From positions 371,680-435,679 of the forward strand of contig OZ251518.1 in the NCBI GenBank assembly GCA_965242965.1: a stretch of 64,000 nt of DNA, given 5' to 3'. The stretch is from Candidatus Poribacteria bacterium (lineage in GTDB: Bacteria > Poribacteria > WGA-4E > WGA-3G). Shown one piece after another: positions 1 through 64,000 of the stretch. The position numbers and the translations under genes are program-made. The notes under the pieces were generated by a model. It saw only the letters and a program-made list of their open reading frames with translations, made no database searches and was not told where the DNA came from. Within the stretch, counting starts at the first letter, position 1. Every line of letters starts with the position of its first letter.

Positions 1-257
1 TTGATGACAGGGTAGAGAATCGGTGTTTCCAATTTTCGGTTTGCCGTGCGAAATTGCAATTCGCCGATGCGTCCGTGTTCCGTGGCGGTGACGGTGCGGA
101 AGATAGTGGGCGTGCTGTCGGTTTTTGTATCGCGGGCGTTTTCGTGTGTGTGCATAAGTTGTTTTTGGTTCCTGTCTGTCGAGGGTTATAGATTATTAAT
201 ATGATACCACAAACGCGAATTTCGTGCAAAGAAAAAAACGCCTCGCTTTCATCGTAG

Positions 258-800
258 GCGGCGAAAATCCCCCTTTCACCGTAGGGCGAGGGCCTGTCCC
301 TCGCCATGCCTCGGTCTACCGAACGTTCGCGGGGGACAGGCCCCCGCGCTACGGAAAAAAACGCCTCCCTGTCACCGTAGGGCGAGGGCCTGTCCCTCGC
401 CATGCCTCGGTCTACCGAACGATCGCGGGGGCCTGTCCCCCGCGCTACGGTAAAAAACGGTCCTTGAGGCTCTGTAGGTCAGGATCGCCTGATCCTGACC
501 TGTTTGTGATCAGGCGATCACAAACTACAGATGGGGAAACACACATCGGGACGATGAGATCGCGGGGGACAGGCCCCCGCACTACGATAAAAAAACGCCT
601 TCCCTTCACGTAGGGCGAGGGCCTGTCCCTCGCCATGCCTCGGTCTACCGAACGATCGCGGGGGACAGGCCCCCGCACTACGATAAAAAAACGGGGCTTG
701 AGCCATCGCGGGGGACAGGCCCCCGCGCTACGGGAACATCGAGACCGGGAGGTCTCGCCTACCGGAAATTGAGCCCCGAGGTCTCGCCTACCGGACACAT
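258..800. repeat. Cluster of small palindromic repeats (REP/MITE-like): family 1 (GCGrGGG-ACAGG-CCCyCGC hairpins flanked by CCGTAG/CTACGG), family 2 (about 60-bp CTGTAG...CTACAG double hairpin at 470-535), family 3 (GAGACCGGGAGGTCTC(G/T)CCTAC at 735-800)
   Basis: Direct reading: repeated stem-loops with a conserved ACAGG/CCTGT loop. ORFs 224..613, 445..798 and 518..706 are translations of these repeats. Confidence 0.85.
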
Positions 801-848
801 CGGAATTATGAAAACCCTCAGATTAATATGATACCACAAACGCAAATT

Positions 849-3800
849 TCATGCAAATTTGATAAACGCCGCGCTGCAAATGACCTTGGGAGGGACACGG
901 ACGGACTGAATAGGTGGCACCTCGTCGCTTGCCAACGCCGACATATTGTAGCGGTGATAGAGGGTTTTCAACGCCGTTAACAACTCTTCGCCCGTGAGTT
1001 CGGCGCGATAGAGGCGGCTGATTTCGCGTTTGAGACGTTCTGTTAAGCGGCCGCGGAACGCTCGTTCAAGCGTCCCTATCGCGCGCTCTTCCGAGGTGCT
1101 GGCCAGCATCCTTAACTCCCGCAAAATGTATCGTTGCGCGCGGGACAACGTCTGTTTTGGAAAGGCGTTTCGCGTCCGACAGACTTCCGCTGCAGACGCT
1201 TTTTGGACTTGGGTGACGCGGGCGTTGTGATGGGCCGGAAGCGGTTTGCCTTGCAATTCGGCATCGCACTGGAGCAAGCGAAGGATTTCGGCAACATCGG
1301 TAGTCCGTTCAACGCCGTTTTCATCAAGCAGGACAAGCCGTCTTTGCTGTTCCTGTTCCCCGCGACAGCAGACGTAAGTGCCTTCTACTTCGGCGGGGAT
1401 GCCGGTGCGAATGCCATCTCTTAACTCGGCGATGCGCTGATATTCCGCTGGGTTTTGCCGTCTCAATTGCCGCAGCAACTCTTCCGCCTCACTTAATCCG
1501 AAGCCCGGTTCTTCGGTTTCTTCTTCCAAGAGGCTGAGTTGTTCGCCGTTCTGTTCATAAATGGCATACATCGCTTTTTCGTTGAGTTGCTCGGTGTTGT
1601 CAAGGATTGCCGCGTCTTCACCGATGGTATCGTGGATTTCCTGAATGCGGCATTGGAGTTTCTCGCGTAGCCCGAGGTTGCGTTCAATTCCCAATTCCGG
1701 CAGGAAATTGAACCCGTGGATTTCGTCAAATTGACTGCCAATCCTATCAATGCGGCCGAAGCGTTGGATTAAGCGCACCGGATTCCAGTGTAAATCGTAG
1801 TTGATGAGCATGCCGCAATCTTGCAGGTTCAATCCCTCGGCGAGGACATCTGTGGCGATGAGCGTCTCTATCTCGGTTTCATCCGACTTCAAGCGATGTT
1901 GATTGGCGTTCGGTGCGAACCGCTCGACGACGCGCCGCTTCCTATCGCTGCCGTGGCTATGGATAACCTCCGTATTCGCTGTGTGCAGGTTTCGGTAGAG
2001 ATAGTTTGCAGTATCAATATATTGTGTGAAGATGAGCCGTTTTTTGCCCTGCAGCGATGGCGATGCCAGCAACGCTTTCAACTTCTGAAGTTTCGCATCC
2101 TGCGCAGGCGTGATATGCTGAACCTTCTCGAAGATCTGGTTTAGAATACCGATGTCGTTCTGAATCGCCGCGCGAAGTTCAGGGACGTTGAAGTCACGGA
2201 TGTCGTATTGCGCGGAGGCTTCGCGGCGTGCTTCCAGAAACTGTGCAATGTCCCGTTCTTCCGGGCTGATGTCGGTTTCATCAGAAGTGCTCGCTTCATA
2301 GAGGATTTTCTGGGCATCGTCACCGGCTGGCACGATCCCATTTTCAAGCGCGCGGAGGAAATCGACGTGGACGTTATAGAACCGGGAGATAGTTGTCTTG
2401 AAGGCGTAAACACTGGATTCAAACCGTTTGAAGAGCAGAATACGCATGAGGCCCCGCAGGTTTCTACCCGCGCTCTGCAAATCCTGATACGGCGGGACAT
2501 TCTGACTCTCCTCCTTCACATAGTGCCAGAGGCCATACCGTGCATAAGTCAACTGCGCAGCGGTATCCGATTTACCGAGGTAATCGCGAATCTGTGCATA
2601 GAGCCCCTGATAGGTATCTTCAATGCTGTATTCAACCGTCTTGAGGGTGCGCTTCGGAAAGAACTGCTTGGTATCGCCGACGCGGACATAGGCGCGGCGT
2701 TCGCGGTTCAGGTAATCGGTGAATTGCGTTGCATCTACGGGTTCATCTGTCTCGGCATCGTAACCGTACCAACGCAAGATGTGGTTTCGCGTTCGGCGGA
2801 TGAGAATGTGTTGTAAAAGCGTCGGGAGGCTCCGTTCCCCGTTCTCAATCAAGCGGAAGTATTCGCGAAGATTTGGCGCGTCCACCGGCAACTGCGTTTC
2901 GTCGTTGAGATGGAAAAGTTTGAGTTGGTGGTAGATATCCCACGCGCTTTTATTGCGCGGTGTCGCTGTGAGGAAGCAGCACTTCTTATCGCCTGTTGTG
3001 AGGAATTCCTGCAAGACGCGGTAGCGTTGCGTAGTGGCATTTCGGAAGTTGTGGCTTTCGTCAACGAGGACAAAATCGCAGTGTCGATAGCGAATATCTT
3101 CAAAGAGCAATTCCCGCGCGTTTTCTTCCCCGCTACTTAAAAGCCCGGTGGAGAGGATTTGCGCGCCGAGGCGGTAGAGGACGTTATAGGATTCCCACAT
3201 GGACATAAGCGCGGGGGGACAGAGGATGAGCGGACGCGCCTGTTCAACTTGTTCAAAGTGCTTGACAATCGCCGAACCGATGTAACTTTTGCCGAGCCCG
3301 ACGACATCGGAGATGAAGACACCGCCGTATGCGTCAATAATCCGAATGGCTTGGGAAACGGCTACCTGCTGAAAATCCGCGAGTTGCGCTGTCAATTCGT
3401 CTGCCGGTGCGATGCGGCTCTCATCCGTTTCTACCCTATCTTTTACCAATTCGTAGAGCGTCTTCATGTAGATGTCATAAGGACGAACAAGCGCGAGGGC
3501 CCAGGAGGTTTGCATCTCGTCCATCAACGCCTTGTCAAAATCCTCTGCTTCGTCCCATAACGCGTCAAACCAGTCGCGGAGTTGCACCTGATTGGCGTTG
3601 CCGTGCACGACGACGTTCAATTCGGTGTTGCTGGTTAACCCTGCCAAGGTAAGATTCGATGAGCCGACGATGGAGATGCCGGATTCATATCCCGCGTTTT
3701 TGCCATAATCGAAAATATACGCCTTGGCGTGGAAACGCTCCTTCGTGTAAACCCTGACTTTCAGTTGTCCGCTAGCAATCATCTCCACGAGAGTTTTGAT

Positions 3801-4160
3801 GAGTTGCGCCGAGTCATCTGTCTGCGGCATGAATTCCATGCAGGCGCGGAGGTTTTGCGCTGTGTCACCGACGCGTGCCTTGCGTTCAACGCCGCGTGAA
3901 TAGCGGCGCGCCGACTGAATCTCGCCTACAGATGCCAATTGTCGATATCCTTCGGCGAGCTGCTCAATCGTCTCGCGTGTACTCGTATTCCCGATGAGGA
4001 GACGGAGCTCGGTGACGTTTTGCAGTGCTTCCGCGATGCCGGTAAAGCCGGTGAGGAAAAAATATCCGACAGCGAAGCGGGCGCGCTCTGTCTCCTCTAA
4101 CATGAGAGTGACGTTGTCGATGAGTTTTTCGGTGCGATTGTCGATAATGTCTTGTGGCAT
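849..4160 (-). CDS. PLD-family nuclease domain fused to an SNF2/SF2 helicase (1103 aa)
   Basis: N-terminal PLD HxK(x4)D(x6)GSxN motif (FHAKAYIFDYG...GSSNLT). Helicase motifs I VGLGKSY, II LVDESHNF, III LTATPRN, V/VI LIATDVLAEGLNL and QRFGRIDRIGS. The ATG lies 10 nt after the stop of the upstream repeat-protein gene, suggesting translational coupling. Confidence 0.8.
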   Translation of the reverse strand: MPQDIIDNRTEKLIDNVTLMLEETERARFAVGYFFLTGFTGIAEALQNVTELRLLIGNTSTRETIEQLAEGYRQLASVGEIQSARRYSRGVERKARVGDTAQNLRACMEFMPQTDDSAQLIKTLVEMIASGQLKVRVYTKERFHAKAYIFDYGKNAGYESGISIVGSSNLTLAGLTSNTELNVVVHGNANQVQLRDWFDALWDEAEDFDKALMDEMQTSWALALVRPYDIYMKTLYELVKDRVETDESRIAPADELTAQLADFQQVAVSQAIRIIDAYGGVFISDVVGLGKSYIGSAIVKHFEQVEQARPLILCPPALMSMWESYNVLYRLGAQILSTGLLSSGEENARELLFEDIRYRHCDFVLVDESHNFRNATTQRYRVLQEFLTTGDKKCCFLTATPRNKSAWDIYHQLKLFHLNDETQLPVDAPNLREYFRLIENGERSLPTLLQHILIRRTRNHILRWYGYDAETDEPVDATQFTDYLNRERRAYVRVGDTKQFFPKRTLKTVEYSIEDTYQGLYAQIRDYLGKSDTAAQLTYARYGLWHYVKEESQNVPPYQDLQSAGRNLRGLMRILLFKRFESSVYAFKTTISRFYNVHVDFLRALENGIVPAGDDAQKILYEASTSDETDISPEERDIAQFLEARREASAQYDIRDFNVPELRAAIQNDIGILNQIFEKVQHITPAQDAKLQKLKALLASPSLQGKKRLIFTQYIDTANYLYRNLHTANTEVIHSHGSDRKRRVVERFAPNANQHRLKSDETEIETLIATDVLAEGLNLQDCGMLINYDLHWNPVRLIQRFGRIDRIGSQFDEIHGFNFLPELGIERNLGLREKLQCRIQEIHDTIGEDAAILDNTEQLNEKAMYAIYEQNGEQLSLLEEETEEPGFGLSEAEELLRQLRRQNPAEYQRIAELRDGIRTGIPAEVEGTYVCCRGEQEQQRRLVLLDENGVERTTDVAEILRLLQCDAELQGKPLPAHHNARVTQVQKASAAEVCRTRNAFPKQTLSRAQRYILRELRMLASTSEERAIGTLERAFRGRLTERLKREISRLYRAELTGEELLTALKTLYHRYNMSALASDEVPPIQSVRVPPKVICSAAFIKFA

Positions 4161-4170
4161 AGAACCTGCC

Positions 4171-6299
4171 TTATTTCAGGAGCTCTAATAGTGCATTTAT
4201 ACCTTTTACGCCGAGCACAGACAAAACTGTTGCAAAAGCGATGCTGACAATTCCGCCAAGGACGATCTTCCAGGGAGTCAGCGCGCCCTTCAATGCCTCA
4301 ACGGATTTTTCAGTGTTCACCAACTTTTCGTTCATATTGTCTAGTTGCACATCCCGTTTTGCGTCGCGTTCGGCACTAGCGGCGAGATGAGCTTCTGTCT
4401 TGGCTTGGAATTTCCCAATCTGCCGGAGGGACTCGTCAATGCTGCCTAAGCGTGCATCGCGTGCAGTGTCGCGTTCCGCACTGGCGGCGAGGAGTGCTTC
4501 TGTCTTGGCTTGGAATTCGCCAATCTGCCGGAGGGATTCGTCAATGCTGCCTAAGCGTGCATCGCGTGCAGTGTCGCGTTCCGCACCGGCGTTGAGGAGT
4601 GCTTCTGTCTTGGCTTGGAATTTCCCAATCTGCCGGAGGGATTCGTCAATGTTGCCTAAGCGTGCATCGCGTGCAGTGTCGCGTTCCGCACCGGCGTTGA
4701 GGAGTGCCTCTGTTTTCGCCTGGAATTTCGCGATGTCATCTAAGCGCGCGTCCCGTTCGGCATCGCGCGCTGCACTGGCATTGAGGAGTGCCTCTGTTTT
4801 CGCTTGGAATTCCCCAATCTGTTGGAATAACTCCCCGAGGTGTTCCAAGCGTGCATCGTGTGCAGCGTCGCGTTCCGCACCGGCGTTGAGGAGTGCCTCT
4901 GTTTTCGCTTGGAATTTCGCGATGTCGTCTAAGCGTGCATCCCATTCCGCGCCGCGTTCTGCACTAGCGGTGAGGAGTGCCTCTGTCTTCGTTTGGAATT
5001 CGCCAATCTGTTGGAACAACCCCTCAAGGTGTTTCAAACGTGCATCGCGCTCGGTATCGCGTTCGGCACTGGCGGTGAGGAGTGCTTCTGTCTTGGCTTG
5101 GAATTCGCCAATCTGCCGGAGGGACTCGTCAATGCGGACGAAGTGTGCATCGCGTTCGGCATCGCGTTCGGCACTGGCGGCGAGATGGGCCTCTGTCTTG
5201 GCTTGGAATTTCGCGATGTCCTCTAAGCGTGCATCCCATTCCGCGCCGCGTGCTGCACTAGCGTTGAGGAGTGCCTCGGTCTTGGTTTGGAATTCGCCAA
5301 TCTGTTGGAACAACCCCTCAAGGTGTTTCAAACGGGCATCGCGCTCGGTATCGCGTTCGGCACTGGCGTGAGGAGTGCTTCTGTCTTTGCTTGGAATTCC
5401 CCAATCTGCCGGAGGGACTCGTCAATGCGACCGAAGTGTGCATCGCGTGCAGCCTCGCGTTCTGCACTCGCGGCGAGATGGGCCTCTGTTTTCGCTTGGA
5501 ATTTCGCGATGTCATCTAAGCGTGCATCCCATTCCGCGCCGCGTGCTGCACTAGCGTTGAGGAGTGCCTCTGTCTTGGCTTGGAATTTCGCGATGTCATC
5601 TAAGCGTGCATCCCGTGCAGCGTCGCGTTCGGCACTGGCGTTGAGGAGTGCCTCGGTCCTGGTTTGGAATTCCCCAATCTGTTGGAACAACCCCTCAAGG
5701 TGTTCCACTCGGGCATCGCGTTCGGTGTCGCGCGCTGCACTGGCGGCGAGATGGGCCTCTGTCTTCACTTGGAATTCTCCGATTTGGCGGAGGGACTCGT
5801 CAATGCGACCGAAGTGTGCATCGCGTTCGGTGTCGCGCGCTGCACTGGCGTTGAGGAGTGCCTCAGTCTTGGTTTGAAATTCGCCAATCTGTTGGAACAA
5901 CCCCTCAAGGTGTTCCACTCGGGCATCGCGTTCGGTGTCGCGCGCTGCACTAGCGGTGAGATGAGCCTCTGTCTGCTCTTGAAACGCCGCTATCCGCTTG
6001 AACAATTCCTCAAGACTATCTAACCGCGTATCGCGTTTGGCATCTAATGCCTCAACTGCAGTCAATCGTGCATGCGTTTGGGTCTGGAGTTCTACAACGC
6101 GTTGGAGCAATTCCTCAGTGCCGTCCAGTCGTGCGTCGCGCGCTGCGTCGCGCTCAGCACTGGCAACGAGATACGCATCTCTTTTGACATCCAGTTCAGC
6201 ACTACGTTCTTGTATCTTCTCGATCCTCTCCAACCGAGGAATGCTTTCGTGACGTGCCGGCTCCGAAGCATTTTTAGGTTGATTATCGGTAGTTTTCAT
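4171..6299 (-). CDS. Tail-anchored coiled-coil protein made of about 17 tandem 35-aa (105-bp) repeats (unit ~RDARLGSIDESLRQIGEFQAKTEALLNASAERDTA). The frame is broken once near 5330-5375 (ORFs 5328..6299 and 4171..5331).
   Basis: 105-bp periodicity is visible in the DNA (e.g. 4441 vs 4546). C-terminal hydrophobic helix WKIVLGGIVSIAFATVLSVLGV. RBS AAGGAGAAACC before the ATG at 6299. One G is missing in the unit at about 5371-5376 relative to other units (cactggcgtgagg vs cactggcggtgagg). Confidence 0.6.
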
Positions 6300-6351
6300 C
6301 GGTTTCTCCTTGCAAATTTATTGTTAAGTATAAGTTTACCATACTTCAATA

Positions 6352-6388
6352 GGTTTGCGCAAGGATTTTTTTACAATCGATGCACCGC
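6352..6388. repeat. 37-bp direct repeat (ggtttgcgcaaggatttttttacaatcgatgcaccgc), left copy. The right copy at 6841..6877 overlaps the 3' end of the Uma2 remnant.
   Basis: Exact 37-bp identity read directly. The two copies bracket the 450-bp REP/MITE cluster. Confidence 0.8.
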
Positions 6389-6475
6389 ACGCGTGTTTCG
6401 CCTGTAATCAAATTAGGGTGTTTCATAAATCCGTGTAGGAGAAACCTCCAGGTCCTGATATCGGCCGCGCAAGCC

Positions 6476-6838
6476 AACGCTCGCGGGGGACAGGCCCCCG
6501 CGCTACGAAAAAAACTTCTCTTAGGTCCGTAGGACCTTAATGTCTATAGCACGCGCGTCTGTGAAGAACCCTAAGGTCCTTTAGGTCCTTAATAGATTTT
6601 GCCTTACCGCGTGGTTTTGATTAAGGACCTAAAGGACCTTGAAAAGGGACCTGCACGTTTTTCTATAGACATATAGGACCTAAAGGACCTAAAACGCGAT
6701 TCTTGATGATGGAGATCGCGGGGGACAGGCCCCCGCGCTACGGGAACATCGAGACCAGGAGGTCTCTCCTACCGGGGAGTCGAGACCGGGAGGGCGCGCC
6801 TACGGAGAGAAATCGAGACCGGGAGGTCTCTCCTACCG
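6476..6838. repeat. REP/MITE cluster: family 1, family 3 (x3), and copy 1 of a composite ~190-bp MITE-like element (6520..6700) with TAGGTCCTTAATGTCTATAG-type terminal inverted repeats and internal AAGGACCTAAAGGACCTT palindromes
   Basis: Direct reading. The same composite element recurs at 29090..29280 and 43105..43295. Confidence 0.8.
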
Positions 6839-6859
6839 GCGGTTTGCGCAAGGATTTTT

Positions 6860-7168
6860 TTACAATCGATGCACCGCGACGAACTCCGGCGTGGCTCCCT
6901 CTTCCCAAACGGCAGACGTCCGCCGGTCTTTTTTGCCAACACCGAAAATAACGAATACGTCAGGGGCAACCGAACGCCTGTTTTCGGGGGTGCCGTAATA
7001 GATGAGCAAATTTCCGGACACATACACATCGGGCGCGTGCCGGAAGTGGTGCTCCAACGTCTGAATAAGGGACATCATTACTCTTCGGTGTTTATCGGTT
7101 TCTGCCATAGGTTTTCCATCTGATTCGGGTAGGGTGAGTGTCGGCGCAGAGCGTATTTGTTGCAACAT
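6860..7168 (-). pseudogene. Uma2-family (DUF820) putative endonuclease, truncated remnant (102 aa; ends where the conserved E-V-L-SP segment should begin)
   Basis: Motifs DGKPMAE...H, LLIYY, APDVFVIFGV, DRRTSAVWEEG, PEFVAV are typical of Uma2/DUF820. The stop lies inside the 37-bp direct repeat. Confidence 0.55.
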
Positions 7169-7276
7169 CGTTCCATCTCCTTAGGTGAAGAAATGCGCGC
7201 ATCCCGCGCAGCATCATTACGATTCATCAGATAGTATACCACATTTTCCTGAAAAATCAAACCTTTTCTTTCGGTT

Positions 7277-7465
7277 TCAACTCCGCGCCTTCTTAAGCCT
7301 AGTTTCAACGAGATTGATAACCGCCTCGTAAACGCCATCACGCTCGCCTTGCGTCAATTCCAAGATGTCAAAGATGACGTTGTCAATCGCGATGCGCGCC
7401 GGTGAAGGCGATAAAACGTCCCATTCTTCGGATGCGAGGAGGGATGCATTTACCCCCCCCCTCAA
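7277..7465 (-). CDS. Probable displaced C-terminal segment of the adjacent methyltransferase (62-aa ORF in an alternate frame, beginning inside the G9 tract)
   Basis: Overlaps the MTase ORF by 83 nt in another frame. Its peptide (…DNVIFDILELTQGERDGVYEAVINLVETRLKKA) looks protein-like, whereas the MTase tail after the tract (KCIPPRIRRMGRFIAFTGAHRD) does not. Confidence 0.4.
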   Translation of the reverse strand: MRGGVNASLLASEEWDVLSPSPARIAIDNVIFDILELTQGERDGVYEAVINLVETRLKKARS

Positions 7466-10400
7466 AATTCATGTCTGTTAAGTTAGGGTTAACACATCGT
7501 AGCTCTCCCAAATCCGAGGTTTGGAGTTCTAACTCCCCATATCCTAGGTTTGAGCGACCGTTCACGTTCACCATCAACTGGAAGAAAGTAGAATTGAGGG
7601 AGAAACAGAGAGGTATCCTCAACTCAAGTGCGCATTGGAGTTCCATAAACTTGCCAGTCACATAACACCCCTCACTGGCATACAATGTTTTTGCCGTTGA
7701 ACGCATCCGGTGCGCAAAACTCATATACGGAGGCGGGCGTTTGCCCACATCATACCATCGCCGTCTAGATCGGATGCTCGGCCGCTGAGGCAGTTTCTGG
7801 CTTTCACCCGATTCAATGTATGCCAACGCAGCGGTGCCTCTTAAGGCTTCTCTCTCCTTTTGACACAGAAAGAGTTGATGTGGTGATTGTTCGGGGCGAA
7901 TCAACAGGCTCTCAGTGACTCTCCTGTCGTTGACAATCGGGTGTAAAAACTCTGGCTCAATATGCCACGCCGAAATCGTCTCCGCATCAAGGATGAAAAA
8001 CTGGTTTGCCCCGCTCATGATTCCTCGCCGAATCTGAGCGATGTCGCCGACACGGACGAGTTTATCCGAGCCTTTTTCTAGTAATGTCCAATAGATGTCG
8101 GGAGCGCGCAGATACTTCGCGCCCCATTTGTTTCCGGTATACTTCGTCTTTGCATCCATTCCGGCGGCTAAAAGTGCATCCTGCGAGAGAAGGTGAATTC
8201 GATATTCAGGCAGAGCATTCCGCTGGATTTCGGTTTCGATTTCGTAAAAGATGACAGGATCCAAAATAGCCTCAAACGGTTCGGTAAAGTTAACAAACCG
8301 CACAATGTCTTGCAAACCTGATGCGCTATCTCTAACCGGGGCGGAGATGAGACAAATAGCAGTGTTGATATTTACGGCTTTGAAGGAACGTCGTGCCGCG
8401 TTGTCCAAAACCAGTTTGAGATGACACCGCTTAAGGAGGAATTCCTGCAAATCTTTGCCGAAGTCCGCATCTAACCACGATCTGGATGTGATAGTGCAGA
8501 AGGTTCCTTTGGGATTTAGCAACGAGAGTCCGTGAAAGTAGAAGTAGACGTAGAGATCGCTGTTGCCATCTAGTTTATGCTTCACGGCAGACGCGGGGTT
8601 TTCCTTCGTATCCTTCTCCGGTTGATACCCGAAGAATGCAGGGAACGCCTGATAAACGGAACGCGCCAACTTGGCTTTATACGCCTTCGTGTTAGCGGGT
8701 GTAACCGCGTCTCGGGCTAGCGTCGGGTCTGTGAGTTTTTTCGTTGAAACGTAAGGCGGGTTTTCTATCACGATGTCAAAACCACCATACTGTTTGAAAA
8801 TCTCAACGAAGGCAATGTCCCACACGAAAGGTGGAACTGCATCTGACGTAAGGGCATGCTGGGCACGTTGGAGGTTGTTGAGATTCGCCTGTTGAAGTGC
8901 CAACTCCTGTTGCTTTTGCCGAGTTGCAAGATCTAATTGCGCTGCCTGGGGTTTCTCAATCCCGTCAAGCGTCAGTTGTTCAGCCGGATCTTCAAGCCAT
9001 TCCTGTAAACCTGCAATGCCTTCCAAAATTTGGCTTTCCTGCGACTGCAGTGTCTCCCGAAAGAGCAAGTTCTCGGCGCGTTGCACATCCGCTTTCTCAC
9101 GATATTTCCGCTCACGTTCGTTGTGATAAAACTTCAGTTTCTCTGTCTGGTGGAATACGATTTTGCGCGAGATGTCAGTCGGCACGCCGCTGCCCAACGC
9201 GCGCGTCTGCGCGAGGTTCATCCCACCGATGTCCTGCACCAGACTATCGCCGTGACGAATGTTAAACGAAAAATCAGGCAGCAAGGGCTCCTCGCGAATC
9301 TGCAGTTCCGCGGTGGAAATCTCTGCCTCAATGATGAGCGCGAGCCAGAGGCGTAACTCGGCAACTTTGCATGCCCACGGCATCACGTCTACGCCGTAGA
9401 GATTCTTGCCGATAATCGCCTTGCGGCGTTCAAACCTTGAGGTAACAGATGCACCGAGGTGCCGTGCGGCGCGTTCCCCCAGGTCATCGAGAATATGGAG
9501 CATGCCGACGAGAAACGAACCGCTGCCACACGCCGGATCCAACACCGTGAGACGGTTCAGATGCGTCGCGATATCACCCCACTGCGCGGCGAGGTGGGCA
9601 TCGGCATCTTCCTTCTCTGTTTCATCGAACGTAAAGAGTGCGGCGTAAAATTGATGCTTATGCGCCTCACCGATGTGATTTGCGAGGTTATCTACGAGCG
9701 CGAGACGGCACATCATATCTATCTCGATGCGCGGCGTGTAGAAGATGCCGGCATCGCCGCGTTCATCGGTTTCAGCGGAGACACTGACGAGACTCTCGTA
9801 GACTTTGCCGATCATCTCGGGGTCTACGGCGACTTCCTGTTCCAGCGGGGTATCCTCGGCGATGGTGAAGTTATATCCCTCGAAGAACTGGAAGATGTCG
9901 CGCCATAAATCATCGGGAATCGTGGTGGCATACTCGGTATCCCATTCGTTTTCTCGGAATAAGCCGCCGTTGAGATAGGGCGCGTGCTGAAGCGTTTCGC
10001 GGATGTTGTCAGGAAAGTAACGATATCCGCCGTGAAACTTCTGATTGAAAGCGGCGAAGAAGAGGACGTTGAGCCACTTTGCCACGAAGGTATCCGCTGG
10101 TTGCGTTGCGTTTTGATACGCCTGCCAAAACGTGTGCAGGAAATCGGTGTCGTTTCCGAGCCACCGTTTTCGCTGGATGAAATAGAGGAAGAGGCAGCGG
10201 CTGAGGAATTGTTGGGCTGCATCGTGCGCCCACTTTTTATCAGCGGTTTGCGTTTCCAACTCGGTTTGGAGGTTTCTGAAGACGCGCTGATAGTCGGCGA
10301 AAAACTGCGCTGTCACGGCATCGACATCGAAGGCGGCATCGTGCTGTTTGGTAATTTGCAGAGGTGTCAGCAGCTCTGGATTTGGGAAGAGGCTCTCCTG

Positions 10401-10886
10401 TTGGCCGTCAATGGCTATCGTCGCCAGATCGAGCATTGCGATACGTTCGGCGGCGGTGCGGAGTTTTTCATCGGGCGCGACAGTGATGCGCCGGAATCGG
10501 TGGCGTGCCTTGTGTTTCTTGCTTGCCTCGCGGACGAGTGTGACGTTGACGAAGTGCCAGTGGTCTTGCGCAATATTGCTAAAGATGTAGAGCGCGTGCG
10601 GGAAGCGCGTCTGCAAGTGCGCGATGACGCGGCGTTCGGCGGTCTTGCGGGGTGTTTCGGTATTGAGGCGCGCGTATATGATGTGAAAGTCGTTATCCCT
10701 ACCCCCGGCGGCAAAGCGTCGCGGTGCCTCGGCGAGGCAGTCGGCGATGGCTTCCGGGATGTTCTCAATCGGTTCATCGATGCGGTGATAATTGAGTTCT
10801 ACCCAAAAGAGTTCGCGCAGGGGTTCGATGCCGCGGAGGTTTTGTAGCAGAGTTAAGATGCGTTCGGTGTTTTCGGGTGTTGGCAT
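7383..10886 (-). CDS. Large gamma-class N6-adenine DNA methyltransferase, 1167 aa (Type IIG / BREX PglX / DISARM DrmMI-like). The true C-terminus is probably in the 7277..7465 frame.
   Basis: Motif X AGIFYTPR, motif I VLDPACGSGSFLV, motif IV IENPPY. A long N-terminal region precedes the MTase core. The C(9) run at 7453..7461 sits at the frame junction. Confidence 0.75.
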   Translation of the reverse strand: MPTPENTERILTLLQNLRGIEPLRELFWVELNYHRIDEPIENIPEAIADCLAEAPRRFAAGGRDNDFHIIYARLNTETPRKTAERRVIAHLQTRFPHALYIFSNIAQDHWHFVNVTLVREASKKHKARHRFRRITVAPDEKLRTAAERIAMLDLATIAIDGQQESLFPNPELLTPLQITKQHDAAFDVDAVTAQFFADYQRVFRNLQTELETQTADKKWAHDAAQQFLSRCLFLYFIQRKRWLGNDTDFLHTFWQAYQNATQPADTFVAKWLNVLFFAAFNQKFHGGYRYFPDNIRETLQHAPYLNGGLFRENEWDTEYATTIPDDLWRDIFQFFEGYNFTIAEDTPLEQEVAVDPEMIGKVYESLVSVSAETDERGDAGIFYTPRIEIDMMCRLALVDNLANHIGEAHKHQFYAALFTFDETEKEDADAHLAAQWGDIATHLNRLTVLDPACGSGSFLVGMLHILDDLGERAARHLGASVTSRFERRKAIIGKNLYGVDVMPWACKVAELRLWLALIIEAEISTAELQIREEPLLPDFSFNIRHGDSLVQDIGGMNLAQTRALGSGVPTDISRKIVFHQTEKLKFYHNERERKYREKADVQRAENLLFRETLQSQESQILEGIAGLQEWLEDPAEQLTLDGIEKPQAAQLDLATRQKQQELALQQANLNNLQRAQHALTSDAVPPFVWDIAFVEIFKQYGGFDIVIENPPYVSTKKLTDPTLARDAVTPANTKAYKAKLARSVYQAFPAFFGYQPEKDTKENPASAVKHKLDGNSDLYVYFYFHGLSLLNPKGTFCTITSRSWLDADFGKDLQEFLLKRCHLKLVLDNAARRSFKAVNINTAICLISAPVRDSASGLQDIVRFVNFTEPFEAILDPVIFYEIETEIQRNALPEYRIHLLSQDALLAAGMDAKTKYTGNKWGAKYLRAPDIYWTLLEKGSDKLVRVGDIAQIRRGIMSGANQFFILDAETISAWHIEPEFLHPIVNDRRVTESLLIRPEQSPHQLFLCQKEREALRGTAALAYIESGESQKLPQRPSIRSRRRWYDVGKRPPPYMSFAHRMRSTAKTLYASEGCYVTGKFMELQCALELRIPLCFSLNSTFFQLMVNVNGRSNLGYGELELQTSDLGELRCVNPNLTDMNFEGGGKCIPPRIRRMGRFIAFTGAHRD

Positions 10887-10961
10887 GCCGTTGTCTCCGA
10901 TTCTTAAGGTTTACGATATTATAGGAGAAAAGCGGATTTTAAGTCAAGGAATTTCATGATC

Positions 10962-11140
10962 GGCATGGCGAGGGACAGGCCCTCGCCCTACGGGAAAACG
11001 GACCGTTCCGGATACCGTAGCGCGGGGGCCTGTCCCCCGCGAGCGTTCAGTAGACCGGAGCCTGGCGAGGGACAGGCCCTCGCCCTACGGTGTTCGATGC
11101 GGTTTCAGCATGGCGAGGGACAGGCCCTCGCCCTACGGGG
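10962..11140. repeat. REP cluster (family 1, four or more hairpins)
   Basis: GGCGAGGGACAGGCCCTCGCCCTACGG units read directly. Confidence 0.85.
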
Positions 11141-11142
11141 AA

Positions 11143-12333
11143 TTAGAAGACCTCGCCCATCGATTTTTCGACGATGTTCACCGCTTCTTCAACATGCCCT
11201 GTGTTGATATTGAGCGGTGGCAGGAACCGAAGGACATAATCGTTGGTGCAGATGGTGACGAGCCCGTTTTCGATGCACTTGGCGGCGAGAGGTTTCGCGT
11301 CCACTTCCATCACCATGCCGCGCAGCAACCCTTTCCCGCGCACTTCCTTGACAGGATATTTCCCCTTGAGTTCCAGCAACCCGCCGGCGAGGTAATTCCC
11401 CATTTTCACGGCGTTGCTGGCGAGATTCTCGTCCAAGATGGTCTGCACGGTTGCGCGAGCCGCTGCTGTGACAAGCGGGTTTCCGCCGAACGTCGCTGCG
11501 TGTGTGCCGGGGACGAAGCTGGCGGCTATCTCACGTTTCGCGAGCATTGCGCCGATAGGGACACCGCTGCCGAGTGCCTTCGCCATCGTGATGACATCGG
11601 GGACAACGCCGTAACTCTGGTAGCCGAAGAAGGTGCCGAGTCGCCCCATCGCCGTTTGCACCTCGTCGAAAATGAGGAGCAGGTTATGTTTATCGCACAG
11701 TTCGCGGAGCCCCTGCAGGTAACCGTCGCTAGGGATGTTGACTCCACCTTCGGACTGAATCGGCTCTACCAATATCGCGCAGGTTTTCTCGTTGATAGCG
11801 GATTCGGTTGCGGGCAAATCATCAAACGGCACGTAGGTGAAGCCTTCCAGCATCGGTTCAAACCCGACGTGGTATTTCGTCTGCGCCGTGGCGGTGATGG
11901 TTGCCATCGTTCGCCCGTGGAACGAATTCTCCATCGTGATGATTTCGTAGGCATCCGGTCTGCCGCTGTCTTTGGCGAATTTGCGCGCCAGTTTAATGGC
12001 TGCTTCGTTCGCCTCCGCGCCGCTGTTGCAGAAGAACACCTGGTCCATGTCGGAATTCTCCACTAACATCTTCGCCAATTCTGCCTGCGGTTGGATGTAG
12101 TAGAGGTTGGAGGTGTGCAGCAGTTTGCCTGCCTGCTCCTGAATAGCGGCGACGACGTTCGGATGGCAGTGCCCGAGTCCGTTGACGGCGAGTCCGCCGA
12201 GGAAATCGAGATACTGCTTGCCTTCGGCATCCCAGAGATAGGGTCCTTCGCCTTTGACGAAAGCGAGGTTTCTGTCGCCGTAGGTATTAATGATGTATTC
12301 TGTCGCCATCGTTTTGATTTCAGCGGTTGTCAT
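11143..12333 (-). CDS. argD: Class III (acetylornithine/ArgD-like) PLP aminotransferase, 397 aa. The ORF-caller extension to 12741 is not coding.
   Basis: MTTAEIK start with RBS AGGAGA. LGHCHP, VFFCNSGAEANEAAIKLARK and DEVQTAMGRLG motifs typical of ArgD-type aminotransferases. Confidence 0.7.
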   Translation of the reverse strand: MTTAEIKTMATEYIINTYGDRNLAFVKGEGPYLWDAEGKQYLDFLGGLAVNGLGHCHPNVVAAIQEQAGKLLHTSNLYYIQPQAELAKMLVENSDMDQVFFCNSGAEANEAAIKLARKFAKDSGRPDAYEIITMENSFHGRTMATITATAQTKYHVGFEPMLEGFTYVPFDDLPATESAINEKTCAILVEPIQSEGGVNIPSDGYLQGLRELCDKHNLLLIFDEVQTAMGRLGTFFGYQSYGVVPDVITMAKALGSGVPIGAMLAKREIAASFVPGTHAATFGGNPLVTAAARATVQTILDENLASNAVKMGNYLAGGLLELKGKYPVKEVRGKGLLRGMVMEVDAKPLAAKCIENGLVTICTNDYVLRFLPPLNINTGHVEEAVNIVEKSMGEVF

Positions 12334-12375
12334 GAAAATTTCTCCTTCGGGACCTGCAGGTCCCGTTGATAAAAA

Positions 12376-12410
12376 ATGTGCGGGTAGGCGCGCGTGGAAA
12401 GCGCGCCCAC
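12376..12410. terminator. GC-rich hairpin CGGGTAGGCGCGC-GTGGAAA-GCGCGCCCAC. It belongs to a small hairpin family also seen at 17720..17745 and 37515..37545.
   Basis: Read directly. Lies between the argD-like start and the dehydratase stop. No T-run, so its terminator role is uncertain. Confidence 0.3.
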
Positions 12411-12424
12411 GGGCTGAATCAGTT

Positions 12425-13561
12425 CTACCAGTTGGTATAGGCACCGTCGTCACGGTGATAGCCAGTCGGCGGGCCATATTCTTGGGTTGAGACGTTCGTG
12501 ATCGCGTCTTCGTTGAATTCAATGCCGAGCCCCGGTGCTTCGGGCGGCAAGAGATGTCCCGATTCAAACGGCACTTGCACCGGAAATACATCGGTGAGAT
12601 CGGACATCGGTGCGCGCGGCAATTCTTGCACGCCGACGAGTGAAGAGGACAGACAGAGATGCAGACACGCCGCTGCGGATACTGGCCCCAACGGGTTGTG
12701 CGGTGCGAGGTGGATGTAGTGCGTTTCACACCAGCCTGCAACTTTCTTCGCTTCTGTTAACCCGCCGACGATGCACACGTCAACGCGGCAGTAATCGAGC
12801 AGTTCTTCCTCGATTACCTCTCGGAATGCCCACTTGCTGTCGAATTGTTCACCGATGGCGAGTGGCACCGAGGTTTGCTGTCGTATGCGCCGGAGACTAG
12901 CGGGGTTTTCGCTGCGAAGCGGGTCCTCGATGAAAAACGGGTGGTAAGTTTCCACCTTATTGCAGAATTCGAGACTATCCACCGGATCGAGGCGGGTATG
13001 CACATCGATAAGGATTTCCACATCGTCTCCGAGTGCTTGCCGCACGGCTTGCGCCTGCGCGAGTCCGTGTTGCACGGCGCGTCGCGGTTCAAAGTTGCCG
13101 GCGGCACCGGTATCATCGGCGAGTCCCCATCGGACGAATTTCCAGCCGGCGGCGTGGGTTTGGCGGCAGTTTTCGACGAGTGCGTCAATTGAGCCGCCGC
13201 CGTTGTGCGGATAGCAGGCGACTTTATCGCGTGTGCGCCCGCCGAGAAGTTCATAGACAGGGACGTTCAGGGCTTTGCCTTTGATGTCCCAAAGGGCAAT
13301 ATCGACGGCACTGACAGCGGCGGATTGAACGACACCGCCGGGGAAGAAGCCGCCTCGGAACATCACCTGCCACAGGTGCTCAATCCGAAACGGATCTGCG
13401 CCGATGAGGAACGGTTCAAACGAGCGGACAACTTCTGCGAGGGCGAGTGAGCGTCGTCTTAAGCCGCCTTCGCCGACTCCGTAAATGCCGGCATCCGTTT
13501 CGACTTTGACGAAGAAATGTCCGGATGCCGAGACAAAGGATTTGACGTTGGTAATTTTCAT
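12425..13561 (-). CDS. Enolase-superfamily dehydratase (D-galactonate/D-mannonate dehydratase-like)
   Basis: N-terminus MKITNVKSF...FVKVETDAGIYGVGEG resembles DgoD/ManD. Enolase-superfamily metal-ligand region IDVHTRL...FIEDP. Confidence 0.65.
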   Translation of the reverse strand: MKITNVKSFVSASGHFFVKVETDAGIYGVGEGGLRRRSLALAEVVRSFEPFLIGADPFRIEHLWQVMFRGGFFPGGVVQSAAVSAVDIALWDIKGKALNVPVYELLGGRTRDKVACYPHNGGGSIDALVENCRQTHAAGWKFVRWGLADDTGAAGNFEPRRAVQHGLAQAQAVRQALGDDVEILIDVHTRLDPVDSLEFCNKVETYHPFFIEDPLRSENPASLRRIRQQTSVPLAIGEQFDSKWAFREVIEEELLDYCRVDVCIVGGLTEAKKVAGWCETHYIHLAPHNPLGPVSAAACLHLCLSSSLVGVQELPRAPMSDLTDVFPVQVPFESGHLLPPEAPGLGIEFNEDAITNVSTQEYGPPTGYHRDDGAYTNW

Positions 13562-13603
13562 CAATTTTCCTCCTTAGTTAATCAGTGTGTTTCATAAATC
13601 GTT

Positions 13604-13790
13604 CAACGGCGCGGGGATAGGCTCCCGCGCTACGATAAAAAACGCCATCCCTCACCGTAGGGCGAGGGCCTGTCCCTCGCCATGCGTTTTGCTGTCAGAC
13701 CGCCTCACCCCTGTAGGTCAGGATCGCCTGATCCTGACCTGTTTGTGATTAGGCGATCACAAACTACAGAGGTGGGCCCGATGCGCGCCT
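13604..13790. repeat. REP cluster (family 1 plus family 2 double hairpin 13706..13767)
   Basis: Direct reading. Confidence 0.85.
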
Positions 13791-13834
13791 CCAAGGGAGA
13801 TAACTACCGAAACGGAGTTAGGAAACACCCCCAG

Positions 13835-14563
13835 TTAATCAGTATGTGCGAATTGCGGTGCCGTTTCCAATTCCGATGCTTTGGTTTGCGTGTTGACATC
13901 TTCACATCCCGGTGGTTGTGCGCCGCGTATCCAGGGTTTCGGGCGTTTTTCCCATGGCAGTTTCGTGAAGCCGAGCCATCGGCAGAGGCGCGGGATATGT
14001 CCAGGGCGCGCAATACGGAGATGCTCAATCTCCGGCACGATGATAGGCACTACTTCCCAGCGTCCATCGGGATAGGCGGCATTTTCCCGGTGTCGCGCGA
14101 TGGGGTTAGGTTTCGGTATGTCGGTGTTTTTGAGCACCAAGGTTTCTATGTGTCGTTCGATGGCGAGTGCTGCTTTTGCATGGACTTCCATTGCGGTTTT
14201 GCCGTGTGCGGTGCAGCCGGGCAAATCTGGAACGCTGAGCCGGTAATGCCTCCGCCGTTTGCGGGTTATCAAGACCGGATAGTGGCGTAGTTCGGGCATC
14301 GTTATCGTCACGGTGTCCCACTGCAGTGCATCGGCATATCCCGGGTCGTTCTGATGGTAGGCGATGTCCTGGGGTTCAGGAATCGGATCATCTTCAAGCA
14401 TCATGCTTTCAAGATGTCCTTCGATTGCTTCCACGGCGCGCGTCAGCACCTGCTCTACGGTGTCTGCTGCAGTAATGCACCCTGGCAAATCGGGGACGAC
14501 GATGCCGTAGATGCTGCCCGGGTCTTTGAAAATCGCAACAGGATATTGCATAAAAGTTTTCAT
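13835..14563 (-). CDS. hicB: HicB-family antitoxin with two tandem HicB/UPF0150 domains (copy 1)
   Basis: YPVAIFKDPGSIYGIVVPDLPGC..A.TVEQVLTRAVEAIEGHLE repeated twice within the protein. Three paralogous copies in tandem. Confidence 0.75.
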   Translation of the reverse strand: MKTFMQYPVAIFKDPGSIYGIVVPDLPGCITAADTVEQVLTRAVEAIEGHLESMMLEDDPIPEPQDIAYHQNDPGYADALQWDTVTITMPELRHYPVLITRKRRRHYRLSVPDLPGCTAHGKTAMEVHAKAALAIERHIETLVLKNTDIPKPNPIARHRENAAYPDGRWEVVPIIVPEIEHLRIARPGHIPRLCRWLGFTKLPWEKRPKPWIRGAQPPGCEDVNTQTKASELETAPQFAHTD

Positions 14564-14632
14564 ATCTCCAACTCCGAGTTTCTAATTTCTTGTCTTAAGG
14601 TAGACAGTTTGGTAGAGACCTCATCAGTTGTT

Positions 14633-14863
14633 TTAGTTCCACTTCCATCCGGCTTGTTCATAGATACTTCGCACCGTCCCGATCGGTATGTCTTTGTTTG
14701 GATGTGGAACAGATACCGTGCCTGACTTGTCGGTGTGCCTGAATTGATGGTGAGATCCTTTGATGCGATGTAGGAACCATCCTTCGCTTTCAAGCTGCTT
14801 TATCATGCGTCGCGAGTCTCGGAGACGTTTCCAACTGGGCCGCTTCGATTTGCGATGTTTCAT
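14633..14863 (-). CDS. hicA: HicA-family mRNA interferase toxin (copy 1)
   Basis: LESEGWFLHRIKGSHHQFRHTDKSGTVSVPHPNKDIPIGTVRSI matches the HicA/YcfA signature. Confidence 0.8.
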   Translation of the reverse strand: MKHRKSKRPSWKRLRDSRRMIKQLESEGWFLHRIKGSHHQFRHTDKSGTVSVPHPNKDIPIGTVRSIYEQAGWKWN

Positions 14864-14875
14864 CTGTCCCCGGCG

Positions 14876-15589
14876 TTAAGCCTTGGCGTGTTCCGGTAGC
14901 ATCCCTTCGTTTTCGGCGGTGCTGTCGGTTTCCGGTGGTTGTGCGCCGCGTATCCAGGGTTTCGGGCGTTTCTCCCATGGCAGTTTCGTGAACCCGAGCC
15001 ATCGACAGAGGCGCGGGATACGGCCAGGGCGCGCAATACGGAGATGCTCGATCTCCGGCACGATGATAGGCACCACTTCCCAATGTCCATCGGGACATGC
15101 AGCATTTCCTCGGTGTTGCGCGATGGGGTTGGGTTTCGGTATGTCCCTATTTTTGAGTATTCGTGCTTCCATGTGTCGTTCAATGGCGAGTGCTGCTTTT
15201 GCATGGACTTCCATTGCGGTTTTGCCACGCGCGGTACAGTCGGGCAAATCTGGGACGCTGAGCCGATAGTGCTTCCGCCGTTTGCGGGTTATCAAGACAG
15301 GATAGTGGCGCAGTTCTGGAAACGCTACCGTTACCTCCTCCCACTGCCCCCCAGCATATTCTGGATATGCCGGATTGTTCTGATGGTAGGCGATGTCCTT
15401 AGGTTCGGGAATCGCATCTCCATCAATTAACATGCCGCCGAGATGACATTTAATCGCTTCCACGGCCTGGGTCAGAACGTCCTCGACTGTATCGCCCCAG
15501 GTATAACACCCAGGTAAGTCTGGAACAATTACGCCGTAGTCGCTATCCGGGTCTTTGTGGATGACAATCGGATACCTAAAGATTTTCAT
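14876..15589 (-). CDS. hicB: HicB-family antitoxin, tandem-domain (copy 2)
   Basis: Paralog of 13835..14563. Confidence 0.75.
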   Translation of the reverse strand: MKIFRYPIVIHKDPDSDYGVIVPDLPGCYTWGDTVEDVLTQAVEAIKCHLGGMLIDGDAIPEPKDIAYHQNNPAYPEYAGGQWEEVTVAFPELRHYPVLITRKRRKHYRLSVPDLPDCTARGKTAMEVHAKAALAIERHMEARILKNRDIPKPNPIAQHRGNAACPDGHWEVVPIIVPEIEHLRIARPGRIPRLCRWLGFTKLPWEKRPKPWIRGAQPPETDSTAENEGMLPEHAKA

Positions 15590-15626
15590 AATTCTAACTC
15601 CTGTTCCTACTTGGCATTTAATGGCT

Positions 15627-15857
15627 TTAGTTCCACTCCCAGCCGGTCTGCCGATAGATATTCCGCAATGTGCTTATTGGGATATCTTTGTTTGGATGCG
15701 GCACCGAAGCTTTGCCCGGTTTGTCGGGATGTCTGAATTGATAGTGATCTCCGTTGGTTTGGACCCAGAACCATCCTTCGCTTTTAAGTTGTTTTATCAT
15801 GCGCCTTGAGTCGCGGAGGCGTTTCCAACTGGGCCGCTTCGATTTGCGATGTTTCAT
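15627..15857 (-). CDS. hicA: HicA-family toxin (copy 2; motif NGDHYQF instead of KGSHHQF)
   Basis: First 25 aa identical to copy 1, the rest divergent. Confidence 0.7.
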   Translation of the reverse strand: MKHRKSKRPSWKRLRDSRRMIKQLKSEGWFWVQTNGDHYQFRHPDKPGKASVPHPNKDIPISTLRNIYRQTGWEWN

Positions 15858-15869
15858 CTGTCCCCGGCG

Positions 15870-16568
15870 TTAAGCCTTGACGTGTTCCGGTAGCATCGCT
15901 TCGTTTTCGGCGGTGCTGTCGGTTTCCGGTGGTTGTGCGCCGCGTATCCAGGGTTTTGGGCGTTTTTCCCATGGCAGTTTCGTGAACCCGAGCCATCGGC
16001 AGAGGCGCGGGATACGCCCGGGACGCGCGATACGGAGATGCTCAATCTCCGGCACGATGATAGGCACCACTTCCCAATGTCCATCGGAATAGGCGGGATT
16101 TCCCCGGTGTTGCGCGATGGGTTTGGGTTTCGGTATGTCGGTGTTTTTGAGCACCAAGGCTTCCATGTGTCGTTCAATGGCGAGTGCTGCTTTTGCATGG
16201 ACTTCCGTTGCGGTTTTGCCGTGCGCGGTGCAGCCGGGCAAGTCCGGGACGCTGAGTTGATAGTGCTTCCGCCGTTTGCGGGTTATCAAGACCGGATAGT
16301 GGCGCAGTTCGGGTAAGGTTATGGTAACCCAATCCCACCGTTGGAAGTCGGCATAGTGCGGATTGTTTTGATGAGCGGCGATGTCCTGGGGTTCAGGAAT
16401 CAGGTCTCCATCAATCAACATGCCGCCGAGATGACATTTGATGGCTTCCACGGCTTGGATAAGCACTTCCTCAACGGTATCCGCTGCGGTAATGCATCCG
16501 GGTAAGTCCGGAACGAGGATGCAGTAATCACTATCCGGGTCTTTGTCAATCACGACAGGGTAACGCAT
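15870..16568 (-). CDS. hicB: HicB-family antitoxin, tandem-domain (copy 3)
   Basis: Paralog. RBS GGGAGGA upstream. Confidence 0.75.
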   Translation of the reverse strand: MRYPVVIDKDPDSDYCILVPDLPGCITAADTVEEVLIQAVEAIKCHLGGMLIDGDLIPEPQDIAAHQNNPHYADFQRWDWVTITLPELRHYPVLITRKRRKHYQLSVPDLPGCTAHGKTATEVHAKAALAIERHMEALVLKNTDIPKPKPIAQHRGNPAYSDGHWEVVPIIVPEIEHLRIARPGRIPRLCRWLGFTKLPWEKRPKPWIRGAQPPETDSTAENEAMLPEHVKA

Positions 16569-16638
16569 GAAACTTTCCTCCCTCTAATCATCTGTCTTGG
16601 TGTGGCCAACTTGGCATAAAGATGCCATCAATTGTGAT

Positions 16639-16869
16639 TCAATTCCACTCCCAGCCGGCCTGTCTATAGATGCTCCGCACCGCCGTTATTGACAAGTCTT
16701 TTTTAGGGTGCTGAACAGAGACTTTGCCCGGTTTGTCGGGGTGTTTGAATTGGTAGTGATCTCCGTTGGTTTGGGCCCAGAGCCATCCTTCGCTTTTGAG
16801 TTGCTTTATCATGCGCCTTGAGTCGCGGAGGCGTTTCCAACTGGGCCGCTTCGATTTGCGATGTTTCAT
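16639..16869 (-). CDS. hicA: HicA-family toxin (copy 3)
   Basis: Paralog. Its N-terminal 25 aa are identical to the other two copies. Confidence 0.7.
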   Translation of the reverse strand: MKHRKSKRPSWKRLRDSRRMIKQLKSEGWLWAQTNGDHYQFKHPDKPGKVSVQHPKKDLSITAVRSIYRQAGWEWN

Positions 16870-16887
16870 CTGTCAAAATGTTCGCGC

Positions 16888-17703
16888 CTACCCCGTCTCC
16901 AGCGTTGGAACGTTGTCCTGACAGTAAACCGGTCGGAAAAGCGTCTGGCGTTTGAACGGCATCTCAGCGAGGTGCTGCGGGTGCGGTTCCCACTTGTGCC
17001 ACTTGTTACCGACGGTATTGTAGCAGTGGAAAATCGCGACGCGGTCTGCCATCTCATCTGTCCATCTCGCGCCAGTGTGCGTAATGGCTTCCGTGAAGAC
17101 TAGCATGGAGCCTGCTGGGCACGTGTAGTCCTCCCACAGCGGCGAATCGCGGTTTTCTGTCGATTTGGGTGCGGGGAACGCGCCTTTGTGGCTGCCCGTA
17201 AGGAACATCGTGCCGCCGCGGCCTTTTTCGACAGGGTTCAGTTCCCAAACGACCCGAGTTAAGCCGCTGTGCGCCTTGTCATGGTGCAGATGATACGTAT
17301 GCGAATTGCCGGGAAAGTTGAGCATCCCGCGGCCGCCGTGCGGCCGGAAGTTATCATGTCCGTTTTCCCGAATCGTGAGAAACGTTCCTTCCAACCGAAA
17401 CCCGTAGCAATTTTCATTGGCATACCCGGATGTCAAAAACTCATTCATGAACCCGAGGACAACGGGATGATCGATGAGCGTTTCCAAAGGCCCGCCGATT
17501 GGAGAACGATGGTGTTCTGGAATCGCTTGTGGTTCTCGCTTGAGTTGATAACAGAATTCGCGCATTTCCTCGATTTCTGTTTCGCTCAGCACCGCCGGCA
17601 TCAGGAGCCAGCCGCGGGTATCAAAGAGATACCGTTGCTCCTCTGAAAGCGGCATCGGAGGTAGATTGTCTGCGTTCGTCGTCGGATGTGGCATCAGTTT
17701 CAC
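16888..17703 (-). CDS. Phytanoyl-CoA dioxygenase (PhyH) family Fe(II)/2-oxoglutarate oxygenase
   Basis: PhyH-like sequence with the HxD...H facial-triad context (HLHHDKAH, TGSHKG). Confidence 0.65.
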   Translation of the reverse strand: MKLMPHPTTNADNLPPMPLSEEQRYLFDTRGWLLMPAVLSETEIEEMREFCYQLKREPQAIPEHHRSPIGGPLETLIDHPVVLGFMNEFLTSGYANENCYGFRLEGTFLTIRENGHDNFRPHGGRGMLNFPGNSHTYHLHHDKAHSGLTRVVWELNPVEKGRGGTMFLTGSHKGAFPAPKSTENRDSPLWEDYTCPAGSMLVFTEAITHTGARWTDEMADRVAIFHCYNTVGNKWHKWEPHPQHLAEMPFKRQTLFRPVYCQDNVPTLETG

Positions 17704-17743
17704 CTTCTATTTTTTCTCAAAGATGCGCGTTCTGAAAGCGCGC

Positions 17744-18907
17744 CTACCCGGCATTGTCCAACCGTTCCGTTTCTTTCGCTAACCATGTGCCATAATCGCG
17801 GGGCATTTCTGGCATGTCGCCCAATCCAACTTCGGCGCGCCACTGCAATAAGGGATGCTCCCGATTTTTCTGGGGCAACTCCACACGGGTGCCACGGACA
17901 GCGGACTCGAAAATGCCCATGAGCACCTCAAGCACGTGTCGTCCTTCTTCCCCGCTGCATTCATGTTCGCGGTTTTCGTCAAGGGAGTTGACGTATTCCT
18001 CAACGATGCCATAGTCGTCGGCATCCGCGCCTTTGCTAGCATCAAAGTGCGGGGGATAGATAGGTGCGAGTTTTTCCCATCTGTCATGCGTTCCGTCCGG
18101 CACAAAATGCGGCGTTGGCAGCCACCACGCGCCTCGCAATTCTGACCAGAAGAGTCGCCCCTCGGTGCCGTAGAGTTCCATCGCATAGGCATCGCTATCC
18201 ACCTTTGGGCACCGGTGTTGGAGCAGCGTACCGGTAACATGTCCATCGAATTGAAGTGTGGCGGTGACGTATTCGCCCGCGATGATGCCCATCCCACTCG
18301 GCGAAGGGAGAACATCGTTTGGCGTGATGGCACGTCCCCCGGTAGTCGCCTGCGTCACGACGCTCCGGCAATGCCCGCCGAAACGGAGCATGTTGTTGAT
18401 GACATGCGTCCCGATGTTCATGAGTCCATAGCCTGCGTAATACCCCTTGCCGCTGGCGTAAATGTATCGGAGTTCGCCGATTTTGCCTTCGTTGAGGACT
18501 TTGGCGACAGCCTGCATCGTCGGGCTAACACGCCGCTGATGATGCACGACGACGCGCGCGTTTTTCTCCTTCGCTTTCGCCAGCACTGCATCGGCTTGAA
18601 CCAGATCGATGCAGATGGGTTTTTCTACCTCAATGTTCACGCCGTGTTCCAGCACGCGCATGGCGAGCGGGTAGTGCGCGTCTGTTGCTGTCGGAATAGC
18701 GACGATGTCGGGTGAAGTCTGCCGGATCATCTCATCTAAATCGGTGAACTGCGCGGAGACGTTTACGATGTCGCCGAGTGCGTCTAACCGTTCTTGCACC
18801 AGATCACAGAGTGCGACGATTTCTGTGCGTGGGTGCGCGTGGTATGCTTTCGCGGCTGATGTGCCGCGGCTGCGGCAGCCTAAAATGGCAACGCGATAGG
18901 TTTTCAT
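17744..18907 (-). CDS. Gfo/Idh/MocA family NAD(P)-dependent oxidoreductase
   Basis: N-terminal Rossmann RVAILGCRSRG...EKP motif. Confidence 0.8.
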   Translation of the reverse strand: MKTYRVAILGCRSRGTSAAKAYHAHPRTEIVALCDLVQERLDALGDIVNVSAQFTDLDEMIRQTSPDIVAIPTATDAHYPLAMRVLEHGVNIEVEKPICIDLVQADAVLAKAKEKNARVVVHHQRRVSPTMQAVAKVLNEGKIGELRYIYASGKGYYAGYGLMNIGTHVINNMLRFGGHCRSVVTQATTGGRAITPNDVLPSPSGMGIIAGEYVTATLQFDGHVTGTLLQHRCPKVDSDAYAMELYGTEGRLFWSELRGAWWLPTPHFVPDGTHDRWEKLAPIYPPHFDASKGADADDYGIVEEYVNSLDENREHECSGEEGRHVLEVLMGIFESAVRGTRVELPQKNREHPLLQWRAEVGLGDMPEMPRDYGTWLAKETERLDNAG

Positions 18908-19039
18908 GATTTTTCTCCTCTGTTTTGTGTTATTTTAACGTCTTTTGGATTTTAATGTCAAGTTTTTTTGGTGATAAGGCCATTTTTGGGGAGGCGGCGG
19001 TTTTGCAGGGTTCCGATGTTTCAGGAGTGTCAAGGACGG

Positions 19040-19320
19040 GAGGTATTGCATTGAGACCAGGAGGTCTCTTCCCTACCGGAAGGCATCGGGCCCATCTCTG
19101 TAGTTCGGGATCGCCTGATCCCGAACGGTTCAGGATCGGGCGATCCTGACCTACAGAGGTGAGGCGGTCTGACTCCAAAACGCATGGCGAGGGACAGGCC
19201 CTCGCCCTACGGTGAAGGGGGGGGCTTTCTGCCGCCGCGGCCCCGGTAGGCGCGCCGCCCTATTGCATCGAGACCGGAAGGTCTCGCCTACTGAGGCGGA
19301 TATAAGCGCGAATTCGTTTC
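19040..19320. repeat. REP cluster (families 1, 2, 3)
   Basis: Direct reading. Confidence 0.85.
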
Positions 19321-19325
19321 ATGGT

Positions 19326-20063
19326 TTACCGCCTTTGTAAACCTAAGAATTCGTAGGGGTCGATGCCCCCTTCTTCAAAAGGAACAATTTTTATGTCCGA
19401 GGGAATATCAGCCTCGGTAAAATCGTCTCCTTTTGCTTCTTGAATGGCTTCGATACGATTGCAAGCCGCCGGATCGCCTATCATTGTACCGATATATCTA
19501 ACGATGCCAGGCGGTCCGAGATATTCCTCCCATTTGATATGGACGGTGCCTGGGATCATCGGATATACCAAACCGTTATCCATCACGGAGCCCCTGACAT
19601 CTATTCCTTGATGTGCGAGTTTTATCTCGACGCGCATCATTAATTCATGCGTCGCAGATTGGCGCGGCCAGATATCGGCTGGCCACCCTGCCGGCAACGG
19701 CGGATAGGGCCCGAAGCCGTAAGGCGACACAGGAACAGCCTCTGACTCCGCCAAGGGAAGTTCGGCATCCGAGTTAGGAGTGCCCTCTGTCTCTTCGGCT
19801 TGTTCCGTGGCCGCCGGTGCCACGTTGAGGGTGTCGGCGGGTTGCGAGAGGCGTTCAACAAGCTGTGGGTTTTTGATGACCTGAGGGGTGACAATAGGTG
19901 CGCTGGGATGCGTTAGATTCCGTTCTTCTTGTAACTGCTTGAAGGCTTTGTCTTCCGCAGCGAGTTTTTTCATCTCGTGGTGGTACCAGAGCGTGAAGCC
20001 GCCAGCAATCACGCAGAAGAGGAGGAGCGCGCCGAGGAGCACCCGGACATCATGGGTTCTCAT
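19326..20063 (-). CDS. Hypothetical single-pass membrane-anchored protein (245 aa)
   Basis: N-terminal TM LLGALLLFCVIAGGFTLW. No recognisable catalytic motif. Confidence 0.5.
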   Translation of the reverse strand: MRTHDVRVLLGALLLFCVIAGGFTLWYHHEMKKLAAEDKAFKQLQEERNLTHPSAPIVTPQVIKNPQLVERLSQPADTLNVAPAATEQAEETEGTPNSDAELPLAESEAVPVSPYGFGPYPPLPAGWPADIWPRQSATHELMMRVEIKLAHQGIDVRGSVMDNGLVYPMIPGTVHIKWEEYLGPPGIVRYIGTMIGDPAACNRIEAIQEAKGDDFTEADIPSDIKIVPFEEGGIDPYEFLGLQRR

Positions 20064-20149
20064 GTTGAGGGCCTCGTCGGTTGTGAGGTTACCTTTTTAA
20101 AAGGAGAACCTCAGGCTGAATTTAAATGAGGGGGTTTCATAAATCGATG

Positions 20150-20620
20150 CACACCCGTAGGAGAGACCTCCTGGTCTTGATGTTCCCGTAGCGCGGGGGC
20201 CTGTCCCCCGCGAGCGTTGGATTGCACCGACGATGGCGAGGGACAGGCCCTCGCCCTACGGTGAGGGAGGGGCGTTTTTTTCGTAGCGCGGGGGCCTGTC
20301 CCCCGCGATCTCCATCGTCACGATGTGTGTTTCCCCCTCTGTAGTTCGGGATCGCCTGATCCCGAACGGGTCAGGATCAGGCGATCCTGACCTACAGAGG
20401 GGATGCGGTCTGACTCCAAAACGCATGGCGAGGGACAAGTTTTCCCACCGCCCCACGGCGAAAGGGACCGTTTTTTACCGTAGCGCGGGGGCCTGTCCCC
20501 CGCGATCGTTGCATGGCGAGGGACAGGCCCTCGCCCTACGGTGAGGGGAGGGTTTTTGTCGTAGCGCGGGGGCCGGAGGCAATCGAGACCAGGAGGTCTC
20601 TCCTACCGGGGAGTGCCGCT
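20150..20620. repeat. REP cluster (families 1, 2, 3)
   Basis: Direct reading. Confidence 0.85.
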
Positions 20621-20674
20621 GCGTTCAAATTCATCGTTTATTTATCACGCGTCCGCCGCGGGTAATCGCGGCAT

Positions 20675-22597
20675 CTACGGATAAAATTGATACATCGTCG
20701 TATTCAAGAGGACATTCAGTAAACTCCACATGCTGCCCATAAGATAATCGCCGAGGACGAGCCCGAGGAAAAAGGGAATCACGCGCCGATAACTTTGGAT
20801 GCCGCCGTGGCGCAGAATCAACCATTTTAAGAACAAGGCAATGACGAGCGGTATCCAGAGATCAGACATTTCTTGGTTGCTTGCCATGACGTAGCCGAGC
20901 GGATGCAATGGCAGCCAGAAGAATTTGACGCGCAGATAGGACAATGCCATCATCACCGTAAATCCGATGCCGATGAAAATAACGCCTATCCAGTCCGTGT
21001 CAAGTGGATAGGTTATCCAATTCGTCAACCGCCCGAAATACTCGCGGCCGTAGCCGAGCGACCAGGGCCCGAAGTAGCCGGAATCCGAGCCGAATTGGTA
21101 ATAGAGGTGCAGTTGCACCCAGAAGGCGACGAGGGCACCGAATACGGTTGCGATGAGAATTGTCCAGAGCATTCGCCGTTGCGATATGCGTGCGACTTCG
21201 GCAATTTTAAACGCTTCTAGTTGATGCGGCATCTGTTGCGGACGATAGTCTCGGTTGAAAAAGCACACCGAGAGTGCGGTGAGATTCCGTGCGCCGAGTC
21301 GGTGCGTGCCTAGCACGGTGTTTAAGATGTATCGCGGTGCTTGCCAGTGGTAAGCATGCACAAAAATGCCGGATTCTGCGCGGATGCGCGTCGTCACTAT
21401 CGGCGTGATGAGGAACAGCACGGCGAATACGAACGCCAGCCACACTGCCATCCCTGCCTTGTAAAGCAGAAACGCGAACAACAAGATACCGAGCACAAAT
21501 CCCCAGACTGCCATCCGATAGGACATCGGTTCGTCGCGGGCTTGCGTTTGAGCCTCGCGTCCAAGAGAAGTCGCGCTTTTCAACACCGAGCGGAAGTGCC
21601 GTTTGCCTGTCCACGCGAAGAAAAAGCATAACCCGATGAACGCGCCGATAGTCTGCTCGTTGAGATAGGGGAAGTTCGGGATGCTGTGCCATCCTACCGC
21701 TCTTGCCAATGCGACTTCGTTCCGATAGAGGAAATAGAAAAAGGTGGTTGAGAACAGCACGTCTAACGGCATGAGGAACATGATGCCGATGGCGAACGGA
21801 TAGAAGGCGGTGATAATCGTCCCATAGAGACTAAACGGCGGCTCGTGAAACGTGAAAAATCGGCGCGTGACAGGGATGTGCGGAATGACCGGGTAGAGAT
21901 GACTTAATCCGTTAAAGAGACTGATACCGGCGGCAATGCTAAACCCTATCCACATCCGTTTATTCCGAAAGAAGCGGGAAGTAGGGTTTGTCATCGCAAG
22001 CGGCAGTTGGATGATGGGGAACGTGAGGCGTTCGCGTTCTGCCCACTGTCGGCGCAGGATAGTATTGAGGCAGAGAAAGATGAACGCCGTGACGAGGAAT
22101 AGCAATATCCACGCTGCGACAACAGGAACCCACACTCGCAGGTGTTGCGATAGATACAGGCTAGATTCGCCGAGGTAGTAACCGCGCAACGCGTCTCTAT
22201 CTGAAACGGTGAGCCATTGCGGGAGGTGATGCCAAAATAGCGTCCGCCATTCGTTTTCTTCCGTGGCGAACCAAGTGCTGTGTCCAAGCACCGACAAGAT
22301 GGCTTGCAAGACATCGCATCCGGCTAGAGTTGTGGCGAGGCTGAGCGTGACATAGAGGAATAGCAGTTCGCCTTGTCCGAATGCGAGACTGCTTTTCAGT
22401 AGGCGGATAACCCCGTTAATCAACATCACGGCGGTGAGGATGAAAATCACGTTGGAGAGCGGCACCACCCATGTCGGAAAGGTGTATCGCACCAATTCCA
22501 TTTGAATGAGGAAATAGCAGTTGATAGGCGCGGTGATAGCGAAAAGTAGCACGACGCGCCAAGTGAGGGTTCTCTGTTGTGGGGATTTCAATTCCAT
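20675..22597 (-). CDS. Polytopic integral membrane protein (641 aa, 12 or more predicted TM helices), function unknown
   Basis: Hydrophobic segments throughout. Start MELKSPQQ at 22597, preceded by a sigma70-like promoter TTGCAT-N17-TATCAT (about 22620..22668, minus strand). The caller's extension to 22711 is rejected. Confidence 0.6.
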   Translation of the reverse strand: MELKSPQQRTLTWRVVLLFAITAPINCYFLIQMELVRYTFPTWVVPLSNVIFILTAVMLINGVIRLLKSSLAFGQGELLFLYVTLSLATTLAGCDVLQAILSVLGHSTWFATEENEWRTLFWHHLPQWLTVSDRDALRGYYLGESSLYLSQHLRVWVPVVAAWILLFLVTAFIFLCLNTILRRQWAERERLTFPIIQLPLAMTNPTSRFFRNKRMWIGFSIAAGISLFNGLSHLYPVIPHIPVTRRFFTFHEPPFSLYGTIITAFYPFAIGIMFLMPLDVLFSTTFFYFLYRNEVALARAVGWHSIPNFPYLNEQTIGAFIGLCFFFAWTGKRHFRSVLKSATSLGREAQTQARDEPMSYRMAVWGFVLGILLFAFLLYKAGMAVWLAFVFAVLFLITPIVTTRIRAESGIFVHAYHWQAPRYILNTVLGTHRLGARNLTALSVCFFNRDYRPQQMPHQLEAFKIAEVARISQRRMLWTILIATVFGALVAFWVQLHLYYQFGSDSGYFGPWSLGYGREYFGRLTNWITYPLDTDWIGVIFIGIGFTVMMALSYLRVKFFWLPLHPLGYVMASNQEMSDLWIPLVIALFLKWLILRHGGIQSYRRVIPFFLGLVLGDYLMGSMWSLLNVLLNTTMYQFYP

Positions 22598-22804
22598 CTG
22601 TCGCTCGATTTTCGTTGGAGTGGTTTTCTGAAAACGCAATGTTTTTGATGATAACAGAATTCCATTTGCAATGCAAGTGAAAATGTGGTATGCTATAAAT
22701 ATGAACAGCAATTTTCGGAATGGTATCAGCGAACTCGCGCGGGCGAGTCGGCATCGTTTAACGGAGGATTTATTGATGAGGGTGTTTCATAAATACCGAA
22801 AGGC

Positions 22805-22990
22805 ATCGAACCCGCCTCTGTAGTTCGGGAGCGCCCGCTCCCGAACGGGTCAGGATCAGGCGATCCTGACCTACAGGAGGGATGCGGTCTGATAGCCAAA
22901 CGCATGGCGAGGGCCTGTCCCTCGTCCTACGTGAAGGGGCGGCGTTTTTTTCATCGTAGCGCGGGGGGCTCGGATGCCACACGCGCCTCC
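22805..22990. repeat. REP cluster (families 2 and 1)
   Basis: Direct reading. Confidence 0.85.
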
Positions 22991-23043
22991 AATCGGGTTT
23001 CCCCCGCGACATTGAACGACTTATGAAACACCCTTGATTTATT

Positions 23044-23307
23044 ATGGATTCTGAAACGGTTAAGCGTCGCATCTACGAGACGCTCAAAGCGGGATATTTC
23101 AACGATGATGACGATTACGTTGATGTCTCCAACGGTTCTGGCGATGATATCGAAATTGTCGTCGTCAGCCGAAAATTTGAAGGCCACAATCGATGGAGGC
23201 GGGTAGATATTATCCTTGATGAACTCGTCAAGCACCTGTCGCCGGCGGAATGGGGACATGTGTTCTTCTCTATCGGCGTGCTTCCGGAAGAGGTCCGCTT
23301 TTTGTAG
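23044..23307 (+). CDS. Small BolA-like protein (87 aa)
   Basis: IEIVVVSRKFEG...RWRRVDIILDEL...SPAEWG loosely matches the BolA family signature. Confidence 0.35.
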   Translation: MDSETVKRRIYETLKAGYFNDDDDYVDVSNGSGDDIEIVVVSRKFEGHNRWRRVDIILDELVKHLSPAEWGHVFFSIGVLPEEVRFL

Positions 23308-23355
23308 TGGATACGGCGGATAATCGAGCCCGGGAGGGCGCGACGAAAGGACAAA

Positions 23356-25059
23356 ATGCACGGCTCAATGATGAACTATCCATTGAATATCGCGCGGATT
23401 TTGGAACATGCACGCCGCATCCACGGCGATAAACGGGTGACGACATACAGTTCCGATGTTCTGCAGAGTTACACTTACGCTGAGTTTTATCGCCGCGTTC
23501 AACGGCTGGCGAACGTCCTCATCCGGCGCGGTATACGGCCGGGGGATAGGGTGGCGACCTATGCCTTGAATACATATCAGCACTTGGAGCTCTATTATGC
23601 GATTCCGTGCATCGGCGCGGTGCTTCACCCGCTCAACGTCCGCCTCACTGCCGCCCAACTCGCCGAAATCGTGCGAGAGGCAGAGGATAAACTTGTCTTT
23701 GTCGATGACAGGTTTGCCTCGCAGTTTGAAGAACTGCAGGAAGAAATCGGATGCCTACCGAGAATCTTTTGCTCCTCTGAGTCGGACGATTATGAGCCAC
23801 TTATCGCCGCCGCAGAAGAAACGGAAACGTGGGATATTCAGGACGAAAACTGGGCGATGGGACTTTGCTATACGAGTGGAACGAGTGGTGAACCACGCGG
23901 TGTCCTCTACACGCACCGCTCCATGTTCCTTCACACGATGGCGGTGAATCAGGCAGATGTGTTCGGCTTAACGGAGGCGGATGTCGTGCTCCCGCTCGTG
24001 CCGATGTTTCACGCGATGGCGTGGGGATTGCCGTATGCTTCGCTGTTTGTAGGCGCGGATTTGGTGCTACCCGGCGATGCTAAACCTGCGCAGATTGCTG
24101 CACTCATCGCTGAAACGGGGGTAACCGTCGCCGCTGGTGTTCCCACGGTCTGGGGAAAAGTGTATCCCGAATTACAGAAGCGCGCGCGAGATATTGCTTC
24201 ACTGCGGCTCATCATCGTCGGTGGGGAAGCGATGCCGATGACGCTCATCAAGGCTTATGAAAAGGAGCTCGGTGTTGAGGTGCGCCACGCCTGGGGGATG
24301 ACGGAGATGTCGCCGACCGGCACGTTATCGACACTCCGCCGCGCACATCAGAACCTGTCTGATACTGAAAAATGGCAGGTGAAGGCACTGCAAGGCAGCC
24401 CGGTGCCGGGGGTTGAGATTCGGCTGGTAGAAGAGAAACGGAGTTCGGATGAACTTACGGGAATGCATCGAGACCGGGAGGTCTCGCCTACTGGGCTGGA
24501 GCATTATGATGACGACGCACAGATCAAAATGCATCGAGACCAGGAGGTCTCGCCTACGGTAGAAGAGAAATGTAGTTCGGATGCACTGCCTTGGGACGGA
24601 GAAACGGTAGGCGAGCTGCAGGTGAGGAGTCCTTGGACAGCGAATAGTTATTACAAAACGGAGCCGATGCCAGAACATTTCACGGCGGACGGATGGTTGC
24701 GCACCGGCGATATCGCGACTATCAACCCGGAAGGCTATGTGCAGATTGTGGATAGGGCGAAGGCACTCATTCGGAGCGGCGGCGAGTCTATCTCAAGCAT
24801 CGCATTGGAGACGGCGTTGATGGCGCACCCACAGGTGCTTGATGCCGCTGTCATCGGTATCCCTGACGAGCAGTGGGGTGAACGTCCGGTCGCCGTTGTC
24901 GTCTGTGAATCTGCGACGGCTGCGCAACTCAAGGTATGCCTCGCAACCCAATTCCCGAAGTTTTGGATACCAGACCGGTTTATCTTTGTTGATGAGCTCC
25001 CGAAAACCAGCGTTGGAAAATCTGATAAGCGAGAGATTCGGAGACGAGTTTTATCCTAA
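23356..25059 (+). CDS. AMP-dependent synthetase/ligase (long-chain fatty-acid--CoA ligase-like). Carries an in-frame 132-bp palindromic-repeat insertion at 24457..24588.
   Basis: AMP-binding motifs (YTSGTSGEPRGV, GEL.VR.PW, TGD.....EGY, final K). The insertion encodes MHRDREVSPTG twice. Confidence 0.75.
   Translation: MHGSMMNYPLNIARILEHARRIHGDKRVTTYSSDVLQSYTYAEFYRRVQRLANVLIRRGIRPGDRVATYALNTYQHLELYYAIPCIGAVLHPLNVRLTAAQLAEIVREAEDKLVFVDDRFASQFEELQEEIGCLPRIFCSSESDDYEPLIAAAEETETWDIQDENWAMGLCYTSGTSGEPRGVLYTHRSMFLHTMAVNQADVFGLTEADVVLPLVPMFHAMAWGLPYASLFVGADLVLPGDAKPAQIAALIAETGVTVAAGVPTVWGKVYPELQKRARDIASLRLIIVGGEAMPMTLIKAYEKELGVEVRHAWGMTEMSPTGTLSTLRRAHQNLSDTEKWQVKALQGSPVPGVEIRLVEEKRSSDELTGMHRDREVSPTGLEHYDDDAQIKMHRDQEVSPTVEEKCSSDALPWDGETVGELQVRSPWTANSYYKTEPMPEHFTADGWLRTGDIATINPEGYVQIVDRAKALIRSGGESISSIALETALMAHPQVLDAAVIGIPDEQWGERPVAVVVCESATAAQLKVCLATQFPKFWIPDRFIFVDELPKTSVGKSDKREIRRRVLS
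24466..24560. repeat. Two family-3 palindromes (ATGCATCGAGACCrGGAGGTCTCGCCTAC) inside the CoA-ligase ORF, flanked by a 30-bp direct duplication (24425..24455 and 24558..24588)
   Basis: Direct reading. The reading frame is preserved (132 bp). Confidence 0.8.
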
Positions 25060-25085
25060 CCAGAAAGCAAACGGAGGAACCGCTC

Positions 25086-26120
25086 ATGAAAATGAAAGCC
25101 GCTATTTACACGGGCATTGAGCAGATTGCGATTCGGGAGGTGGAACGGAACGAACCCCCACCCGGCTATGTGCTTGTGGATACCAAGCAGACCGGGATTT
25201 GTGGCAGTGACTTGCACAGTTATTTCGGGCATTGGGGGCAATCGCATGAACACGCCGCTGGCCACGAAACTTGTGGCACAGTCGTCGCACTCGGCGATGA
25301 CGTTACCGATTTTGAAATCGGGGACAAGGTCGCGGTGGAATGTTTCTCGCACTGCAGCGCGTGCAAGTATTGCGAGACCGGGCAGTATAACCTCTGCCGG
25401 CATCGCGCTTGGATCTCGCCGAAGATGCACGGTGGTTTCGCCGAATACACGGCAACGCACCACTCTGGGCTGTTTCAACTGCCGGCGACGATGACGTTTG
25501 AGGAGGGCGCGCTCGTTGAGCCGCTTGCTGTATCGCACCGGGCTGTCGCGCGCACCGGTGCGAATTCCCGTGATAGCATCGCCATTATCGGCGGCGGCAC
25601 CATCGGACAATTCTGTTTGGCGGATGCCGTTGCCGCGGGGATAAAGGAGACGTTGATTACCGTCAAATATGAACAGCAGGCGGAATTGGCGAGGGCTCTT
25701 GGGGCAAACCACGTCGTGAACATCGGTGACACCGATGTGCGCGAGTATGTGAAGGACATCACGGATGGCATCGGTTTTGACGCGGTGGTAGAGACGGTGG
25801 GCGGCGCGGAGAATTTCAATATCGCTACCACTATCGTGCGGAAACAGGGGGCTGTCGTCCTTGTCGCGGGGTATTACAAACCGCTTGAGGTGAACCTTTC
25901 CACTATCGTCTGGTCGGAGGCGTTTATCACCGGCTCGAACTGTTATGGCTATAGTGGGATGGAAACCGATTTTGAGGCGGCAATCGAACTTATCGCCTCT
26001 GGGAAGGTGGATGCGACGAAGTTGGTAACGCATCGCTATCCGTTTGATGAGATTGAGGAGGCGTTCCGCGTCTCTGCCGATAAAACCTCTGGCGCGATTA
26101 AGGTGCATGTGTGTCAGTAG
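25086..26120 (+). CDS. Zinc-dependent alcohol dehydrogenase (MDR family, sorbitol/threonine-DH-like)
   Basis: GICGSDLH, GHE..G, catalytic and structural Zn cysteines C..C..C, Rossmann GGGTIG. Confidence 0.8.
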   Translation: MKMKAAIYTGIEQIAIREVERNEPPPGYVLVDTKQTGICGSDLHSYFGHWGQSHEHAAGHETCGTVVALGDDVTDFEIGDKVAVECFSHCSACKYCETGQYNLCRHRAWISPKMHGGFAEYTATHHSGLFQLPATMTFEEGALVEPLAVSHRAVARTGANSRDSIAIIGGGTIGQFCLADAVAAGIKETLITVKYEQQAELARALGANHVVNIGDTDVREYVKDITDGIGFDAVVETVGGAENFNIATTIVRKQGAVVLVAGYYKPLEVNLSTIVWSEAFITGSNCYGYSGMETDFEAAIELIASGKVDATKLVTHRYPFDEIEEAFRVSADKTSGAIKVHVCQ

Positions 26121-26134
26121 AAACGTCATGGTTC

Positions 26135-26530
26135 GTAGGGTGAGGGGGGCGTTTTGTTTCGTAGCGCGGGGGCCCTCGGATGCCATACGCGCATGCGAGC
26201 GGGTTTCCCCCGCGATCCCCATCGTCATGATGTGTGTTCCCCCTTCTGTAGTTTGTGATCGCCTGATCACAAACAGGTCAGGATCAGGCGATCCTGACCT
26301 ACAGAGGGGAGGAGGTCTGCTGGCCAAACGCATGGCGAGGGACAGGCCCTCGCCCTACGATGAAGGGGGACCTTCTGCCGCCGCGGCCCCGGTAGGCGCG
26401 CCGCCCTATTGCATCGAGACCGGGAGGTCTCTCCTACAAGAAGGAATCGGGCTCACTCTGTAGTTCGGGAGCGCCCGCTCCCGAACAGGTTAGGATCAGG
26501 CGATCCTGACCTACAGAGGTGATGACGTTG
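26135..26530. repeat. REP cluster (families 1, 2, 3)
   Basis: Direct reading. Confidence 0.85.
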
Positions 26531-26650
26531 AGCAATTTATGAAACACCCTGGACTAAGTCAAAAACTGAAACGTGCCTCCCCATGCCGCGTCAAATTTGA
26601 CACTGAATTATGCTGATGCTATACTATAAACGCGCAGGAGGAAGCAACAG

Positions 26651-26893
26651 ATGAAATTTAGTGAACGGACAAAGGGAGGCGCGTTCAGTGTCGGCGAACT
26701 CATTACATGTGATGTCGAAATTATGAGCGGCACACCGGTGTTCAAAAACACGCGTGTCCCTATAAAAAACTTAATCGATTATTTGGGGACAGGGGAGAGC
26801 CTTGACGAGTTTTTGGAGGATTTTCCTTCTGTCACCCGTGAACAAGCTATCCAAACTTTGGAGTTAGCGAAGACTTTTTCCATTGATTTCTAG
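26651..26893 (+). CDS. DUF433-domain small protein (antitoxin-like)
   Basis: SGTPVFKNTRVPIKNLIDYLGTGESLDEFLEDFPSVTREQ matches the DUF433 pattern. Confidence 0.6.
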   Translation: MKFSERTKGGAFSVGELITCDVEIMSGTPVFKNTRVPIKNLIDYLGTGESLDEFLEDFPSVTREQAIQTLELAKTFSIDF

Positions 26894-26919
26894 TTATTCG
26901 TAATGAGGAGAATACGCTT

Positions 26920-27642
26920 ATGCCACAGAAGAACCATCAACTCAGTGCGGTGGAGATGGAGCAGTTCAGGAAACAGGGATACCTCGGTCCTTACACCCTC
27001 TGCAGTCCTGACGAGATGCGAGGTATGCAACCCGAAATTGTGAAGGTGCTGGAAACGGACGCGCCAGATCACAGCGCGCGGGAACATAATCGCCATCTCG
27101 ACTGCGCACTGATTCACGAACTCGCCACGCATCCCGCTATTGTCAAACGGATGGCGGCACTCTACGGGCCAGATCTCCTGCTCTGGCGCACCAACTTCTT
27201 TGTCAAGGAACCGGGCGCGAAGGAGATTCCGTGGCACCAAGACTTTAACTATTGGCCCCTTGAGCCGCCTATTATCATCTCGGCGTGGATTGCCGTTGAT
27301 GCGGCGACGCTGGAAAATAGTTGCCTCCAGATTATTCCCGGTTCACACCGCAAGGTGGTGCCGCACGTGAAGGCGACATCCGACATGGCATTCGGCCAGA
27401 TGGGCGACTTGGGGTTTATTGATACGGACAGTTGCGTCAATCTGGAGATGCAACCCGGCGAGTTCGTGCTTTTCAACGAGCGGACGCTGCATCATTCCGA
27501 TGCGAATCGTTCCGATAAACGGCGCATCGGCTTGGCGGTGCGCGTCATTGTCCCGATTGTCAAAGTGCTGGATTGGGACGCGCCGAAGCACGAACTGATT
27601 GTTATCCACGGCGAAGATCCGGTTCAATTCAATGTCCGATAA
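26920..27642 (+). CDS. Phytanoyl-CoA dioxygenase (PhyH) family oxygenase
   Basis: WHQDFNYWP...IIPGSHRK motifs. Confidence 0.7.
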   Translation: MPQKNHQLSAVEMEQFRKQGYLGPYTLCSPDEMRGMQPEIVKVLETDAPDHSAREHNRHLDCALIHELATHPAIVKRMAALYGPDLLLWRTNFFVKEPGAKEIPWHQDFNYWPLEPPIIISAWIAVDAATLENSCLQIIPGSHRKVVPHVKATSDMAFGQMGDLGFIDTDSCVNLEMQPGEFVLFNERTLHHSDANRSDKRRIGLAVRVIVPIVKVLDWDAPKHELIVIHGEDPVQFNVR

Positions 27643-27683
27643 GCGCGATGTCCCATCGTGCAAACTTTCATAAGGAGAGAAAT

Positions 27684-28694
27684 ATGAATCGTCAAATTAC
27701 CTTAGCCGCACGTCCTGTCGGCTATCCGAAAACATCTGATTTCAACTTGGTAGAAACCGCGATGCCTACCCCCGGCGAGGGACAGGTATTAGTGAAAAGC
27801 CTCTACCTCTCCGTCGATCCTTATATGCGTGGACGGATTAACCAAGCGAAGTCTTACGCCGCCAATGTCCAAATCGGCGAGGTTATGGTAGGTGGTGTTA
27901 TCGCCGAGGTCGCGGCATCGAAGCATGCCGATTTTGAGGTTGGCGATATTGTGAACGCGCACATCGGCTGGCAAGAATACGGTGTCGCGGGAGGCGATGA
28001 ACTCCGGAAGATCGACCCGGGCCTCGCGCCTATCTCCACCGGTGCCGGCATCCTCGGTATGCCGGGGTTGACAGCCTACTTCGGTTTGCTGGAAGTCGGC
28101 AAGTTGCAAGAAGGCGAGACGGTGTTCGTCTCTGGCGCGGCAGGCGCAGTCGGATCTGTCGTCGGACAGATTGCGAAGATTAAAGGCTGCCGCGTCATCG
28201 GCACCGCGGGGACAGATGAGAAGGTGGCATATATCCTTGACGAACTCGGTTTTGATGCCGCTTTCAACTACAAAAACGTCGGCGATTACACTGCGAAACT
28301 GGCGGAACTTTGTCCCGATGGCATTGATGTCTATTTTGACAACGTCGGTGGCCGCATTACAGATGCAGTCTTCCCGAATCTGCGTATCAAGGGCCGCGTG
28401 GTGATCTGCGGACAGATTTCGCAGTATAATTTGGAGAATCCGGAGGTGGGTCCGCGTTTCCTGTGGAATCTTATCACGAAGCGTGCGCGGATTGAAGGCT
28501 TCCTCGTCTTTGAATTCGCCGAGCAGCATGCCGAGGCACTCGTCCAGATGGGTGAATGGGTGCAGCAAGGCAAACTGAAATACCGCGAGACGATTGCGGA
28601 AGGCGGGATTGCGGCGGCACCGGCGGCGTTTATTAGCATGCTGAAGGGCGGCAATATCGGCAAACAGTTGGTGAAAATCGCCGAACCGAGTTAA
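27684..28694 (+). CDS. NADP-dependent oxidoreductase (zinc-independent MDR; YncB/CurA/prostaglandin-reductase-like)
   Basis: RBS AAGGAGAGA plus ATG at 27684. GAAGAVGSVVGQIAK Rossmann motif. Confidence 0.8.
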   Translation: MNRQITLAARPVGYPKTSDFNLVETAMPTPGEGQVLVKSLYLSVDPYMRGRINQAKSYAANVQIGEVMVGGVIAEVAASKHADFEVGDIVNAHIGWQEYGVAGGDELRKIDPGLAPISTGAGILGMPGLTAYFGLLEVGKLQEGETVFVSGAAGAVGSVVGQIAKIKGCRVIGTAGTDEKVAYILDELGFDAAFNYKNVGDYTAKLAELCPDGIDVYFDNVGGRITDAVFPNLRIKGRVVICGQISQYNLENPEVGPRFLWNLITKRARIEGFLVFEFAEQHAEALVQMGEWVQQGKLKYRETIAEGGIAAAPAAFISMLKGGNIGKQLVKIAEPS

Positions 28695-28704
28695 CATCGC
28701 GCGT

Positions 28705-29570
28705 TAATTCCGTAGGGCGAGGGCCTGTCCGAGTTAAATCGCGTCTTAGTCCGTAGGGCGAGGGCCTGTCCCTCGCCAGGCCGGGGGATATGAATACGTG
28801 CCTTAGTCCGTAGGGCGAGGGCCTGTCCCTCGCCATGCCGGAATATGAATGTTCCTCGCCGTGCGGGAGCGTTAAGCGGCGGTTTTCATGATGCGAGAGA
28901 TCGCGAGGGACAGGCCCTCGCGCTACGGGAACATCGAGCCGTTGGTGGAACGCGAGGGACAGGCCCTCGCGCTACGGGCCGGGAGGCGGTTATTTGAGGG
29001 TGTTTCATATTTCGATGCGTTCGGTAGGAGAGACCTCCCGGTCTCGATTTCTTCCGGTAGGAGAGACCTCCTGGTCTCAATGTTCCCTCTTTAGGTCCTT
29101 TAGGTCCTTAATGTCTATAGAAATACGTGTCATTACGTTGTCAAGGTCCTTTAGGTCCTTAATAGAGAAACAACGCAGCGTGTCAAAATTTATTAAGGAC
29201 CTAAAGGACCTTAAATCTTTTCGTATCGCGGCTGCTATAGACATGCAGGACCTAAAGGACCTGAAGAGGCGTTATTTTCATCGTAGCGCGAGGGCCTGTC
29301 CCTCGAGATCTGTCCCGGTAGGAGAGACCTCCTGGTCTCGATGTTCTTCTGTAGTTTGTGATCGCCTGATCACAAACAGGTCAGGATCAGGCGATCTTGA
29401 CTTACAGGGCCTGACGCGAGAGCGATCGCGAGGGACAGGCCCTCGCCCTACGGTAACATCGGGCTGTTTGCAGATCGCGAGGGACAGGCCCTCGCGCTAC
29501 GGTGAAAGCGCGCCGTTGGTGGAACGCGAGGGACAGGCCCTCGCGCTACGGGCCGGGAGGAGGTTGTTTC
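28705..29570. repeat. Large REP/MITE cluster including copy 2 of the ~190-bp composite MITE-like element (29090..29280)
   Basis: Direct reading. Confidence 0.85.
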
Positions 29571-29573
29571 GTA

Positions 29574-30518
29574 TCAATACCCCTTCTCCTTATCAATAAC
29601 GCTGAGCAGGGGTTTGCCGACTAGGAGGCGTTCTAGATTATCGCAGAAAAGCCCCACCGTCCGGTCCAGCCGAATTGGAGAGCCACCGGCGACATGCGGC
29701 GTGATAATCACGTTCGGCATATCCCACAGCGGGCTATCCATTGACAGCGGTTCTTCTGGCGTGACATCTAACCCCGCGCCGCCGATGCTCCCGTTATTAA
29801 GCGCGCGGAGAAGTGATGGACCGTCGACAATCTTGCCTCGCGTGACGTTAACGAGCAGTGCATGCGATTGCATCGCTTGGAACGCCGCGTCGTCAAACAT
29901 CCCGTGTGTTTCTGGTGTCAACGGCGCGCAAATGGCGACGACATCCGATTGCGCGAGCAGTTCATGGAACCGCTCCATCTGCCACACTTCATGGACGAAG
30001 GAAGGGGCATCGACTGTTTCCGGATCTACGGCGATGACGCGCATATCAAACCCTTGTGCGCGGCGTGCCACGTCAATCCCTGTGCCGCCGAGTCCGACGA
30101 TGCCGAGGGTGCGTTCGCTCAGTTCCCATGTTGCGAGTCTGATGGACATGCGGTTGTCCCATGTCCGTTCGCGCACGGAACGTCCGATGCCGCGGAGTAA
30201 GCCGAGGATGAGTGCCCACGCCTGGTCTGCCAGATGCGGTCCGACGAACCCTTTCGCGCTTGTTAAGATGACATGGCTCTGGACAAATTCGGGAAACAGG
30301 AGTCCGTCAACGCCTGCGGAAAGCACTTGCACCCACTTAAGTTGCTCGGCATTCTCAAACAGTGTGCGGTTGAAGCCGCCGAAGACTACCTCGGTATCGC
30401 CGATTTCGCGAAGTGCCGCTGCAGCATTCTCTGCCTCAATGACATGCAATTGTTCGGATACCGCCTCTATCTGCTGTCGGTGTTCCGAGGTTATCTCGGT
30501 GTTAATCAAAATCTTCAT
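29574..30518 (-). CDS. D-isomer-specific 2-hydroxyacid dehydrogenase
   Basis: GIVGLGGTG NAD-binding motif followed by acidic D, catalytic R/E/H region. Confidence 0.8.
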   Translation of the reverse strand: MKILINTEITSEHRQQIEAVSEQLHVIEAENAAAALREIGDTEVVFGGFNRTLFENAEQLKWVQVLSAGVDGLLFPEFVQSHVILTSAKGFVGPHLADQAWALILGLLRGIGRSVRERTWDNRMSIRLATWELSERTLGIVGLGGTGIDVARRAQGFDMRVIAVDPETVDAPSFVHEVWQMERFHELLAQSDVVAICAPLTPETHGMFDDAAFQAMQSHALLVNVTRGKIVDGPSLLRALNNGSIGGAGLDVTPEEPLSMDSPLWDMPNVIITPHVAGGSPIRLDRTVGLFCDNLERLLVGKPLLSVIDKEKGY

Positions 30519-30639
30519 TTGAATTTTCCTCTGTTTGGTGGTATACTATCTAAAATTCAATGGACAACACGTTTTATCGGATGGACCCGAATCGAAATGA
30601 GGGTGTTTCATAAATCGCCATGCGTTTTGGTGTCAGACC

Positions 30640-30720
30640 GCATTCCCCTGTAGTTCAGGATCGCCTGATCCTGATCCGTTCGAGATCGGGCGATCTCGAA
30701 CTACAGAGGTGGGCCCAATG
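30640..30720. repeat. Family 2 double-hairpin element (single copy)
   Basis: CTGTAGTTCAGGATCGCCTGATCCTGATCCGTTCGAGATCGGGCGATCTCGAACTACAG. Confidence 0.85.
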
Positions 30721-30802
30721 CCTTTTTCTATCGGTTTTCGCCCATCCCCCAAGGGGGAATAAATACCGAAAAGTCCATTGTAAAAAAAGGAGAACACTAT
30801 TT

Positions 30803-31327
30803 GTGATTTACTCACGTTCAACCCATAAATTTCATTCCGTTTGGCTAGTCCTCCTCTGCATGGGACTCGCCGTTTTCATGCTCAGCTGCGGTGACGAAGG
30901 CGATCTGGTTGAGGACGAACCGAGCGGTATGACAGATATCGTCCAACCTGTTGCAACACCACCGCCGCCGCCAACACCTGAGCCGCCTGTCCAACCAGTT
31001 GTTGAGGAGCCGGTCGTTGAGGAGCCGGTTGTTGTGGAACCGAAGGTTTCGTTTGAGGCGGACATATCACCGATTCTTGAGGCGCGCTGTGCAATTCCGG
31101 GGTGCCACGCCGCCGCAGGTGCTGCAGCAAGGCTAAACCTCAGTCAATACGACACCTTTAAAAATGGCGGCAATAACGGTCCCGCCTTTGTTGCCGGTGA
31201 TGGTGATGGCAGCCTCGTCGTCAAGCGCATTGATGGCGGCGGCATGCCTCCCATCCCACCGCCTCTCAATGACGAGGAGATTCAACTCTTCATTGATTGG
31301 ATTGATGAAGGTGCCGAGGACAATTAG
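30803..31327 (+). CDS. Lipoprotein with a Planctomycete-type cytochrome c (PSCyt1-like) domain and a Pro-rich linker
   Basis: GTG start after RBS AAGGAGA. Signal peptide with ...FMLSCG lipobox. ISPILEARCAIPGCH...GG.NGPAFVAG...MPPIPPPL..EEI.LFIDWIDEGA fits the PSCyt1 pattern (unusual C-x4-CH spacing). Confidence 0.55.
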   Translation: MIYSRSTHKFHSVWLVLLCMGLAVFMLSCGDEGDLVEDEPSGMTDIVQPVATPPPPPTPEPPVQPVVEEPVVEEPVVVEPKVSFEADISPILEARCAIPGCHAAAGAAARLNLSQYDTFKNGGNNGPAFVAGDGDGSLVVKRIDGGGMPPIPPPLNDEEIQLFIDWIDEGAEDN

Positions 31328-31372
31328 CCATATCCTAGCATTTTTCCGCTTTTGTGTCAAGGGCGGCAGAAA

Positions 31373-31398
31373 AAACGCCCCGCGGGGCGTTTTTTTAA
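31373..31398 (+). terminator. Rho-independent terminator AAAAAACGCCCCGC-GGGGCGTTTTTTT (bidirectional)
   Basis: Perfect GC stem flanked by A-run and T-run, 45 nt after the lipoprotein stop. Confidence 0.75.
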
Positions 31399-31444
31399 TC
31401 AGGGTGTTTCATAATTCCGTTTCGGTATTTATCCCACCGTGGAG

Positions 31445-31805
31445 GGCAGGCGAATATCGCAAGGCATCGGGCCCACCTCTGTAGTTCGAGATCGGGCGAT
31501 CTCGAACGGGTCAAGATCAGGCGATCTTGACCTACAGGGGTGAGGCAGTCTGACACCAACACGCATGGCGAGGGACAGGCCCTCGCCCTACGATGACGTG
31601 CCGTTTTTTCGCCGTAGCGCGGGGGCCTGTCCCCCGCGATCGTTGGATTGCGCATGCGCGGACGATGGCGAGGGAAACCCGCTCGGATGCGCGTGTGGCA
31701 TCCGAGGGCCCTCGCGCTACGATGAGGGGGGGCTTTCTGCCGCCGCTGCCCCGATAGGCGCGCCGCCCTACCGCATCGAGACCGGGAGGTCTCTCCTACC
31801 CGGAG
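31445..31805. repeat. REP cluster (families 2, 1, 3)
   Basis: Direct reading. Confidence 0.85.
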
Positions 31806-31836
31806 GGCATCGATTTATGAAACACCCTCAAAAAAA

Positions 31837-31884
31837 TTGCATTTTATGCAACCTTTCCCTCTTCAATTCGCGTCACTATATAAT
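31837..31884 (+). promoter_or_regulatory. Conserved promoter module: inverted repeat TTGCATTTTATGCAA, then GCAACC-N17-CGTCA and a strong TATATAAT box. An almost identical module recurs at 34895..34945.
   Basis: Two about 50-bp near-identical segments, each roughly 30 nt upstream of a start codon (31914 and 35019). Confidence 0.55.
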
Positions 31885-31913
31885 GAGGCAAACTTTTTTT
31901 GGAGGAACCAGCA

Positions 31914-34814
31914 ATGAAAAACGTAGATGCTGAACTCATTGAAGCCTTTTTAGATGGCGACGAAGGTGCTTTCACCAAGTTGGTGAGGAAGCATGAAAAG
32001 GCTGTCCATGCGCTTGCGTGGCGGAAGGTAGGCGATTTTCAGGCCGCTGAGGAGATTACGCAAGATGCGTTCGTTAAGGTGTATCACAAGTTGTCCACGC
32101 TCAAAAACCGGAACCAGTTCGCGGGCTGGCTATATGTGATTACAGACCGGCTCTGTATCGAGTGGCATCGCAAGAAACGCGTTCCGATGGGGTCCTTGGA
32201 GGCGATGGCACCCGGTGAGCTTGAGGAGCACTATTACTCCGGGCATCTGGCGGCGGAACGGGAAGCGGCGGTTGCCGAGCGTAAGCGCGAGGCAGTCAAG
32301 CAAATTCTCCGGAGACTCCCGGAGAGTGAACGCACGGTTGTCTCGTTGCACTATCTCGGCGAGAAGACTTGCGAGGAAATCGGCGAGTCCCTCGGCGTGT
32401 CAACGAACACCGTCAAGAGTCGGCTGCATCGCGCGCGGAAGCGATTGAAAGCCGAGGCAGAGTCGCTCCGCGAGATGTTGGGCGATGTCCCCCTTCCAGC
32501 GATGTTCACGGGTAATATCCTACGTGCTGTTGCGCGTGCAACACCGCCTGCGCCGAGCGGCGGTAACCCGTTAGTGCCGTGGGCGGTGTCGCTTTCAACG
32601 GCGGTATTGCTTTTCTTGCTGGCCGGTTTGGGTGCGCAGCACCTGCTCCGTTTCCAGCAACCGTATAGTTTTGTGGCAGACTCGGCAATGACGGTGGAGA
32701 TTGTGGATGCGCCGGTGAGTCTTCCGCAGCAGGCGAAGCCGGCGTTGCGGACGCGGTTCGGCAACACGGCTGAGTCGGGTAAGCACCGCGGTGCTGGTTC
32801 GCGGACGGATGCGTTACTTGTAACCGCTGCTGCGGATGATGCACAGGTCTTGGATGCCGCACAGCGGTGGCATCAAACTAATGGGCCTTCAGGCGGCGCG
32901 GTCACGTCCCTTTTTGTCACCTCTGAAAATGAACTCTATGCCGTTGGAGAGGGGAGCCTTTTCAAGTTGGCTGCCGATAGAGAGACTTGGACTTTCGTCA
33001 CCGGCGATTTGCCTGTTGACAATTTCGGTTCGCCGATGGCAGAGCGGGGTGACACGCTCTATATTGCCTGCGAATCAGAATTGTTTGCGTCAACCGATGG
33101 CGGTGAAACGTGGGATTCTGTCGCGCCATGTCCGCCGGGCAATCGCGCGCTTGCCTTGCTCATTACCGACGATGCGTTTTATCTCGCGCTTGAGGCAGAG
33201 GGGATGTTTCGTTCCACCGATGAAGGTAAAACGTGGCACCCGTTTAATGCGGGGTTAGCGCAGCCGTTGGCAGTGCGTCATCCGTCGACAGCCAACGCGA
33301 TTTTGTCAGCCGCTGTTCTTGGAAACACAGTGTTTGCCGGAACAAGCCAAGGGCTCTATCGCCTTCATTCCAATAGAGAAGTGTGGGAGAAAATGCCGGT
33401 TGCAGGCAACCGCAAGATCTCTTCCATCGCTGTTGTTGAAAACCGCGTCTATTTCTGCGCCGATAAACAGCATGACGAACGTTCGTCGATGCTCTTCGTT
33501 TCAATCGACTACGGGGATTCGTGGGCAGAAATTACGCCTGAACTCCGGCAGAGGATGACACCGCTCACCGTCGGAGGTGTCAAATTAGTAGGCGCAGGGA
33601 AAACGGTCTTGGGACTCGGTGCCGGTGTGATACGTTCTACCGATAATGGCAACACGTGGGCCTATCTCGGTTTCCACCGGGATGCGTTTACCCTCCCGAT
33701 GTTCCCCGCTGTGGCGTTGGACGAAAAGACGTTCTTCTTAACGGGGCCGATGGGAGTCAGGCGTTCAACCGACGGCGGCCACACATGGCATGAATTGATG
33801 AATGGCATTGTGCAGACCCGAGTTTTGGATTTGGCACGGGTTAATAACGTTCTCTACGCCGCAACCTACGGAGGTATCTTCCAATCTGCGGACAGCGGTG
33901 AACGGTGGACAGAAGTGACTATCGTTGGGTTACCGCCGCATTTTGAGGGCCGTTTAGGACATCCGAAAATTATAGTAGCGAACGGCACGCTTTACGTTAA
34001 AGCCTACCACTTGACCGAATGCTTTCTATTAGAGTTAGTTTCGGATGGGAATGTGTTGGTGCCGGTTGAAGGCATTCCACCGTTTGGAGAAGAGTATGGC
34101 GAGTGGTTAAGGAAAAATGCGGAGATTTTCTCCAAGACGAGCCTTGGTGAAGAAGCGGTGAACGAACTCGTGGGACAGAACCGGCGGGCATTTCAGAAAC
34201 ATGCGCGAGCCGGCGCATTCGCTGTCAGTGGGGAGACATTCTACTTTGGAGACGAACAGCGGCGGCTCTTCCGATGGAGGTTTGGCGGCAGTGAATGGCA
34301 CGACACAGGCCTGGAAAATGCCCGCAGTCTTTCTCCCGACACTGACGATGGTTTCCGGTTAGCCGCTTCCAATGACGTTGTCTATGTTGGAAAAGGTGAT
34401 GGACACCTCTTCCAATCGCGGGATAGCGGTGACACGTGGCAGGACATCACCGCGAACCTCCCCGCGTTCGGCAGTATTCAGGAGATAATGTTCGCGGGTT
34501 CAGCCGTATGCGTCGCCACAGATACGGGAGTCGTCACGTCAAGCGATGGCGAAAATTGGTATCCTATCACCGATGCATCGGAAGTCCCGATTGTGATGCG
34601 CGAGTTGGCGATAGACGGCTCTCGTGTTTACGGTGCAGCTGGTGAGGCTGTCTATCGGCTAAAACACGAGACCTTGACGTGGGTGCAGATTGCATCAGAG
34701 CTGCCGGAGGGAGTGACTTCTCTCGTTGCTGATGGGGATGTGTTGTATATAGGCACAGAGGGACGCGGCGTGCTTCGGTTGCAGGTTAACCGCGACGAGG
34801 AGATAGACAAGTAG
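31914..34814 (+). CDS. ECF sigma factor (sigma-70 regions 2 and 4) fused by one TM helix to a large extracytoplasmic BNR/Asp-box beta-propeller domain. A one-component sigma/anti-sigma-like regulator, 966 aa.
   Basis: Sigma region 2 (QDAFVKVY...WLYVITDRLCIEWHR) and region 4 HTH (LPESERTVVSLHYLGEKTCEEIGESLGVSTNTVKSRLHRARKRLK). TM PWAVSLSTAVLLFLLAGLG. Eight or more S-x-D-x-G-x-T-W repeats. Confidence 0.75.
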   Translation: MKNVDAELIEAFLDGDEGAFTKLVRKHEKAVHALAWRKVGDFQAAEEITQDAFVKVYHKLSTLKNRNQFAGWLYVITDRLCIEWHRKKRVPMGSLEAMAPGELEEHYYSGHLAAEREAAVAERKREAVKQILRRLPESERTVVSLHYLGEKTCEEIGESLGVSTNTVKSRLHRARKRLKAEAESLREMLGDVPLPAMFTGNILRAVARATPPAPSGGNPLVPWAVSLSTAVLLFLLAGLGAQHLLRFQQPYSFVADSAMTVEIVDAPVSLPQQAKPALRTRFGNTAESGKHRGAGSRTDALLVTAAADDAQVLDAAQRWHQTNGPSGGAVTSLFVTSENELYAVGEGSLFKLAADRETWTFVTGDLPVDNFGSPMAERGDTLYIACESELFASTDGGETWDSVAPCPPGNRALALLITDDAFYLALEAEGMFRSTDEGKTWHPFNAGLAQPLAVRHPSTANAILSAAVLGNTVFAGTSQGLYRLHSNREVWEKMPVAGNRKISSIAVVENRVYFCADKQHDERSSMLFVSIDYGDSWAEITPELRQRMTPLTVGGVKLVGAGKTVLGLGAGVIRSTDNGNTWAYLGFHRDAFTLPMFPAVALDEKTFFLTGPMGVRRSTDGGHTWHELMNGIVQTRVLDLARVNNVLYAATYGGIFQSADSGERWTEVTIVGLPPHFEGRLGHPKIIVANGTLYVKAYHLTECFLLELVSDGNVLVPVEGIPPFGEEYGEWLRKNAEIFSKTSLGEEAVNELVGQNRRAFQKHARAGAFAVSGETFYFGDEQRRLFRWRFGGSEWHDTGLENARSLSPDTDDGFRLAASNDVVYVGKGDGHLFQSRDSGDTWQDITANLPAFGSIQEIMFAGSAVCVATDTGVVTSSDGENWYPITDASEVPIVMRELAIDGSRVYGAAGEAVYRLKHETLTWVQIASELPEGVTSLVADGDVLYIGTEGRGVLRLQVNRDEEIDK

Positions 34815-34894
34815 TTCTCCGCGTATATTGGGAGGAGTTGTGCACTTGTTTATACTGCGATTTTGATCTAATCCGGTCGATTGTGACTGAATTT

Positions 34895-34945
34895 TTCAAA
34901 AAATCGCATTTTATGCAACCTCTACTCCCTGAATACGCGTCATTA
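34895..34945 (+). promoter_or_regulatory. Second copy of the conserved promoter module (TCGCATTTTATGCAACC-N17-CGTCATTATATAGTGA)
   Basis: Alignment with 31837..31884 gives the same spacing. Confidence 0.5.
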
Positions 34946-35018
34946 TATAGTGACAGCTGAGAAGTGCTCAGCATGTTCGGATATGGAAAAACCAAATGCG
35001 AAAATAAGGAATCCCCCA

Positions 35019-35807
35019 ATGAAACTATTTCAGATATTAACTGTGTGGACGCTCGTTTGCCTCTTGTTTAACTCGGGATGTCTGGACCGGCCCAATGACA
35101 TAGTTGATATAACAACTGAGGCAGCCGACTCGGCGGTTGAGACGGCGGAATCCGAAGATGCCGCAACTCCGCCAACGGCCGAGCAAACATTTGCCAAACT
35201 GCAAACCGCGTTTCCAACCGTTTTCGATGCCGAGTTCAAAACGCTCAGGAAAATCGTCAATTCAAAAACCTATCTCGATTTTCTACGGCGGGAGAACTCA
35301 ATTGATAAAACGGTTCAGGATTTTGATGAACTGTTAGAAGTCGTTCCTCCACCGACGGAGCGTTACTTGCCGTTTTTGGAGGAACATTTTAAGAACCCCG
35401 GTGACATAGACGTAGTCGGCATGCATCGCATGACGATATACACGCGCAACATGTTAGCGCGGCTGTGCGAAAACCCGCAGAACATATTTCTTATCATGAA
35501 CGATCTTGCGCAGGCCTCTGGGAACGATGAGCATATTGACAAATGGATGTCCTTCCGCTTTGGAAATCAGGCTCCTGATGTCATTGAGCTCTTCAGCGCG
35601 ACCGTGGCTGATTTCGTCAAGAAAGTTGAAAGCGAAGATCAGGCACGTATCCAGGAGCACTTTGAACAATATGGTAGGAATGCGGGGCTGTTATGGCTTG
35701 CACTCCGCGAACCTGTTTTAATCGGCCACATCTTGAACGATTTTCCGAATACGGACATTTTCCTGCGTTGGGTTGATGGAAAATGTAATCAACTTGATGT
35801 GCACTAA
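35019..35807 (+). CDS. Hypothetical secreted protein or lipoprotein (262 aa)
   Basis: Signal peptide MKLFQILTVWTLVCLLFNSGC. Same promoter module as the sigma-fusion gene. Confidence 0.55.
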   Translation: MKLFQILTVWTLVCLLFNSGCLDRPNDIVDITTEAADSAVETAESEDAATPPTAEQTFAKLQTAFPTVFDAEFKTLRKIVNSKTYLDFLRRENSIDKTVQDFDELLEVVPPPTERYLPFLEEHFKNPGDIDVVGMHRMTIYTRNMLARLCENPQNIFLIMNDLAQASGNDEHIDKWMSFRFGNQAPDVIELFSATVADFVKKVESEDQARIQEHFEQYGRNAGLLWLALREPVLIGHILNDFPNTDIFLRWVDGKCNQLDVH

Positions 35808-35859
35808 CCTGAGGGTGTTTCATAACTCCGTTTCGGTATTTATCCCTCTTGGGGAGCAG

Positions 35860-36370
35860 GCGACTCCCGCGCCTTCTTGGTAGGAGAGACCTCCCGGTCT
35901 CGATGCAATAGGGCGGCGCGCCTACCGGAGCCGCGGCGGCAGAAGGTCCCCCTTCATCGTAGGGCGAGGGCCTGTCCCTCGCCATCGCTCGCGCAACCCA
36001 ACGATCGCGGGGGACAGGCCCCCGCGCTACGGTATCCGGAACGGCTCCATTTACCGTAGGGCGAGGGCCTGTCCCTCGCCATGCTGCGATCGCGGAGAAA
36101 CCCGCTCGCCTGCGCATATGGAAATTTCCGAGGGCCCCCGCGCGACAGAGCCTGAAACGCTCGCGGGGGACAGGCCCCCGCGCTACGGTAGCCGGAACGG
36201 CTCCATTTACCGTAGGACGAGGGCCCTCGCATGCCACACGCGCATGCGAGAGGGTTTCCCTCGCCATGCGTTTGGCTGTCAAACCTCATCACCTCTGTAG
36301 GTCAGGATCGCCTGATCCTGACCCGTTCGGGTGCAGGCGCACCCGAACTACAGAGGTGGGCCCGATGTTT
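35860..36370. repeat. REP cluster (families 3, 1, 2)
   Basis: Direct reading. Confidence 0.85.
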
Positions 36371-36473
36371 TCCGAATCGTTCGAGGTCTCACGAAATCAT
36401 TTTGACAACAACGACTTATGAAACACCCTCGTTTAATTATAATTCGCACGGTAACTATCACCGCTCGTTTTTC

Positions 36474-36508
36474 GCCGCTATTGTGTTTTCACAATAGCGG
36501 CTTTTTTT
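36474..36508 (+). terminator. Hairpin GCCGCTATTGTG-TTTTC-ACAATAGCGGC followed by a T7 run
   Basis: Canonical intrinsic-terminator geometry. Confidence 0.6.
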
Positions 36509-36510
36509 GT

Positions 36511-36539
36511 TTGACAAAAAAGTGCATTTTTGCTAAATT
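36511..36539 (+). promoter_or_regulatory. Sigma70-like promoter TTGACA-N17-TAAATT upstream of 36648
   Basis: Consensus -35, 17-bp spacer. Confidence 0.45.
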
Positions 36540-36647
36540 GAAAAGAGGATGATTCCGCTGGATAATGACGCTAGCAGAATCCCTTTTCTGGCGCGGGTTA
36601 CCTCAACTCGCGCACGACTTAAACGACTAACCTAAAGGAGAAATACA

Positions 36648-37484
36648 ATGATGAAACGAACCTACCTGATGACGCTCATCGCGTTGTTTTCGATGATTTT
36701 TCTCAGCTACGCGAGCGCGCAAGTTATCTTTTTCGCTGACTTTGAAGCCGATTCTTCCGAGGCTATCCCGGATGCCAGCGTCAATGACCCGGGCAGTTAC
36801 GAACCGGAGAACCCCGGCATGGCATGGGAGGCAGCGTCTGATTTCCCCGAAGGCGGAGAGGGCGCGCTCCACCAGACCGTGGAAGGCTGCGGCAACTCCG
36901 GCAACACGCCGTTACCCGGCGTTGAGGATTTCACCGACGGTATCATTCAGGGTGTTTTCTCGTGGCAAGATGACGATGGCGTTGGATTCCAATTCCGCCG
37001 CGTCGGCGAAGACCAGGGCTATCTCGTCGCTTTCGGCTATAACGAGACACCGCAGATTGTCATCGGCAGCCTCGCCGATGGATGCTGCCCCTCCGGGCAA
37101 TGTCTCGACCAGTGCAGCTGCGAAAACGGCGGCAATGAGCTCCTCGGCGTAGACCACGGTTTAGGCCCAGAGCTCTCGCAAGACAATTCTGTCGCCTACT
37201 TTGGGCGGGTTGAAGTGACTGGCACGCTCATCCAGGTCTGGTATATGCCGCTTGCGGATGTGCCGGATCTGTTTGTCGATTCCGGTGAACTCGGCGATCC
37301 GGTCGCGGAGTTCGATGGGGCAGACCACGGCGGACCCGGCAGTGTCGGCATTTGGCACGAGAGTTGGGGCAACGGCCGCGTCGGCAGTTTGCTTGTCACC
37401 GGTCCGGATGGCTTCTCCACGACAGATGTCGATCCGCGCGCCAAACTCTCCACGACATGGGGCGATGTGAAAAACAGTTATTAA
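36648..37484 (+). CDS. Secreted Cys-rich protein, paralog 1 (concanavalin/LamG-like fold suspected). C-terminal tail AKLSTTWGDVKNSY.
   Basis: RBS AAAGGAGAAA. Signal peptide. ADGCCPSGQCLDQCSCENGG motif. 60% identical to 37658..38485. Confidence 0.65.
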   Translation: MMKRTYLMTLIALFSMIFLSYASAQVIFFADFEADSSEAIPDASVNDPGSYEPENPGMAWEAASDFPEGGEGALHQTVEGCGNSGNTPLPGVEDFTDGIIQGVFSWQDDDGVGFQFRRVGEDQGYLVAFGYNETPQIVIGSLADGCCPSGQCLDQCSCENGGNELLGVDHGLGPELSQDNSVAYFGRVEVTGTLIQVWYMPLADVPDLFVDSGELGDPVAEFDGADHGGPGSVGIWHESWGNGRVGSLLVTGPDGFSTTDVDPRAKLSTTWGDVKNSY

Positions 37485-37657
37485 GACGTGGACAGACGTA
37501 AATCTATCGTTTCCGGTAGGCGCGGTTTGAAATCGCGCCTACTGGTGACGTTCTGCGTCCGTCCTGAAAGTTCAGGCTGCGCGCTTTGCAAGTGCTTCTG
37601 AGCCTGAGCACGGCACGTTTTCGTGCCATCCTTCCTGACATACAAAGGAGCGATTTC

Positions 37658-38485
37658 ATGAAGACGCAACTCATCTTTTCGATTCTGATTTTAGTGCTAT
37701 TTGTTTCTTTTCACGCCGGTGCCCAGGTCGCCTTCTATGCGGATTTTGAGCCCGGCTCAAACGAGGCGAAACCGAACGCCGCTGTGAACGACATCAAGCG
37801 GTATAAACCGGAGAACGCGGGAACCATCTGGGGCGAAGCAGATTTCAAAGGCGGTAAACTCGGCGGGAAAACTGCGATGGCGCAAACCGCCGAGGGCTGC
37901 GGTATCTCTGGCAATACGCCGCTTCCCGGCGTTACAGACTTCTCCGATGGCATCATCCAAGTGATTTTCTCCTTCGGCGATGACGATAGTTTCGGTGTGC
38001 AATTCCGCAGAAAGGGCGATGATAAAGGGTATCTCGTCGTTTTCGGCTATAACGAAACGTCGCAAGTCATTTTCGCCGACCTCGCCGATGGATGTTGTCC
38101 CTCCGGGCAATGTCTCGACCAGTGCGGCTGCGAGAACGGCGGCAAGGAATTGGAAGGTGTTCCCCACGGGTTAGGCGGTGGGTTGGACCAGACGAATGCC
38201 GTCCCCTACTTGGGCCGCGTGGAGGTAAAGGGCAACAACGTCAAAGTCTGGTATATGAAACTTGAGGAAGTCAAGGACCTCCATGCTTCTTCCGAAGACC
38301 TCGGGGCTCCTATCCTTGAGTCGGACAAGGCGACGAACAAGTCGGCTGGGAGTGTCGGTATCTGGCACGAAAGTTGGGGCATGGGACGCGTGGATAGCAT
38401 CCTCGTCACAACCGCCAGCGGCTTTGATGTTCATGTCAAAGACAAATTGACGACGACGTGGGGCGATGTGAAGAGCGGGTATTAG
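37658..38485 (+). CDS. Secreted Cys-rich protein, paralog 2. C-terminal tail DKLTTTWGDVKSGY.
   Basis: RBS AAGGAG. Signal peptide MKTQLIFSILILVLFVSFHAGAQ. Same cysteine motif. Confidence 0.65.
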   Translation: MKTQLIFSILILVLFVSFHAGAQVAFYADFEPGSNEAKPNAAVNDIKRYKPENAGTIWGEADFKGGKLGGKTAMAQTAEGCGISGNTPLPGVTDFSDGIIQVIFSFGDDDSFGVQFRRKGDDKGYLVVFGYNETSQVIFADLADGCCPSGQCLDQCGCENGGKELEGVPHGLGGGLDQTNAVPYLGRVEVKGNNVKVWYMKLEEVKDLHASSEDLGAPILESDKATNKSAGSVGIWHESWGMGRVDSILVTTASGFDVHVKDKLTTTWGDVKSGY

Positions 38486-38494
38486 GCCGTGCCT

Positions 38495-39005
38495 ATGCTC
38501 GGCGCGCGAGGGATAGGCCCTCGCGCGCGCCCCAGTTTGGCGAGGGAAACCCTCTCGGATGCGCGTATGGCATCCGAGGGCCCAAGCCCTACGAACCAGG
38601 AAACGGTTTTTGTCCCGTTCGTAGGTTGGCGAGGGGAACCCTCTCGCCTGCGCGTATGGCATGCGAGGGCCCTCGCCCTCCGGTGCGATGGAGCGTTTTT
38701 TTCACCGTAGCGCGGGGGCCTGTCCCCCGCGATCGCAGCATGGCAAGGGGAACCAGCTCGGATGCGCGTATGGCATCCGAGGGCCCCCGCCCTCCGGTGA
38801 GAAGGAGCATTTTTATCGTAGCGCGGGGGCCTGTCCCCCGCGATCGCAGCATGGCGAGGGACAGGCCCTCGCCCTACGGTGCAAGAGATGGTTATTTTGT
38901 TGCATTCGTAGGCTGGCGAGGGACAGGCCCTCGCCCTACGGTATATTGGCTTGGCGAGGGAAACCCGCTCGGATGCGCGTATGGCATGCGAGGGCCCTCG
39001 CCCTA
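38495..39005. repeat. REP cluster (family 1 variants, about 12 hairpins)
   Basis: Direct reading. The caller ORF 38458..40323 is wrongly extended across it. Confidence 0.85.
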
Positions 39006-39051
39006 CGATTCAGGAGACGGTTTTCAGAAGACGGTTTTTAGGAGGCCCACC

Positions 39052-40323
39052 ATGAAAGTTACAAACGTTGAACGTATTCTCGTAGATGTCCCCTTCACCC
39101 CGCGCCAACAGCAAATTACCACGCAAAGCGTTTCCACTGTCTACAACTGGTCCCTCCTTGAATTGTGCAAGGTGACGACAGATAGCGGGCATGTAGGTTG
39201 GGGTGAGACGGTTATCCACTATACTTATCGCCGTGTGAGCGATGAGAGCGTGGCGCGCGTGCTTGGAGAAAGTCCCGCCGCCCTCATGAACGATGATTCC
39301 CTCGGTGCCGGCTTGCAGATGGCACTTTTCGATGTGGTAGGTAAGATTTTAGAGGTGCCGGTGTATCAACTGCTCGGCATGCAGTGTCGCGAGGCTGTGC
39401 CTATTTCGTGGTGGAGCATTGATGCTTCGCCTGAGAGCTGGGCGGCGGAAGCGGCAGATGCCGTTGCGCACGGCTACACCAGCTTTAAGAATAAACCGCG
39501 CCCGTGGTGGGATATTATTGCGCAGGTGGAGGCAGTCGCGGCGGTTGTGCCGGACAATTTCAAGTTGGATCTGGATCCGAACGCTTCCTTGCGCGATGCC
39601 GATACAGCCATCCCGATTTTGCAGAAATTGGCGGCCTATCCAAACGTGGCGATGTTTGAGACACCGATTCCACAGAGTGATGTAGCGGGAAATAAGCAGA
39701 TTCGGCAGGCTGTTGACAGGCCGATTGCGATGCACTTTGGTTCGCCGCCCTATACCACTTGCGTTCGTGAGGATGTGTGCAGTGGTTTCGTCATCGGCGG
39801 TGGGAAATCGCAGGTAATGCGCGAGGGGCAACTCAGTGCAGCAGCGGACATGCCGTTCTGGCTCCAGATCGTCGGTAACGGCTTGACGACGACGTGGGCA
39901 GGGCATTTGGGGAGTGTGCTGACGCATGCCACCTGGCCGGCGATTACCTGCATCAATCTTTATAGTGAGCACCTCATTACGCAACCGGTTCAGGTTTCGG
40001 AAGGCGTTCACAAGATTCCCGATGCGCCGGGGTTAGGCGTTGAGGTGGACGAAGACGCTGTTGAACGCTTCCGCGTCCCCGCCGAAAAGTTGGATGCTGA
40101 GGGTTACACGATTCATCCCGTGCCGGAGATAATCAAAACCGCTGTTTATCCTGATGGCAGTTGTATCCATATGGCGGGTGATGGGTTGGGTTATTTCAAC
40201 GCTGGCAACGGCGAGGCGCAGGTAGAAGGCGCGCGTTTGGCGTTGACATTCAACGACGGTTCTGATGCGTGGGCAAAATTGTTTGCGCAGGCGGGCGAGG
40301 CACCGGTGCATGGGGAGTGGTAA
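39052..40323 (+). CDS. Enolase-superfamily enzyme (mandelate racemase / muconate lactonizing enzyme-like), 423 aa
   Basis: RBS AGGAGG plus ATG at 39052. KLDLDPN...D...MFETP...D metal-ligand pattern. Confidence 0.65.
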   Translation: MKVTNVERILVDVPFTPRQQQITTQSVSTVYNWSLLELCKVTTDSGHVGWGETVIHYTYRRVSDESVARVLGESPAALMNDDSLGAGLQMALFDVVGKILEVPVYQLLGMQCREAVPISWWSIDASPESWAAEAADAVAHGYTSFKNKPRPWWDIIAQVEAVAAVVPDNFKLDLDPNASLRDADTAIPILQKLAAYPNVAMFETPIPQSDVAGNKQIRQAVDRPIAMHFGSPPYTTCVREDVCSGFVIGGGKSQVMREGQLSAAADMPFWLQIVGNGLTTTWAGHLGSVLTHATWPAITCINLYSEHLITQPVQVSEGVHKIPDAPGLGVEVDEDAVERFRVPAEKLDAEGYTIHPVPEIIKTAVYPDGSCIHMAGDGLGYFNAGNGEAQVEGARLALTFNDGSDAWAKLFAQAGEAPVHGEW

Positions 40324-40384
40324 TGCCGCGAAGCGCGTCTCTTTCGTCAAGGAAGTCAATCCAAACGCCGTTTTTTTTATCCTA

Positions 40385-40990
40385 GCGTGATGGCCTGTCC
40401 CCCGCGAGCGTTGGAGCGCGCGGACGATGGCGAGGGACAGGCCCTCGCCCTACGATGAAGGGGCGTTTTTTTCCGTAGCGCGGGGGCCCTCGGATGCCAG
40501 ACGCGCATCCGAGCGGGTTTCCCCCGCGATGGCTCAAGCACCGTTTTTTTTTCGTAGCGCGGGGGCCTGTCCCCCGCGATCGTCCATCGTCAAGTTATGT
40601 TTTTAGGTCCTACGGACTGAAGAGAACAAGAAACGTTTTTTTTCATTCTGTAGTTTGTGATCGCCTGATCACAAACGGTTCAGGAGCAGGTGCTCCTGAA
40701 CTACAGGGCCTGGCGCGCGAAGGATGGCGAGGGACAGGCCCTCGCCCTACGGTAAGGCACGCCGTTTTTTCGCGTAGCGCGGGGGCCTGTCCCCCGCGAT
40801 CGTTGGAGCGCGCGGACGATGGCGAGGGGAACCCGGCAGGCGTTGGGCCCACCTCTGTAGTTCGGGAGCACCCGCTCCCGAACGGGTCAAGATCAGGCGA
40901 TCTTGACCTACAGGGGTGAGGCAGTCTGACACCAACACGCATGGCGAGGGACAGGCCCTCGCCCTACGGTGAAAGCGGCAATCAAGCCTG
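40385..40990. repeat. REP cluster (families 1, 2)
   Basis: Direct reading. Confidence 0.85.
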
Positions 40991-41166
40991 GCGAGGGAAA
41001 CCCGTGCCGTTGGATGATTTATGAAACACCCTCATCTAACAGAGGAACTAGACATGGCATGCAAAATGTTAAAACGCAAAATTTACAATGCTCTCATCTG
41101 ACAAAACTATTGCTTTTTTTTCAACGTATGCTATAATGATGTCAATTCACATGCTTAGGGAGAAAA

Positions 41167-41730
41167 ATGAATAAAAATAGACTCATCTTTGGCATCACGC
41201 TTCTTTTTGTCGGCGCGCTGATTGCGGTGAGCATCAACCGCGCACAGAGTCAAAACGATATGGTGGTGAAGGGAAAATACCTCGTGGATACCGTCGGTGC
41301 GTGCGGACAGTGCCACACGCCGCGCGCGGGCGCAGCATTTGATATGGAGATGTATCTCGCCGGACACCCGGCGAATGCCCCGGCACCGCGCTACGATTTT
41401 AGCATGATGCGACAGGGCATCTTTTTGTTAACGGCTCCGACGATGAGTGCCTTCTCTGGCCCCTTCGGGACGAGTTTCGCCTCGAATCTGACACCGGATA
41501 ATGAGACAGGACTCGGAGAATGGACAGAGGCGATGTTCATCGGCGCGATACGCACTGGGCATCATCAAGGCGAGGAGAGCAATCGGAAGATTCTGCCGCC
41601 GATGCCGACGAAGCATTACGCGGAAATGTCGGACACAGATCTGAAGGCGATTTGGGCGTATCTCCGCACGGTGAAACCTGTGAAAAACGAGGTGAGCCCC
41701 GCGCTCAATCAGCGAGGGCGGCCGTATTAA
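41167..41730 (+). CDS. Membrane-anchored or periplasmic mono-heme c-type cytochrome
   Basis: Single CGQCH heme-binding site. C-terminal PMP...Y..LSD.DL.AIWAYLRT pattern of class I cytochromes c. Confidence 0.7.
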   Translation: MNKNRLIFGITLLFVGALIAVSINRAQSQNDMVVKGKYLVDTVGACGQCHTPRAGAAFDMEMYLAGHPANAPAPRYDFSMMRQGIFLLTAPTMSAFSGPFGTSFASNLTPDNETGLGEWTEAMFIGAIRTGHHQGEESNRKILPPMPTKHYAEMSDTDLKAIWAYLRTVKPVKNEVSPALNQRGRPY

Positions 41731-41759
41731 ACCCGCGCTATTAAATTGGGAGAATCTTT

Positions 41760-42820
41760 ATGACATCAACAAACGGGACGGCGCGCATCGCCGTTGTCGG
41801 CATGGGTATCGGCCGGCCGAACGGTGCTGCGCTTGCACGAAACCCACGCGGACAGGTAGTTGCCCTCTGCGACTTGGTTGAAAACGGATGCAAGCCTTCG
41901 CCGCCGATTTGCCGGACGAAGTCACCTTTTATACCGATTACAAGCAGATGTGCAAGGCGGACGACATTGACGCTGTCTTCGTGGGCACGCCGAATCAGTG
42001 GCACGTGCCGATTGCGTTGGAGGCGGTGCGCAACGGCAAGCACGTCATGGTAACAAAACCGCTCGCGGATTCGGAAGAAGCGGCGCAACAGTTGGTAACC
42101 GCAGCGGAAGCGGCGGGGGTTGTCAACATGATGTCCCTCTCCACCCGCTTCGGTGACAGCTGCCAATATCTCGGTAACCTTGCGCGCGGTGACTACTTCG
42201 GCGAGCTCTACTATGCTCGTGCGCGCAGCGTCCGTCGGAACGGCATCCCGGCTTGGAACCTCGGTTTCATTCAGCAGGGAGGCGGTGCATTCCGCGATAT
42301 GGGTGTGCATGTGCTTGATGCAGTCTGGTGGCTCTTGGGATTGCCGAAGCCGGTTGCGGTGCTCGGTGCCGCTGGCGCGAAGTTTGGCCCGCGCGGACGC
42401 GGCTATTGGAACCGCACCCGGCCCCCGAAAGAGACTTACGAGCAATACGCGGCGGATGACTACGCCGGTGGGTTTATCACTTTTGAGAACGGACTCGGTT
42501 TGCAAGTCGAAAGTTTTTGGGCATCGCACCAACCGGACGAATTTCAGATAGAGTTGTTTGGCACGGAGGCGGGGGCGACGCTAAGTCCGCTACGCCTTTT
42601 CCGTACGGACGATGAGGGCATCTCCGAGGATATCAACGTGAATCTGCCGCCAGGGAAATATAAAGAGGCGTGGGATGCCATCGCTGCGCATTTCATTGAA
42701 TGCATCCTTGACGGTGTAACGTGCAAGGCTCCCCTCCGCCATGGGCTGATTGTCCAGCAGATGATGGAAGGTCTGCTTAAAAGTGCGGAGACTGGGCGCG
42801 AAGTTCAACTTGACGTTTGA
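41760..42820 (+). pseudogene. Gfo/Idh/MocA family oxidoreductase with a frameshift near 41885 (ORFs 41760..42053 and 41888..42820)
   Basis: The Rossmann N-terminus RIAVVGMGIGR is in one frame and the remaining 310 aa are in another. Could be a sequencing error. Confidence 0.6.
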
Positions 42821-42884
42821 TGCCCCTGCAATTCGCGAGCAGTCCGTTAAGACTGAGGGTGTTTCATATCGCGATGCACACCTG

Positions 42885-43300
42885 TAGGAGAGACCTCCCG
42901 GTCTCGATGCCGCCCAGTAGGAGAGCCCTCTGGTCTCGATGTTCCCGTAGCGCGGGAGCCCTCGGATGCCATCCGCGCATCCGAGCGGGTTTCCCCCGCG
43001 AGCACCATCGTCAAGATCTGGTCTCAATGTTCCCGTAGCGCGGGGGCCCTCGGATGCCATCCGCGCATCCGAGCGGGTTTCCCCCGCGAGCACCATCGTC
43101 AAGATGCTGTCTTAGGTCCTTTAGGTCCTACATGTCTATAGAAAAACGTGTCGGCCCTAGTCAAGGTCCTTTAGGTCCTTAATAACACACGCGCGGCCCT
43201 GGTAAAATCTATTAAGGACCTAAAGGACCTTAGCGTTCTTCGCGGGTGCGCGTGCTATAGACATTAAGGACCTAAAGGACCTAAAAGACGTTTTTTTCAT
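42885..43300. repeat. REP/MITE cluster including copy 3 of the ~190-bp composite MITE-like element (43105..43295)
   Basis: Direct reading. Confidence 0.85.
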
Positions 43301-43360
43301 CGTATTTGACAACAACGAGTTATGAAACACCCTCGTTAAGACTGCAATGTTTAGAGAGGC

Positions 43361-44080
43361 GTGACAATGCATCTGGATATACCAACGCTTTGCAATAGTT
43401 TTGCCGAGACAGGGTTCGCCATCGTGCCGAATCTGTTCACGCGAACCGAAGTCCAACGGCTGAAATCGGAGTGTGTTGACATTCTGGCGGCAGTCCAAGC
43501 AGATACGGGTGTGGAGAACGCTGCTGGACACGGCGTTTTCGTCGGTTTGGCTGCACGGAGTCCTGTCTTTCAAGAGGCAGTCGGCGATGCGCGATTGCTT
43601 GCTATTTTAGCGGAAATTCTCGCGCCGGATATTGAATTCTTGAGCGATAAATTCGTCTTCAAGAGCGCGTCCACGGACTTCGCGAGCCCGTGGCACCAAG
43701 ATTGGCCCTATTGGCACGGCGCGCATAAAGTTTCTATCTGGGTTGCCCTTGACGATGCCACCGTGGAGAACGGCTGCCTCAAATTGTTCCCAGGTTCTCA
43801 TAAATCCGCCATTATCCACGATGGTGATGCGAGTGATGGGCACGGGTTCGGCAATCGCCTTCGTTCCGATGCGGTGGATGAAACGCAAGCGGTGACAGCG
43901 GAATTGGAGGCTGGCGGTGCTGTTTTCTTCCACGATTTGACGCTTCACGCCAGCCATCCGAACCGTTCCGGCGCTGAACGCTGGGTATGGATTCCCACCT
44001 ATCGGGATGCAAACGCCGAGGATAACGATTATCCGTGGGCAGTCGCCGCGAAAGTTGTCCGCGGCGAAAAACGAATCTGA
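43361..44080 (+). CDS. Phytanoyl-CoA dioxygenase (PhyH) family oxygenase
   Basis: WHQDWPYW...LFPGSHK motifs. Confidence 0.7.
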   Translation: MTMHLDIPTLCNSFAETGFAIVPNLFTRTEVQRLKSECVDILAAVQADTGVENAAGHGVFVGLAARSPVFQEAVGDARLLAILAEILAPDIEFLSDKFVFKSASTDFASPWHQDWPYWHGAHKVSIWVALDDATVENGCLKLFPGSHKSAIIHDGDASDGHGFGNRLRSDAVDETQAVTAELEAGGAVFFHDLTLHASHPNRSGAERWVWIPTYRDANAEDNDYPWAVAAKVVRGEKRI

Positions 44081-44092
44081 AGAGAAGGAGAT

Positions 44093-44950
44093 ATGATGTT
44101 TAAAAATCTGAGTACCGGTGCTATTGGCATCCGGGCGAACATGCAAGAAGGCCTCGCATTAGCGAATGCCGCGGGGTTTGAAGGACTTGACCTGGGTATT
44201 GACGAGGCGAGCCAACTCGCGCAAGAACATTCTGTCCAATTTGTCAAAGAACTCTGGGCAGAAGCCGGCATCAAAATGGGCGGCTGGGGCTTCGGCGTGA
44301 ATTGGCGCGGTGCCGATGCTGACTATTACGCCGGGTTAGCGCAGTTGCCGGCGCGTGCAGAACTCGCCGCCAAACTAGGCTGCTACCGCACGACTACCGT
44401 CGTCGGGCCCGCCTCAAACGATATGACGTATCAGGAGAATTGGGATTTCTCTGTCAAGCGGCTCCGTCCTGTCGCCGAGATTCTCAAGGAATATGGGCAT
44501 TCGCTTGGACTTGAGTTCATCGGCCCGGCGACGAGTCGGAAGGCAGCCAAGCACCTGTTTGCTTATTCAATGGATGCGATGTTAGGGCTCGCCGCCGCAG
44601 TCGGCACGGGCAACGTCGGCTTGTTGTTTGATACATGGCACTGGTATACCTGCCGTTCCACGATTGACGATGTCCGGAAGTTGTCCCTCGCCGATGTTGT
44701 CTATGTGCATATCAACGACGCGCCTGCAGGCATTGACGCTGACGAGCAGATCGATAATATCCGGTGCCTCCCCGCTGAAACCGGTGTGATTCCACTCACT
44801 GAATTGATGCATGTCTTGACTGACATCGGTTATGAAGGACCGGTTACGCCGGAACCCTTCAGCAAAACGGTGAACGCGATGGAACCGGTAGACGCGGCGA
44901 AAGCCACGGGGGCATCGCTGGATAAGGTATGGGAAAACGCGGGGTTGTAG
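44093..44950 (+). CDS. Sugar phosphate isomerase/epimerase (xylose isomerase-like TIM barrel)
   Basis: LLFDTWHWY and HINDAP motifs typical of the family. Confidence 0.7.
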   Translation: MMFKNLSTGAIGIRANMQEGLALANAAGFEGLDLGIDEASQLAQEHSVQFVKELWAEAGIKMGGWGFGVNWRGADADYYAGLAQLPARAELAAKLGCYRTTTVVGPASNDMTYQENWDFSVKRLRPVAEILKEYGHSLGLEFIGPATSRKAAKHLFAYSMDAMLGLAAAVGTGNVGLLFDTWHWYTCRSTIDDVRKLSLADVVYVHINDAPAGIDADEQIDNIRCLPAETGVIPLTELMHVLTDIGYEGPVTPEPFSKTVNAMEPVDAAKATGASLDKVWENAGL

Positions 44951-45039
44951 GTGACGAAATAGGGGATCTTTGTAAGAGGGTGTTTCATAACTCCGTTTCG
45001 GTATTTATTCCATCTTGGGGGCGGGCGAAAACTGAGCCC

Positions 45040-45340
45040 TCTTGGTAGGCGAGACCGGAAGGGTTCTCCTACCGGAAGGTGTCGGACCCACCTCTGTAGT
45101 TCGGGAGCGCGATGCGCCTGCCTCAGCACAGATTGCGGAGGTTGATGTCGGGCCCACCTCTGTAGTTCGGGAGCGCCTGCTCCCGAACGGGTCAGGATCA
45201 GGCGATCCTGACCTACAGAGCCTGGCGATCGCAGCATGGCGAGGGACAGGCCCTCGCCCTACGTGAAGGGACGGCGTTTTTTATCGTAGCGCGGGAGCCC
45301 TCGGATGCCACACGCGCATGGCGAGAGGGTCCCCCCCCGA
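45040..45340. repeat. REP cluster (families 3, 2, 1)
   Basis: Direct reading. Confidence 0.85.
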
Positions 45341-45430
45341 CGTTGAGCGATTTATGAAACACTATCAACGTAGATATCGGATTACGGAGAGAGACGTTCT
45401 TGCACGAGAAACGCGTGCGAAATAACAAAA

Positions 45431-46234
45431 ATGCAACTTATCAACAAAGAAAACATCCTCGCGATGACAGACAAGTGGGAAGGCGAGAGATTTCCCGATG
45501 GCCGCCCGCGGGTTTCAGATGATATTCTCCAACGGATGAAGGCGATTAGTATTGAACAGGCGTGGGGTGTCCTCCACGGCAGCGGTTATCGGTTTCAGTT
45601 TGCTGGCGATTGGTGGAATCTTCACCCGGAGCGCGTTCTCGTCGGGAGAGCGGTGACGTGCGCCTTCGTGCCTGTCCGTCCTGATTTCAACGATGCCGTT
45701 TCGGCGCAGGGAGAAAAAGAGGGACGCGTCGGTGGACAAAATTCGTGGGTAATCGATACGCTGGTTCAAGACGATGTCATCGTCGTAGATCTGTTCGGCA
45801 AAGTCAAAGATGGCACGTTTGCCGGTGATAACCTCGGCAACTCCATCTACGCCAAAACCGGCACCGGGATGGTAATTGATGGCGGCATCCGTGATTTAGA
45901 CGGCATCTATGAATTGCCGGACTTCGCAACCTTCGTTCGGGGTGTAGATCCGACTGGAATTGCGGATGTCACGTTGACAGGGATTAACACGCCGATTCGC
46001 ATTGGGGAAGCGACTGTTTTGCCGGGCGATGTGGTGCTAGGCAGGCGTGGTGGTGTCATCTTTATTCCGCCGCACTTCGCGCAGCAGGTAGTTGAACGCG
46101 GCGAGGAGGTGCATCTCCGCGACCGGTTTGGGCATCAACGTCTGCGGGAAGGCAAATATACGCCCGGCGAGATAGATAGGAAATGGACAGAAGAGATTGA
46201 GGCGGACTTCGCGCAGTGGCAGGAAAACCAATGA
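45431..46234 (+). CDS. RraA-family protein (RNase E regulator / 4-hydroxy-4-methyl-2-oxoglutarate aldolase-like)
   Basis: GD..V.D..G......G.......A...G..G.VIDGGIRD pattern. Confidence 0.6.
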   Translation: MQLINKENILAMTDKWEGERFPDGRPRVSDDILQRMKAISIEQAWGVLHGSGYRFQFAGDWWNLHPERVLVGRAVTCAFVPVRPDFNDAVSAQGEKEGRVGGQNSWVIDTLVQDDVIVVDLFGKVKDGTFAGDNLGNSIYAKTGTGMVIDGGIRDLDGIYELPDFATFVRGVDPTGIADVTLTGINTPIRIGEATVLPGDVVLGRRGGVIFIPPHFAQQVVERGEEVHLRDRFGHQRLREGKYTPGEIDRKWTEEIEADFAQWQENQ

Positions 46235-47946
46235 CAGACACACTCCAATCCGAAATTCACGCTATTTTACAGGGCGCGATACGAGATGCTATTGCGGCGG
46301 GAGAACTCTCTATCGCTGAGGTGCCAGAAATCCTGTTTTCGCCGACGAAAACGCCGGAACACGGCGATTTTGCTACGCCGGTTGCGTTGGGGTTGGCGAA
46401 ACAGGCAAAAATGCCGCCTCGCAAGATTGCCGAGACGATTGTCGCGCGCGTTAACGTGGCGGCGCATCCGCATATCCGCGAGATTGACATCGCCGGGCCG
46501 GGGTTTATTAACATCCATCTTTCGGATGCGTGGCTTTATGAGACGCTTCGCACGATTGTCGCCGAAGGAGATACTTACGGCACCTGCAGCGAAGGTGCCG
46601 GGCAGCGCGTCCAAGTTGAGTTTGTCAGCGCGAATCCAACGGGACCGCTGAATATTGTGAGCGGGCGCGCTGCCGCTGTAGGCGATACCCTCGTCAATCT
46701 GCTCAACGCTGTCGGCTACGATGCCATCCGTGAGTTCTACGTCAACGATGCAGGTGGACAAGTGGAACGGCTCGGTGAATCGATAGACATCCGCTACCGG
46801 CAGGCGTTGGGGGAAACAGGACTGGAAATTCCCGAAGGCGGTTACGAGGGCGAATACCTGCGGGATTTCGCGCAGGATGTCGTCAAGGCGGCGGGTGACA
46901 CGCACCTGCAGCTTGAGACAACCGAACGGGTATCCCTCTTCCGCGACAGGGGCATTGCGCACATCCGCGCGCAACAAGAGGCATCCTTGGAACGCTTCGG
47001 CGTTCAGTTTGATGTCTGGACAAGCGAGAAGGCAATCCGCGCAAGTGGAAAACCGGCGGAGATTCTCCAACTCTTTCGCGACAAGCAGTATCTCTATGAA
47101 GCGGAAGACGCAACGTGGTTTCGGATGTCTGACTTCGGGGACGATAAGGATTGCGTTGTCATCCGTCGCGATGGGGAATGCACCTATTTCGTGCCGGACG
47201 CGGCTTATCATCGCGATAAGTTTGACCGGGGATTCAATAAAGTCATCAACTTTTTTGGGCCGGACCATCAGGGGCACGTCAGTCGTCTCTACAACTTCGT
47301 GAAGGCACTCGGTTTGCCGGATGACTGGCTGGAGATTGCTATTATCCAACAGGTGAATCTCGTTGATGACGAGGGACAGCGGTTGGATATGTCAAAACGG
47401 CGCGGGAAGTTCTACACGCTAGATGTGCTACTTGACGAGCTCGCGGCGGCGATTGGGGAACGGTTCGCGGTGGATGTCGCGCGCTATTTCTACCTGATGC
47501 GCGCCAATAACACGCACCTTGATTTCAATCTGGAGTTGGCGGTTAGAGAGGCGAATGAAAATCCTGTCTTCTACATTCAGTATGCCTTTGCGCGGTGCTG
47601 GAGTATTTTCCAAAAGACTGCCGAGCATGGGATTACGCCGCTGCCTATTGACAAGGTTTCTTTGGAGTTGCTGACAGAACCGATGGCGCATGCGTTAATT
47701 CGGAAGTTGTCGGAATTTCCGGCATTGGTGCTTTTCAGTGCGGAGTCGCGCGAGGTGCATCGCATCGCGCACTATTTGCATGAGTTGGCGGGGTTATTCC
47801 ATCCCTACTATAATCAGCATCGGGTGCTGGATGCCGAGCATCAGGAACGGACGCAGGCGCGGCTTGTCTTGACGCAGGCGGTGCAGACGGTGTTGAAAAA
47901 CGGGCTGGCATTGTTGGGGATTTCCGCGCTGGAAAAACGGATGTAA
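46231..47946 (+). CDS. argS: Arginine--tRNA ligase
   Basis: SANPTGPL..., DALK-type anticodon-binding C-terminus (ENPVFYIQYAFAR), DMSKRRG. Note that the HIGH signature reads NIVS. Confidence 0.8.
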   Translation: MTDTLQSEIHAILQGAIRDAIAAGELSIAEVPEILFSPTKTPEHGDFATPVALGLAKQAKMPPRKIAETIVARVNVAAHPHIREIDIAGPGFINIHLSDAWLYETLRTIVAEGDTYGTCSEGAGQRVQVEFVSANPTGPLNIVSGRAAAVGDTLVNLLNAVGYDAIREFYVNDAGGQVERLGESIDIRYRQALGETGLEIPEGGYEGEYLRDFAQDVVKAAGDTHLQLETTERVSLFRDRGIAHIRAQQEASLERFGVQFDVWTSEKAIRASGKPAEILQLFRDKQYLYEAEDATWFRMSDFGDDKDCVVIRRDGECTYFVPDAAYHRDKFDRGFNKVINFFGPDHQGHVSRLYNFVKALGLPDDWLEIAIIQQVNLVDDEGQRLDMSKRRGKFYTLDVLLDELAAAIGERFAVDVARYFYLMRANNTHLDFNLELAVREANENPVFYIQYAFARCWSIFQKTAEHGITPLPIDKVSLELLTEPMAHALIRKLSEFPALVLFSAESREVHRIAHYLHELAGLFHPYYNQHRVLDAEHQERTQARLVLTQAVQTVLKNGLALLGISALEKRM

Positions 47947-47964
47947 GCTGTGGGGGGGCATAAA

Positions 47965-48600
47965 TGGTTCAACGTCGCGGGGGACAGGCCCCCGCGCTAC
48001 GGTTAAAAAAACGCCGCCCCATCCCGTAGGGCTTGGGCCCTCGCATGCCATACGCGCATGCGAGAGGGTTTCCCTCGCCATGCGTTTTGGTGTCAGAGCG
48101 CCTCACCCCTGTAGTTCAGGAGCGCCTGCTCCTGACCCGTTCGGGAGCGGGCGCTCCCGAACTACAGAGGGGGAAACCCTCATCGTAACGATGGAGATCG
48201 CGGGGGACAGGCCCCCGCGCTACGGTAGGTGGGGCGTGCGCTCATCACGTCTGTAGGTCAGGAGCGCCTGCTCCTGACCCGTTCGGGAGCGGGTGCTCCC
48301 GAACTACAGAGGGGGAAACCCTCATCGTAACGATGGAGATCGCGGGGGACAGGCCCCCGCGCTACGGTAGGTGGGGCGTGCGCTCATCACGTCTGTAGGC
48401 AGGAGCACCTGCTCCTGACCCGTTCGGGAGCGGGTGCTCCCGAACTACAGAAGGGGAAACCCTCATCGTGACGATGGCGATCGCGGGGGACAGGCCCCCG
48501 CGCTACGGTAGGTGGGGCGTGCGCTCATCACGTCTGTAGTTCAGGAGCGCCTGCTCCTGACCCGTTCGGGAGCAGGCGCTCCCGAACTACAGAAGGGGAA
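47965..48600. repeat. REP cluster. From 48107, a tandem array of 3.4 copies of a 143-bp composite unit (family 2 double hairpin + linker + family 1 hairpin).
   Basis: Units start at 48107, 48250, 48392 and 48535 with near-identical sequence. Confidence 0.85.
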
Positions 48601-48624
48601 ACACTCATCATCCTGATTTTAAAC

Positions 48625-48654
48625 TTGCAATGCATTGCGAATTTAAGGTATAAT
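48625..48654 (+). promoter_or_regulatory. Sigma70 promoter TTGCAA-N18-TATAAT. The ATG at 48661 lies 7 nt downstream, so the mRNA is leaderless or near-leaderless.
   Basis: Consensus -10. No RBS before the ATG. Confidence 0.5.
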
Positions 48655-48660
48655 CACATT

Positions 48661-51600
48661 ATGACAACACTTAACCTGAAACCAACTCACAAAGCGATAA
48701 CCGCCTATTATGCCGCACTCAACAGGTATCAACAGCACGGGGTAACCCACGAAACCGCCGTGCGCGCCGCCTTTCAAGCACTCCTCGAAGCCTGCACGCG
48801 ACAACTTGACTGGACGCTGATTTGTGAACAGACACTACGCCTCCCCGATAGAAATCCTATCCGCCTCGATGGCGCGCTGCTCGACGAACATAGTTTGCCC
48901 CGCGGCACCTGGGAGGCAAAAGGCGTTAAAGGAGCTCTCCGCGCCGAAATCAATAAGAAATTCGACGCAGGCTATCCCCAGGACAACATCCTCTTCCAAA
49001 CACCGGAACGCGCCATTCTCTATCAAAACGGACGCGAAGTGATGGACGCAGACATCACCGCACCGGAAACGCTTGTCACGGTGTTGCAGACGTTCTTTGC
49101 CTACGAGCGCGCGAACGCCGCCGAATGGCGCGCCGCCGTCGCACGCTTCAAAGAACTTGTCCCCGAACTCGGGGCGGAGGCGGCGAACCTTATCCAAACG
49201 CAGCACGAAACAAACGCGCAATTCCGCGCCGATTTCACCGCGTTTCACGAACTCTGCAAAACCGCCATCAACCCGAATCTCTCGGCGGCGGCTGTCCAAG
49301 AGATGCTCGTCCAACATCTTCTCACCGAACGGATGTTCCGCACTGTCTTCGAGGATCCGGATTTCGCCCACCGCAATATCATCGCCCGCGAAATTGAAAA
49401 AGTCCTCAAGGGAACACTGGCGAACTTCCTCAACCGCGGCCAACTGCTCCAAAAACTCACGCCGTTCTATCGCGAAATCGAACGCGAGGCAGCTACACTC
49501 GTCGATTTCTCGCAGAAACAGCACTTCCTCAACACCGTTTACGAGCAGTTCTTCCAAGGCTTCTCCGTGAAGCAGGCGGATACGCACGGCATCGTTTACA
49601 CCCCGCAGCCTATCGTCGATTTTATGGCGAACAGCGTCCAGCATATCCTCCAAACCGAATTCGACCACGCGCTGGCAGATGAAGGCGTTCACATCATCGA
49701 TGCGTTCGTCGGCACCGGCAACTTCATCGTCCGACTCATGCGCGACATCCCCAAGACGAAACTGGAGGCGAAATACCGAAACGAACTCTGGTGCAACGAA
49801 GTGCTGTTATTGCCTTATTACATCGCCACGCTCAACATCGAGCACGAATTCTACGCCGCCACCGGCACCTATCTGCCGTTTGAAGGCATCTCCCTCGTGG
49901 ATACGTTCGAGTTAGCGGAAGACCGGCAGTTGTCGCTCTTAACCGCTGAAAACACGGCGCGTGTGGCGAAGCAGCAAGCCTCGCCGATGTTCGTCGTCAT
50001 CGGAAATCCGCCCTATAACGCCGGGCAAATCAACGAAAACGATAACAACAAAAATCGGAATTATCCGACGCTGGAGGCGCGCGTGCGAGAAACCTATGCG
50101 AAAGACTCCACCGCAACGCTCAAAAATTCGCTCTATGACACTTACGTCAAGGCACTTCGTTGGGCTTCCGATAGGATTGGCAAACAGGGGATCGTCGCGC
50201 TCGTCACGAATAACAGTTTTCTTAGCGGCACCTCGTTTGATGGCATGCGGAAACACCTCGCTGAAGACTTTGATGCCATCTATGTCGTCGATTTGGGCGG
50301 CAATGCGCGGCGTGATAAACTTGTCGCTGATGCAAGCGTTTTTGGTATCCGCGTCGGGGTGAGTATTAATTTTTTCGTGAAAAACCCTTCCCGGCGATCG
50401 CGGGGGACAGGCCCCCGCGCTACGGTGCCTTCCGGTCTCGATGGGATCGCGGGGGACAGGCCCCCGCGCTACGGTAACGGGGAAAATTCCGCGCGCATCT
50501 TCTATTACCGCACCGATGACGCGTGGAACAAACACCAGAAATTCGATTTCTTGACGCAAACTGAACACGTTGGGAATGTGGACTGGCAAACGCTAGAACC
50601 CGATGCACGAAATACCTGGCTCACCGAAGGACTCAACCCTGAATTTTTGACGTTCATGCCGATAGGGAGCAAAACGGCAAAACGGGAAAAAAAGGAGCCC
50701 GCCGGGGTGATATTCCACCAGTTCAGCAACGGTTTGAAAACAAACCGGGATGCATGGGCTTACAACTTCAACCGCGATGCGCTCGCTGAAAACATGCAGC
50801 GCATGATAGGTGCCTATAACGCGCAGGTCTCCCAGTGGCGCGATAGGGACGACAACGCGGAGATAAGTGTTGACGATTTTGTCGATGCCGACTTGCGGAA
50901 AATCAAATGGAGTGGCGATTTGAAAACCGCTCTCAAAAAAGGGGTTTTCGCGGCGTTTTCCAATGAAAAATTGCGAACGTCTCTCTACCGTCCTTTCACC
51001 CGTTCTTTTCTGTTCTTCGACCGGCTCATGAATAACGGCACCTTTCTTCAGCCCTATATCTTCCCTACGCCGGAGACAGAAAAGGAAAATCTCGTTCTCT
51101 CTGCCGCGGGAACTGGGCATCGGACGGGATTTGGCTGTCTCGTCTCAAACGTCATTCCCAATGTAGATCTTGCCTATGAAAAAGGGCAGTGCTTCCCGTT
51201 CTACTTTTACGATGAAGATGGCACTAACCGCCGAGAAAACATCACCGATTGGGCATTGGAAAACTTCCGCAAGCACTATGGCGACGATACCATCACGAAA
51301 TGGAACATTTTCCACTACACCTACGGTATCTTGCATCATCCTGCGTATCGCGAACGTTACGCCGCTGATCTCAAGCGCGATTTACCGCATATCCCCTACG
51401 CCGACGATTTCTGGGCATTTGCAAACGCCGGCGCACGGTTAGCGGAACTTCATGTCAACTACGAGGCGCAGCCGGAGTATCCGCTCACGTTTGTCGAAGA
51501 TGCGACGCGGCAGTTGGATTTCCGCGTGGAAAAAATGAGGTTGTCCAAGGACAAGACCTCGCTTATCTATAACGAGTTTCTGACGTTGGAGGGGATTCCT

Positions 51601-51813
51601 GCGGCGGTGTTTTCGTATCGCTTGGGTCAGTATTCGGCGTTGGAGTGGGTGGTGAAGCAGTATCGTGTGAAGGCGGATGCGCGGAGTGGTATTGTGAACG
51701 ATCCGAACGATGCGTCGAATCCGCGTTATATCGTGGAGCTCATCGGTTCGGTGGTTACGGTGAGTTTGGAGACGTGTAAGATTGTTGGGGGTTTGCCATC
51801 GTTTCGTTCGTGA
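48661..51813 (+). CDS. Type IIG/IIL (MmeI-like) restriction-modification enzyme: N-terminal PD-ExK nuclease motif + gamma-class N6-adenine MTase + C-terminal TRD. Has an in-frame repeat insertion at 50395..50470.
   Basis: D76...E85-A-K87 (LLDEH...TWEAKG), comparable to MmeI D70/E80/K82. Motif X VYTPQ, motif I IIDAFVGTGNF, motif IV GNPPYNAGQ. Confidence 0.65.
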   Translation: MTTLNLKPTHKAITAYYAALNRYQQHGVTHETAVRAAFQALLEACTRQLDWTLICEQTLRLPDRNPIRLDGALLDEHSLPRGTWEAKGVKGALRAEINKKFDAGYPQDNILFQTPERAILYQNGREVMDADITAPETLVTVLQTFFAYERANAAEWRAAVARFKELVPELGAEAANLIQTQHETNAQFRADFTAFHELCKTAINPNLSAAAVQEMLVQHLLTERMFRTVFEDPDFAHRNIIAREIEKVLKGTLANFLNRGQLLQKLTPFYREIEREAATLVDFSQKQHFLNTVYEQFFQGFSVKQADTHGIVYTPQPIVDFMANSVQHILQTEFDHALADEGVHIIDAFVGTGNFIVRLMRDIPKTKLEAKYRNELWCNEVLLLPYYIATLNIEHEFYAATGTYLPFEGISLVDTFELAEDRQLSLLTAENTARVAKQQASPMFVVIGNPPYNAGQINENDNNKNRNYPTLEARVRETYAKDSTATLKNSLYDTYVKALRWASDRIGKQGIVALVTNNSFLSGTSFDGMRKHLAEDFDAIYVVDLGGNARRDKLVADASVFGIRVGVSINFFVKNPSRRSRGTGPRATVPSGLDGIAGDRPPRYGNGENSARIFYYRTDDAWNKHQKFDFLTQTEHVGNVDWQTLEPDARNTWLTEGLNPEFLTFMPIGSKTAKREKKEPAGVIFHQFSNGLKTNRDAWAYNFNRDALAENMQRMIGAYNAQVSQWRDRDDNAEISVDDFVDADLRKIKWSGDLKTALKKGVFAAFSNEKLRTSLYRPFTRSFLFFDRLMNNGTFLQPYIFPTPETEKENLVLSAAGTGHRTGFGCLVSNVIPNVDLAYEKGQCFPFYFYDEDGTNRRENITDWALENFRKHYGDDTITKWNIFHYTYGILHHPAYRERYAADLKRDLPHIPYADDFWAFANAGARLAELHVNYEAQPEYPLTFVEDATRQLDFRVEKMRLSKDKTSLIYNEFLTLEGIPAAVFSYRLGQYSALEWVVKQYRVKADARSGIVNDPNDASNPRYIVELIGSVVTVSLETCKIVGGLPSFRS
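50395..50470. repeat. Two family-1 hairpins (CGATCGCGGGGGACAGGCCCCCGCGCTACGG) inserted in-frame in the RM gene
   Basis: They encode ...RSRGTGPRATVPSGLDGIAGDRPPRYG... Confidence 0.8.
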
Positions 51814-51824
51814 AAAAAACGCCG

Positions 51825-52270
51825 TCATGTTACGTAGGGCGGGGGCCTGTCCCCCGCCATGCTGCGGTCTACCGGAAACTCGCGAGGGACAGGCCCTCGC
51901 GCTACGGAAAAAAACGCTGCTACGTTACGTAGGGCGGGGGCCTGTCCCCCGCCATGCTGCGATCTCTAGGCTCTGTAGTTCGGGAGCAGGCGCTCCCGAA
52001 CTACAGTGGGCCCGATGCGCGCCCCCCCAACGGGGATAAAGCATCCGAGCGGGTTTCCCTCGCCATGCAACGATCGCGAGGGACAGGCCCTCGCGCTACG
52101 GTGAAAAAACGCATCCCCGCCATCGCGCGCGCCAGTTTCTGTAGTTCAGGAGCGCCTGATCCTGACCCGTTTGTGATCAGGCGATCACAAACTACAGAGT
52201 GGGCCCGATGCGCGCCAGGTTCTGTAGGTCAGGATCGCCTGATCCTGACCTATTCGGGAGCAGGTGCTCC
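51825..52270. repeat. REP cluster (families 1, 2)
   Basis: Direct reading. Confidence 0.85.
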
Positions 52271-52308
52271 CGAACTACAAACCGAGGAATTGACAATAGG
52301 ACTACGTT

Positions 52309-53673
52309 ATGCAAGAAAACAGACACAATCAAACGCCACGCGAAATCCGAAAAATTGATAAGGCGCATGTGTGGCATCCGCTTTTTCAACATCAACGGCT
52401 TGAAGAGACAGACCTGCTCGTCATCAAGTCGGCGCACGGGACGACGCTTGTGGACGAAGAAGGCAGGGAATATTTAGACGCATACTCGGCACTGTGGAAC
52501 GTCAACGTCGGCTATGGCAGGCAGGAGATTGCGGATGCAGTCTACGCGCAGATTCAGCAGTTGCCGTATTATCCGCACTCGCAGATTAACGCGCCGGCGA
52601 CGATGCTGGCGGAGCAGTTATCGGCGTGCTTGCCGGGCGATCTGAACCACGTCTATTTCTGCAACAGCGGTTCTGAGGCGAATGAGACGGCTATCAAGAT
52701 TGCGCGCCAATACGGGAGGCAAACCTACCCGGGTGAGAATCGCTATAAAATCATCAGTCGGTATCGCGGGTATCATGGATTCACTTACGGCGCGTTGTCG
52801 GCGACGGGACAGGCGCGTCGGCGGAAGGCGTTTGAGCCGCTCGTCCCTGGTTTTTACCACGCGCAGCCGCCTTACTGTTATCGGTGTCCGTTAGGCTTAG
52901 CATCTTCTACTTGCAACGTCGGTTGCGCCGAGGACATCGCGCGGATTATTCAGTCTGAGGGCCCCGAGACGGTGATTGCCGTTATCGCGGAACCTATCAT
53001 CGGTGGGGGCGGCGTGATTGTGCCGCCGGCTGAATATTTGCCGAAACTCCGCGAAATCTGCGATGCTTATGGGCTGCTGCTTATCCTTGACGAAGTGATT
53101 ACAGGGTTTGGAAGGACCGGGAAGATGTTCGCATGTGAGCATTGGGGGGTCCAACCAGACCTGATTACGCTTGCCAAGGGGTTGACGAGCGGCTATGTCC
53201 CCCTCGGTGCGTGTGTTGCATCGACGAAGGTGTTTGAGGCGTTCCTCGGTGGGCCCGATGATAATAACGAGTTCGCGCAGGTTTGCACCTATGGTGGACA
53301 TCCTGTCGCTTGCGCCGCCGGTGTGGCGAATCTGAACATTTTGCAGGAAGAACGTCTCTGGGAAAACGCCGATAAGGTGGGGAGTTATCTCCTTGAAAAA
53401 CTGACGACGTTGAAAACTTTGCCTATCGTTGGTGATGTGCGCGGCAAAGGTTTGATGTTGGCGGTGGAGTTAGTTCAGGCTGATGGCGCGCATCTGGAAA
53501 CGGCGCACACGAACCGTATCGTCGGTGCATTGCGCGAGAAAGGCGTTATCGTCGGTAAGATTGGACACGCCGTGGACGAACCGGAGAACATCATTTTCAT
53601 CGCGCCACCGCTCATTCTCACTGAGGTTGAGGCGGATAGAATTTTTGAGACGCTCCGTGCTGTTCTCCGGTAG
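52309..53673 (+). CDS. Class III PLP aminotransferase (omega-transaminase/BioA-like)
   Basis: [33 protein letters not shown] motifs. Confidence 0.8.
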
Positions 53674-53727
53674 CAGGACGCTTGCAAACGTCTGCAAACG
53701 TTCAGGGTTTTCCCGAAAATCGGGGTG

Positions 53728-54591
53728 TTACGCGAGGTATTTATCGAGCAGGAAGCTGAGCCGTTGTCGCGCGGCAGGCGAAATTTTATCGGGCTGCGTG
53801 GCAATCGCGCCTTCAAGCGCGTTTTCACAGCTGCACGTTCGCTGAGTCTCGGTAATCTTCGCCACGGCACTTCGCACTGTCTGTTTTGATACCTCAACGT
53901 TGGCGCGGACATTGCCGAGAACCATATCGTTGGTGACAGCATCGTGTTCGGGATGCCAGCAGTCGTAATCGGTGGTGCAGGCGAGGAGCGCGTAACACAT
54001 TTCCGCTTCGCGTGCGAGTTTCGCTTCCGGTGCCGCTGTCATCCCAATGATGTCAAATCCGAAGTGCCGGTAGACTTCGGATTCGGCGCGGGTTGAGAAG
54101 GCGGGGCCCTCCATACAGAGATAGGTGCCGCCCCAATGCACAGTCGCGCCTGCTTCCTCTGCGGCGGTATGTAAACACGTGCTCATAAGTGGACAGAAGG
54201 GGTGCGCGAGGCTCACATGCGCAGTGACACCCTCACCGAAAAAGGTGCTGTTGCGGTGTTTCGTGTTGTCATAGAGTTGCTCTGGCACGACGAAATGCCG
54301 CGGTTCGATCTCCAGTTTCAGACTGCCGACGGCACTGACGGAGATGAGATTTTCGACACCTAGGGTTTTCAAGGCGTAGATATTGGCACGGGCATTCACC
54401 TCTGAGGGGAGCGTCCGGTGCCCGGCACCGTGGCGCGGTAGAAAAACCACCGGAATTCCATCAAGGCTGCCGACGATGAGCGCGTCGCTCGGTTTCCCGA
54501 AGGGGGTTTCTACTTCGGTTCTTTCGATGTCGGTTAAGCCGTCCATTTGATAAAAGCCGCTGCCGCCGATAATTCCGATTTTAATAGACAT
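53728..54591 (-). CDS. mtnP: S-methyl-5'-thioadenosine phosphorylase
   Basis: KIGIIGGSGFY...VGSL..E..P..FV.P.Q.....H..TFF...V.HVS...PFC, PNP/MTAP family. Confidence 0.8.
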   Translation of the reverse strand: MSIKIGIIGGSGFYQMDGLTDIERTEVETPFGKPSDALIVGSLDGIPVVFLPRHGAGHRTLPSEVNARANIYALKTLGVENLISVSAVGSLKLEIEPRHFVVPEQLYDNTKHRNSTFFGEGVTAHVSLAHPFCPLMSTCLHTAAEEAGATVHWGGTYLCMEGPAFSTRAESEVYRHFGFDIIGMTAAPEAKLAREAEMCYALLACTTDYDCWHPEHDAVTNDMVLGNVRANVEVSKQTVRSAVAKITETQRTCSCENALEGAIATQPDKISPAARQRLSFLLDKYLA

Positions 54592-54639
54592 ACGTTCTCC
54601 TAAAAAGCGTTGGGATTGTGAGGTTCATCCTATTGTTTG

Positions 54640-54805
54640 TCGAGACCAGGAGGTCTCTCCTACTGTCTTTCAAGACTCCGGAATCCGTAGGGCGAGGGCC
54701 TGTCCCTCGCCACCTTGCAAGCCCCCGGGATCCGTAGGGCGAGGGCCTGTCCCTCGCCACCTTGCAAGCCCCCGGGATCCGTAGGGCGAGGGCCTGTCCC
54801 TCGCC
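54640..54805. repeat. REP cluster (family 3, then 3 tandem copies of GGGATCCGTAGGGCGAGGGCCTGTCCCTCGCCACCTTGCAAGCCCCC)
   Basis: Direct reading. Confidence 0.85.
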
Positions 54806-54834
54806 ACCTTGCAAGACTAATTGAGAAACGAAAC

Positions 54835-55656
54835 ATGGCACTTTTGCACTGTGGCAATTTAACACTTGAAGGCAAATCCAGCTCCGCTGTGGCCACCTAT
54901 ATCCGAGTGAAAGAGCTCGATCTGGTTTTCGATTTAGGCAGGTGTCCGATGCATTTTATCGGCACCAACAACGTCTTCATCTCGCATTTTCACTTGGACC
55001 ACTATTTCGGGCTGCCCATCTATATCAGCCAACGGTGGCTTTCTGATATACCGCCGGGGAACATCTATGTGCCTTCAAGTGGGTTTCGCCAGTTGACACA
55101 CATTTTGGATATGATTTCTGCACTGGATATGGGGCGACGCTGGGCATATAGCGTCACGCCGGTGCATGTGGGCGATGCGATTCCGTTTCGGCAGAATCTC
55201 ATGGCGCACATTCTACCGGGCAACCACAGTGTTCCCGCTGTCTCTTACCTCATTTGTGAGGTTCGCAAAAAACTCAAGCCTGAGTTCCATGCATTGCAGG
55301 GGCATGAGATTGCCGCCCTCAAGCATTCCGGCACCGAGGTGACGACAGAGGTGCAGTTGCCGCTCATCGCCTATCTTGGTGACACGCGCGGGATTCCGTT
55401 GGATGCGCATCCGTTGCTTAAACAGTGCCAGGTTCTGATTTGTGAATGCACGTTTGTCCTGCCGGAGCATCGCGCGCGTGCGAAAAAGACGATGCACCTG
55501 CATCTCGACATGCTGCTGCCGATGTTAGCCGAACTTGAGAGTGAACATGTCGTGTTGACGCACTTCTCCCGCCGCTATACACCGGAACTTATCCGGCAGA
55601 CAGTTTTCAACCGTTTGCCAGTGAAGGAACGTTCACGCGTTAAGTTATTCCTGTGA
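54835..55656 (+). CDS. MBL-fold metallo-hydrolase (RNase Z/ElaC-like)
   Basis: HFHLDH zinc-binding motif. ATG at 54835 after the repeat cluster. Confidence 0.65.
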   Translation: MALLHCGNLTLEGKSSSAVATYIRVKELDLVFDLGRCPMHFIGTNNVFISHFHLDHYFGLPIYISQRWLSDIPPGNIYVPSSGFRQLTHILDMISALDMGRRWAYSVTPVHVGDAIPFRQNLMAHILPGNHSVPAVSYLICEVRKKLKPEFHALQGHEIAALKHSGTEVTTEVQLPLIAYLGDTRGIPLDAHPLLKQCQVLICECTFVLPEHRARAKKTMHLHLDMLLPMLAELESEHVVLTHFSRRYTPELIRQTVFNRLPVKERSRVKLFL

Positions 55657-55700
55657 GGGAAGTTCTGGCAGGCGCGTTTTCCTTTCCCGTGAGGTTGTCT

Positions 55701-56450
55701 CTATTTCAAGGCACGTTTCATTTTCCCCCACGTCGTTGTCAATTTATGTGTCGCTTCGACGGCGAGTCCTTGCGTAGCGAGCTGCAAGAGTTCATCTTCA
55801 GACAACGCCCGGTCGAATATCATCACCTCATCAATAATTCCTTTGAAATAGCGATTTCCGCCGCAACAATCCACCCATGCGATATTCAGCGCGCCGATTT
55901 CTTGCTCAACGTGCGGAATATCGTTGACTCCCTTATCCAATCCGTTGGCATCGGTATAGATGTAAAGCGTCGCCTGCTTGGGTTCAATTGTCATCGCGGC
56001 GAGTGCCCATTCGTCTTGCGGAATTTCGGGTCCGCCGTCCCACCGCCATGTGTCAGCGGCGTTGTTATTCCAGACGTAGTGCAGGAAATCGTTATCGCCG
56101 AAGATGAGTTCGGTGGCAGTCGGTGTGCGCGAACCGACGATGCCTGCCCAGTCGTTGGCTTTCCAGCCGTTAATCCACGCGGCGTAAGTCGTTGTCGTGG
56201 TGATAAGGTTATAGTCGGGGATTTGGATTTTCTGTGAGCTGCCGTCAAACTTCGCGCCTTTCCCGACGCGTGCGTCTACCCAGGTCAGTTTTCCGACAGC
56301 TTCGCCATCGTCTTTACCGATGCTATCGGTTGCATCTCCATCGAGGGGCCAGTAGTTGACGAGGCCATCTTGCAGGTCCGCGGCGATAGCGATGTTGAGT
56401 GCCATGCAGAGGCAAATGATAACAAAGCCGGTGGTTTTAAGCGTTAACAT
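55701..56450 (-). CDS. Secreted LamG/concanavalin-like domain protein. C-terminal tail HKLTTTWGKMKRALK.
   Basis: Signal peptide. YWPLDGDATD...GKGAKFDGSSQKIQIP...DEVMIFDRALSEDEL LamG pattern. Confidence 0.6.
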   Translation of the reverse strand: MLTLKTTGFVIICLCMALNIAIAADLQDGLVNYWPLDGDATDSIGKDDGEAVGKLTWVDARVGKGAKFDGSSQKIQIPDYNLITTTTTYAAWINGWKANDWAGIVGSRTPTATELIFGDNDFLHYVWNNNAADTWRWDGGPEIPQDEWALAAMTIEPKQATLYIYTDANGLDKGVNDIPHVEQEIGALNIAWVDCCGGNRYFKGIIDEVMIFDRALSEDELLQLATQGLAVEATHKLTTTWGKMKRALK

Positions 56451-56499
56451 AAGCGTTCCTCTCTGTTGTTCTGAGTCAGAATTTGTGGTGGGCCCCTCC

Positions 56500-56800
56500 T
56501 ACAGTAAGATATCGGTTCCACCTCTGTAGTTCGGGAGCGCCCGATCTCGAACGGATCAGGATCTGGCGATCCTGATCTACAGAATCAGCGTGGCGATCGA
56601 ACGATGGCGAGGGACAGGCCCTCGCCCTACGTGAATGGGCGGCGTTTTTTTCATCGTAGCGCGGGGGCCCTCGCATGCCATACGCGCATGCGAGCGGGTT
56701 TCCCCCGCGATCGTTGCATGGCGAGGGACAGGCCCTCGCCCTACGGTAAGCAGCACGTTTTCCCTCATCCCGCGATCGTTGCACGGCGAGGGACAGGTTT
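56500..56800. repeat. REP cluster (families 2, 1)
   Basis: Direct reading. Confidence 0.85.
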
Positions 56801-56832
56801 TCACACCGCCCTACGTGCTGTCCGAACGAGGC

Positions 56833-58206
56833 TTAGCTGCCGCTGCTGCCGGGATATGAATTCGCGTCCTGGTCAGATGTTCCTTCTTCTTGTTCTTGGT
56901 AGAAGAGGTATCCATCCTGGTCCTGGTCGAGTTCAAACTGCCGGACGATTTGTTCTGCTTCGCGGAGGTAAGGCGTGTCGCCCTTGGTGATGCTCATATA
57001 TGCCTTGAACCCCTCGTAAGCGGAACCGAACTCCCGGATTGCGCGGTAGCAGATAGCCTGCTGGTAAACGGCTTCATTGCGCCATGTGGATTCAGGCGCG
57101 TTTTCAAAGAGGCTGTCGTATGCACGGATGGCGCGTTCGTATTCGCCGTTCTGCTGGTAGAGCGTGCCGGCGCGGTAGAGCGCGTCTGCGGCGGCGAACT
57201 TCTTATGCGATACCTCCGTGGCTAACGTTTCGTATGCCTCAATGGCCCTGGGATAGTTTCGGAGTTTCTCCCAGTTGCTCGCTACCTGTTGGAAACTCTG
57301 GACAACCAGGTCAGCCATGCCCATGCGCCATCTATCCGCCGGTGTAATCTTCCTGCCGGATTTTTCGTATTCCACCGCTTTCTTACTGCGATTCTGCTCA
57401 ATTTCGTCCATCAGCTGCTTAATATCTGTCAAGACATCGGCTGTCTGCTTCAGGAGTGTTGAGGCTTGCGATGCTTCGTAAGATTCGGGGAACTTTTCGG
57501 TGACAGCGACGAATGCGGGCCAGCCGCCGGTGTAGTCGTAGAGTTCGTAAAAATAGATGTTGCCGATCTGGAATTGCGCCTGCGGTGCTTTGGCGTGTTC
57601 CACGAATTCCTCGCCCATCCGTTCGTAATTTCGGATGGCTTCGGGATAGTTTTCCAACGCTTCGTATGCCCGCGCGACTTCGTAGAGTGCATCGGCAGCG
57701 ATGTTAAAGGTTTCGTCCTTCGGATCCGCGTCATAGAGTGCCTTGTAGTTCTGGTATTCGGCACGCTTATCCTTAATGATTTGGCGGTTCTTCCGGATGT
57801 TCGCCGTTCCGCTTTTCGCCTCGTTGGCGTAATAGCCGGTGGGTGCAAGCGCGACGATTGCCTGATAATGCTCGGTGGCTTTATCCCACTCATACTGCCG
57901 TTTATAGATTTCCGCAATCTGGTAGTGGGCGCGCTGGGCATATTTGCCCTTGGCATCACGTTCGATGACTTCGAGATAGAGTTGCATCGCGCGAGCGTAG
58001 CGTTTCTGCTGCTCGGCACGGTTTTTCTGCATTTTTCCCGGGTCTTCGTCCTGCACTTTCATCGATGCCGCTTCGTTAAAAGCGTTATCGGCGTTCTGCA
58101 GTTTCGCGCCGAGTGGGACGATGCTCACACCGCCTGGCCCACAACCGACGAACAGCGTCGCAGTCAGCAAGGCGATGATGAGGAACATGGGGGTAAACCG
58201 GTTCAT
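56833..58206 (-). CDS. TPR-repeat lipoprotein
   Basis: Signal plus LFVGCG lipobox. Multiple TPR-like A..Y..A......Y.EA units. Confidence 0.65.
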   Translation of the reverse strand: MNRFTPMFLIIALLTATLFVGCGPGGVSIVPLGAKLQNADNAFNEAASMKVQDEDPGKMQKNRAEQQKRYARAMQLYLEVIERDAKGKYAQRAHYQIAEIYKRQYEWDKATEHYQAIVALAPTGYYANEAKSGTANIRKNRQIIKDKRAEYQNYKALYDADPKDETFNIAADALYEVARAYEALENYPEAIRNYERMGEEFVEHAKAPQAQFQIGNIYFYELYDYTGGWPAFVAVTEKFPESYEASQASTLLKQTADVLTDIKQLMDEIEQNRSKKAVEYEKSGRKITPADRWRMGMADLVVQSFQQVASNWEKLRNYPRAIEAYETLATEVSHKKFAAADALYRAGTLYQQNGEYERAIRAYDSLFENAPESTWRNEAVYQQAICYRAIREFGSAYEGFKAYMSITKGDTPYLREAEQIVRQFELDQDQDGYLFYQEQEEGTSDQDANSYPGSSGS

Positions 58207-58364
58207 TGTTATCCTCCTTAAGGTTTGCGTGCCAGCATTTTTCAGCTGGCGTTTATCGAATTATATCAGCATTCCGTTCATTATTTTATTTATTATACCA
58301 AATGTGCAAAAATTGTCAAGAATTTTTTTGAGATTTTTTGTCTGCATCAGGATTTTAAAGTGCT

Positions 58365-58393
58365 TGACAATTTTTTGAAAATATGTCAAAATA
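58365..58393 (+). promoter_or_regulatory. Sigma70-like promoter TTGACA-N17-CAAAAT (weak -10)
   Basis: Consensus -35 upstream of 58423. Confidence 0.35.
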
Positions 58394-58422
58394 GAGATAT
58401 CTTGAATATAGGGAGGCGAATT

Positions 58423-59325
58423 ATGGAAAATAGTGCATACAATGTCGGCGTTGTCGGTGTTGGAAGGATGGGCGCGAATATTGCCCGGCATCTGAACGAT
58501 GATGGATTCAATGTCACCGTCGTTTACGATGTGGCCAGTGAACGCGCGCAGGAGCTCGCCGCGGAGCTCGGCGCAGTTGCGGCGGATACGTTAGCGCAGG
58601 TTACGGCGCGCGCCGACTATATCATCACCGTTGTTACGGACGATGCGGCGATGCGCCAGGTCTTCGCCGAAAATGCGGATGACAGCCTGCTCACCGGTTC
58701 GTGCTGCAAACTCTTCATTAACTGCGCCACGATTAGTCCGCATGTTCACGTTGAGGTGGAACAACTCGCGGAAAGGCACGGTGCGGAGAGCCTTGAAGGG
58801 TGCATGGCGAGTAGCATTACGCAGGCGCGGGAAGGCACACTCTATCTGATGTGCGGTGGAAAAAAAGAGACGTTTGAGAGGGCACGCGCCATTCTCGATT
58901 CGATGAGCATCTCCCTCCGTTATATCGGCTCGGCGGGACAGGCGGCGCAAGTCAAGGCACTTGTCAATATGGTGATGAACATCAACACGGCTGGGCTCGC
59001 TGAGGGCCTCGGCTTGGGTGCCGCGCTTGGGTTGGACCTGGGGATGTTACAGCAGGTCTTCGCGCAGACCGGGGCAAACTCTCGCGTGTTGGAGACAGAT
59101 GGCGAAGACATGGAGTCCCGGGACCACGAGTGCTATTTTTCGGCGGCGCATGCATCGAAAGATTCGGGCATCGCGCTGGATTTAGCGGACGCGGCTGGCA
59201 TTGCTCTCCCACTGGCGCAGGCGACGAAAGCGCAGTATGACAAGATGATTGAAATGGGATTAGGCGAATTGGATAAATCCGGTGTCGCTGAATTGACGTT
59301 CCCCGGTCGCGGAGGACAATCGTAA
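58423..59325 (+). CDS. NAD(P)-dependent oxidoreductase of the 3-hydroxyisobutyrate/6-phosphogluconate dehydrogenase family
   Basis: RBS GGGAGG. VGVVGVGRMGANIA Rossmann motif. Confidence 0.75.
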   Translation: MENSAYNVGVVGVGRMGANIARHLNDDGFNVTVVYDVASERAQELAAELGAVAADTLAQVTARADYIITVVTDDAAMRQVFAENADDSLLTGSCCKLFINCATISPHVHVEVEQLAERHGAESLEGCMASSITQAREGTLYLMCGGKKETFERARAILDSMSISLRYIGSAGQAAQVKALVNMVMNINTAGLAEGLGLGAALGLDLGMLQQVFAQTGANSRVLETDGEDMESRDHECYFSAAHASKDSGIALDLADAAGIALPLAQATKAQYDKMIEMGLGELDKSGVAELTFPGRGGQS

Positions 59326-59439
59326 GTGTGGATGTAGGCAATCGTGCCTCAAGCAAGAACGTAGTCAACGTAATCTGAGGGTGTTTCATAAGTCCGTTTC
59401 GGTATTTATTCCGCCTTGGAGGGCTGGCGAACACCAGAA

Positions 59440-59705
59440 GGCATCGGGTCCATCTCTGTAGTTCGGGCTCGCCTGATCCCGAATGGGGCATGGAGAGGAG
59501 AACCCCTCCCTGGCCCGTAGCGCGGGGGCCTGTCCCCCGCGATCGTTCGATCTGCGCGAAAAACGCACACTGGCCAAAGCCGTTTCCCCAATCGAGGCAC
59601 GGCGAGGGACAGGCCCTCGCCCTACGGGCCAGGGCGGCGTTTTTTCACCGTAGCGCGGGGCCCTCGGATGCCACACGCGCATCCGAGCGGGTTTCACCGC
59701 GACGT
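59440..59705. repeat. REP cluster (families 2, 1)
   Basis: Direct reading. Confidence 0.85.
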
Positions 59706-59770
59706 TGAGCGAGTTATGAAACACCCTCAACGTAATCTGGCAGTGTCAATAATGGCATCGGTGGAGAGAC

Positions 59771-60523
59771 ATGCAACGACAAGAAGTGTCCGCTGAACGC
59801 ATTGGGAAAGACGAAAAACTCAGAGGCGTAATCCTTGCCGGCGGTTTAGGCACGCGCCTGCATCCGCTTACCAAAGTGACGAGTAAGCATCTGCTGCCGG
59901 TGGGTAACGAACCGATGATTTTTCATTGCGTCAAGCAGTTCACCTCGGCAGGCGTTACGGATATCCTCATCGTGACGAATCCGGAGTATGTCGGCGATTT
60001 TGCGAGGGTTCTTGGTGGCGGTGCCGAGTTCGGGTGTGAGTTCACCTATCGCGTGCAGGAGGAGGCTAAGGGCATTGCGCACGCGCTTGCACTAGCGGAG
60101 GGATTCGCTGCCGGTGGCAGGATTGTCGTATTTCTGGGCGATAACGTTTTTGAATCGCCTATTCAGCCCGCGGTTGCGGATTTCCTTGCGCAACGAGAGG
60201 GTGCGCGCGTCATGCTCAAGCAGGTGCCAGATCCTCGGCGTTACGGCGTTGCGGTTCTGGACGACAATCGCATCGTTGCGATTGAGGAGAAACCGCCGCA
60301 TCCGAAAAGCGATTACGCGGTGGTAGGTGTCTATTTTTACGATGGGGCTGTTTTTGACATTATCCGCACGATTGAACCCTCGGCGCGCGGTGAATATGAG
60401 ATAACGGCTGTCAACAACGTTTATCTCCGCCGTGGGCTGCTTGAATACAGCGTCGTGCAGGGAAGGTGGGTTGACGCTGGCACGTTTGATTCGCTAAATG
60501 AGGCGCATCATATTTTGTTGTAG
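59771..60523 (+). CDS. Sugar-phosphate nucleotidyltransferase (RmlA/G1P-thymidylyltransferase-like short form)
   Basis: GVILAGGLGTRLHPLT...K motif. Confidence 0.7.
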   Translation: MQRQEVSAERIGKDEKLRGVILAGGLGTRLHPLTKVTSKHLLPVGNEPMIFHCVKQFTSAGVTDILIVTNPEYVGDFARVLGGGAEFGCEFTYRVQEEAKGIAHALALAEGFAAGGRIVVFLGDNVFESPIQPAVADFLAQREGARVMLKQVPDPRRYGVAVLDDNRIVAIEEKPPHPKSDYAVVGVYFYDGAVFDIIRTIEPSARGEYEITAVNNVYLRRGLLEYSVVQGRWVDAGTFDSLNEAHHILL

Positions 60524-60539
60524 GTGGGCATCGGGACCG

Positions 60540-60660
60540 GGAGGGGAAGTCGGGAGCGGGAGGTTTCGCCTACCCGTTCGGGAGCAGGTGCTCCCGAACT
60601 ACAGTCATATTGCATCGAGACCAGGAGGTCTCGCCTACGGGACCGGGAGGTCTCTCCTAC
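60540..60660. repeat. REP cluster (family 3 x3 plus family 2 half)
   Basis: Direct reading. Confidence 0.85.
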
Positions 60661-60690
60661 GGTAATTTTGATAATGGCATTGGTAAATAA

Positions 60691-62001
60691 ATGGTGAATC
60701 ACTCAGAAACTTTGTCCGAACACATTGCGAGAGAGGAAAACCCGTTTCTCTCGATTGTTGTGCCGGTTTACAACGAAGAGGAGAACGTTCGTCCGCTGTT
60801 TGAAAAAATTCGGGCGGTGTGCGAGGAAATCTACGTAACCTACGAGGTGTTGTTCGTAGACGACGGTAGCCGAGACGATACCTTCGCGGTGCTTTCTGCA
60901 TTGCACGAGGAGCTGTGCTCGCGCTTCCAGAGTGAGGCAGCGGGTGAATCTTATCCGGTAGGCGCGATTTCCAAGCGCGGCATCTTGCGAGTTCTGCAAT
61001 TTGAGAAGAATGCGGGACAGACGGCGGCGATGGCGGCAGGGTTTGAATATGCCCGCGGCGAATACATCGTCAGTATGGACGGTGATTTGCAGAATGATCC
61101 GGTTGATATTCCGCGCATGCTGCGGGAGCTTGACAAAGGCTATGACCTGGTTTGTGGCTGGCGGAAGGACCGGCAGGATAAGTTTTGGACTCGGCGCGTG
61201 CCTTCTGTCGCAGCCAATTGGCTTATCGCCAAAATAACGGGGATTCCGATTCATGACAATGGGTGCTCGCTGAAGGCATATCGGGCATCGATTATCAAAC
61301 AGGTGCCGCTTTACGGCGAGATGCACCGATTTATCCCGTTGATGTCGCGGTTCGCCTGCGCGATAATCACCGAAGTGGCAGTCACACACCATCCGCGTCG
61401 TTTCGGGGAAAGCAAGTATGGGCTCGGCAGAGTATGGCGTGTGATTTTGGATATTATGGCGTTCGTGTTTATCCTCATCAGTTTTCCGGTCCGTTCGGAA
61501 GACCCGAGGTTCAGCGCACTGCGGCGTAAAAACCCGAAAACAAATGTGTGGTTAGTCACGGGGTGCCTCAGTATCCCTTTTTTGATTTTCGGTGGTAGAA
61601 TCGCGCTGACAGATCCGTTTCTCCTTCCGATGGCGGTGACGCTTTTGGTCTACGGGTCCTGCATGATTCTCATCGGTTTGATGACGAGCCGGGCACTCAC
61701 GCGGGCGCAACGTTCGGCGGATTTGGGCATGCTTGCGCGGTTCTTTAAGTTTTTCTGTAAGCGGCGGCCAATCAGGGTTTTCGGTCCCATCGGTGTGCTA
61801 CTGTTCGTGTCAGGTTGCATTCTCCCGCTGCTGTCCGGGGGAACGCTGATCATCTATGTGATTAAGATGCTCGTCCTGCTGATAGCGTTGATAAAAGCGA
61901 GTATCGTGGTGTTCTGGTTCGGCTTGTTCGGTGAGCTCGTCTCGTTTGCGAATGCGGATAAGGTGAAGGATTACAAGGTGGCAACGTTGCTTGGTTCGTA
62001 A
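60691..62001 (+). CDS. GT2 polyprenol-phosphate glycosyltransferase (ArnC/GtrB/DPM1-like) with a C-terminal multi-TM extension
   Basis: LSIVVPVYNEEENV, FVDDGSRD, DGDLQNDP motifs. C-terminal hydrophobic helices. Confidence 0.8.
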   Translation: MVNHSETLSEHIAREENPFLSIVVPVYNEEENVRPLFEKIRAVCEEIYVTYEVLFVDDGSRDDTFAVLSALHEELCSRFQSEAAGESYPVGAISKRGILRVLQFEKNAGQTAAMAAGFEYARGEYIVSMDGDLQNDPVDIPRMLRELDKGYDLVCGWRKDRQDKFWTRRVPSVAANWLIAKITGIPIHDNGCSLKAYRASIIKQVPLYGEMHRFIPLMSRFACAIITEVAVTHHPRRFGESKYGLGRVWRVILDIMAFVFILISFPVRSEDPRFSALRRKNPKTNVWLVTGCLSIPFLIFGGRIALTDPFLLPMAVTLLVYGSCMILIGLMTSRALTRAQRSADLGMLARFFKFFCKRRPIRVFGPIGVLLFVSGCILPLLSGGTLIIYVIKMLVLLIALIKASIVVFWFGLFGELVSFANADKVKDYKVATLLGS

Positions 62002-62009
62002 ACGTTGAT

Positions 62010-62170
62010 TGCATCAAGACCAGGAGGTCTCTCCTACCGAGGGATGCATCGAAACTTCTGTAGTTTGTGATCGCCTGATCACAAACATGTCAGGTCTCTC
62101 CTACCGGGGGGAGAATCGAGATGCGGGAAGCTATTGCATCGAGACCGGGAGGTCTCTCCTACCGGGACGT
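62010..62170. repeat. REP cluster (family 3 x3, family 2)
   Basis: Direct reading. The caller ORF start at 62134 lies inside it. Confidence 0.85.
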
Positions 62171-62193
62171 TGAGACTGGACGGGAAGGAAAGG

Positions 62194-63339
62194 GTGGATG
62201 TTTTGGATACGCATGCCGATAATTGGCGCGCCGAATTTCCGGTAACCGAAAACTATATCTATATGAACCACGCCGGGGTCGCGCCGTTATCGCGGCGGGT
62301 GCGGGAGGCGATGACAGCGTTTGTGGAAGATGCCACCGTGAACGGTGCGGTTCATGCTGACATTTGGGCAGAAACGGCGGAAGAGTGCCGTGTTGCAGCG
62401 GCGCGCTTTCTTAATGCCGACGCGGCTGAGATTGCGTTCATGAAAAATACGACGCAAGGGATTCTCATCGCAGCGAACGGTATTGATTGGCGCGCCGGGG
62501 ACAACGTCGTCACAACGGCGGTTGAGTTTCCGGCTAATGTTTACCCTTGGTGGAGCTTGAAGGAACGCTACGGCGTTGAGACGCGCATGGTGCCGGAACG
62601 CAATGGATGCATCGACATTGCTGATATTGCCGATGCCGTGGATGCGCGCACCCGCGCCGTGACGATTAGCCACGTTGAATTCGCCTCCGGGTTCCGCAAT
62701 GACATTCGGGCCATCGGCGAGTTGTGCCGAGCGCGCGATGTCTGGTTCATCGTTGACGCGATTCAGAGCCTCGGTGCAATTGAGGTTGATGTCAAGGCGG
62801 CGCACGTCGATATCCTCGCCGCCGATGGACATAAGTGGCTACTTGCACCGGAAGGAGCGGCGATTTTCTATTGTGCCGCCGAGAAATTGGAACGGCTCAT
62901 TAACACCAACGTCGGATGGGCAAGCGTTGTGAATCCGCGCGATTTTCTTAACTATGAACTGACCCAAAAACCGGACGCGACTCGGTTTGAAGAGGGCTCT
63001 TACAACAGCGTTGGTTTGTATGGGCTCAAGGCGGCGATTGAATTGTTGCTGGAGGTGGGCATCGCTAATGTTGCGGCGCGCGTTTTGAGGCTGACAGCAC
63101 ATTTAATGGCGGGGTTAGAGGCGAAAGGGTATCGCGTTGTCACGCCGAAAGCAGATAGTTCGCGGGCGGGGATTGTGATTTTTGAAAGTCCGCGGCATGC
63201 GCCTGCTGAGATTGAGGAGCTGCTTCGCGATGAACGTATCATCACGGCGGCGCGCGGGAGCGGTGTCAGAGTCTCGCCGCATTTTTACAACACGGAATTG
63301 GAAATAGCTCGTTTGTTAGAGGTGCTCCCCGTTTTGTGA
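62194..63339 (+). CDS. Class V PLP aminotransferase / cysteine-desulfurase-like (start uncertain: GTG 62194, or later)
   Basis: IYMNHAGVAPLS N-terminus, HVEFASG, ILAADGHKWLLAPEG (PLP-lysine region). Confidence 0.7.
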   Translation: MDVLDTHADNWRAEFPVTENYIYMNHAGVAPLSRRVREAMTAFVEDATVNGAVHADIWAETAEECRVAAARFLNADAAEIAFMKNTTQGILIAANGIDWRAGDNVVTTAVEFPANVYPWWSLKERYGVETRMVPERNGCIDIADIADAVDARTRAVTISHVEFASGFRNDIRAIGELCRARDVWFIVDAIQSLGAIEVDVKAAHVDILAADGHKWLLAPEGAAIFYCAAEKLERLINTNVGWASVVNPRDFLNYELTQKPDATRFEEGSYNSVGLYGLKAAIELLLEVGIANVAARVLRLTAHLMAGLEAKGYRVVTPKADSSRAGIVIFESPRHAPAEIEELLRDERIITAARGSGVRVSPHFYNTELEIARLLEVLPVL

Positions 63340-63394
63340 AACAGGATGTATGCAAGATGCGAGTTGGAGAAAAACAAGCAAGGAAGGGTAAAAA

Positions 63395-64000
63395 TTGATT
63401 AGACAGAGACAAAATAACGTTCGCGGTTACGCGTGCTCCTCGTTCTGGGTGATGCTCGGTTTTCTGGTGATGCTTGGGAGTTGCACGGTGCCGGGTGGCA
63501 ACCAGAAGATTAGCAAGATCCGCCTCTCCGTCCAAAATCCGCTGCCTATCCATCGGCAGAATGTTCCGATCGTGCTAACGGGCGAGTATCTCCGGAAAGT
63601 CAATTCGGATTTTTCCTTTAAGGCGTATTCCGTGGTTGTTGGGAAAGCCCCTCAGGAACGGATGCTTTCGTCACAAGCCGATGACTTGGACTACGATGGT
63701 GAGCGCGATCAGCTCAGTTTCTTGCTGGATTTGGAACCGGAGGAGACAAAGGAGATTTCCATTCTTTATGACGCTACCGTGGAGGCGGCATTAACGTTGG
63801 AACTCAATAAACAGACGCGGGCGGGCATTTTTCCGGAACTTAACGCCGTGGCGGCGATGGAATCCAACCTCATTGCGTATGTTTTGAAACCAGACGGTGG
63901 TATCGTCGCGTATGGCAAAAAACGGGCGGAACTCTTCAGCATTGATTCGGTGTTTCAGTATGAGTTGGACTCGGGGCAGCCGCTTTCCCCCGACTTTCGT
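63395..64000 (+). CDS. Partial (3'-truncated by the window end) lipoprotein, function unknown
   Basis: RBS AAGGAAGGG. Signal FWVMLGFLVMLGSC lipobox. Open frame runs to the end of the window. Confidence 0.5.
   Translation, partial: MIRQRQNNVRGYACSSFWVMLGFLVMLGSCTVPGGNQKISKIRLSVQNPLPIHRQNVPIVLTGEYLRKVNSDFSFKAYSVVVGKAPQERMLSSQADDLDYDGERDQLSFLLDLEPEETKEISILYDATVEAALTLELNKQTRAGIFPELNAVAAMESNLIAYVLKPDGGIVAYGKKRAELFSIDSVFQYELDSGQPLSPDFR

Follow-up and report, generated by a model that had tools for sequence, protein, structure and literature searches.

The window, a 64-kb stretch of Poribacteria DNA, contains on its minus strand a methyltransferase ORF of 1167 aa (7383..10886, C-terminal end ...NFEGGGKCIPPRIRRMGRFIAFTGAHRD*), whose product is identical to the database protein P0165, and an overlapping ORF of 62 aa in another frame (7277..7465, minus strand), which reads ...ASLLASEEWDVL...ETRLKKARS*. 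The first hands over to the second at a run of nine G on the coding strand (7453..7461; C9 on the plus strand), as a sequence-only reading of this DNA had claimed and as the sequence confirms; this tract would be a switch, present here in its OFF length. Its minus-strand context is ...ATGAATTTTGA-GGGGGGGGG-TAAATGCATCC..., with G9 at 7461..7453. In the G9 state the ORF runs into a foreign tail and a premature TGA (7383..7452, minus strand; KCIPPRIRRMGRFIAFTGAHRD, the final G's of the tract completing GGG), and the native-frame 3' end (7277..7453, minus strand; VNASLLASEEWDVL...ETRLKKARS*) is read only with G8, G5 or G11. The same reading had expected the loss of one G to fuse both ORFs into a protein of about 1200 aa, and editing G9 to G8 in silico indeed yields a single ORF of 1202 aa; with G10, EGGG is followed by an immediate TAA, giving 1145 aa. 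Motif I, NPPY and the recognition region are all encoded upstream of the tract, which is placed at nt 3426 of about 3609 (~95% of the gene). At nine uninterrupted bases inside the 1202-aa reading frame, it exceeds the roughly eight that mark a contingency locus, and, as in such loci, a change of ±1 base toggles between the full-length and the truncated product. That the 62-aa ORF is translated on its own, beginning at TTG, was rejected, this start being a product of mechanical ORF listing and the opening residues being the poly-G read in another frame.

The 1202-aa fused protein is, by its profile matches, an Eco57I-type N6-adenine methyltransferase (Pfam Eco57I, 98.8 bits against a cutoff of 25.3; MmeI_Mtase, 42.3 bits against a cutoff of 27; PADLOC REase_MTase_IIG at 1e-50). 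To judge from its domains, the 1167-aa ORF likewise encodes an Eco57I/MmeI-type gamma-class N6-adenine DNA methyltransferase with a target-recognition domain. Both the AdoMet-binding motif I, DPACGSGSF (9513..9539, minus strand), and the catalytic motif IV, NPPY (8751..8762, minus strand), are invariant in alignments A1 and A2. They are followed by a variable target-recognition region (aa 831-1135; 7482..8396, minus strand), of which different strains carry distinct types at one locus: relatives match it at 85-97% or else at 54-59% identity, with both flanks at 79-100%, and blastn recovers the same mosaic. The tract falls at the junction between this variable domain and a conserved C-terminal segment. 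Searching the PDB by sequence retrieved CamA and BseCI, which match the methyltransferase plus recognition core, and weakly BrxX, none of which covers the C-terminal hairpin described below. A gamma-class methyltransferase followed by a recognition domain in one chain, a feature of Type IIG enzymes, is present in the region matched by CamA and BseCI. No nuclease family was detected by Pfam in aa 1-180, and the PADLOC IIG models align to the methyltransferase only from about aa 75-185 onward. An identity as BREX PglX/BrxX was rejected, the best NCBIfam BREX model scoring 71.7 bits against a cutoff of 900, and pglZ, pglW and brxC are absent from the gene maps of the window and the syntenic loci. 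DISARM class 1 was also rejected: DrmD reached 141.7 bits against a cutoff of 610, the DrmMI matches were partial only, and neither DrmA nor DrmB (DUF1998) appears in the gene maps of the syntenic loci.

The methyltransferase has as neighbours an aminotransferase, an MR_MLE enzyme, a Uma2 gene and a 1103-aa fusion of an HKD (PLD-type) nuclease with an SNF2 helicase (849..4160, minus strand; Pfam PLDc_2 + Helicase_C + SNF2). The latter matches the PADLOC model C3a139 'HKD+Snf2', which has no curated cutoff, over nearly its full length (E = 1.8e-83; residues 4-860 on profile positions 3-781 of 948). Of the 96 fetched loci, 68, from several phyla, have the HKD-SNF2 gene linked to the methyltransferase, and its product is presumed to be the restriction or effector component. 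In the window, the adjoining Uma2 gene is truncated by an inserted repeat. Certain paralogous copies of the methyltransferase occur without the helicase partner.

The G9 run is the longest G/C homopolymer of the window, where further G/C runs of at least 8 are found only at 19217-19224 and 45331-45338, both intergenic. Under an i.i.d. base-composition model, an estimated ~0.6-0.8 G/C runs of at least 9 are expected per 64 kb, so that the run by itself is not improbable; it stands out by its position rather than by its mere presence. Indeed, this one junction holds 11 of the 23 G/C runs of at least 8 found in 837 kb of Poribacteria DNA. Scanning 6200-11300 against Rfam gave nothing credible, and scanning 6800-7600 for promoters and terminators gave nothing bearing on the question of a switch.

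The sequence 3' of the tract behaves as coding sequence in the frame that the window does not read. Across its 168 nt, variable sites are distributed 7/7/29 by codon position, and pN/pS in the native frame is 0.12 (0.13 among OFF alleles only) vs 1.9-4.1 in the other two frames. Moreover, the native frame is free of stops in all 10 alleles compared at the DNA level, namely the window and nine relatives. By these measures the segment stays under purifying selection in its native frame, OFF alleles included. Two earlier suggestions on the protein ends are borne out: ...ETRLKKARS is the native C-terminus, more than 100 homologues of ~1195-1205 aa spanning 100% of the fused protein, and the KCIPP... 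tail of the window is out-of-frame read-through, its frame showing a pN/pS of ~2-4 against 0.12 in the native one. Homologues remain 91-100% identical over the 3' end even though their target-recognition domains are only 54-59% identical, and conservation of the segment lost in the window reaches beyond Poribacteria into Chloroflexota and Desulfobacterota. Every full-length relative, whatever its phylum, keeps a C-terminal motif, LD.I.FD.L.LT..ER...VY, and natural relatives devoid of it do not occur. The last 56 aa are predicted to form a helix-loop-helix, a conserved C-terminal anchor, with helices at pLDDT 75-87 in an AF2 model of the intact orthologue P0001; this model is poor overall (mean pLDDT 59.5, pTM 0.40) and served only for the secondary structure and the confidence values of its last 60 residues. 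In the same model, with its poor overall quality, the segment appears as a separate helical hairpin attached via a loop.

At the DNA level, a clade of Poribacteria genes shares a tract at this very junction, with lengths from G7 to G11, and a second clade carries C14 there. G9 is out of frame in the window and in L082, L085, L086, L001 and L002, and also, in another register, in L003; G7 (L074), G8 in another register (L084) and the C14 of the second clade (L088 and L089) are likewise OFF. In contrast, the gene is ON with G8 in L081, G10 in L006 and G11 in L087, with an interrupted GGGAGGG in L096, and with no tract in L083 and 22 other loci. Altogether, 11 of the 14 tract-bearing loci are out of frame, vs none of the 24 whose tract is interrupted or absent (Fisher p = 3e-7). 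The shifts are of more than one kind, since an immediate stop follows the tract in L003, P0020, P0047 and P0048, and a one-base gain would be needed to restore the frame in L084 and P0005. G9 is by far the commonest length, at eight of the 12 poly-G loci, and seven of these eight need the identical one-nucleotide loss to regain the frame; a free random walk would not be expected to produce such a predominance. All of these comparative data are consensus metagenome assemblies, of which the 'PANK22-1' assemblies appear from their record names to be Illumina-based. In JGI metagenomes, a DNA pattern of the conserved 3' segment had 0 matches, and a protein-guided scan retrieved just 6 distant loci, all without tracts.

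A similar picture was obtained from 144 distinct proteins, whose counts must be read bearing in mind that cluster members are not phylogenetically independent. Among proteins with an uninterrupted G run, 30 of 41 are OFF (~73%) and 11 are ON, while only 2 of 78 run-free proteins and 0 of 24 with the interrupted run (GGGAGGG) are out of frame. This excess of OFF states in G-run proteins over all others is significant when kinship within clusters is ignored (Fisher p = 2e-19), and 30 of 41 is compatible with the 2/3 expected under random length (p = 0.41). Clusters at ≥90% identity contain ON and OFF members mixed, in scaffold-type and megabase-contig assemblies alike. Behind the shared flank NLTDMNFE, the endings EGV, EGG*, EGGV, EGGGK and EGGG* correspond to G5, G7, G8, G9 and G10, respectively. 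Tract length thus varies from G5 to G11 among near-identical alleles, and it differs between syntenic orthologous loci of different samples. Furthermore, the tract is kept amid divergent flanks, and poly-G and poly-C have arisen at the same junction in different clades. The proposal of phase variation made from the sequence alone therefore finds strong comparative support in the conserved tract, its variation from G5 to G11 and the ~73% of tract-bearing alleles that are out of frame. Orthologues ending in KCIPP..., which had been named as potential evidence against it, do exist (P0165, P0178, P0181 and P0015); nevertheless, they are in the same G9 state and share 90% clusters with G8 full-length alleles, and so they do not refute phase variation.

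The mixing of frames, together with the purifying selection on the 3' segment, leads us to regard the G9 run as probably a hypermutable, simple-sequence contingency tract at the boundary between the recognition domain and the C-terminal 56 aa of an Eco57I-type methyltransferase, instead of an isolated sequencing error or a dead pseudogene. Slipped-strand mispairing at replication would add or remove G's. By its sequence, G8 (also G5 and G11) reads through to ...ETRLKKARS, yielding the full 1202 aa (ON); G9, the state of the window, shifts the frame, and a stop follows after ~22 foreign residues (OFF); G10 or G7 leads directly to TAA (OFF). The truncated protein is probably inactive, because conservation of the segment it loses extends from Poribacteria to Chloroflexota and Desulfobacterota. 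The HKD-SNF2 helicase does not itself contain a recognition domain, so that loss of the methyltransferase/recognition protein would stop modification and restriction at once and spare the cell from self-attack, as in Type I, III and IIG systems; both the need of restriction for the methyltransferase and the role of the helicase as its partner are argued by analogy. In natural Poribacteria populations, about one third of the alleles would then be ON and about two thirds OFF.

The extra G could instead be a homopolymer error of sequencing or assembly in a gene that is truly an intact G8, as the sequence-only reading had allowed. Long G/C runs are error-prone on every sequencing platform, and long homopolymers are where a long-read consensus is least reliable; the window protein belongs to a single contig of 5.66 Mb, which points to a long-read assembly, and the confinement of frameshifts to homopolymer-bearing genes is what errors would also yield. 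Nevertheless, an out-of-frame fraction of 30/41, about two thirds of the tract-bearing proteins, is far beyond any consensus error rate, identical G9 tracts with identical flanks recur in assemblies independent of one another, some of scaffold type and others with megabase contigs, and both shifted frames as well as in-frame three-base changes (G5, G8, G11) are present. We therefore consider error improbable for the window and unlikely as a general explanation. That the gene is a dead, decaying pseudogene, its frameshift a fixed inactivating lesion, seems more improbable still: tract-bearing alleles are mostly out of frame, the adjoining Uma2 is broken by its repeat and some paralogues have no helicase partner, but the 3.4 kb upstream carry no second lesion and match the intact P0001 along the full length at 93% identity, the 10 alleles show no native-frame stop in the 3' segment, pN/pS is 0.13 among OFF alleles, and ON and OFF alleles are interleaved within the ≥90% identity clusters.

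Two further explanations accept the G9 state as functional. G9 might be a programmed state from which full-length protein is made, in a leaky manner, either by RNA polymerase slipping along the C9 template or through a +1 frameshift of the ribosome. The modal status of G9 (eight of 12 poly-G loci, seven of them needing the same one-nucleotide loss) and the continued purifying selection on the downstream frame would fit this idea, and A/T runs of at least nine bases are an established cause of slippage in bacteria and endosymbionts. However, G/C runs have far fewer documented cases of slippage than A/T runs, neither a stimulatory structure nor a slippery context was found, and out-of-frame alleles in both registers (L003, P0020, P0047 and P0048; L084 and P0005), together with common in-frame G8, G10 and G11 alleles, show that no single recoding event is conserved, making programmed recoding very unlikely. 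Alternatively, since the catalytic and recognition domains are both encoded before a tract situated 95% of the way along the gene, the 'OFF' protein might retain part of its activity. The truncated product could then be a functional isoform with methylation intact and with altered HKD-SNF2 coupling or oligomerisation, so that the tract would toggle restriction and leave methylation on. Its position past motif I, NPPY and the recognition region, unlike that of the tract of Cj0031, which precedes the recognition domain, and the modelled, loop-joined helical hairpin that is lost are consistent with an isoform. In contrast, the motif LD.I.FD.L.LT..ER...VY occurs in all full-length relatives across phyla and is never missing naturally, which suggests that it is integral to the enzyme; a functional isoform is thus unlikely.

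Homopolymer phase variation of restriction-modification genes is textbook knowledge for host-adapted pathogens (Campylobacter, Helicobacter, Neisseria, Haemophilus). The contingency tract proposed here is closest to the poly-G tract of Cj0031 (CjeNIII-type) of Campylobacter jejuni NCTC11168, a phase-variable Type IIG protein of ~1240 aa with an Eco57I-family adenine methyltransferase, which is ON at G9 and OFF at G10, strain 81-176 having a stable interrupted 4G-A-4G (PMC4889913). In both genes an intragenic poly-G of about nine bases splits the gene into two annotated ORFs upon a one-base change, the recognition region is strain-variable, only a subset of alleles carries the tract, and interrupted stable tracts occur (4G-A-4G in Cj0031, GGGAGGG in Poribacteria) (PMC4889913). 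Nevertheless, the tract of Cj0031, at nt 2573 of 3732, precedes the recognition domain, and that of the window follows it, costing the last 56 aa; moreover, Cj0031 is described as a fused nuclease-methyltransferase, whereas no nuclease domain was detected in the window methyltransferase, to which an HKD-SNF2 gene is linked (PMC4889913). The hosts also differ, C. jejuni on one side and an uncultivated sponge symbiont on the other. As far as the account in PMC4365076 goes, the G-tract of pglX in S. coelicolor (Pgl, BREX type 2) contracts and expands between Pgl+ and Pgl- at 1e-2 to 1e-4 (Sumby & Smith 2003, as cited in PMC4365076), and it resembles the window tract in being a poly-G inside a PglX/Eco57I-like adenine methyltransferase of phage defence in a non-pathogen (PMC4365076). 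Compared with pglX as described there, the window protein falls below the BREX PglX cutoffs, its gene has no pglZ, pglW or brxC beside it in the gene maps, and the partner is an HKD-SNF2 helicase. The phasevarions based on Type III mod and Type I hsdM/hsdS (Haemophilus, Neisseria, Helicobacter) likewise switch a methyltransferase or specificity gene by simple-sequence repeats; in the general accounts of these systems, restriction goes off with the recognition subunit and the recognition domain is highly allele-diverse, but the enzyme architecture is another and the repeats are usually 5' or central in the gene. The proposed switch in the window resembles those of pathogens, and its mechanism is not of a new kind. 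Our literature search found nothing on restriction-modification phase variation in Poribacteria or other sponge symbionts.

The independent rise of poly-G and poly-C at the same junction in separate clades, and the location of the site right at the border of a swappable recognition cassette with a conserved 3' anchor, suggest that the tract is selected. We tentatively raise, as a possibility of rather low probability, that in sponge symbionts it is a selected bet-hedging switch on a two-gene defence module (methyltransferase + HKD-SNF2); since only the last 56-aa hairpin is lost, this switch, instead of just inactivating the enzyme, may perhaps uncouple restriction or partner binding from methylation. 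If the contingency tract is real, stochastic ON/OFF switching of defence would also occur in dense, phage-rich sponge microbiomes, and its population signal, here ~1/3 ON and ~2/3 OFF, would be readable in metagenome assemblies. "Frameshifted" methyltransferase genes in MAGs should then neither be annotated as pseudogenes nor be "corrected" as homopolymer errors. Finally, ON and OFF genomes sharing the same recognition domain, such as that of P0001 (no tract, ON) and that of the window (G9, OFF), whose recognition domains are 97% identical, would constitute a natural experiment, which, provided that the raw reads of these MAGs include PacBio kinetics, could assign the methylation motif of the module.

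The window protein is predicted from its sequence to be an Eco57I/MmeI-type gamma-class N6-adenine methyltransferase. It scores 98.8 bits against the Pfam Eco57I model (cutoff 25.3), carries motif I DPACGSGSF (9513-9539, minus strand) and an NPPY motif (8751-8762, minus strand), and, in a PDB profile search, its residues 749-1049 align to the catalytic-plus-recognition core of CamA and M.BseCI. The nearest PADLOC models are Type IIG and match parts of the chain only; membership in BREX, MADS, or DISARM was rejected, no model being near its curated cutoff. Family searches of the window protein detected no nuclease domain in the chain. A database protein encoded on a 5.66-Mb contig has the identical sequence, and relatives in the homologue search carry the name Candidatus Poribacteria, which are sponge symbionts.

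Near the 3' end of this gene, the minus strand reads ...AATTTTGA-G9-TAAATGCATCC..., the nine G's occupying 7461..7453. An ORF of 1167 aa (7383..10886, minus strand), with the terminus ...NFEGGGKCIPPRIRRMGRFIAFTGAHRD*, meets there an overlapping ORF in another frame (7277..7465, minus strand), which carries ...ASLLASEEWDVLSPSPARIAIDNVIFDILELTQGERDGVYEAVINLVETRLKKARS*. This junction had been described in the sequence-only reading, and every detail was confirmed from the sequence and the ORFs, including the fusion of both ORFs by removal of one G: the in silico deletion yields one 1202-aa ORF. With one G added instead, EGGG is followed immediately by TAA. The window allele is of OFF length (out of frame, shortened protein) rather than ON (in frame, full-length protein). 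The G9 run is the longest G/C homopolymer of the window, in which the remaining G/C runs of at least 8 are all intergenic. A REP-like palindromic element, catggcgagggacaggccctcgccctacgg, is repeated in intergenic regions (19190-19224, 45318-45338, and about 10960-11140), and two of its copies terminate in G8/C8 runs; apart from these and G9, the window has no long G/C runs.

The fused form is the native form. A query with the G8 (fused) protein found over 100 homologues, about 1195-1205 aa long, that span 100% of it, in agreement with the earlier proposal that the fused C-terminus is native. Within the C-terminal half, conservation is highest in the last 56 residues, which are 91-100% identical in close relatives, where the recognition region (aa 831-1135) is just 54-59% identical, and the motif LD.I.FD.L.LT..ER...VY is still present in relatives from Chloroflexota, Desulfobacterota, and Verrucomicrobiota. 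The AlphaFold2 model of P0001, an intact orthologue, is poor overall (pLDDT 59.5), with confident last 60 residues (pLDDT 75-87), and places the junction in a predicted loop followed by helices 1159-1171 and 1176-1198.

DNA was obtained for 96 related loci (L numbers), and the junction was compared among them. The out-of-frame G9 of the window recurs in L082, L085, L086, L001, and L002, and in another register in L003; G7 in L074 and G8, in another register, in L084 are also out of frame, while G8 in L081, G11 in L087, and G10 in L006 are in frame. In a second clade, a C14 tract lies out of frame at the same junction (L088, about 3544-3557; L089, about 3650-3663), which suggests a homopolymer of putatively independent origin at the identical site. 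L096 has an interrupted GGGAGGG in frame, and L083 and 22 more distant loci have no run and are in frame. Out-of-frame junctions are thus found in 11/14 tract-bearing loci vs 0/24 loci without an uninterrupted tract (Fisher test, p = 3e-7). The run is kept despite differing flanks (TTTGA, GTGAA, AAGGT, GTGGA, TTGAT, CAATTA, and AAAGA), and this junction represents 11 of the 23 G/C runs of at least 8 in 837 kb of Poribacteria DNA. Tract state varies among syntenic orthologous loci of different samples, which share 94-96% identity with the window in their flanking housekeeping genes. OFF G9 alleles are found in scaffold-type assemblies (5-160 kb) and in megabase single-contig MAGs, which we infer to be short-read and long-read assemblies, respectively. 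L008 has C6 at the junction. In more distant Poribacteria loci, other G/C runs of at least 8 precede the methyltransferase start by 225-1300 bp; these runs (C10 at 9776 in L005, G8 at 9506 in L012, and G8 at 8716 in L011) might be promoter-proximal tracts.

The junction could be recognised in 144 distinct proteins. Out-of-frame sequences account for 30/41 of those with a G-run, 0/24 of those with an interrupted run, and 2/78 of those without a run (G-run vs all others, p = 2e-19, Fisher test; proteins within clusters share ancestry). The 30/41 does not differ from the 2/3 OFF expected at random length (p = 0.41). Individual clusters of at least 90% identity contain several endings after one flank: NLTDMNFE precedes EGV, EGG*, EGGV, EGGGK, or EGGG*, corresponding to G5, G7, G8, G9, and G10, respectively, and NLIxVK likewise precedes KGGV, KGGGRR, KGGG*, or KGGGV.

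In the 168 nt 3' of the tract, the variable sites of 10 alleles are distributed 7/7/29 over the native-frame codon positions. The native-frame pN/pS is 0.12 for all alleles and 0.13 for the out-of-frame alleles alone, vs 1.9-4.1 in the other two frames; none of the 10 alleles has a native-frame stop in this segment, and no second lesion was found in the 3.4 kb upstream of the tract. The tract, its frame logic, its conservation, its natural length polymorphism, and selection on the downstream frame are demonstrated, at the level of sequence comparison. A fixed pseudogene, contradicted by these selection data and by the interleaving of ON and OFF alleles, is extremely improbable. Programmed recoding or transcriptional slippage at G9 would fit the modal tract length, which is G9, but no one register is conserved and in-frame alleles are common, making it very unlikely. 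An error at the one consensus base of the window is quite unlikely; as a general explanation, sequencing error fails because 73% of the tracts are OFF, the tract state occurs in two assembly types, and both shifted registers as well as three-base in-frame length changes are found.

The remaining alternative concerns the shortened protein and its partner, an HKD (PLD) nuclease fused to an SNF2 helicase (849..4160, minus strand), downstream of the methyltransferase on the same strand. In 68/96 fetched loci from many phyla, a linked homologue of the helicase accompanies the methyltransferase, and the pair therefore appears to form a conserved, RM-like two-gene module. Since the tract is at 95% of the gene, 3' of the catalytic and recognition parts, a functional short isoform could keep methylation and lose coupling to the partner, which we consider unlikely. 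Under phase variation, slipped-strand mispairing would change tract length at a high rate, as established for contingency loci, and the truncated protein would be inactive because it lacks the universally conserved helical hairpin. As the HKD-SNF2 partner lacks a recognition domain, loss of the methyltransferase/recognition protein should also abolish restriction and so avoid self-restriction, by analogy with Type I, Type III, and Type IIG systems.

Syntenic loci share the gene order aminotransferase, methyltransferase, Uma2, HKD-SNF2 helicase, and TGT. In the window, Uma2 (6860..7168, minus strand) has 102 aa vs 248-258 aa in relatives, and its truncation coincides with the second copy of an exact 37-nt direct repeat (6352-6388 and 6841-6877, 489 bp apart). 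The element between the repeats (about 6499-6877) resembles a MITE-like insertion and is present several times in L082. Between the Uma2 remnant and the helicase, 105- and 84-nt tandem repeats (4229..6207) build two highly repetitive Ala/Glu/Arg-rich ORFs (4171..5331 and 5328..6299, minus strand) without family match; L083 and L085 have a shorter repetitive ORF in this position. Elsewhere in the window, a second RM-like gene (48625..51813, plus strand; 1062 aa) combines Type ISP coupler, N6_Mtase, and Type_ISP_C specificity domains (E = 9e-103) without the nuclease/helicase part found at the N-terminus of canonical Type ISP enzymes, and a 971-aa ORF (31899..34814, plus strand) joins an ECF sigma-factor N-terminus (Sigma70 r2 and r4) to BNR/sortilin-type beta-propeller repeats.

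Comparison of the recognition region (7482..8396, minus strand) with those of L081-L087 and L096 shows discrete types, identity being either 85-97% or 54-59%. The types differ between strains at one syntenic locus and between two paralogous loci; in the same comparison, identity remains 79-100% over the first 700 aa and the last 56 aa of the protein. This pattern looks like specificity cassette exchange between conserved anchors. The two paralogous copies lie at different loci in Poribacteria genomes: both are G9 and OFF in one 5.01-Mb MAG (L001 and L002), and on one 100-kb contig a tract-free ON copy (L083) accompanies a G9 OFF copy (L086). No helicase partner was found within the fetched flanks of the L001 and L086 copies.

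The closest known case is Cj0031 of C. jejuni, an Eco57I-family Type IIG enzyme of roughly 1240 aa, in which G9 is ON and G10 OFF, the recognition domains differ from strain to strain, and the tract is present in some alleles only, strain 81-176 having a stable interrupted 4G-A-4G (PMC4889913). The interrupted GGGAGGG alleles of Poribacteria, always ON, parallel the latter. The G tract of S. coelicolor pglX (Sumby & Smith 2003, as cited in PMC4365076) is a further precedent, in a non-pathogen. Three features are different in Poribacteria: the tract is at the extreme 3' end of the gene, the methyltransferase has no detected nuclease domain and is linked to a separate HKD-SNF2 helicase, and the host phylum is new for homopolymer phase variation; the literature searches yielded no account of phase variation in Poribacteria. 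The initial interpretation as homopolymer phase variation is upheld by the conserved tract, its length polymorphism, the ON/OFF alleles, and the downstream selection. The feature is real and most probably a homopolymer-driven phase-variable RM methyltransferase of a well-known kind. Its mechanism is ordinary. The host, the metagenome-level ON/OFF population signal, the 3'-terminal position, and the convergence of poly-G with poly-C tracts make it worth specialist attention.

What the first reader, a model, noticed from the sequence alone, without database searches (positions are those of the whole stretch)
13835..16869. Three tandem hicA-hicB cassettes with double-domain HicB antitoxins and partially homogenised hicA genes
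A hicA-hicB unit of about 1 kb is repeated three times head-to-tail on the minus strand, immediately downstream of a PhyH gene. Each HicB (232-242 aa) contains two consecutive HicB/UPF0150 folds rather than the usual HicB fold plus a DNA-binding domain. The three hicA genes share an identical first 75 nt (25 aa), which is a gene-conversion signature. They diverge afterwards: copies 2 and 3 replace the K-G-S-H-H core by N-G-D-H-Y. This suggests an evolving toxin-antitoxin array, possibly acting as an addiction or defence module.
Basis: partly seen in the sequence, partly recalled or inferred. Interest (0 to 1): 0.55.

Follow-up and report, generated by a model that had tools for sequence, protein, structure and literature searches.

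The report
Polymorphic tandem HicAB toxin-antitoxin array
A sponge-symbiont-type (Poribacteria) chromosome carries three intact, selection-maintained copies in a row of a HicA/HicB toxin-antitoxin pair whose antitoxin has two HicB folds and no DNA-binding domain; it is an unusual variant of a well-known system, not a new kind.

Summary
The three head-to-tail hicA-hicB units on the minus strand (13835-16869) are real. All six genes are intact and under purifying selection, so they are not decaying duplicates. Each HicB has two HicB folds, shown by Pfam, PDB profile matches and a confident AlphaFold model. These are followed by a conserved but apparently disordered basic tail, with no RHH or HTH domain.

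The claim that the hicA genes share an identical first 75 nt is wrong. There are 2-8 differences, almost all synonymous. The 24 residues they encode include an N-terminal extension of about 14 residues that canonical HicAs lack. The low-divergence block is the hicB second domain plus tail, running into the next hicA 5' end (dS 0.2-0.4). The hicA core and hicB first domain have dS 1.3-1.8.

All three HicAs keep the Gly and His that align with the catalytic site of B. pseudomallei HicA.

The same PhyH-[hicAB]n-enolase locus occurs in related Poribacteria. It holds 1-3 units in different cassette combinations, even between genomes 97% identical in the flanks. hicA is sometimes deleted or frameshifted; hicB never is.

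In this clade the second HicB domain has flipped from acidic to basic.

Verdict: a new variant of a known type II toxin-antitoxin system, of moderate interest.

The parts
16639..16869 (-). hicA-1 (76 aa; NGDHY type): HicA toxin with an N-terminal basic extension
   Evidence: Pfam HicA_toxin E 7.9e-16 over residues 18-73. G36 and H38 are conserved. It starts 18 nt after the PhyH stop codon.
15870..16568 (-). hicB-1 (232 aa): two HicB folds plus a basic tail
   Evidence: Pfam HicB_lk_antitox E 5e-41 with 2 stretches. A 100% identical protein (P0001) is on record from a 5.66-Mb contig.
15627..15857 (-). hicA-2 (76 aa; NGDHY type)
   Evidence: Pfam HicA_toxin E 5.3e-18. It starts 12 nt after the hicB-1 stop codon.
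14876..15589 (-). hicB-2 (237 aa): two HicB folds plus a basic tail
   Evidence: Pfam HicB_lk_antitox E 1.9e-38 with 2 stretches.
14633..14863 (-). hicA-3 (76 aa; KGSHH type), orthologous in type to the single, frameshifted hicA of L002
   Evidence: Pfam HicA_toxin E 6.9e-23. It matches 4c26 (B. pseudomallei HicA H24A) at E 4.7e-18, with H38 aligned to the mutated catalytic His.
13835..14563 (-). hicB-3 (242 aa): two HicB folds plus a basic tail, with a different extreme C-terminus that marks the end of the array
   Evidence: Pfam E 3.8e-40 with 2 stretches. AlphaFold2 model md9d37c547685 has pLDDT of about 90 for residues 1-180 and below 50 for 194-242. Foldseek finds 6g26_A at rmsd 1.5 A.
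15927..16310 (-). Low-divergence block of unit 1: hicB-1 domain 2 (basic) plus the conserved tail (residues 87-214)
   Evidence: This block is 83-98% nt identical among units, against 36-78% in the hicA 3' part, the spacer and domain 1. dS is 0.18-0.41 against 1.3-1.5, and tail dN is 0-0.011. Domain 2 has net charge +5 and pI 9.7.
14933..15316 (-). Low-divergence block of unit 2 (hicB-2 domain 2 plus tail)
   Evidence: (D1).
13910..14293 (-). Low-divergence block of unit 3 (hicB-3 domain 2 plus tail)
   Evidence: (D1).
16798..16869 (-). Coding sequence for the identical first 24 residues of HicA (MKHRKSKRPSWKRLRDSRRMIKQL), which contain the ~14-residue N-terminal extension. The same segment lies at 15786-15857 and 14792-14863.
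   Evidence: The peptide is identical in all three copies, and every codon difference in it is synonymous. The motif RP(S/T)WK(R/Q)LRNSR is kept in distant Poribacteria HicAs. About 14 of these residues (the extension) are absent from the closest canonical 59-64 aa HicAs; the remainder aligns with their N-terminus.
16888..17703 (-). PhyH-family dioxygenase gene, the conserved upstream boundary of the array
   Evidence: Pfam PhyH E 5.9e-06. It is syntenic in L001, L002, L005 and L085-L088.
12425..13564 (-). Enolase-superfamily (MR_MLE) gene, the conserved downstream boundary of the array
   Evidence: Pfam MR_MLE_C E 5.5e-53. It is syntenic in all related loci.

Best explanation
This is a chromosomal array of three functional paralogous type II HicAB toxin-antitoxin cassettes in a Poribacteria-lineage genome.

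Shown:
- Every hicA and hicB is intact and under purifying selection.
- HicA keeps the Gly/His catalytic site.
- HicB consists of an acidic canonical HicB fold (domain 1), a second HicB fold that has become basic in this clade (domain 2), and a strongly conserved basic tail predicted to be disordered. It has no RHH or HTH.
- The array has a variable block (hicA 3' part, spacer, hicB domain 1) alternating with a low-divergence block (hicB domain 2, tail, next hicA 5' end).
- Related genomes carry 1-3 units at the same locus in different combinations, and hicA is lost before hicB.

Inferred:
- HicA is an mRNA-cleaving toxin, as in characterised HicAs.
- Acidic domain 1 of the HicB encoded just downstream binds and blocks it. 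This would explain why each HicA C-terminal half always travels with one domain-1 type.
- The basic domain 2 plus tail replaces the missing DNA-binding/dimerisation domain. It may act as a nucleic-acid-binding, oligomerisation or degradation-tag module.
- Unequal crossing-over and gene conversion within the shared block add, remove and reshuffle cassettes while keeping cognate toxin-antitoxin interfaces together.
For: Family assignment:
- Pfam hits for all six genes are well above the cut-offs.
- HicA is closest to B. pseudomallei HicA (4c26/6g26). H38 aligns with the H24A position, and G36/H38 are invariant.
- Both HicB halves match solved HicB N-domains. The AlphaFold2 model shows two confident HicB folds and a tail with pLDDT below 50. 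The Foldseek top hits are all HicB.

Selection and mosaic structure:
- dN/dS is about 0.15-0.2 in domain 1 and the hicA core, 0-0.05 in the tail, and 0 in the hicA N-terminal extension. dS is 1.3-1.8 in the variable block and 0.18-0.41 in the shared block.
- The sliding identity profile shows the same two blocks.

Comparative evidence:
- Syntenic loci carry 3A3B (window, L088), 2A3B (L085, L087), 2A2B (L001, L086), a frameshifted hicA plus hicB (L002, identical in three contigs), and an orphan hicB (L005).
- Flanking genes are 96.3-97.6% identical to L001, L085 and L088, yet the cassette sets differ.
- Each HicA C-terminal half is always paired with one domain-1 type. Mantel r is 0.71 for domain 1, against 0.51 for domain 2 and 0.53 for the tail.
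- Domain 1 has net charge -12/-13. Domain 2 has +5/+6 here, against -12 in distant Poribacteria homologues.
- The 76-aa HicA plus double-HicB pair is conserved across Poribacteria.

Translation signals:
- hicB genes have GGAG-type Shine-Dalgarno sequences, while hicA has only weak ones, visible in the alignment. This fits antitoxin being made in excess over toxin.
Against: - No experiment or expression data are available, so toxicity, neutralisation and cognate specificity are inferred from homology.
- Which HicB domain binds HicA was not modelled, because no multimer prediction was available.
- The link between the HicA C-terminal half and domain 1 can be explained by physical adjacency alone (about 40-70 nt apart), so the Mantel result is weak evidence for co-evolution.
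- No sigma-70-like promoter or operator palindrome was found in or upstream of the array. hicA-1 starts 18 nt after PhyH, so autoregulation may not exist at all.
- The proposed role of domain 2 plus tail rests only on charge and conservation. hhalign found no relation between the tail and the RHH of single-domain relatives.
Confidence: 0.6

Rival explanations
1. The three units are decaying duplicates: non-functional copies left over from a tandem duplication.
For: The extreme C-terminal 18-24 residues of HicB evolve neutrally between units 1/2 and unit 3, with dN about equal to dS at roughly 1. In relatives, hicA copies are frameshifted or deleted.
Against: All six ORFs in the window are intact. 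dN/dS is well below 1 in every functional segment despite dS up to 1.8. The catalytic Gly and His are invariant. Pfam scores for all copies are well above the thresholds.
Confidence: 0.04
2. The array is primarily an anti-phage (abortive infection) defence locus. Cassette diversity within a species is maintained by phage-driven diversifying selection, with each HicA/HicB type responding to a different trigger.
For: Conspecific genomes, 97% identical in the flanks, carry different cassette combinations. A type IIG restriction-modification gene (7383-10886) and an HKD+Snf2 gene (849-4160; PADLOC E 2e-83) lie 3-13 kb downstream. Gerdes 2024 (PMC10865869) argues that hicA contexts often point to defence.
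Against: The array sits between conserved metabolic genes (Gfo/Idh/MocA, PhyH, MR_MLE, a class-III aminotransferase) and is vertically inherited at that site across about 80-97% flank identity. PADLOC has no match for HicA or HicB. No phage or mobile-element genes adjoin it. dN/dS gives no sign of positive selection, though this was tested only as region averages.
Confidence: 0.25
3. The low divergence of hicB domain 2 plus tail and of the hicA 5' end reflects constraint on the DNA or RNA itself, such as internal promoters, operators or mRNA structure for the next cassette, rather than gene conversion.
For: The block spans the hicB-to-hicA junction, where an internal promoter or ribosome-binding region for the next hicA would have to lie. 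dS is reduced but not zero, at 0.18-0.41.
Against: The block is about 450-600 nt long, far more than a promoter or operator needs. The closest pair of units changes along the block: B1-B3 in domain 2, B2-B3 in the tail, and B1 identical to B2 at the end. Relatives contain obvious chimeras, namely L088 unit 2 and L001 unit 2. Both are signatures of recombination. No promoter-like site was found. Unit 3 has the same conserved block although no hicA follows it.
Confidence: 0.15
4. The hicB genes are the selected element. Surplus or orphan double-HicB proteins would act as anti-addiction or antitoxin 'sponges' against incoming HicA toxins, or have a HicA-independent role, and the hicA genes are dispensable passengers.
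For: The number of hicB genes is at least the number of hicA genes in all eight loci. An orphan hicB is retained intact in L005, L085 (unit 3) and L087 (unit 1), and L002 keeps hicB beside a frameshifted hicA. In other Poribacteria the same double-HicB module is joined to a different toxin family, Gp49/HigB-like.
Against: In the window all three hicA genes are intact with dN/dS of about 0.15-0.2 and an invariant catalytic site. Loss of the toxin before the antitoxin is the expected decay order for any toxin-antitoxin pair and does not show an independent HicB function.
Confidence: 0.15

Closest known systems
Classical hicAB type II toxin-antitoxin modules with an RHH-type HicB (Gerdes 2024 Class 4), e.g. 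Burkholderia pseudomallei HicAB (PDB 6g26, 4c26) and Yersinia pestis HicA3B3 (4p78)
   Same: The gene order is hicA then hicB. HicA aligns over its whole dsRBD core, including the catalytic His (E 5e-18). HicB domain 1 superposes on the B. pseudomallei HicB N-domain at 1.5 A with 33% identity. The closest single-domain sequence relatives in Poribacteria are of this type (P0100, P0105 with PF07878 RHH).
   Different: The RHH domain is replaced by a second HicB fold plus a tail of about 40 conserved residues predicted to be disordered. HicA carries an extra basic N-terminal extension of about 14 residues. The module is triplicated in tandem.
Gerdes 2024 Class 7 hicBA modules (PMC10865869): HicB of 216-233 aa made of two DUF1902 domains, with no DNA-binding domain
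   Same: The antitoxin is of similar length, is built from two HicB-clan folds, and lacks a recognisable DNA-binding domain.
   Different: The gene order is reversed: hicBA there, hicAB here. The domains there are DUF1902, while here both are PF15919 HicB_lk_antitox. Nothing in the section read mentions a conserved basic tail, an N-terminal HicA extension or a tandem array.
Gerdes 2024 Class 1 hicAB modules (small HicB without a DNA-binding domain)
   Same: The order is hicAB, there is no DNA-binding domain, and HicA size falls within the 60-85 aa range.
   Different: Class 1 HicBs are 67-97 aa with a single fold. The HicBs here are 232-242 aa with two folds and a tail.
Sporadic tandem-HicB-fold proteins in other lineages (P0128 195 aa, P0146 189 aa, P0195 257 aa, P0247 193 aa)
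   Same: They have two HicB-like folds in one chain and no DNA-binding domain.
   Different: They are only 34-45% identical and lack the conserved tail. In P0146 and P0247 the two halves look more like each other (by eye), suggesting separate internal duplications; this was not computed. Their gene context was not examined.

Membership tests
HicA toxin family (Pfam PF07927; dsRBD-fold mRNA interferase) | Sequence match to the HicA_toxin profile above the curated cut-off | tested here: met
   Scores are 58.4, 65.3 and 81.0 bits against a cut-off of 27.
HicA toxin family (Pfam PF07927; dsRBD-fold mRNA interferase) | Conserved catalytic His, with the preceding Gly, in the G-x-H motif | tested here: met
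   H38 aligns with the Ala of the H24A mutant structure 4c26. G36 and H38 are invariant in the three copies and in 7 homologues. That H24 is catalytic comes from my own knowledge of the B. pseudomallei work.
HicA toxin family (Pfam PF07927; dsRBD-fold mRNA interferase) | RNase activity and growth inhibition when expressed without HicB | not testable with these tools
   This needs expression experiments.
HicB antitoxin family (Pfam PF15919 / HicB clan; partial RNase H fold) | HicB fold present | tested here: met
   It is present twice per protein. Pfam gives 2 stretches. The profile matches solved HicBs with both halves. The AlphaFold2 model shows two beta-beta-beta-alpha-beta units at pLDDT of about 90. 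Foldseek gives 1.5 A to 6g26_A.
HicB antitoxin family (Pfam PF15919 / HicB clan; partial RNase H fold) | Encoded next to a hicA gene in one orientation | tested here: met
   Each hicB starts 37-70 nt after a hicA stop codon. The same pairing is seen in L001, L085-L088, L007, L010, L011 and L013.
Classical HicB (Gerdes Classes 3 and 4) | C-terminal HTH or RHH DNA-binding domain | tested here: not met
   Pfam finds no HTH or RHH. The tail is predicted to be disordered. hhalign of the tail profile against the RHH segment of single-domain relatives aligns only the last 8 residues of the HicB fold.
Gerdes Class 7 (hicBA, two-DUF1902 HicB) | Gene order hicB then hicA | tested here: not met
   hicA precedes hicB in every unit.
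Gerdes Class 7 (hicBA, two-DUF1902 HicB) | Two DUF1902 domains separated by a helix | tested here: not met
   Pfam assigns PF15919 (and weakly PF21748), with no DUF1902 hit at E <= 0.01. In the model the two folds abut directly at ELRHYP.
Gerdes Class 7 (hicBA, two-DUF1902 HicB) | Long HicB (216-233 aa) without a DNA-binding domain | tested here: met
   The HicBs are 232-242 aa with no DNA-binding domain.
Type II toxin-antitoxin module (generic) | Antitoxin protein neutralises the toxin by direct binding, and the antitoxin is labile | not testable with these tools
   This is inferred from homology to solved HicAB complexes. Indirect support comes from eight syntenic loci, where hicA is lost or broken while hicB is kept, and never the reverse.

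The most novel reading that the evidence does not exclude
Poribacteria may carry a distinct HicAB class, one that does not match any of the class definitions read in the 14-class survey (Classes 1-8). It would combine an N-terminally extended HicA with a tandem-HicB-fold antitoxin whose conserved disordered tail takes over the role of the DNA-binding domain. In the window's clade the second fold has also been charge-reversed into a new nucleic-acid-binding or regulatory module. The cassettes would form a recombining, within-species hypervariable array whose diversity is maintained by selection, for example by phage or other invading HicA-bearing elements.
Probability: 0.25. Interest if true: 0.55.

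Novelty: new variant of a known kind. Interest (0 to 1): 0.4.

Why it matters
HicAB is a well-studied toxin-antitoxin family, yet how HicBs without a DNA-binding domain are regulated is an acknowledged open point (Gerdes 2024, PMC10865869). This locus offers a natural series for addressing it:
- the same antitoxin scaffold with either an acidic or a charge-reversed second fold;
- a strongly conserved disordered tail;
- three co-resident paralogous pairs, which must either be insulated from each other or cross-neutralise.

The locus also shows a toxin-antitoxin array being born, reshuffled and decaying. The toxin is lost first, at one fixed chromosomal site, among genomes as close as 97% identity. 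That makes it a useful system for studying specificity evolution in sponge symbionts, which are known to be rich in such modules. It does not reveal a new mechanism by itself.

Tried and rejected
1. Tail as a degenerate RHH. I aligned it by eye with the RHH of single-domain Poribacteria HicBs and then ran hhalign on 68 tails against 22 RHH segments. Only the last strand of the HicB fold aligned, so I rejected this.
2. Frameshift or mis-called frame for the odd W/R/P-rich tail. Rejected: the tail has 5-8 synonymous and 0-1 non-synonymous differences between units, and the motif is kept in homologues about 50% identical.
3. Assembly artefact. Rejected: the units differ by 7-60% along their length, and independent assemblies show 2-3-unit arrays at the same site.
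4. Sigma-70 promoters and intrinsic terminators. There were no promoter hits, and terminator-like hits were at or below the shuffled expectation. The hairpins downstream of hicB-3 belong to genome-wide REP-like repeats.
5. Rfam scan of the whole window: no hits.
6. PADLOC: no model matches HicA or HicB.
7. Exact look-up of HicB-1 in the contig index: not on record.
8. HicA homologue search. It returned only 7 proteins, and gene callers mostly omitted these short hicA genes in related assemblies. I therefore recovered HicAs from the locus DNA instead.
9. The 1705-aa protein with '11 HicB stretches' (P0201) is a low-complexity repeat protein and a spurious hit.
10. Mirror-tree test of which domain co-evolves with HicA. 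Domain 1 scores higher (r 0.71 against 0.51), but the test is confounded by physical linkage, so I do not treat it as proof.


Full report
**1. What is in the sequence**

On the minus strand between 13835 and 16869 there are three head-to-tail units of 994-1029 nt. Each unit holds a 76-aa ORF followed 37-70 nt later by a 232-242-aa ORF.
- The short ORFs (16639-16869, 15627-15857, 14633-14863) match Pfam HicA_toxin, with E-values from 8e-16 to 7e-23.
- The long ORFs (15870-16568, 14876-15589, 13835-14563) match HicB_lk_antitox, with E-values from 5e-41 to 2e-38 and two matched stretches each.
- A PhyH-family gene (16888-17703) ends 18 nt before hicA-1.
- An enolase-superfamily MR_MLE gene (12425-13564) follows hicB-3 after 270 nt. 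That gap is filled with REP-like hairpin repeats that are common throughout the window.

**2. The double-domain HicB is real**

- A profile of the family hits solved HicB N-terminal domains with both halves independently. Positions 5-97 match B. pseudomallei HicB 6g1n at E 4e-16. Positions 92-161 match 6u0i and E. coli HicB 6hpb at E 2e-7 to 7e-7.
- An AlphaFold2 model of HicB-3, built on a 58-sequence alignment, has two consecutive beta-beta-beta-alpha-beta units. pLDDT is about 90 through residue 180 and falls below 50 from 194 to the end.
- Foldseek against the PDB returns only HicB-type structures. The best is 6g26_A at rmsd 1.5 A over 82 columns, and every hit with E <= 1e-4 covers just one of the two folds.
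- Pfam finds no RHH or HTH domain.
- A profile-profile comparison of the tail with the RHH segment of the closest single-domain relatives aligns nothing beyond the last HicB strand.

**3. The 'identical first 75 nt' claim is wrong, and the mosaic lies elsewhere**

The hicA genes differ at 2 positions (units 1 and 2) and at 8 positions (either of these against unit 3) within the first 75 nt. Only the first 38 nt are identical in all three. The first 24 residues are identical because all codon differences there are synonymous (dN 0; dS 0.15 and 0.72).

Nei-Gojobori estimates by segment show two regimes:

| Segment | dS | dN |
|---|---|---|
| hicA core | 0.68-1.8 | 0.125-0.25 |
| hicB domain 1 | 1.3-1.5 | 0.20-0.29 |
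| hicB domain 2 | 0.22-0.41 | 0.06-0.07 |
| hicB tail | 0.18-0.31 | 0-0.011 |

- A sliding identity profile shows the same pattern. Identity is 83-98% from the ELRHYP junction between the two folds to the AQPP end of the tail in all three units.
- For units 1 and 2 the high-identity block continues across the stop codon and about 150 nt into hicA.
- Identity is only 36-78% over the rest of hicA, the spacer and domain 1.
- The closest pair of units changes along the shared block, and relatives contain clear chimeras. I therefore read the block as homogenised by recombination or conversion, though not recently, since dS is not zero.
- The last 18-24 residues of HicB evolve neutrally between units 1/2 and unit 3.
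- All functional segments have dN/dS well below 1, so none of the copies is decaying.

**4. The toxins look active**

- HicA-3 aligns over its whole core with B. pseudomallei HicA (4c26, E 5e-18). Its H38 sits opposite the Ala of the H24A mutant used for that structure.
- G36 and H38 are invariant in the three copies and in seven database homologues.
- The KGSHH to NGDHY change therefore leaves the G-x-H motif intact.
- Compared with the closest canonical HicAs (59-64 aa), these proteins carry about 14 additional N-terminal residues, within MKHRKSKRPSWKRLRD (net charge +9 over the first 19 residues).

**5. Where it comes from and how it varies**

HicB-1 is 100% identical to a database protein from a 5.66-Mb contig. 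A scan of one genome per species placed all clear full-length relatives with two folds in one chain in Candidatus Poribacteria, apart from one 'uncultured bacterium' record.

Seven related loci show the same gene order: Gfo/Idh/MocA, PhyH, [array], MR_MLE, class-III aminotransferase. tblastn and ORF inspection give the following array contents:

| Locus | hicA | hicB | Note |
|---|---|---|---|
| Window | 3 | 3 | |
| L088 | 3 | 3 | |
| L085 | 2 | 3 | third hicA absent |
| L087 | 2 | 3 | first hicA absent |
| L001 | 2 | 2 | |
| L086 | 2 | 2 | |
| L002 | 1, frameshifted | 1 | 1-nt deletion, identical in three separately assembled contigs |
| L005 | 0 | 1 | hicB starts 25 nt after PhyH |

- hicB copies are never fewer than hicA copies.
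- Flanking genes of L001, L085 and L088 are 96.3-97.6% identical to the window. L002, L086 and L087 are 86-92% identical, and L005 is about 80%.
- At least four cassette types can be told apart by the HicA C-terminal half and the HicB domain-1 N-terminal half, and these two always go together.
- The near-conspecific genomes carry different sets: window I-II-IV; L085 I-II-IV without hicA; L088 III, a I/IV chimera, then II; L001 III-II.
- Unit 3 of the window is the type found as the sole copy in L002.

**6. The wider family**

More distant Poribacteria (L007, L010, L011, L013) have a single pair. It consists of a 76-aa HicA with the same extension motif (RP[ST]WK[RQ]LRNSR) and a 201-203-aa double-fold HicB with a shorter tail, roughly (K)I(Q/R)(V/I)xQPGPIQRFFxWF.
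- In those proteins the two folds are 64% identical to each other and both are acidic (net -13 and -12).
- In the window's clade the two folds are only 40% identical. Domain 1 stays acidic (-12/-13, pI 4.1), but domain 2 is basic (+5/+6, pI 9.7-10.0).
- The tail in the window's clade is lengthened by the LPWEKRPKPWIRGAQPP segment.
- An exhaustive search of 1.84 billion cluster representatives found one full-length representative at E <= 1e-30. It also found a handful of unrelated-looking tandem-HicB-fold proteins of 189-257 aa elsewhere.
- The architecture is therefore rare but not unique.

**7. Comparison with what is known**

Gerdes (2024, PMC10865869) sorted HicA contexts into 14 classes.
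- Classes 3 and 4 are hicAB with an HTH or RHH HicB.
- Class 1 is hicAB with a small, single-fold HicB (67-97 aa) lacking a DNA-binding domain.
- Class 7 is hicBA with a 216-233-aa HicB made of two DUF1902 domains and no DNA-binding domain.

The locus here has hicAB order, two PF15919 folds, a conserved tail and an extended HicA. It fits none of these definitions. A two-fold HicB without a DNA-binding domain has nevertheless been described as a concept. I therefore rate the finding as a new variant of a known kind.

**8. How it most likely works**

Shown: the components, their integrity, the selection acting on them, the mosaic structure and the copy-number polymorphism.

Inferred from characterised HicAB systems:
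- HicA cleaves mRNA.
- The acidic domain 1 of the downstream HicB binds HicA and blocks its active site.
- The basic domain 2 plus tail substitutes for the missing dimerisation/DNA-binding domain, as a nucleic-acid-binding, oligomerisation or degradation-tag module.
- Recombination in the shared block changes copy number and cassette order without separating a toxin from its antitoxin interface.

Two further points:
- hicB genes have GGAG-type ribosome-binding sites, and hicA has weak ones (sequence).
- No sigma-70-like promoter was found in the array, and hicA-1 abuts PhyH. The array may therefore be co-transcribed with its metabolic neighbours.

**9. Biological role**

A defence role cannot be excluded. 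A type IIG restriction-modification gene and an HKD+Snf2 gene lie 3-13 kb downstream, and cassette content varies within a species. However, the array is embedded in a vertically inherited metabolic gene cluster, and PADLOC has no match for it. An anti-addiction role for surplus HicBs is also possible.

**10. Limits**

- There are no expression or activity data.
- No multimer modelling was possible.
- The selection estimates are region averages over three sequences.
- The co-variation test is confounded by physical linkage.
- The cassette typing rests on eight loci.

Noticed in passing
window 13606-13783, and more than 60 other intergenic sites across 1-64000: The window is full of REP-like palindromic repeats. 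One is the hairpin GGCGAGGGACAGGCCCTCGCCCTACG, with at least 40 copies. Another is a double-hairpin element of about 86 nt, CTGTAGTTCGGGATCGCCTGATCCCGAAC...GGTCAGGATCAGGCGATCCTGACCTACAGA, with 21-22 copies. One cluster fills the 270-nt gap after hicB-3, which is only about 30 nt in L002.
   Followed up: partly
window 4171-6299 (- strand): Two adjacent ORFs (386 aa and 323 aa) are built almost entirely from 105- and 84-nt tandem repeats. They have no credible Pfam or PADLOC family. They lie between a type IIG restriction-modification gene and an HKD+Snf2 gene.
   Followed up: no
window 849-4160 and 7383-10886 (- strand): These are defence-type genes downstream of the array. One is an HKD(PLD)+Snf2 helicase protein (PADLOC PDLC01075, E 2e-83, with DrmD-like hits). 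The other is a 1167-aa MmeI/Eco57I-like type IIG restriction-methyltransferase (PADLOC E 1e-50). The type IIG gene is syntenic in L001, L002 and L086.
   Followed up: partly
L006 5522-6609; L012 321-1055; protein P0091: In some Poribacteria the same double-HicB-plus-tail module carries an N-terminal peptide, KYSGSSFDDFLKEEGIYEEV. That peptide is typical of antitoxins partnered with Gp49/HigB-like toxins. The module there follows a Gp49-like (PF05973) toxin gene instead of hicA, so the antitoxin scaffold appears to be reused with a different toxin family.
   Followed up: partly
window hicA N-termini (e.g. 14837-14863) and hicB tails (e.g. 13910-13960): The HicA extension motif KRPSWKRLR resembles the clade-specific HicB tail motif KRPKPWIRG. 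Both are invariant among the three units. The similarity could be chance or could point to a shared binding partner. It was not tested.
   Followed up: no
L014 5956-6585 (Tepidisphaerales MAG): Two separate single-fold HicB-like ORFs (114 aa and 90 aa) with no DNA-binding domain lie head-to-tail. This looks like an unfused counterpart of the two-fold HicB.
   Followed up: no
L001, L002, L085-L088 (ENA metagenome assemblies): The gene calls stored for these assemblies omit every 76-aa hicA gene, although the ORFs are intact. As a result the protein databases hold almost no members of this extended HicA group, and the homologue search returned only 7 hits.
   Followed up: yes

Follow-up and report, generated by a model that had tools for sequence, protein, structure and literature searches.

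Rickettsia palindromic elements (RPEs), treated by Ogata et al. (Science 2000, Genome Res 2002) and by Claverie & Ogata (TIBS 2003), reportedly sit in-frame in functional genes. Their hosts are obligate intracellular alphaproteobacteria; the elements add tens of residues at surface positions, and RPE-1 is longer, at about 100-150 bp. The BIMEs of E. coli are extragenic and made of REPs in alternating orientation. The REPIN/RAYT system was reportedly dealt with by Nunvar in 2010, and Y1 transposition of the IS200/IS605 type, which goes through a single strand, leaves no target duplication. In the REPIN/RAYT system the REPs are GTAG-tagged and the REPINs are inverted doublets (Bertels & Rainey 2011, PMC3116915; Corneloup et al. 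2021, PMC8266576). A survey of REPs tagged GTAG or CGTC (the latter being the RPE tag) found them to be mostly intergenic, with a minority in genes for known proteins (Di Nocera et al. 2013, BMC Genomics 14:522; PMC3733652). Over half of the intragenic inserts were dimers or groups adding 20-30 aa, and clusters added 43-82 aa; they were considered neutral because they are located in loops or linkers, and REPtrons, in which a cognate RAYT gene is flanked by the same REPs, were absent from some REP-bearing species (PMC3733652). MITEs, such as cyanobacterial Nezha and the enterobacterial small mobile sequences, are small non-autonomous elements that can be in-frame, with peptide segments added as a result, and are flanked by direct repeats; they have terminal inverted repeats of 15-30 bp, and their target duplications are of fixed length, 2-10 bp (PMC10969869).

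The locus described here lies in a window of DNA from a sponge-symbiont-like Candidatus Poribacteria genome (the window being the whole 64,000-nt stretch analysed) and consists of two REP units within a ligase gene. With two units and 44 aa at a hairpin tip, it matches the pattern of the 2013 survey (PMC3733652). It departs from that survey in coming from a different phylum, outside its range and with a much higher REP density, in having a metabolic enzyme rather than a DNA-repair gene as host, and in showing filled and empty alleles and a 30-bp target duplication, a feature unmentioned in that paper. Like RPEs, the ligase palindromes appear selfish and are in-frame, leaving an intact ORF (added lengths multiples of 3, dN/dS of 0.08-0.18); unlike RPEs, they carry GTAG and not CGTC, and the sequences are unrelated. 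They share with REPINs the GTAG tag, the high copy number and a presumed nature of non-autonomous mobile DNA, whereas the pair is direct and forms no joint long hairpin. In the intergenic DNA of the window, several REP types joined by short linkers form mosaic clusters that recall the BIMEs; family 3, to which the ligase units belong, differs from BIMEs by its same-orientation tandem arrays, one of them within coding sequence. Finally, the insert has no terminal inverted repeats, contrary to MITEs, and its duplication is 30 bp long (6 nt elsewhere).

The host gene (positions 23356 to 25059, plus strand) is an intact ORF of 567 aa coding for a long-chain-fatty-acid-CoA ligase of the ANL superfamily. 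Both the AMP-binding N-terminal domain (PF00501, E 8e-72) and the C-terminal domain (PF13193, E 3e-20) were recognized by Pfam, the score against NCBIfam NF004837 (545 bits versus a cut-off of 476) places the protein in that family, and the top PDB match was 1ULT (E 5e-116). The preliminary description had reported two palindromes bracketed by direct repeats in this ORF; they are indeed there, to within 1 nt of the coordinates it gave. The palindromes, of 29-30 nt (24462/3-24491 and 24528/9-24557) and 1 nt apart in sequence, are built alike: a stem of 7 bp (CGAGACC/GGTCTCG) encloses a loop of 4 nt and is followed by a CCTAC tail (GTAGG on the minus strand), for a unit of about 26-29 nt. Reading along the plus strand, the left copy of the duplicated target (24426-24455, GGTAGAAGAGAAACGGAGTTCGGATGAACT, coding for VEEKRSSDEL) is followed by a junction filler (24456-24465, TACGGGAATG). 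Within the latter, TACGGGAA is the same as the ...CTACGGGAA tail that neighbouring REPs usually have in intergenic clusters, and a comparable gcgctacgggaacatcGAGACC is found at window positions 741, 6751 and 20163. Unit 1 (24466-24491, minus strand GTAGGCGAGACCTCCCGGTCTCGATG, stem 24469-24475/24480-24486, loop GGGA) codes for HRDREVSPT; unit 2 (24529-24557, minus strand, stem 24535-24541/24546-24552, loop AGGA) is oriented as unit 1 and codes for MHRDQEVSPT. Between them lies a linker of about 39 nt specific to the window (24492-24528, plus strand, TGGGCTGGAGCATTATGATGACGACGCACAGATCAAA, coding for GLEHYDDDAQIK), of which no second copy was found in the window, the fetched loci, or the viral and metagenome contig collections. 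The right copy of the target (24558-24587, plus strand, GGTAGAAGAGAAATGTAGTTCGGATGCACT, coding for VEEKCSSDAL) differs from the left one by 3 mismatches (27/30 identical), with a start-to-start spacing of 132 nt. In a scan of indels by offset self-comparison, this duplication scored 21, the 99th percentile of the null being 7. The insert thus delimited begins with TACGGGAATGCATC... and ends with ...GGTCTCGCCTAC; its sole inverted repeats are the internal REP stems, and MHRDREVSPTGLEHYDDDAQIK is among its predicted peptides.

The palindrome is widely dispersed in the window. The 16-nt core of family 3 occurs 22 times in the 64 kb (0.08 expected) and its full 29-mer 11 times with up to 3 mismatches (0 expected); all copies end in ...GGTCTC(G/T)CCTAC, that is, GTAGG(C/A)GAGACC on the opposite strand, and a direct tandem arrangement is typical elsewhere in the window. 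When all families are considered, 139 GTAG-hairpins were counted, versus about 10 (6-12) in shuffled sequence, and about 10% of the window consists of REPs from at least five families. The units have the features of GTAG-type REPs: a short length (within 20-40 bp) with a GC-rich palindromic stem-loop, an unpaired terminal GTAG and a high copy number in dispersed, mainly extragenic dimers or clusters. Only two clusters lie deep inside verified genes of the window, the same repeats filling the intergenic DNA.

Comparison with syntenic orthologues revealed both filled and empty alleles. Two alleles, L001 and L002, code for proteins of 523 aa; they are exactly 132 nt shorter than the window allele and contain a single copy of the 30-mer. 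These are the insert-free alleles that the preliminary description had thought worth seeking, and they bear out its count of 44 in-frame codons; together with the dispersal of the palindrome, they also uphold its view that the repeat moved into coding sequence. Four other syntenic alleles (L003 to L006) have the same left junction and 2-3 units, in inserts of 99-138 nt, and every insert length is divisible by 3. The left junction, ACT|TACGGGAATGCATC, is near-identical in the five filled alleles, L006 being off at three bases (ACTCACGGGTGTGCATC). The remainder of the array is more variable. The unit period differs between close alleles (33, 36 or 66 nt); the linker in the sister alleles is only 6-9 nt long (GGGAGAAGG in L003, L005 and L006, GGTATT in L004); and the right copy of the 30-mer has 2-8 mismatches in the filled alleles other than that of the window. 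In L003-L005 the right junction reads CCTACGGGAGAAG|AGAAAC, which follows the inter-unit linker without a difference as far as the crossover, and the left junction starts with a REP tail. An assembly artefact was ruled out because the insert occurs in five independent assemblies; two of these have it on very long contigs, namely the 5.66-Mb source of the window and ERZ26050812 ctg28420 (5.74 Mb).

In the tree of these alleles, the empty L002 is basal, outside a clade with 100% bootstrap, and the empty L001 is nested in the clade, paired with L005 (90% bootstrap), with which it has four derived sites in common no more than 27 nt from the insertion site. As judged from the shared junction and this topology, the insert has a single origin, which goes back to the ancestor shared by a narrow clade of Poribacteria. 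The L001 lineage then appears to have lost it precisely; recombination of one 30-bp direct repeat with the other is the simplest route. Three flanking positions (-96, +86 and +88) at which L001 matches L002 against all filled alleles indicate that some recombination or lineage sorting also took part in the history of gain and loss. More distant orthologues, outside the narrow clade, have no insert; the presence of the segment in unrelated taxa, which would have spoken against a recent insertion, was therefore not observed. The term 'recent', used in the preliminary description, is true only in relative terms: the insertion is older than the radiation of the clade, whose dS is about 0.15-0.2.

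The insert had been placed between the subdomains of the A domain. This was wrong, and it is not near the hinge or the A8 motif either: it lies at the tip of a β-hairpin in the N-terminal domain, between motifs A5 (WGMTEMSP, residues 313-320) and A6 (GELQVRSPW, 419-427), and the A8 hinge (DRAKALIRSGGE, 466-477) comes about 60 residues further downstream. The alignments with 1ULT and 6IHK are both interrupted exactly there (for 1ULT at query residues 361/411 versus chain residues 372/376), and the length of the hairpin tip varies naturally among ligase orthologues. The inserted peptide is markedly hydrophilic (GRAVY of -1.47, 48% charged residues). An AF2 model, run on an alignment of 116 sequences, showed it as a coil of pLDDT below 50 between strands 354-358 and 419-424, in agreement with the surface loop proposed earlier; the model as a whole is weak (mean pLDDT of 55), because all homologues in the alignment are at least 62% identical, and solvent exposure is therefore argued chiefly from homology, from composition and from the natural variation in length. 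The insert is probably a disordered, hydrophilic surface loop. The host gene is still under purifying selection (dN/dS of 0.08-0.18 against orthologues), from which we infer that the ligase containing the insert remains functional. That the enzyme still works is accounted for by three features: 5 of the 6 reading frames of the family-3 unit are open, the added length is a multiple of 3, and the site is a hairpin tip of variable length.

Intragenic arrays are not confined to this gene. A second, independent in-frame pair, of family 2 (GTAGCGCGGGGGCCTGTCCCCCGCG twice, positions 50395-50476, minus strand), was found in the ORF of a Type-ISP-like N6-adenine methyltransferase (48661-51813, plus strand), where the alignment with 7LO5 breaks at query residues 579/610 versus chain residues 582/587. 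Alleles of this loop have 0, 1 or many REP units. One gain of 42 nt has a 6-nt flanking repeat, and a tandem duplication followed by a deletion is an equally possible origin for it. In another lineage, a REP array is present in the C-terminal domain of the orthologous ligase. The P0010 ligase has extra residues in the same hairpin, possibly a REP array. No flanking duplication was found at about 30 other indels nearby, the 30-bp case of the ligase being unique in this respect; since the other reconstructable gain has only 6 nt, the length of the duplication is variable.

We consider it probable that a piece of a family-3 tandem array was copied once into the ligase gene, with duplication of 30 bp of target, that it was tolerated at the hairpin tip and that the array subsequently underwent turnover. 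The event would have occurred in the ancestor of the clade, during a replication template switch or a break repair that copied from a REP array already present. The return to the target would have been imprecise, 30 nt upstream, and microhomology shared by the linker of the array (CCTACGGGAGAAGGG) and the target (CTGGTAGAAGAG) may have aided it. The putative donor would be an intergenic array containing ...CTACGGGAATGCATCGAGACC...CCTACGGGAGAAGGGCATC. Afterwards the insert would have behaved as other REP arrays do, with units gained or lost, the linker replaced in the window allele and the whole insert precisely lost in L001. The microhomologies are short and purine-rich, and could therefore be due to chance. 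The sequence searched yielded no array with the same linker that could have been the donor: linker CCTACGGGAGAAGGGCATCGAGACC was present only in the orthologous ligase alleles, and the pattern CTACGGGAANNCATCGAGACC was absent from every locus searched. Our preference for copying by template switch or break repair over RAYT cut-and-paste is tentative, and we would put it at somewhat less than an even chance.

How the array came into the gene can be explained otherwise. A Y1 HUH transposase (RAYT) encoded elsewhere might have excised a single strand that bore REPs and, at a replication fork, joined it into the ligase gene. The units do bear the GTAG tag recognized by RAYTs (PMC8266576, PMC3733652), the last two host bases before the insert, at the left junction, are CT, the dinucleotide cleaved by these enzymes (PMC8266576), and REP strand orientation is mildly biased relative to GC skew (62:35), a bias too mild to be interpreted. 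However, the CT is on the strand with the inactive (inverted) REP orientation, and the ligase units are direct, not inverted as in REPINs (PMC3116915). Moreover, the 30-bp duplication goes against the chemistry of IS200/IS605-type single-strand transposition, which leaves none; the two reconstructable gains do not agree in the length duplicated (30 nt versus 6 nt); and no PF01797-type protein was found among the 30 window ORFs scanned with Pfam. We therefore regard a RAYT origin as unlikely. Far less probable is a history in two steps, where 10 codons (30 bp) of the hairpin tip were first duplicated in tandem and the REP array was inserted later, exactly at the junction. Length changes are tolerated at this tip and REP arrays often expand where there are already repeats or hot spots, the methyltransferase loop being one example, but two events at one nucleotide would be needed, the duplication without REP units was seen in none of the 120 closest homologues, and the REP linker runs seamlessly into the right junction.

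Other explanations concern what the insert does rather than how it arrived. Recruitment of the REP peptide as a functional surface element of the ligase (for instance an interaction or regulatory loop) kept by selection would fit an insert that stays in-frame throughout five diverged alleles of a strongly constrained gene, and P0010 has extra residues in the same hairpin. Against it, the number of units (2-3), the period and the linker differ between close alleles; most substitutions in the units change the amino acid (in unit 1, three out of four), and some disrupt the palindrome; the nested L001 has no insert, yet its gene is intact and constrained; the composition is that of a disordered, charged linker; and the same repeats populate intergenic DNA. 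We judge such an adaptive role very improbable. A miniature CRISPR-like array (30-nt repeat, 36-nt spacer, 30-nt repeat) or another structured RNA was suggested by the repeat and spacer sizes of the window allele and by the folding of its mRNA, in which unit 1 forms a 7-bp hairpin and the insert as a whole two stable hairpins (z = -2.0). This reading was rejected and is effectively refuted: there are two repeats only, their spacing is just 6-9 nt in sister alleles, the 'repeat' is a dispersed REP of which single copies occur throughout the window, viral and metagenome collections contained no match to the spacer, and neither cas genes among the 30 ORFs scanned nor any Rfam match in the window were found. 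Selfish or neutral DNA is the best reading of the insert, which does not have the look of a functional module. The preliminary description had left the choice between tolerated and selected: toleration stands because the gene is still under purifying selection, and there is no sign of selection for the insert itself because it is hydrophilic, variable and was lost once. Its retention across a dS of about 0.15-0.2 also fits a weak benefit.

Intragenic REPs are already known from the Rickettsia RPEs and from Di Nocera et al. (2013), and the ligase insertion alone is the expected outcome of a very high REP load. What is unusual here is the long flanking duplication, which the chemistry of Y1 transposases does not predict. 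The case bears on the open question of how REPs disseminate, for which the pre-insertion state can rarely be reconstructed in intergenic DNA. In conserved coding sequence, with sister strains devoid of the insert, the exact junctions, a single dated origin, the turnover of the array and its precise loss become accessible; such insertions are before-and-after records of REP spread at base-pair level, in which the duplicated host sequence measures 30 bp in one case and 6 bp in the other and the junctions pass into REP tails or linkers. One may speculate that the REP arrays of this REP-rich Poribacteria lineage spread in general by template switching (copy-choice) and not by RAYT cut-and-paste, with hypervariable translated surface loops of enzymes as a by-product, including that of a restriction-modification-type methyltransferase, but we hold so broad a statement to be doubtful. 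An enzyme core that tolerates 33-46 extra residues at a hairpin tip is another clean example for protein evolution. As a Y1 transposase would not be expected to leave a 30-bp duplication, this lineage, with about 1.7 GTAG-hairpins per kb and closed genomes from several strains, may offer a natural test bed for the mechanisms of REP insertion.

The in-frame palindromic insertion claimed in the preliminary description is present within window positions 24200-24800. There, the ligase ORF (23356..25059, + strand) is intact, encodes 567 aa and contains two near-identical 30-nt units, AATGCATCGAGACC(G/A)GGAGGTCTCGCCTAC, at 24462-24491 and 24528-24557; a 30-nt direct repeat flanks the pair (24426-24455 and 24558-24587; 27/30 identical, spacing of 132 nt). 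The insert corresponds to residues 362-405. The linker between the two units (24492-24528, encoding GLEHYDDDAQIK) is specific to the window's allele, about 39 nt long where sister alleles have 6-9 nt (the 9-nt form being GGGAGAAGG), and no counterpart of it was found elsewhere in the window, nor in the fetched loci, viral_contigs or metagenome_contigs.

The nearest named relatives of the ligase were Candidatus Poribacteria MAGs. Two orthologues, P0006 and P0007, were 523 aa long (i.e. 567 minus 44) and displayed VEEKxSSDxL only once, which confirmed the 44-codon in-frame insertion; P0002 to P0005 carried variant inserts with 2-3 'HRDxExSPT' units and, among the closest homologues, all those at ≤82% identity were without the segment. 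The DNA was compared for seven alleles, two of them empty (L001 and L002). The ligase-ADH order was conserved in 7/7, and DUF6785, DUF433 and PhyH were also found where the contig extended far enough. The empty site reads CGG(C/T)TGGTAGAAGAGAAAC(A/G)TAGTTCGGATG(A/C)ACTGCC. In all filled alleles, GGATGAACT is joined to TACGGGAATGCATC, the REP array (REP, short palindromic repeat) and CCTAC, the latter being joined in turn to GG(G/T/C)AGAAGAGAAAC, and the 30-mer is found on either side of the insert. Since the left junction is essentially common to every filled allele (L006 departs at three bases), the alignment implies that all would derive from one insertion event. The inserts were of 132, 138, 99, 102 and 102 nt, all five being multiples of 3; the REP unit is open in 5/6 reading frames.

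The ligase protein matched PF00501 and PF13193 and scored above the NCBIfam cut-off for long-chain-fatty-acid-CoA ligase. The closest solved structures were Thermus LC-FACS 1ULT (E 5e-116) and 6IHK/6IJB. In both PDB alignments, the break coincides exactly with the insert (query residues 361 and 411 being aligned to 1ULT 372 and 376). Because it falls between the strand ending in GVEIRLVEEK and LPWDGETVGELQVRSPW, the insert is placed, from sequence, at a beta-hairpin tip between core motifs A5 (WGMTEMSP) and A6 (starting with GELQVR), in the N-terminal domain, and not between the A-domain subdomains as initially proposed; the A8 hinge (DRAKALIRSGGE) lies about 60 residues downstream. These motif names, and the hairpin as part of the beta-barrel subdomain, follow what is established for ANL enzymes. 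The length of the tip differs by a few residues among orthologues, and the inserted peptide is very hydrophilic, with a GRAVY of -1.47 and 48% charged residues where the remainder of the ligase has -0.10 and 25%. An AF2 model, given little weight because of its poor overall quality (mean pLDDT of 55), places strands at 354-358 and 419-424 and, between them, shows the insert as coil with pLDDT <50. Together, these data suggest that the tip is exposed and tolerant of insertion.

In a neighbour-joining tree computed from 517 ungapped codons after masking of the insert, the empty L002 lies outside the clade holding all filled alleles (100% bootstrap). The other empty allele, L001, is nested in that clade and paired with the filled L005 (90% bootstrap), which is also its nearest allele over 2.8 kb and has in common with it four derived substitutions within 27 nt of the site; the empty state of L001 is thus most simply read as a secondary precise loss. 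Recombination between the 30-bp direct repeats would restore exactly the original sequence. Secondary loss is probably not the full account: at flanking sites -96, +86 and +88, L001 matches L002 and differs from all filled alleles, which argues that recombination or lineage sorting also played a part in the gain and loss history. Pairwise dN/dS was 0.08-0.18 across all allele pairs, filled versus filled included, so the insert-bearing gene still evolves under purifying selection. The insert itself varies among alleles in unit number, period (33, 36 or 66 nt), linker and residues, and the majority of its point changes are non-synonymous. Of the initial proposal that the insert is 'tolerated or selected', the comparison supports the first term; nothing in it indicates that the insert was selected for.

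The palindrome is not merely local, since the full 29-mer had 11 matches in the window (0 expected) and its 16-nt core, GAGACCNGGAGGTCTC, had 22 (0.08 expected). By k-mer census, about 10% of the window consists of several palindrome families in mosaic intergenic clusters, all finishing in CTAC(G/C)G, i.e. GTAG on the opposite strand. The unit of family 3, to which the ligase copies belong, is, from 22 aligned copies, (G/A)CATC-GAGACC-NGG-AGGTCTC-(T/G)CCTAC-(C/G)GG; it is frequently preceded by another REP, whose tail is CTACGGGAA, and neighbouring units have identical orientation wherever two stand close in the window. A generic 'GTAG + GC-rich hairpin' detector returned 139 units in the 64 kb, versus 6-12 in shuffled sequence; they come from at least five families. 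The density of GTAG-hairpins was 1.66 per kb in the window, 0.83 in the close clade, 0.07-0.26 in other Poribacteria loci and 0.04 in non-Poribacteria loci: high REP density is lineage-specific. No RAYT (REP-associated tyrosine transposase) gene was found among 30 window ORFs scanned, a small part of a genome of ~5.7 Mb, no Rfam family matched in the window, and no published description of REPs in Poribacteria was found in the literature.

A 16-mer, TGAGGGTGTTTCATAA, occurs at the edges of REP clusters at ~13 window sites (e.g. 22777, 30598, 31401, 35810, 42854, 44976 and 59376), mostly on one strand. Some copies come right after a stop codon, where the gene is on the + strand, and others upstream of a gene on the - strand; the 16-mer may represent one end of a composite element. 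The clusters could also mislead annotation, as they create long spurious N-terminal extensions and, in places (e.g. 28892-29599 and 35617-36285), entire spurious ORFs. At 38458-39100, the mechanical 621-aa ORF of a mandelate-racemase/enolase-family gene begins within a REP cluster, and its Pfam domains start only from about residue 224.

In-frame REP arrays are not rare in the lineage. Two family-2 units (50395-50476) lie in-frame within a Type-ISP-like N6-adenine methyltransferase ORF (48661..51813, + strand), where the 7LO5 alignment breaks. Across homologues this loop is a REP hot spot: the number of REP-encoded peptides ranges from none or one to six or more, and at least four families are represented. 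Methyltransferases of this family occur in several copies per genome and are 1020-1194 aa long. The orthologous ligase P0085, from another Poribacteria lineage (GCA_026702755.1), has three 48-nt GTAG-REP units (GTAGGTGCGGTTTCTAACCGCAC) in-frame in its C-terminal domain (locus L089, 4430-4575), encoding LTPVGAVSNRTDADIA three times; a unit of this family is intergenic in another MAG (L013, 916-936). Similar arrays were seen in P0029 and P0045. The 76%-identical P0010 has 12 extra residues in the ligase beta-hairpin (L088, ~4110-4145), encoded by GGGTTGCAAACCGCGCCTACGG, a weak palindrome with a CCTACGG tail, which may be an independent, decayed REP at the same spot. Elsewhere in the ligase gene, one allele only (L006, 3425-3514; P0005) has an extra 90-nt in-frame insert with a GTAG hairpin, containing GTAGGCATTGAC/GTCAATGAC and the outer inverted repeat CAAAAACGT/ACGTTTTTG.

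Other genes of the window include a PLD-nuclease/SNF2-helicase protein (849..4160, - strand) and an Eco57I/MmeI-type methyltransferase (7383..10886, - strand; its Eco57I match is stretched, the 171 model positions being spread over 338 residues), with ORFs containing long tandem repeats in between (4364-5935); the region 849-10886 looks like a defence island. At 13835-16568 (- strand) are three tandem paralogues, each encoding a HicB-like antitoxin domain in double form, with two PF15919 stretches per gene product.

In-frame palindromic repeats within functional genes were reportedly first described as the Rickettsia palindromic elements (RPEs). Di Nocera et al. 2013 (PMC3733652) extended this in-frame occurrence to GTAG- and CGTC-REPs, with intragenic dimers that encode 20-30 aa and clusters that encode 43-82 aa, in loops. 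RAYT association aside, the window units have the defining features of GTAG-type REPs (PMC3733652), namely GTAG tag, GC-rich hairpin and high copy number. The ligase pair is not a REPIN, which is an inverted doublet (PMC3116915), whereas its units are in direct orientation; nor does the insert belong with MITEs, CRISPR or, by sequence, RPEs. In-frame REP insertion is thus already known as a kind, and what the ligase locus adds is a clean set of filled and empty alleles together with a 30-bp duplication.

RAYTs cut single-stranded DNA at CT beside a GTAG-tagged hairpin, the related IS200/IS605 transposition gives no target duplication, and the mode of REP dissemination is explicitly unresolved (PMC8266576). 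Among ~30 indels compared between the window and orthologous loci, long duplication of host sequence was found at the ligase insert only (score of 21 versus a null 99th percentile of 7), the sole other high score being a REP copy-number change. The first bases of the insert, TACGGGAA, are those in which the REP ahead of family-3 units usually ends in intergenic clusters; the right junction in L003-L005, CCTACGGGAGAAG followed by AGAAAC, is the same as the inter-unit linker (CCTACGGGAGAAGGG) as far as the crossover, and it resembles the target CTGGTAGAAGAG. These details point to copying from a pre-existing REP array, possibly through template switching during replication or through break repair primed from the array; if copying returned 30 nt upstream of its exit point, the 30-bp duplication would result. 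Because both junctions resemble REP-array tail and linker, this is the mechanism that we favour, with less than even confidence, the microhomologies being short and purine-rich; no donor array was found in the searched loci. The other reconstructable gain, a 42-nt family-2 unit in the methyltransferase (window versus L090), is flanked by a 6-nt CCTTCC repeat only, and may have arisen instead by tandem duplication and a later deletion. If real, such variation in duplication length (30 versus 6 nt) speaks against a fixed-stagger enzyme. The filled/empty series with its 30-bp duplication is thereby informative on the way in which REPs spread.
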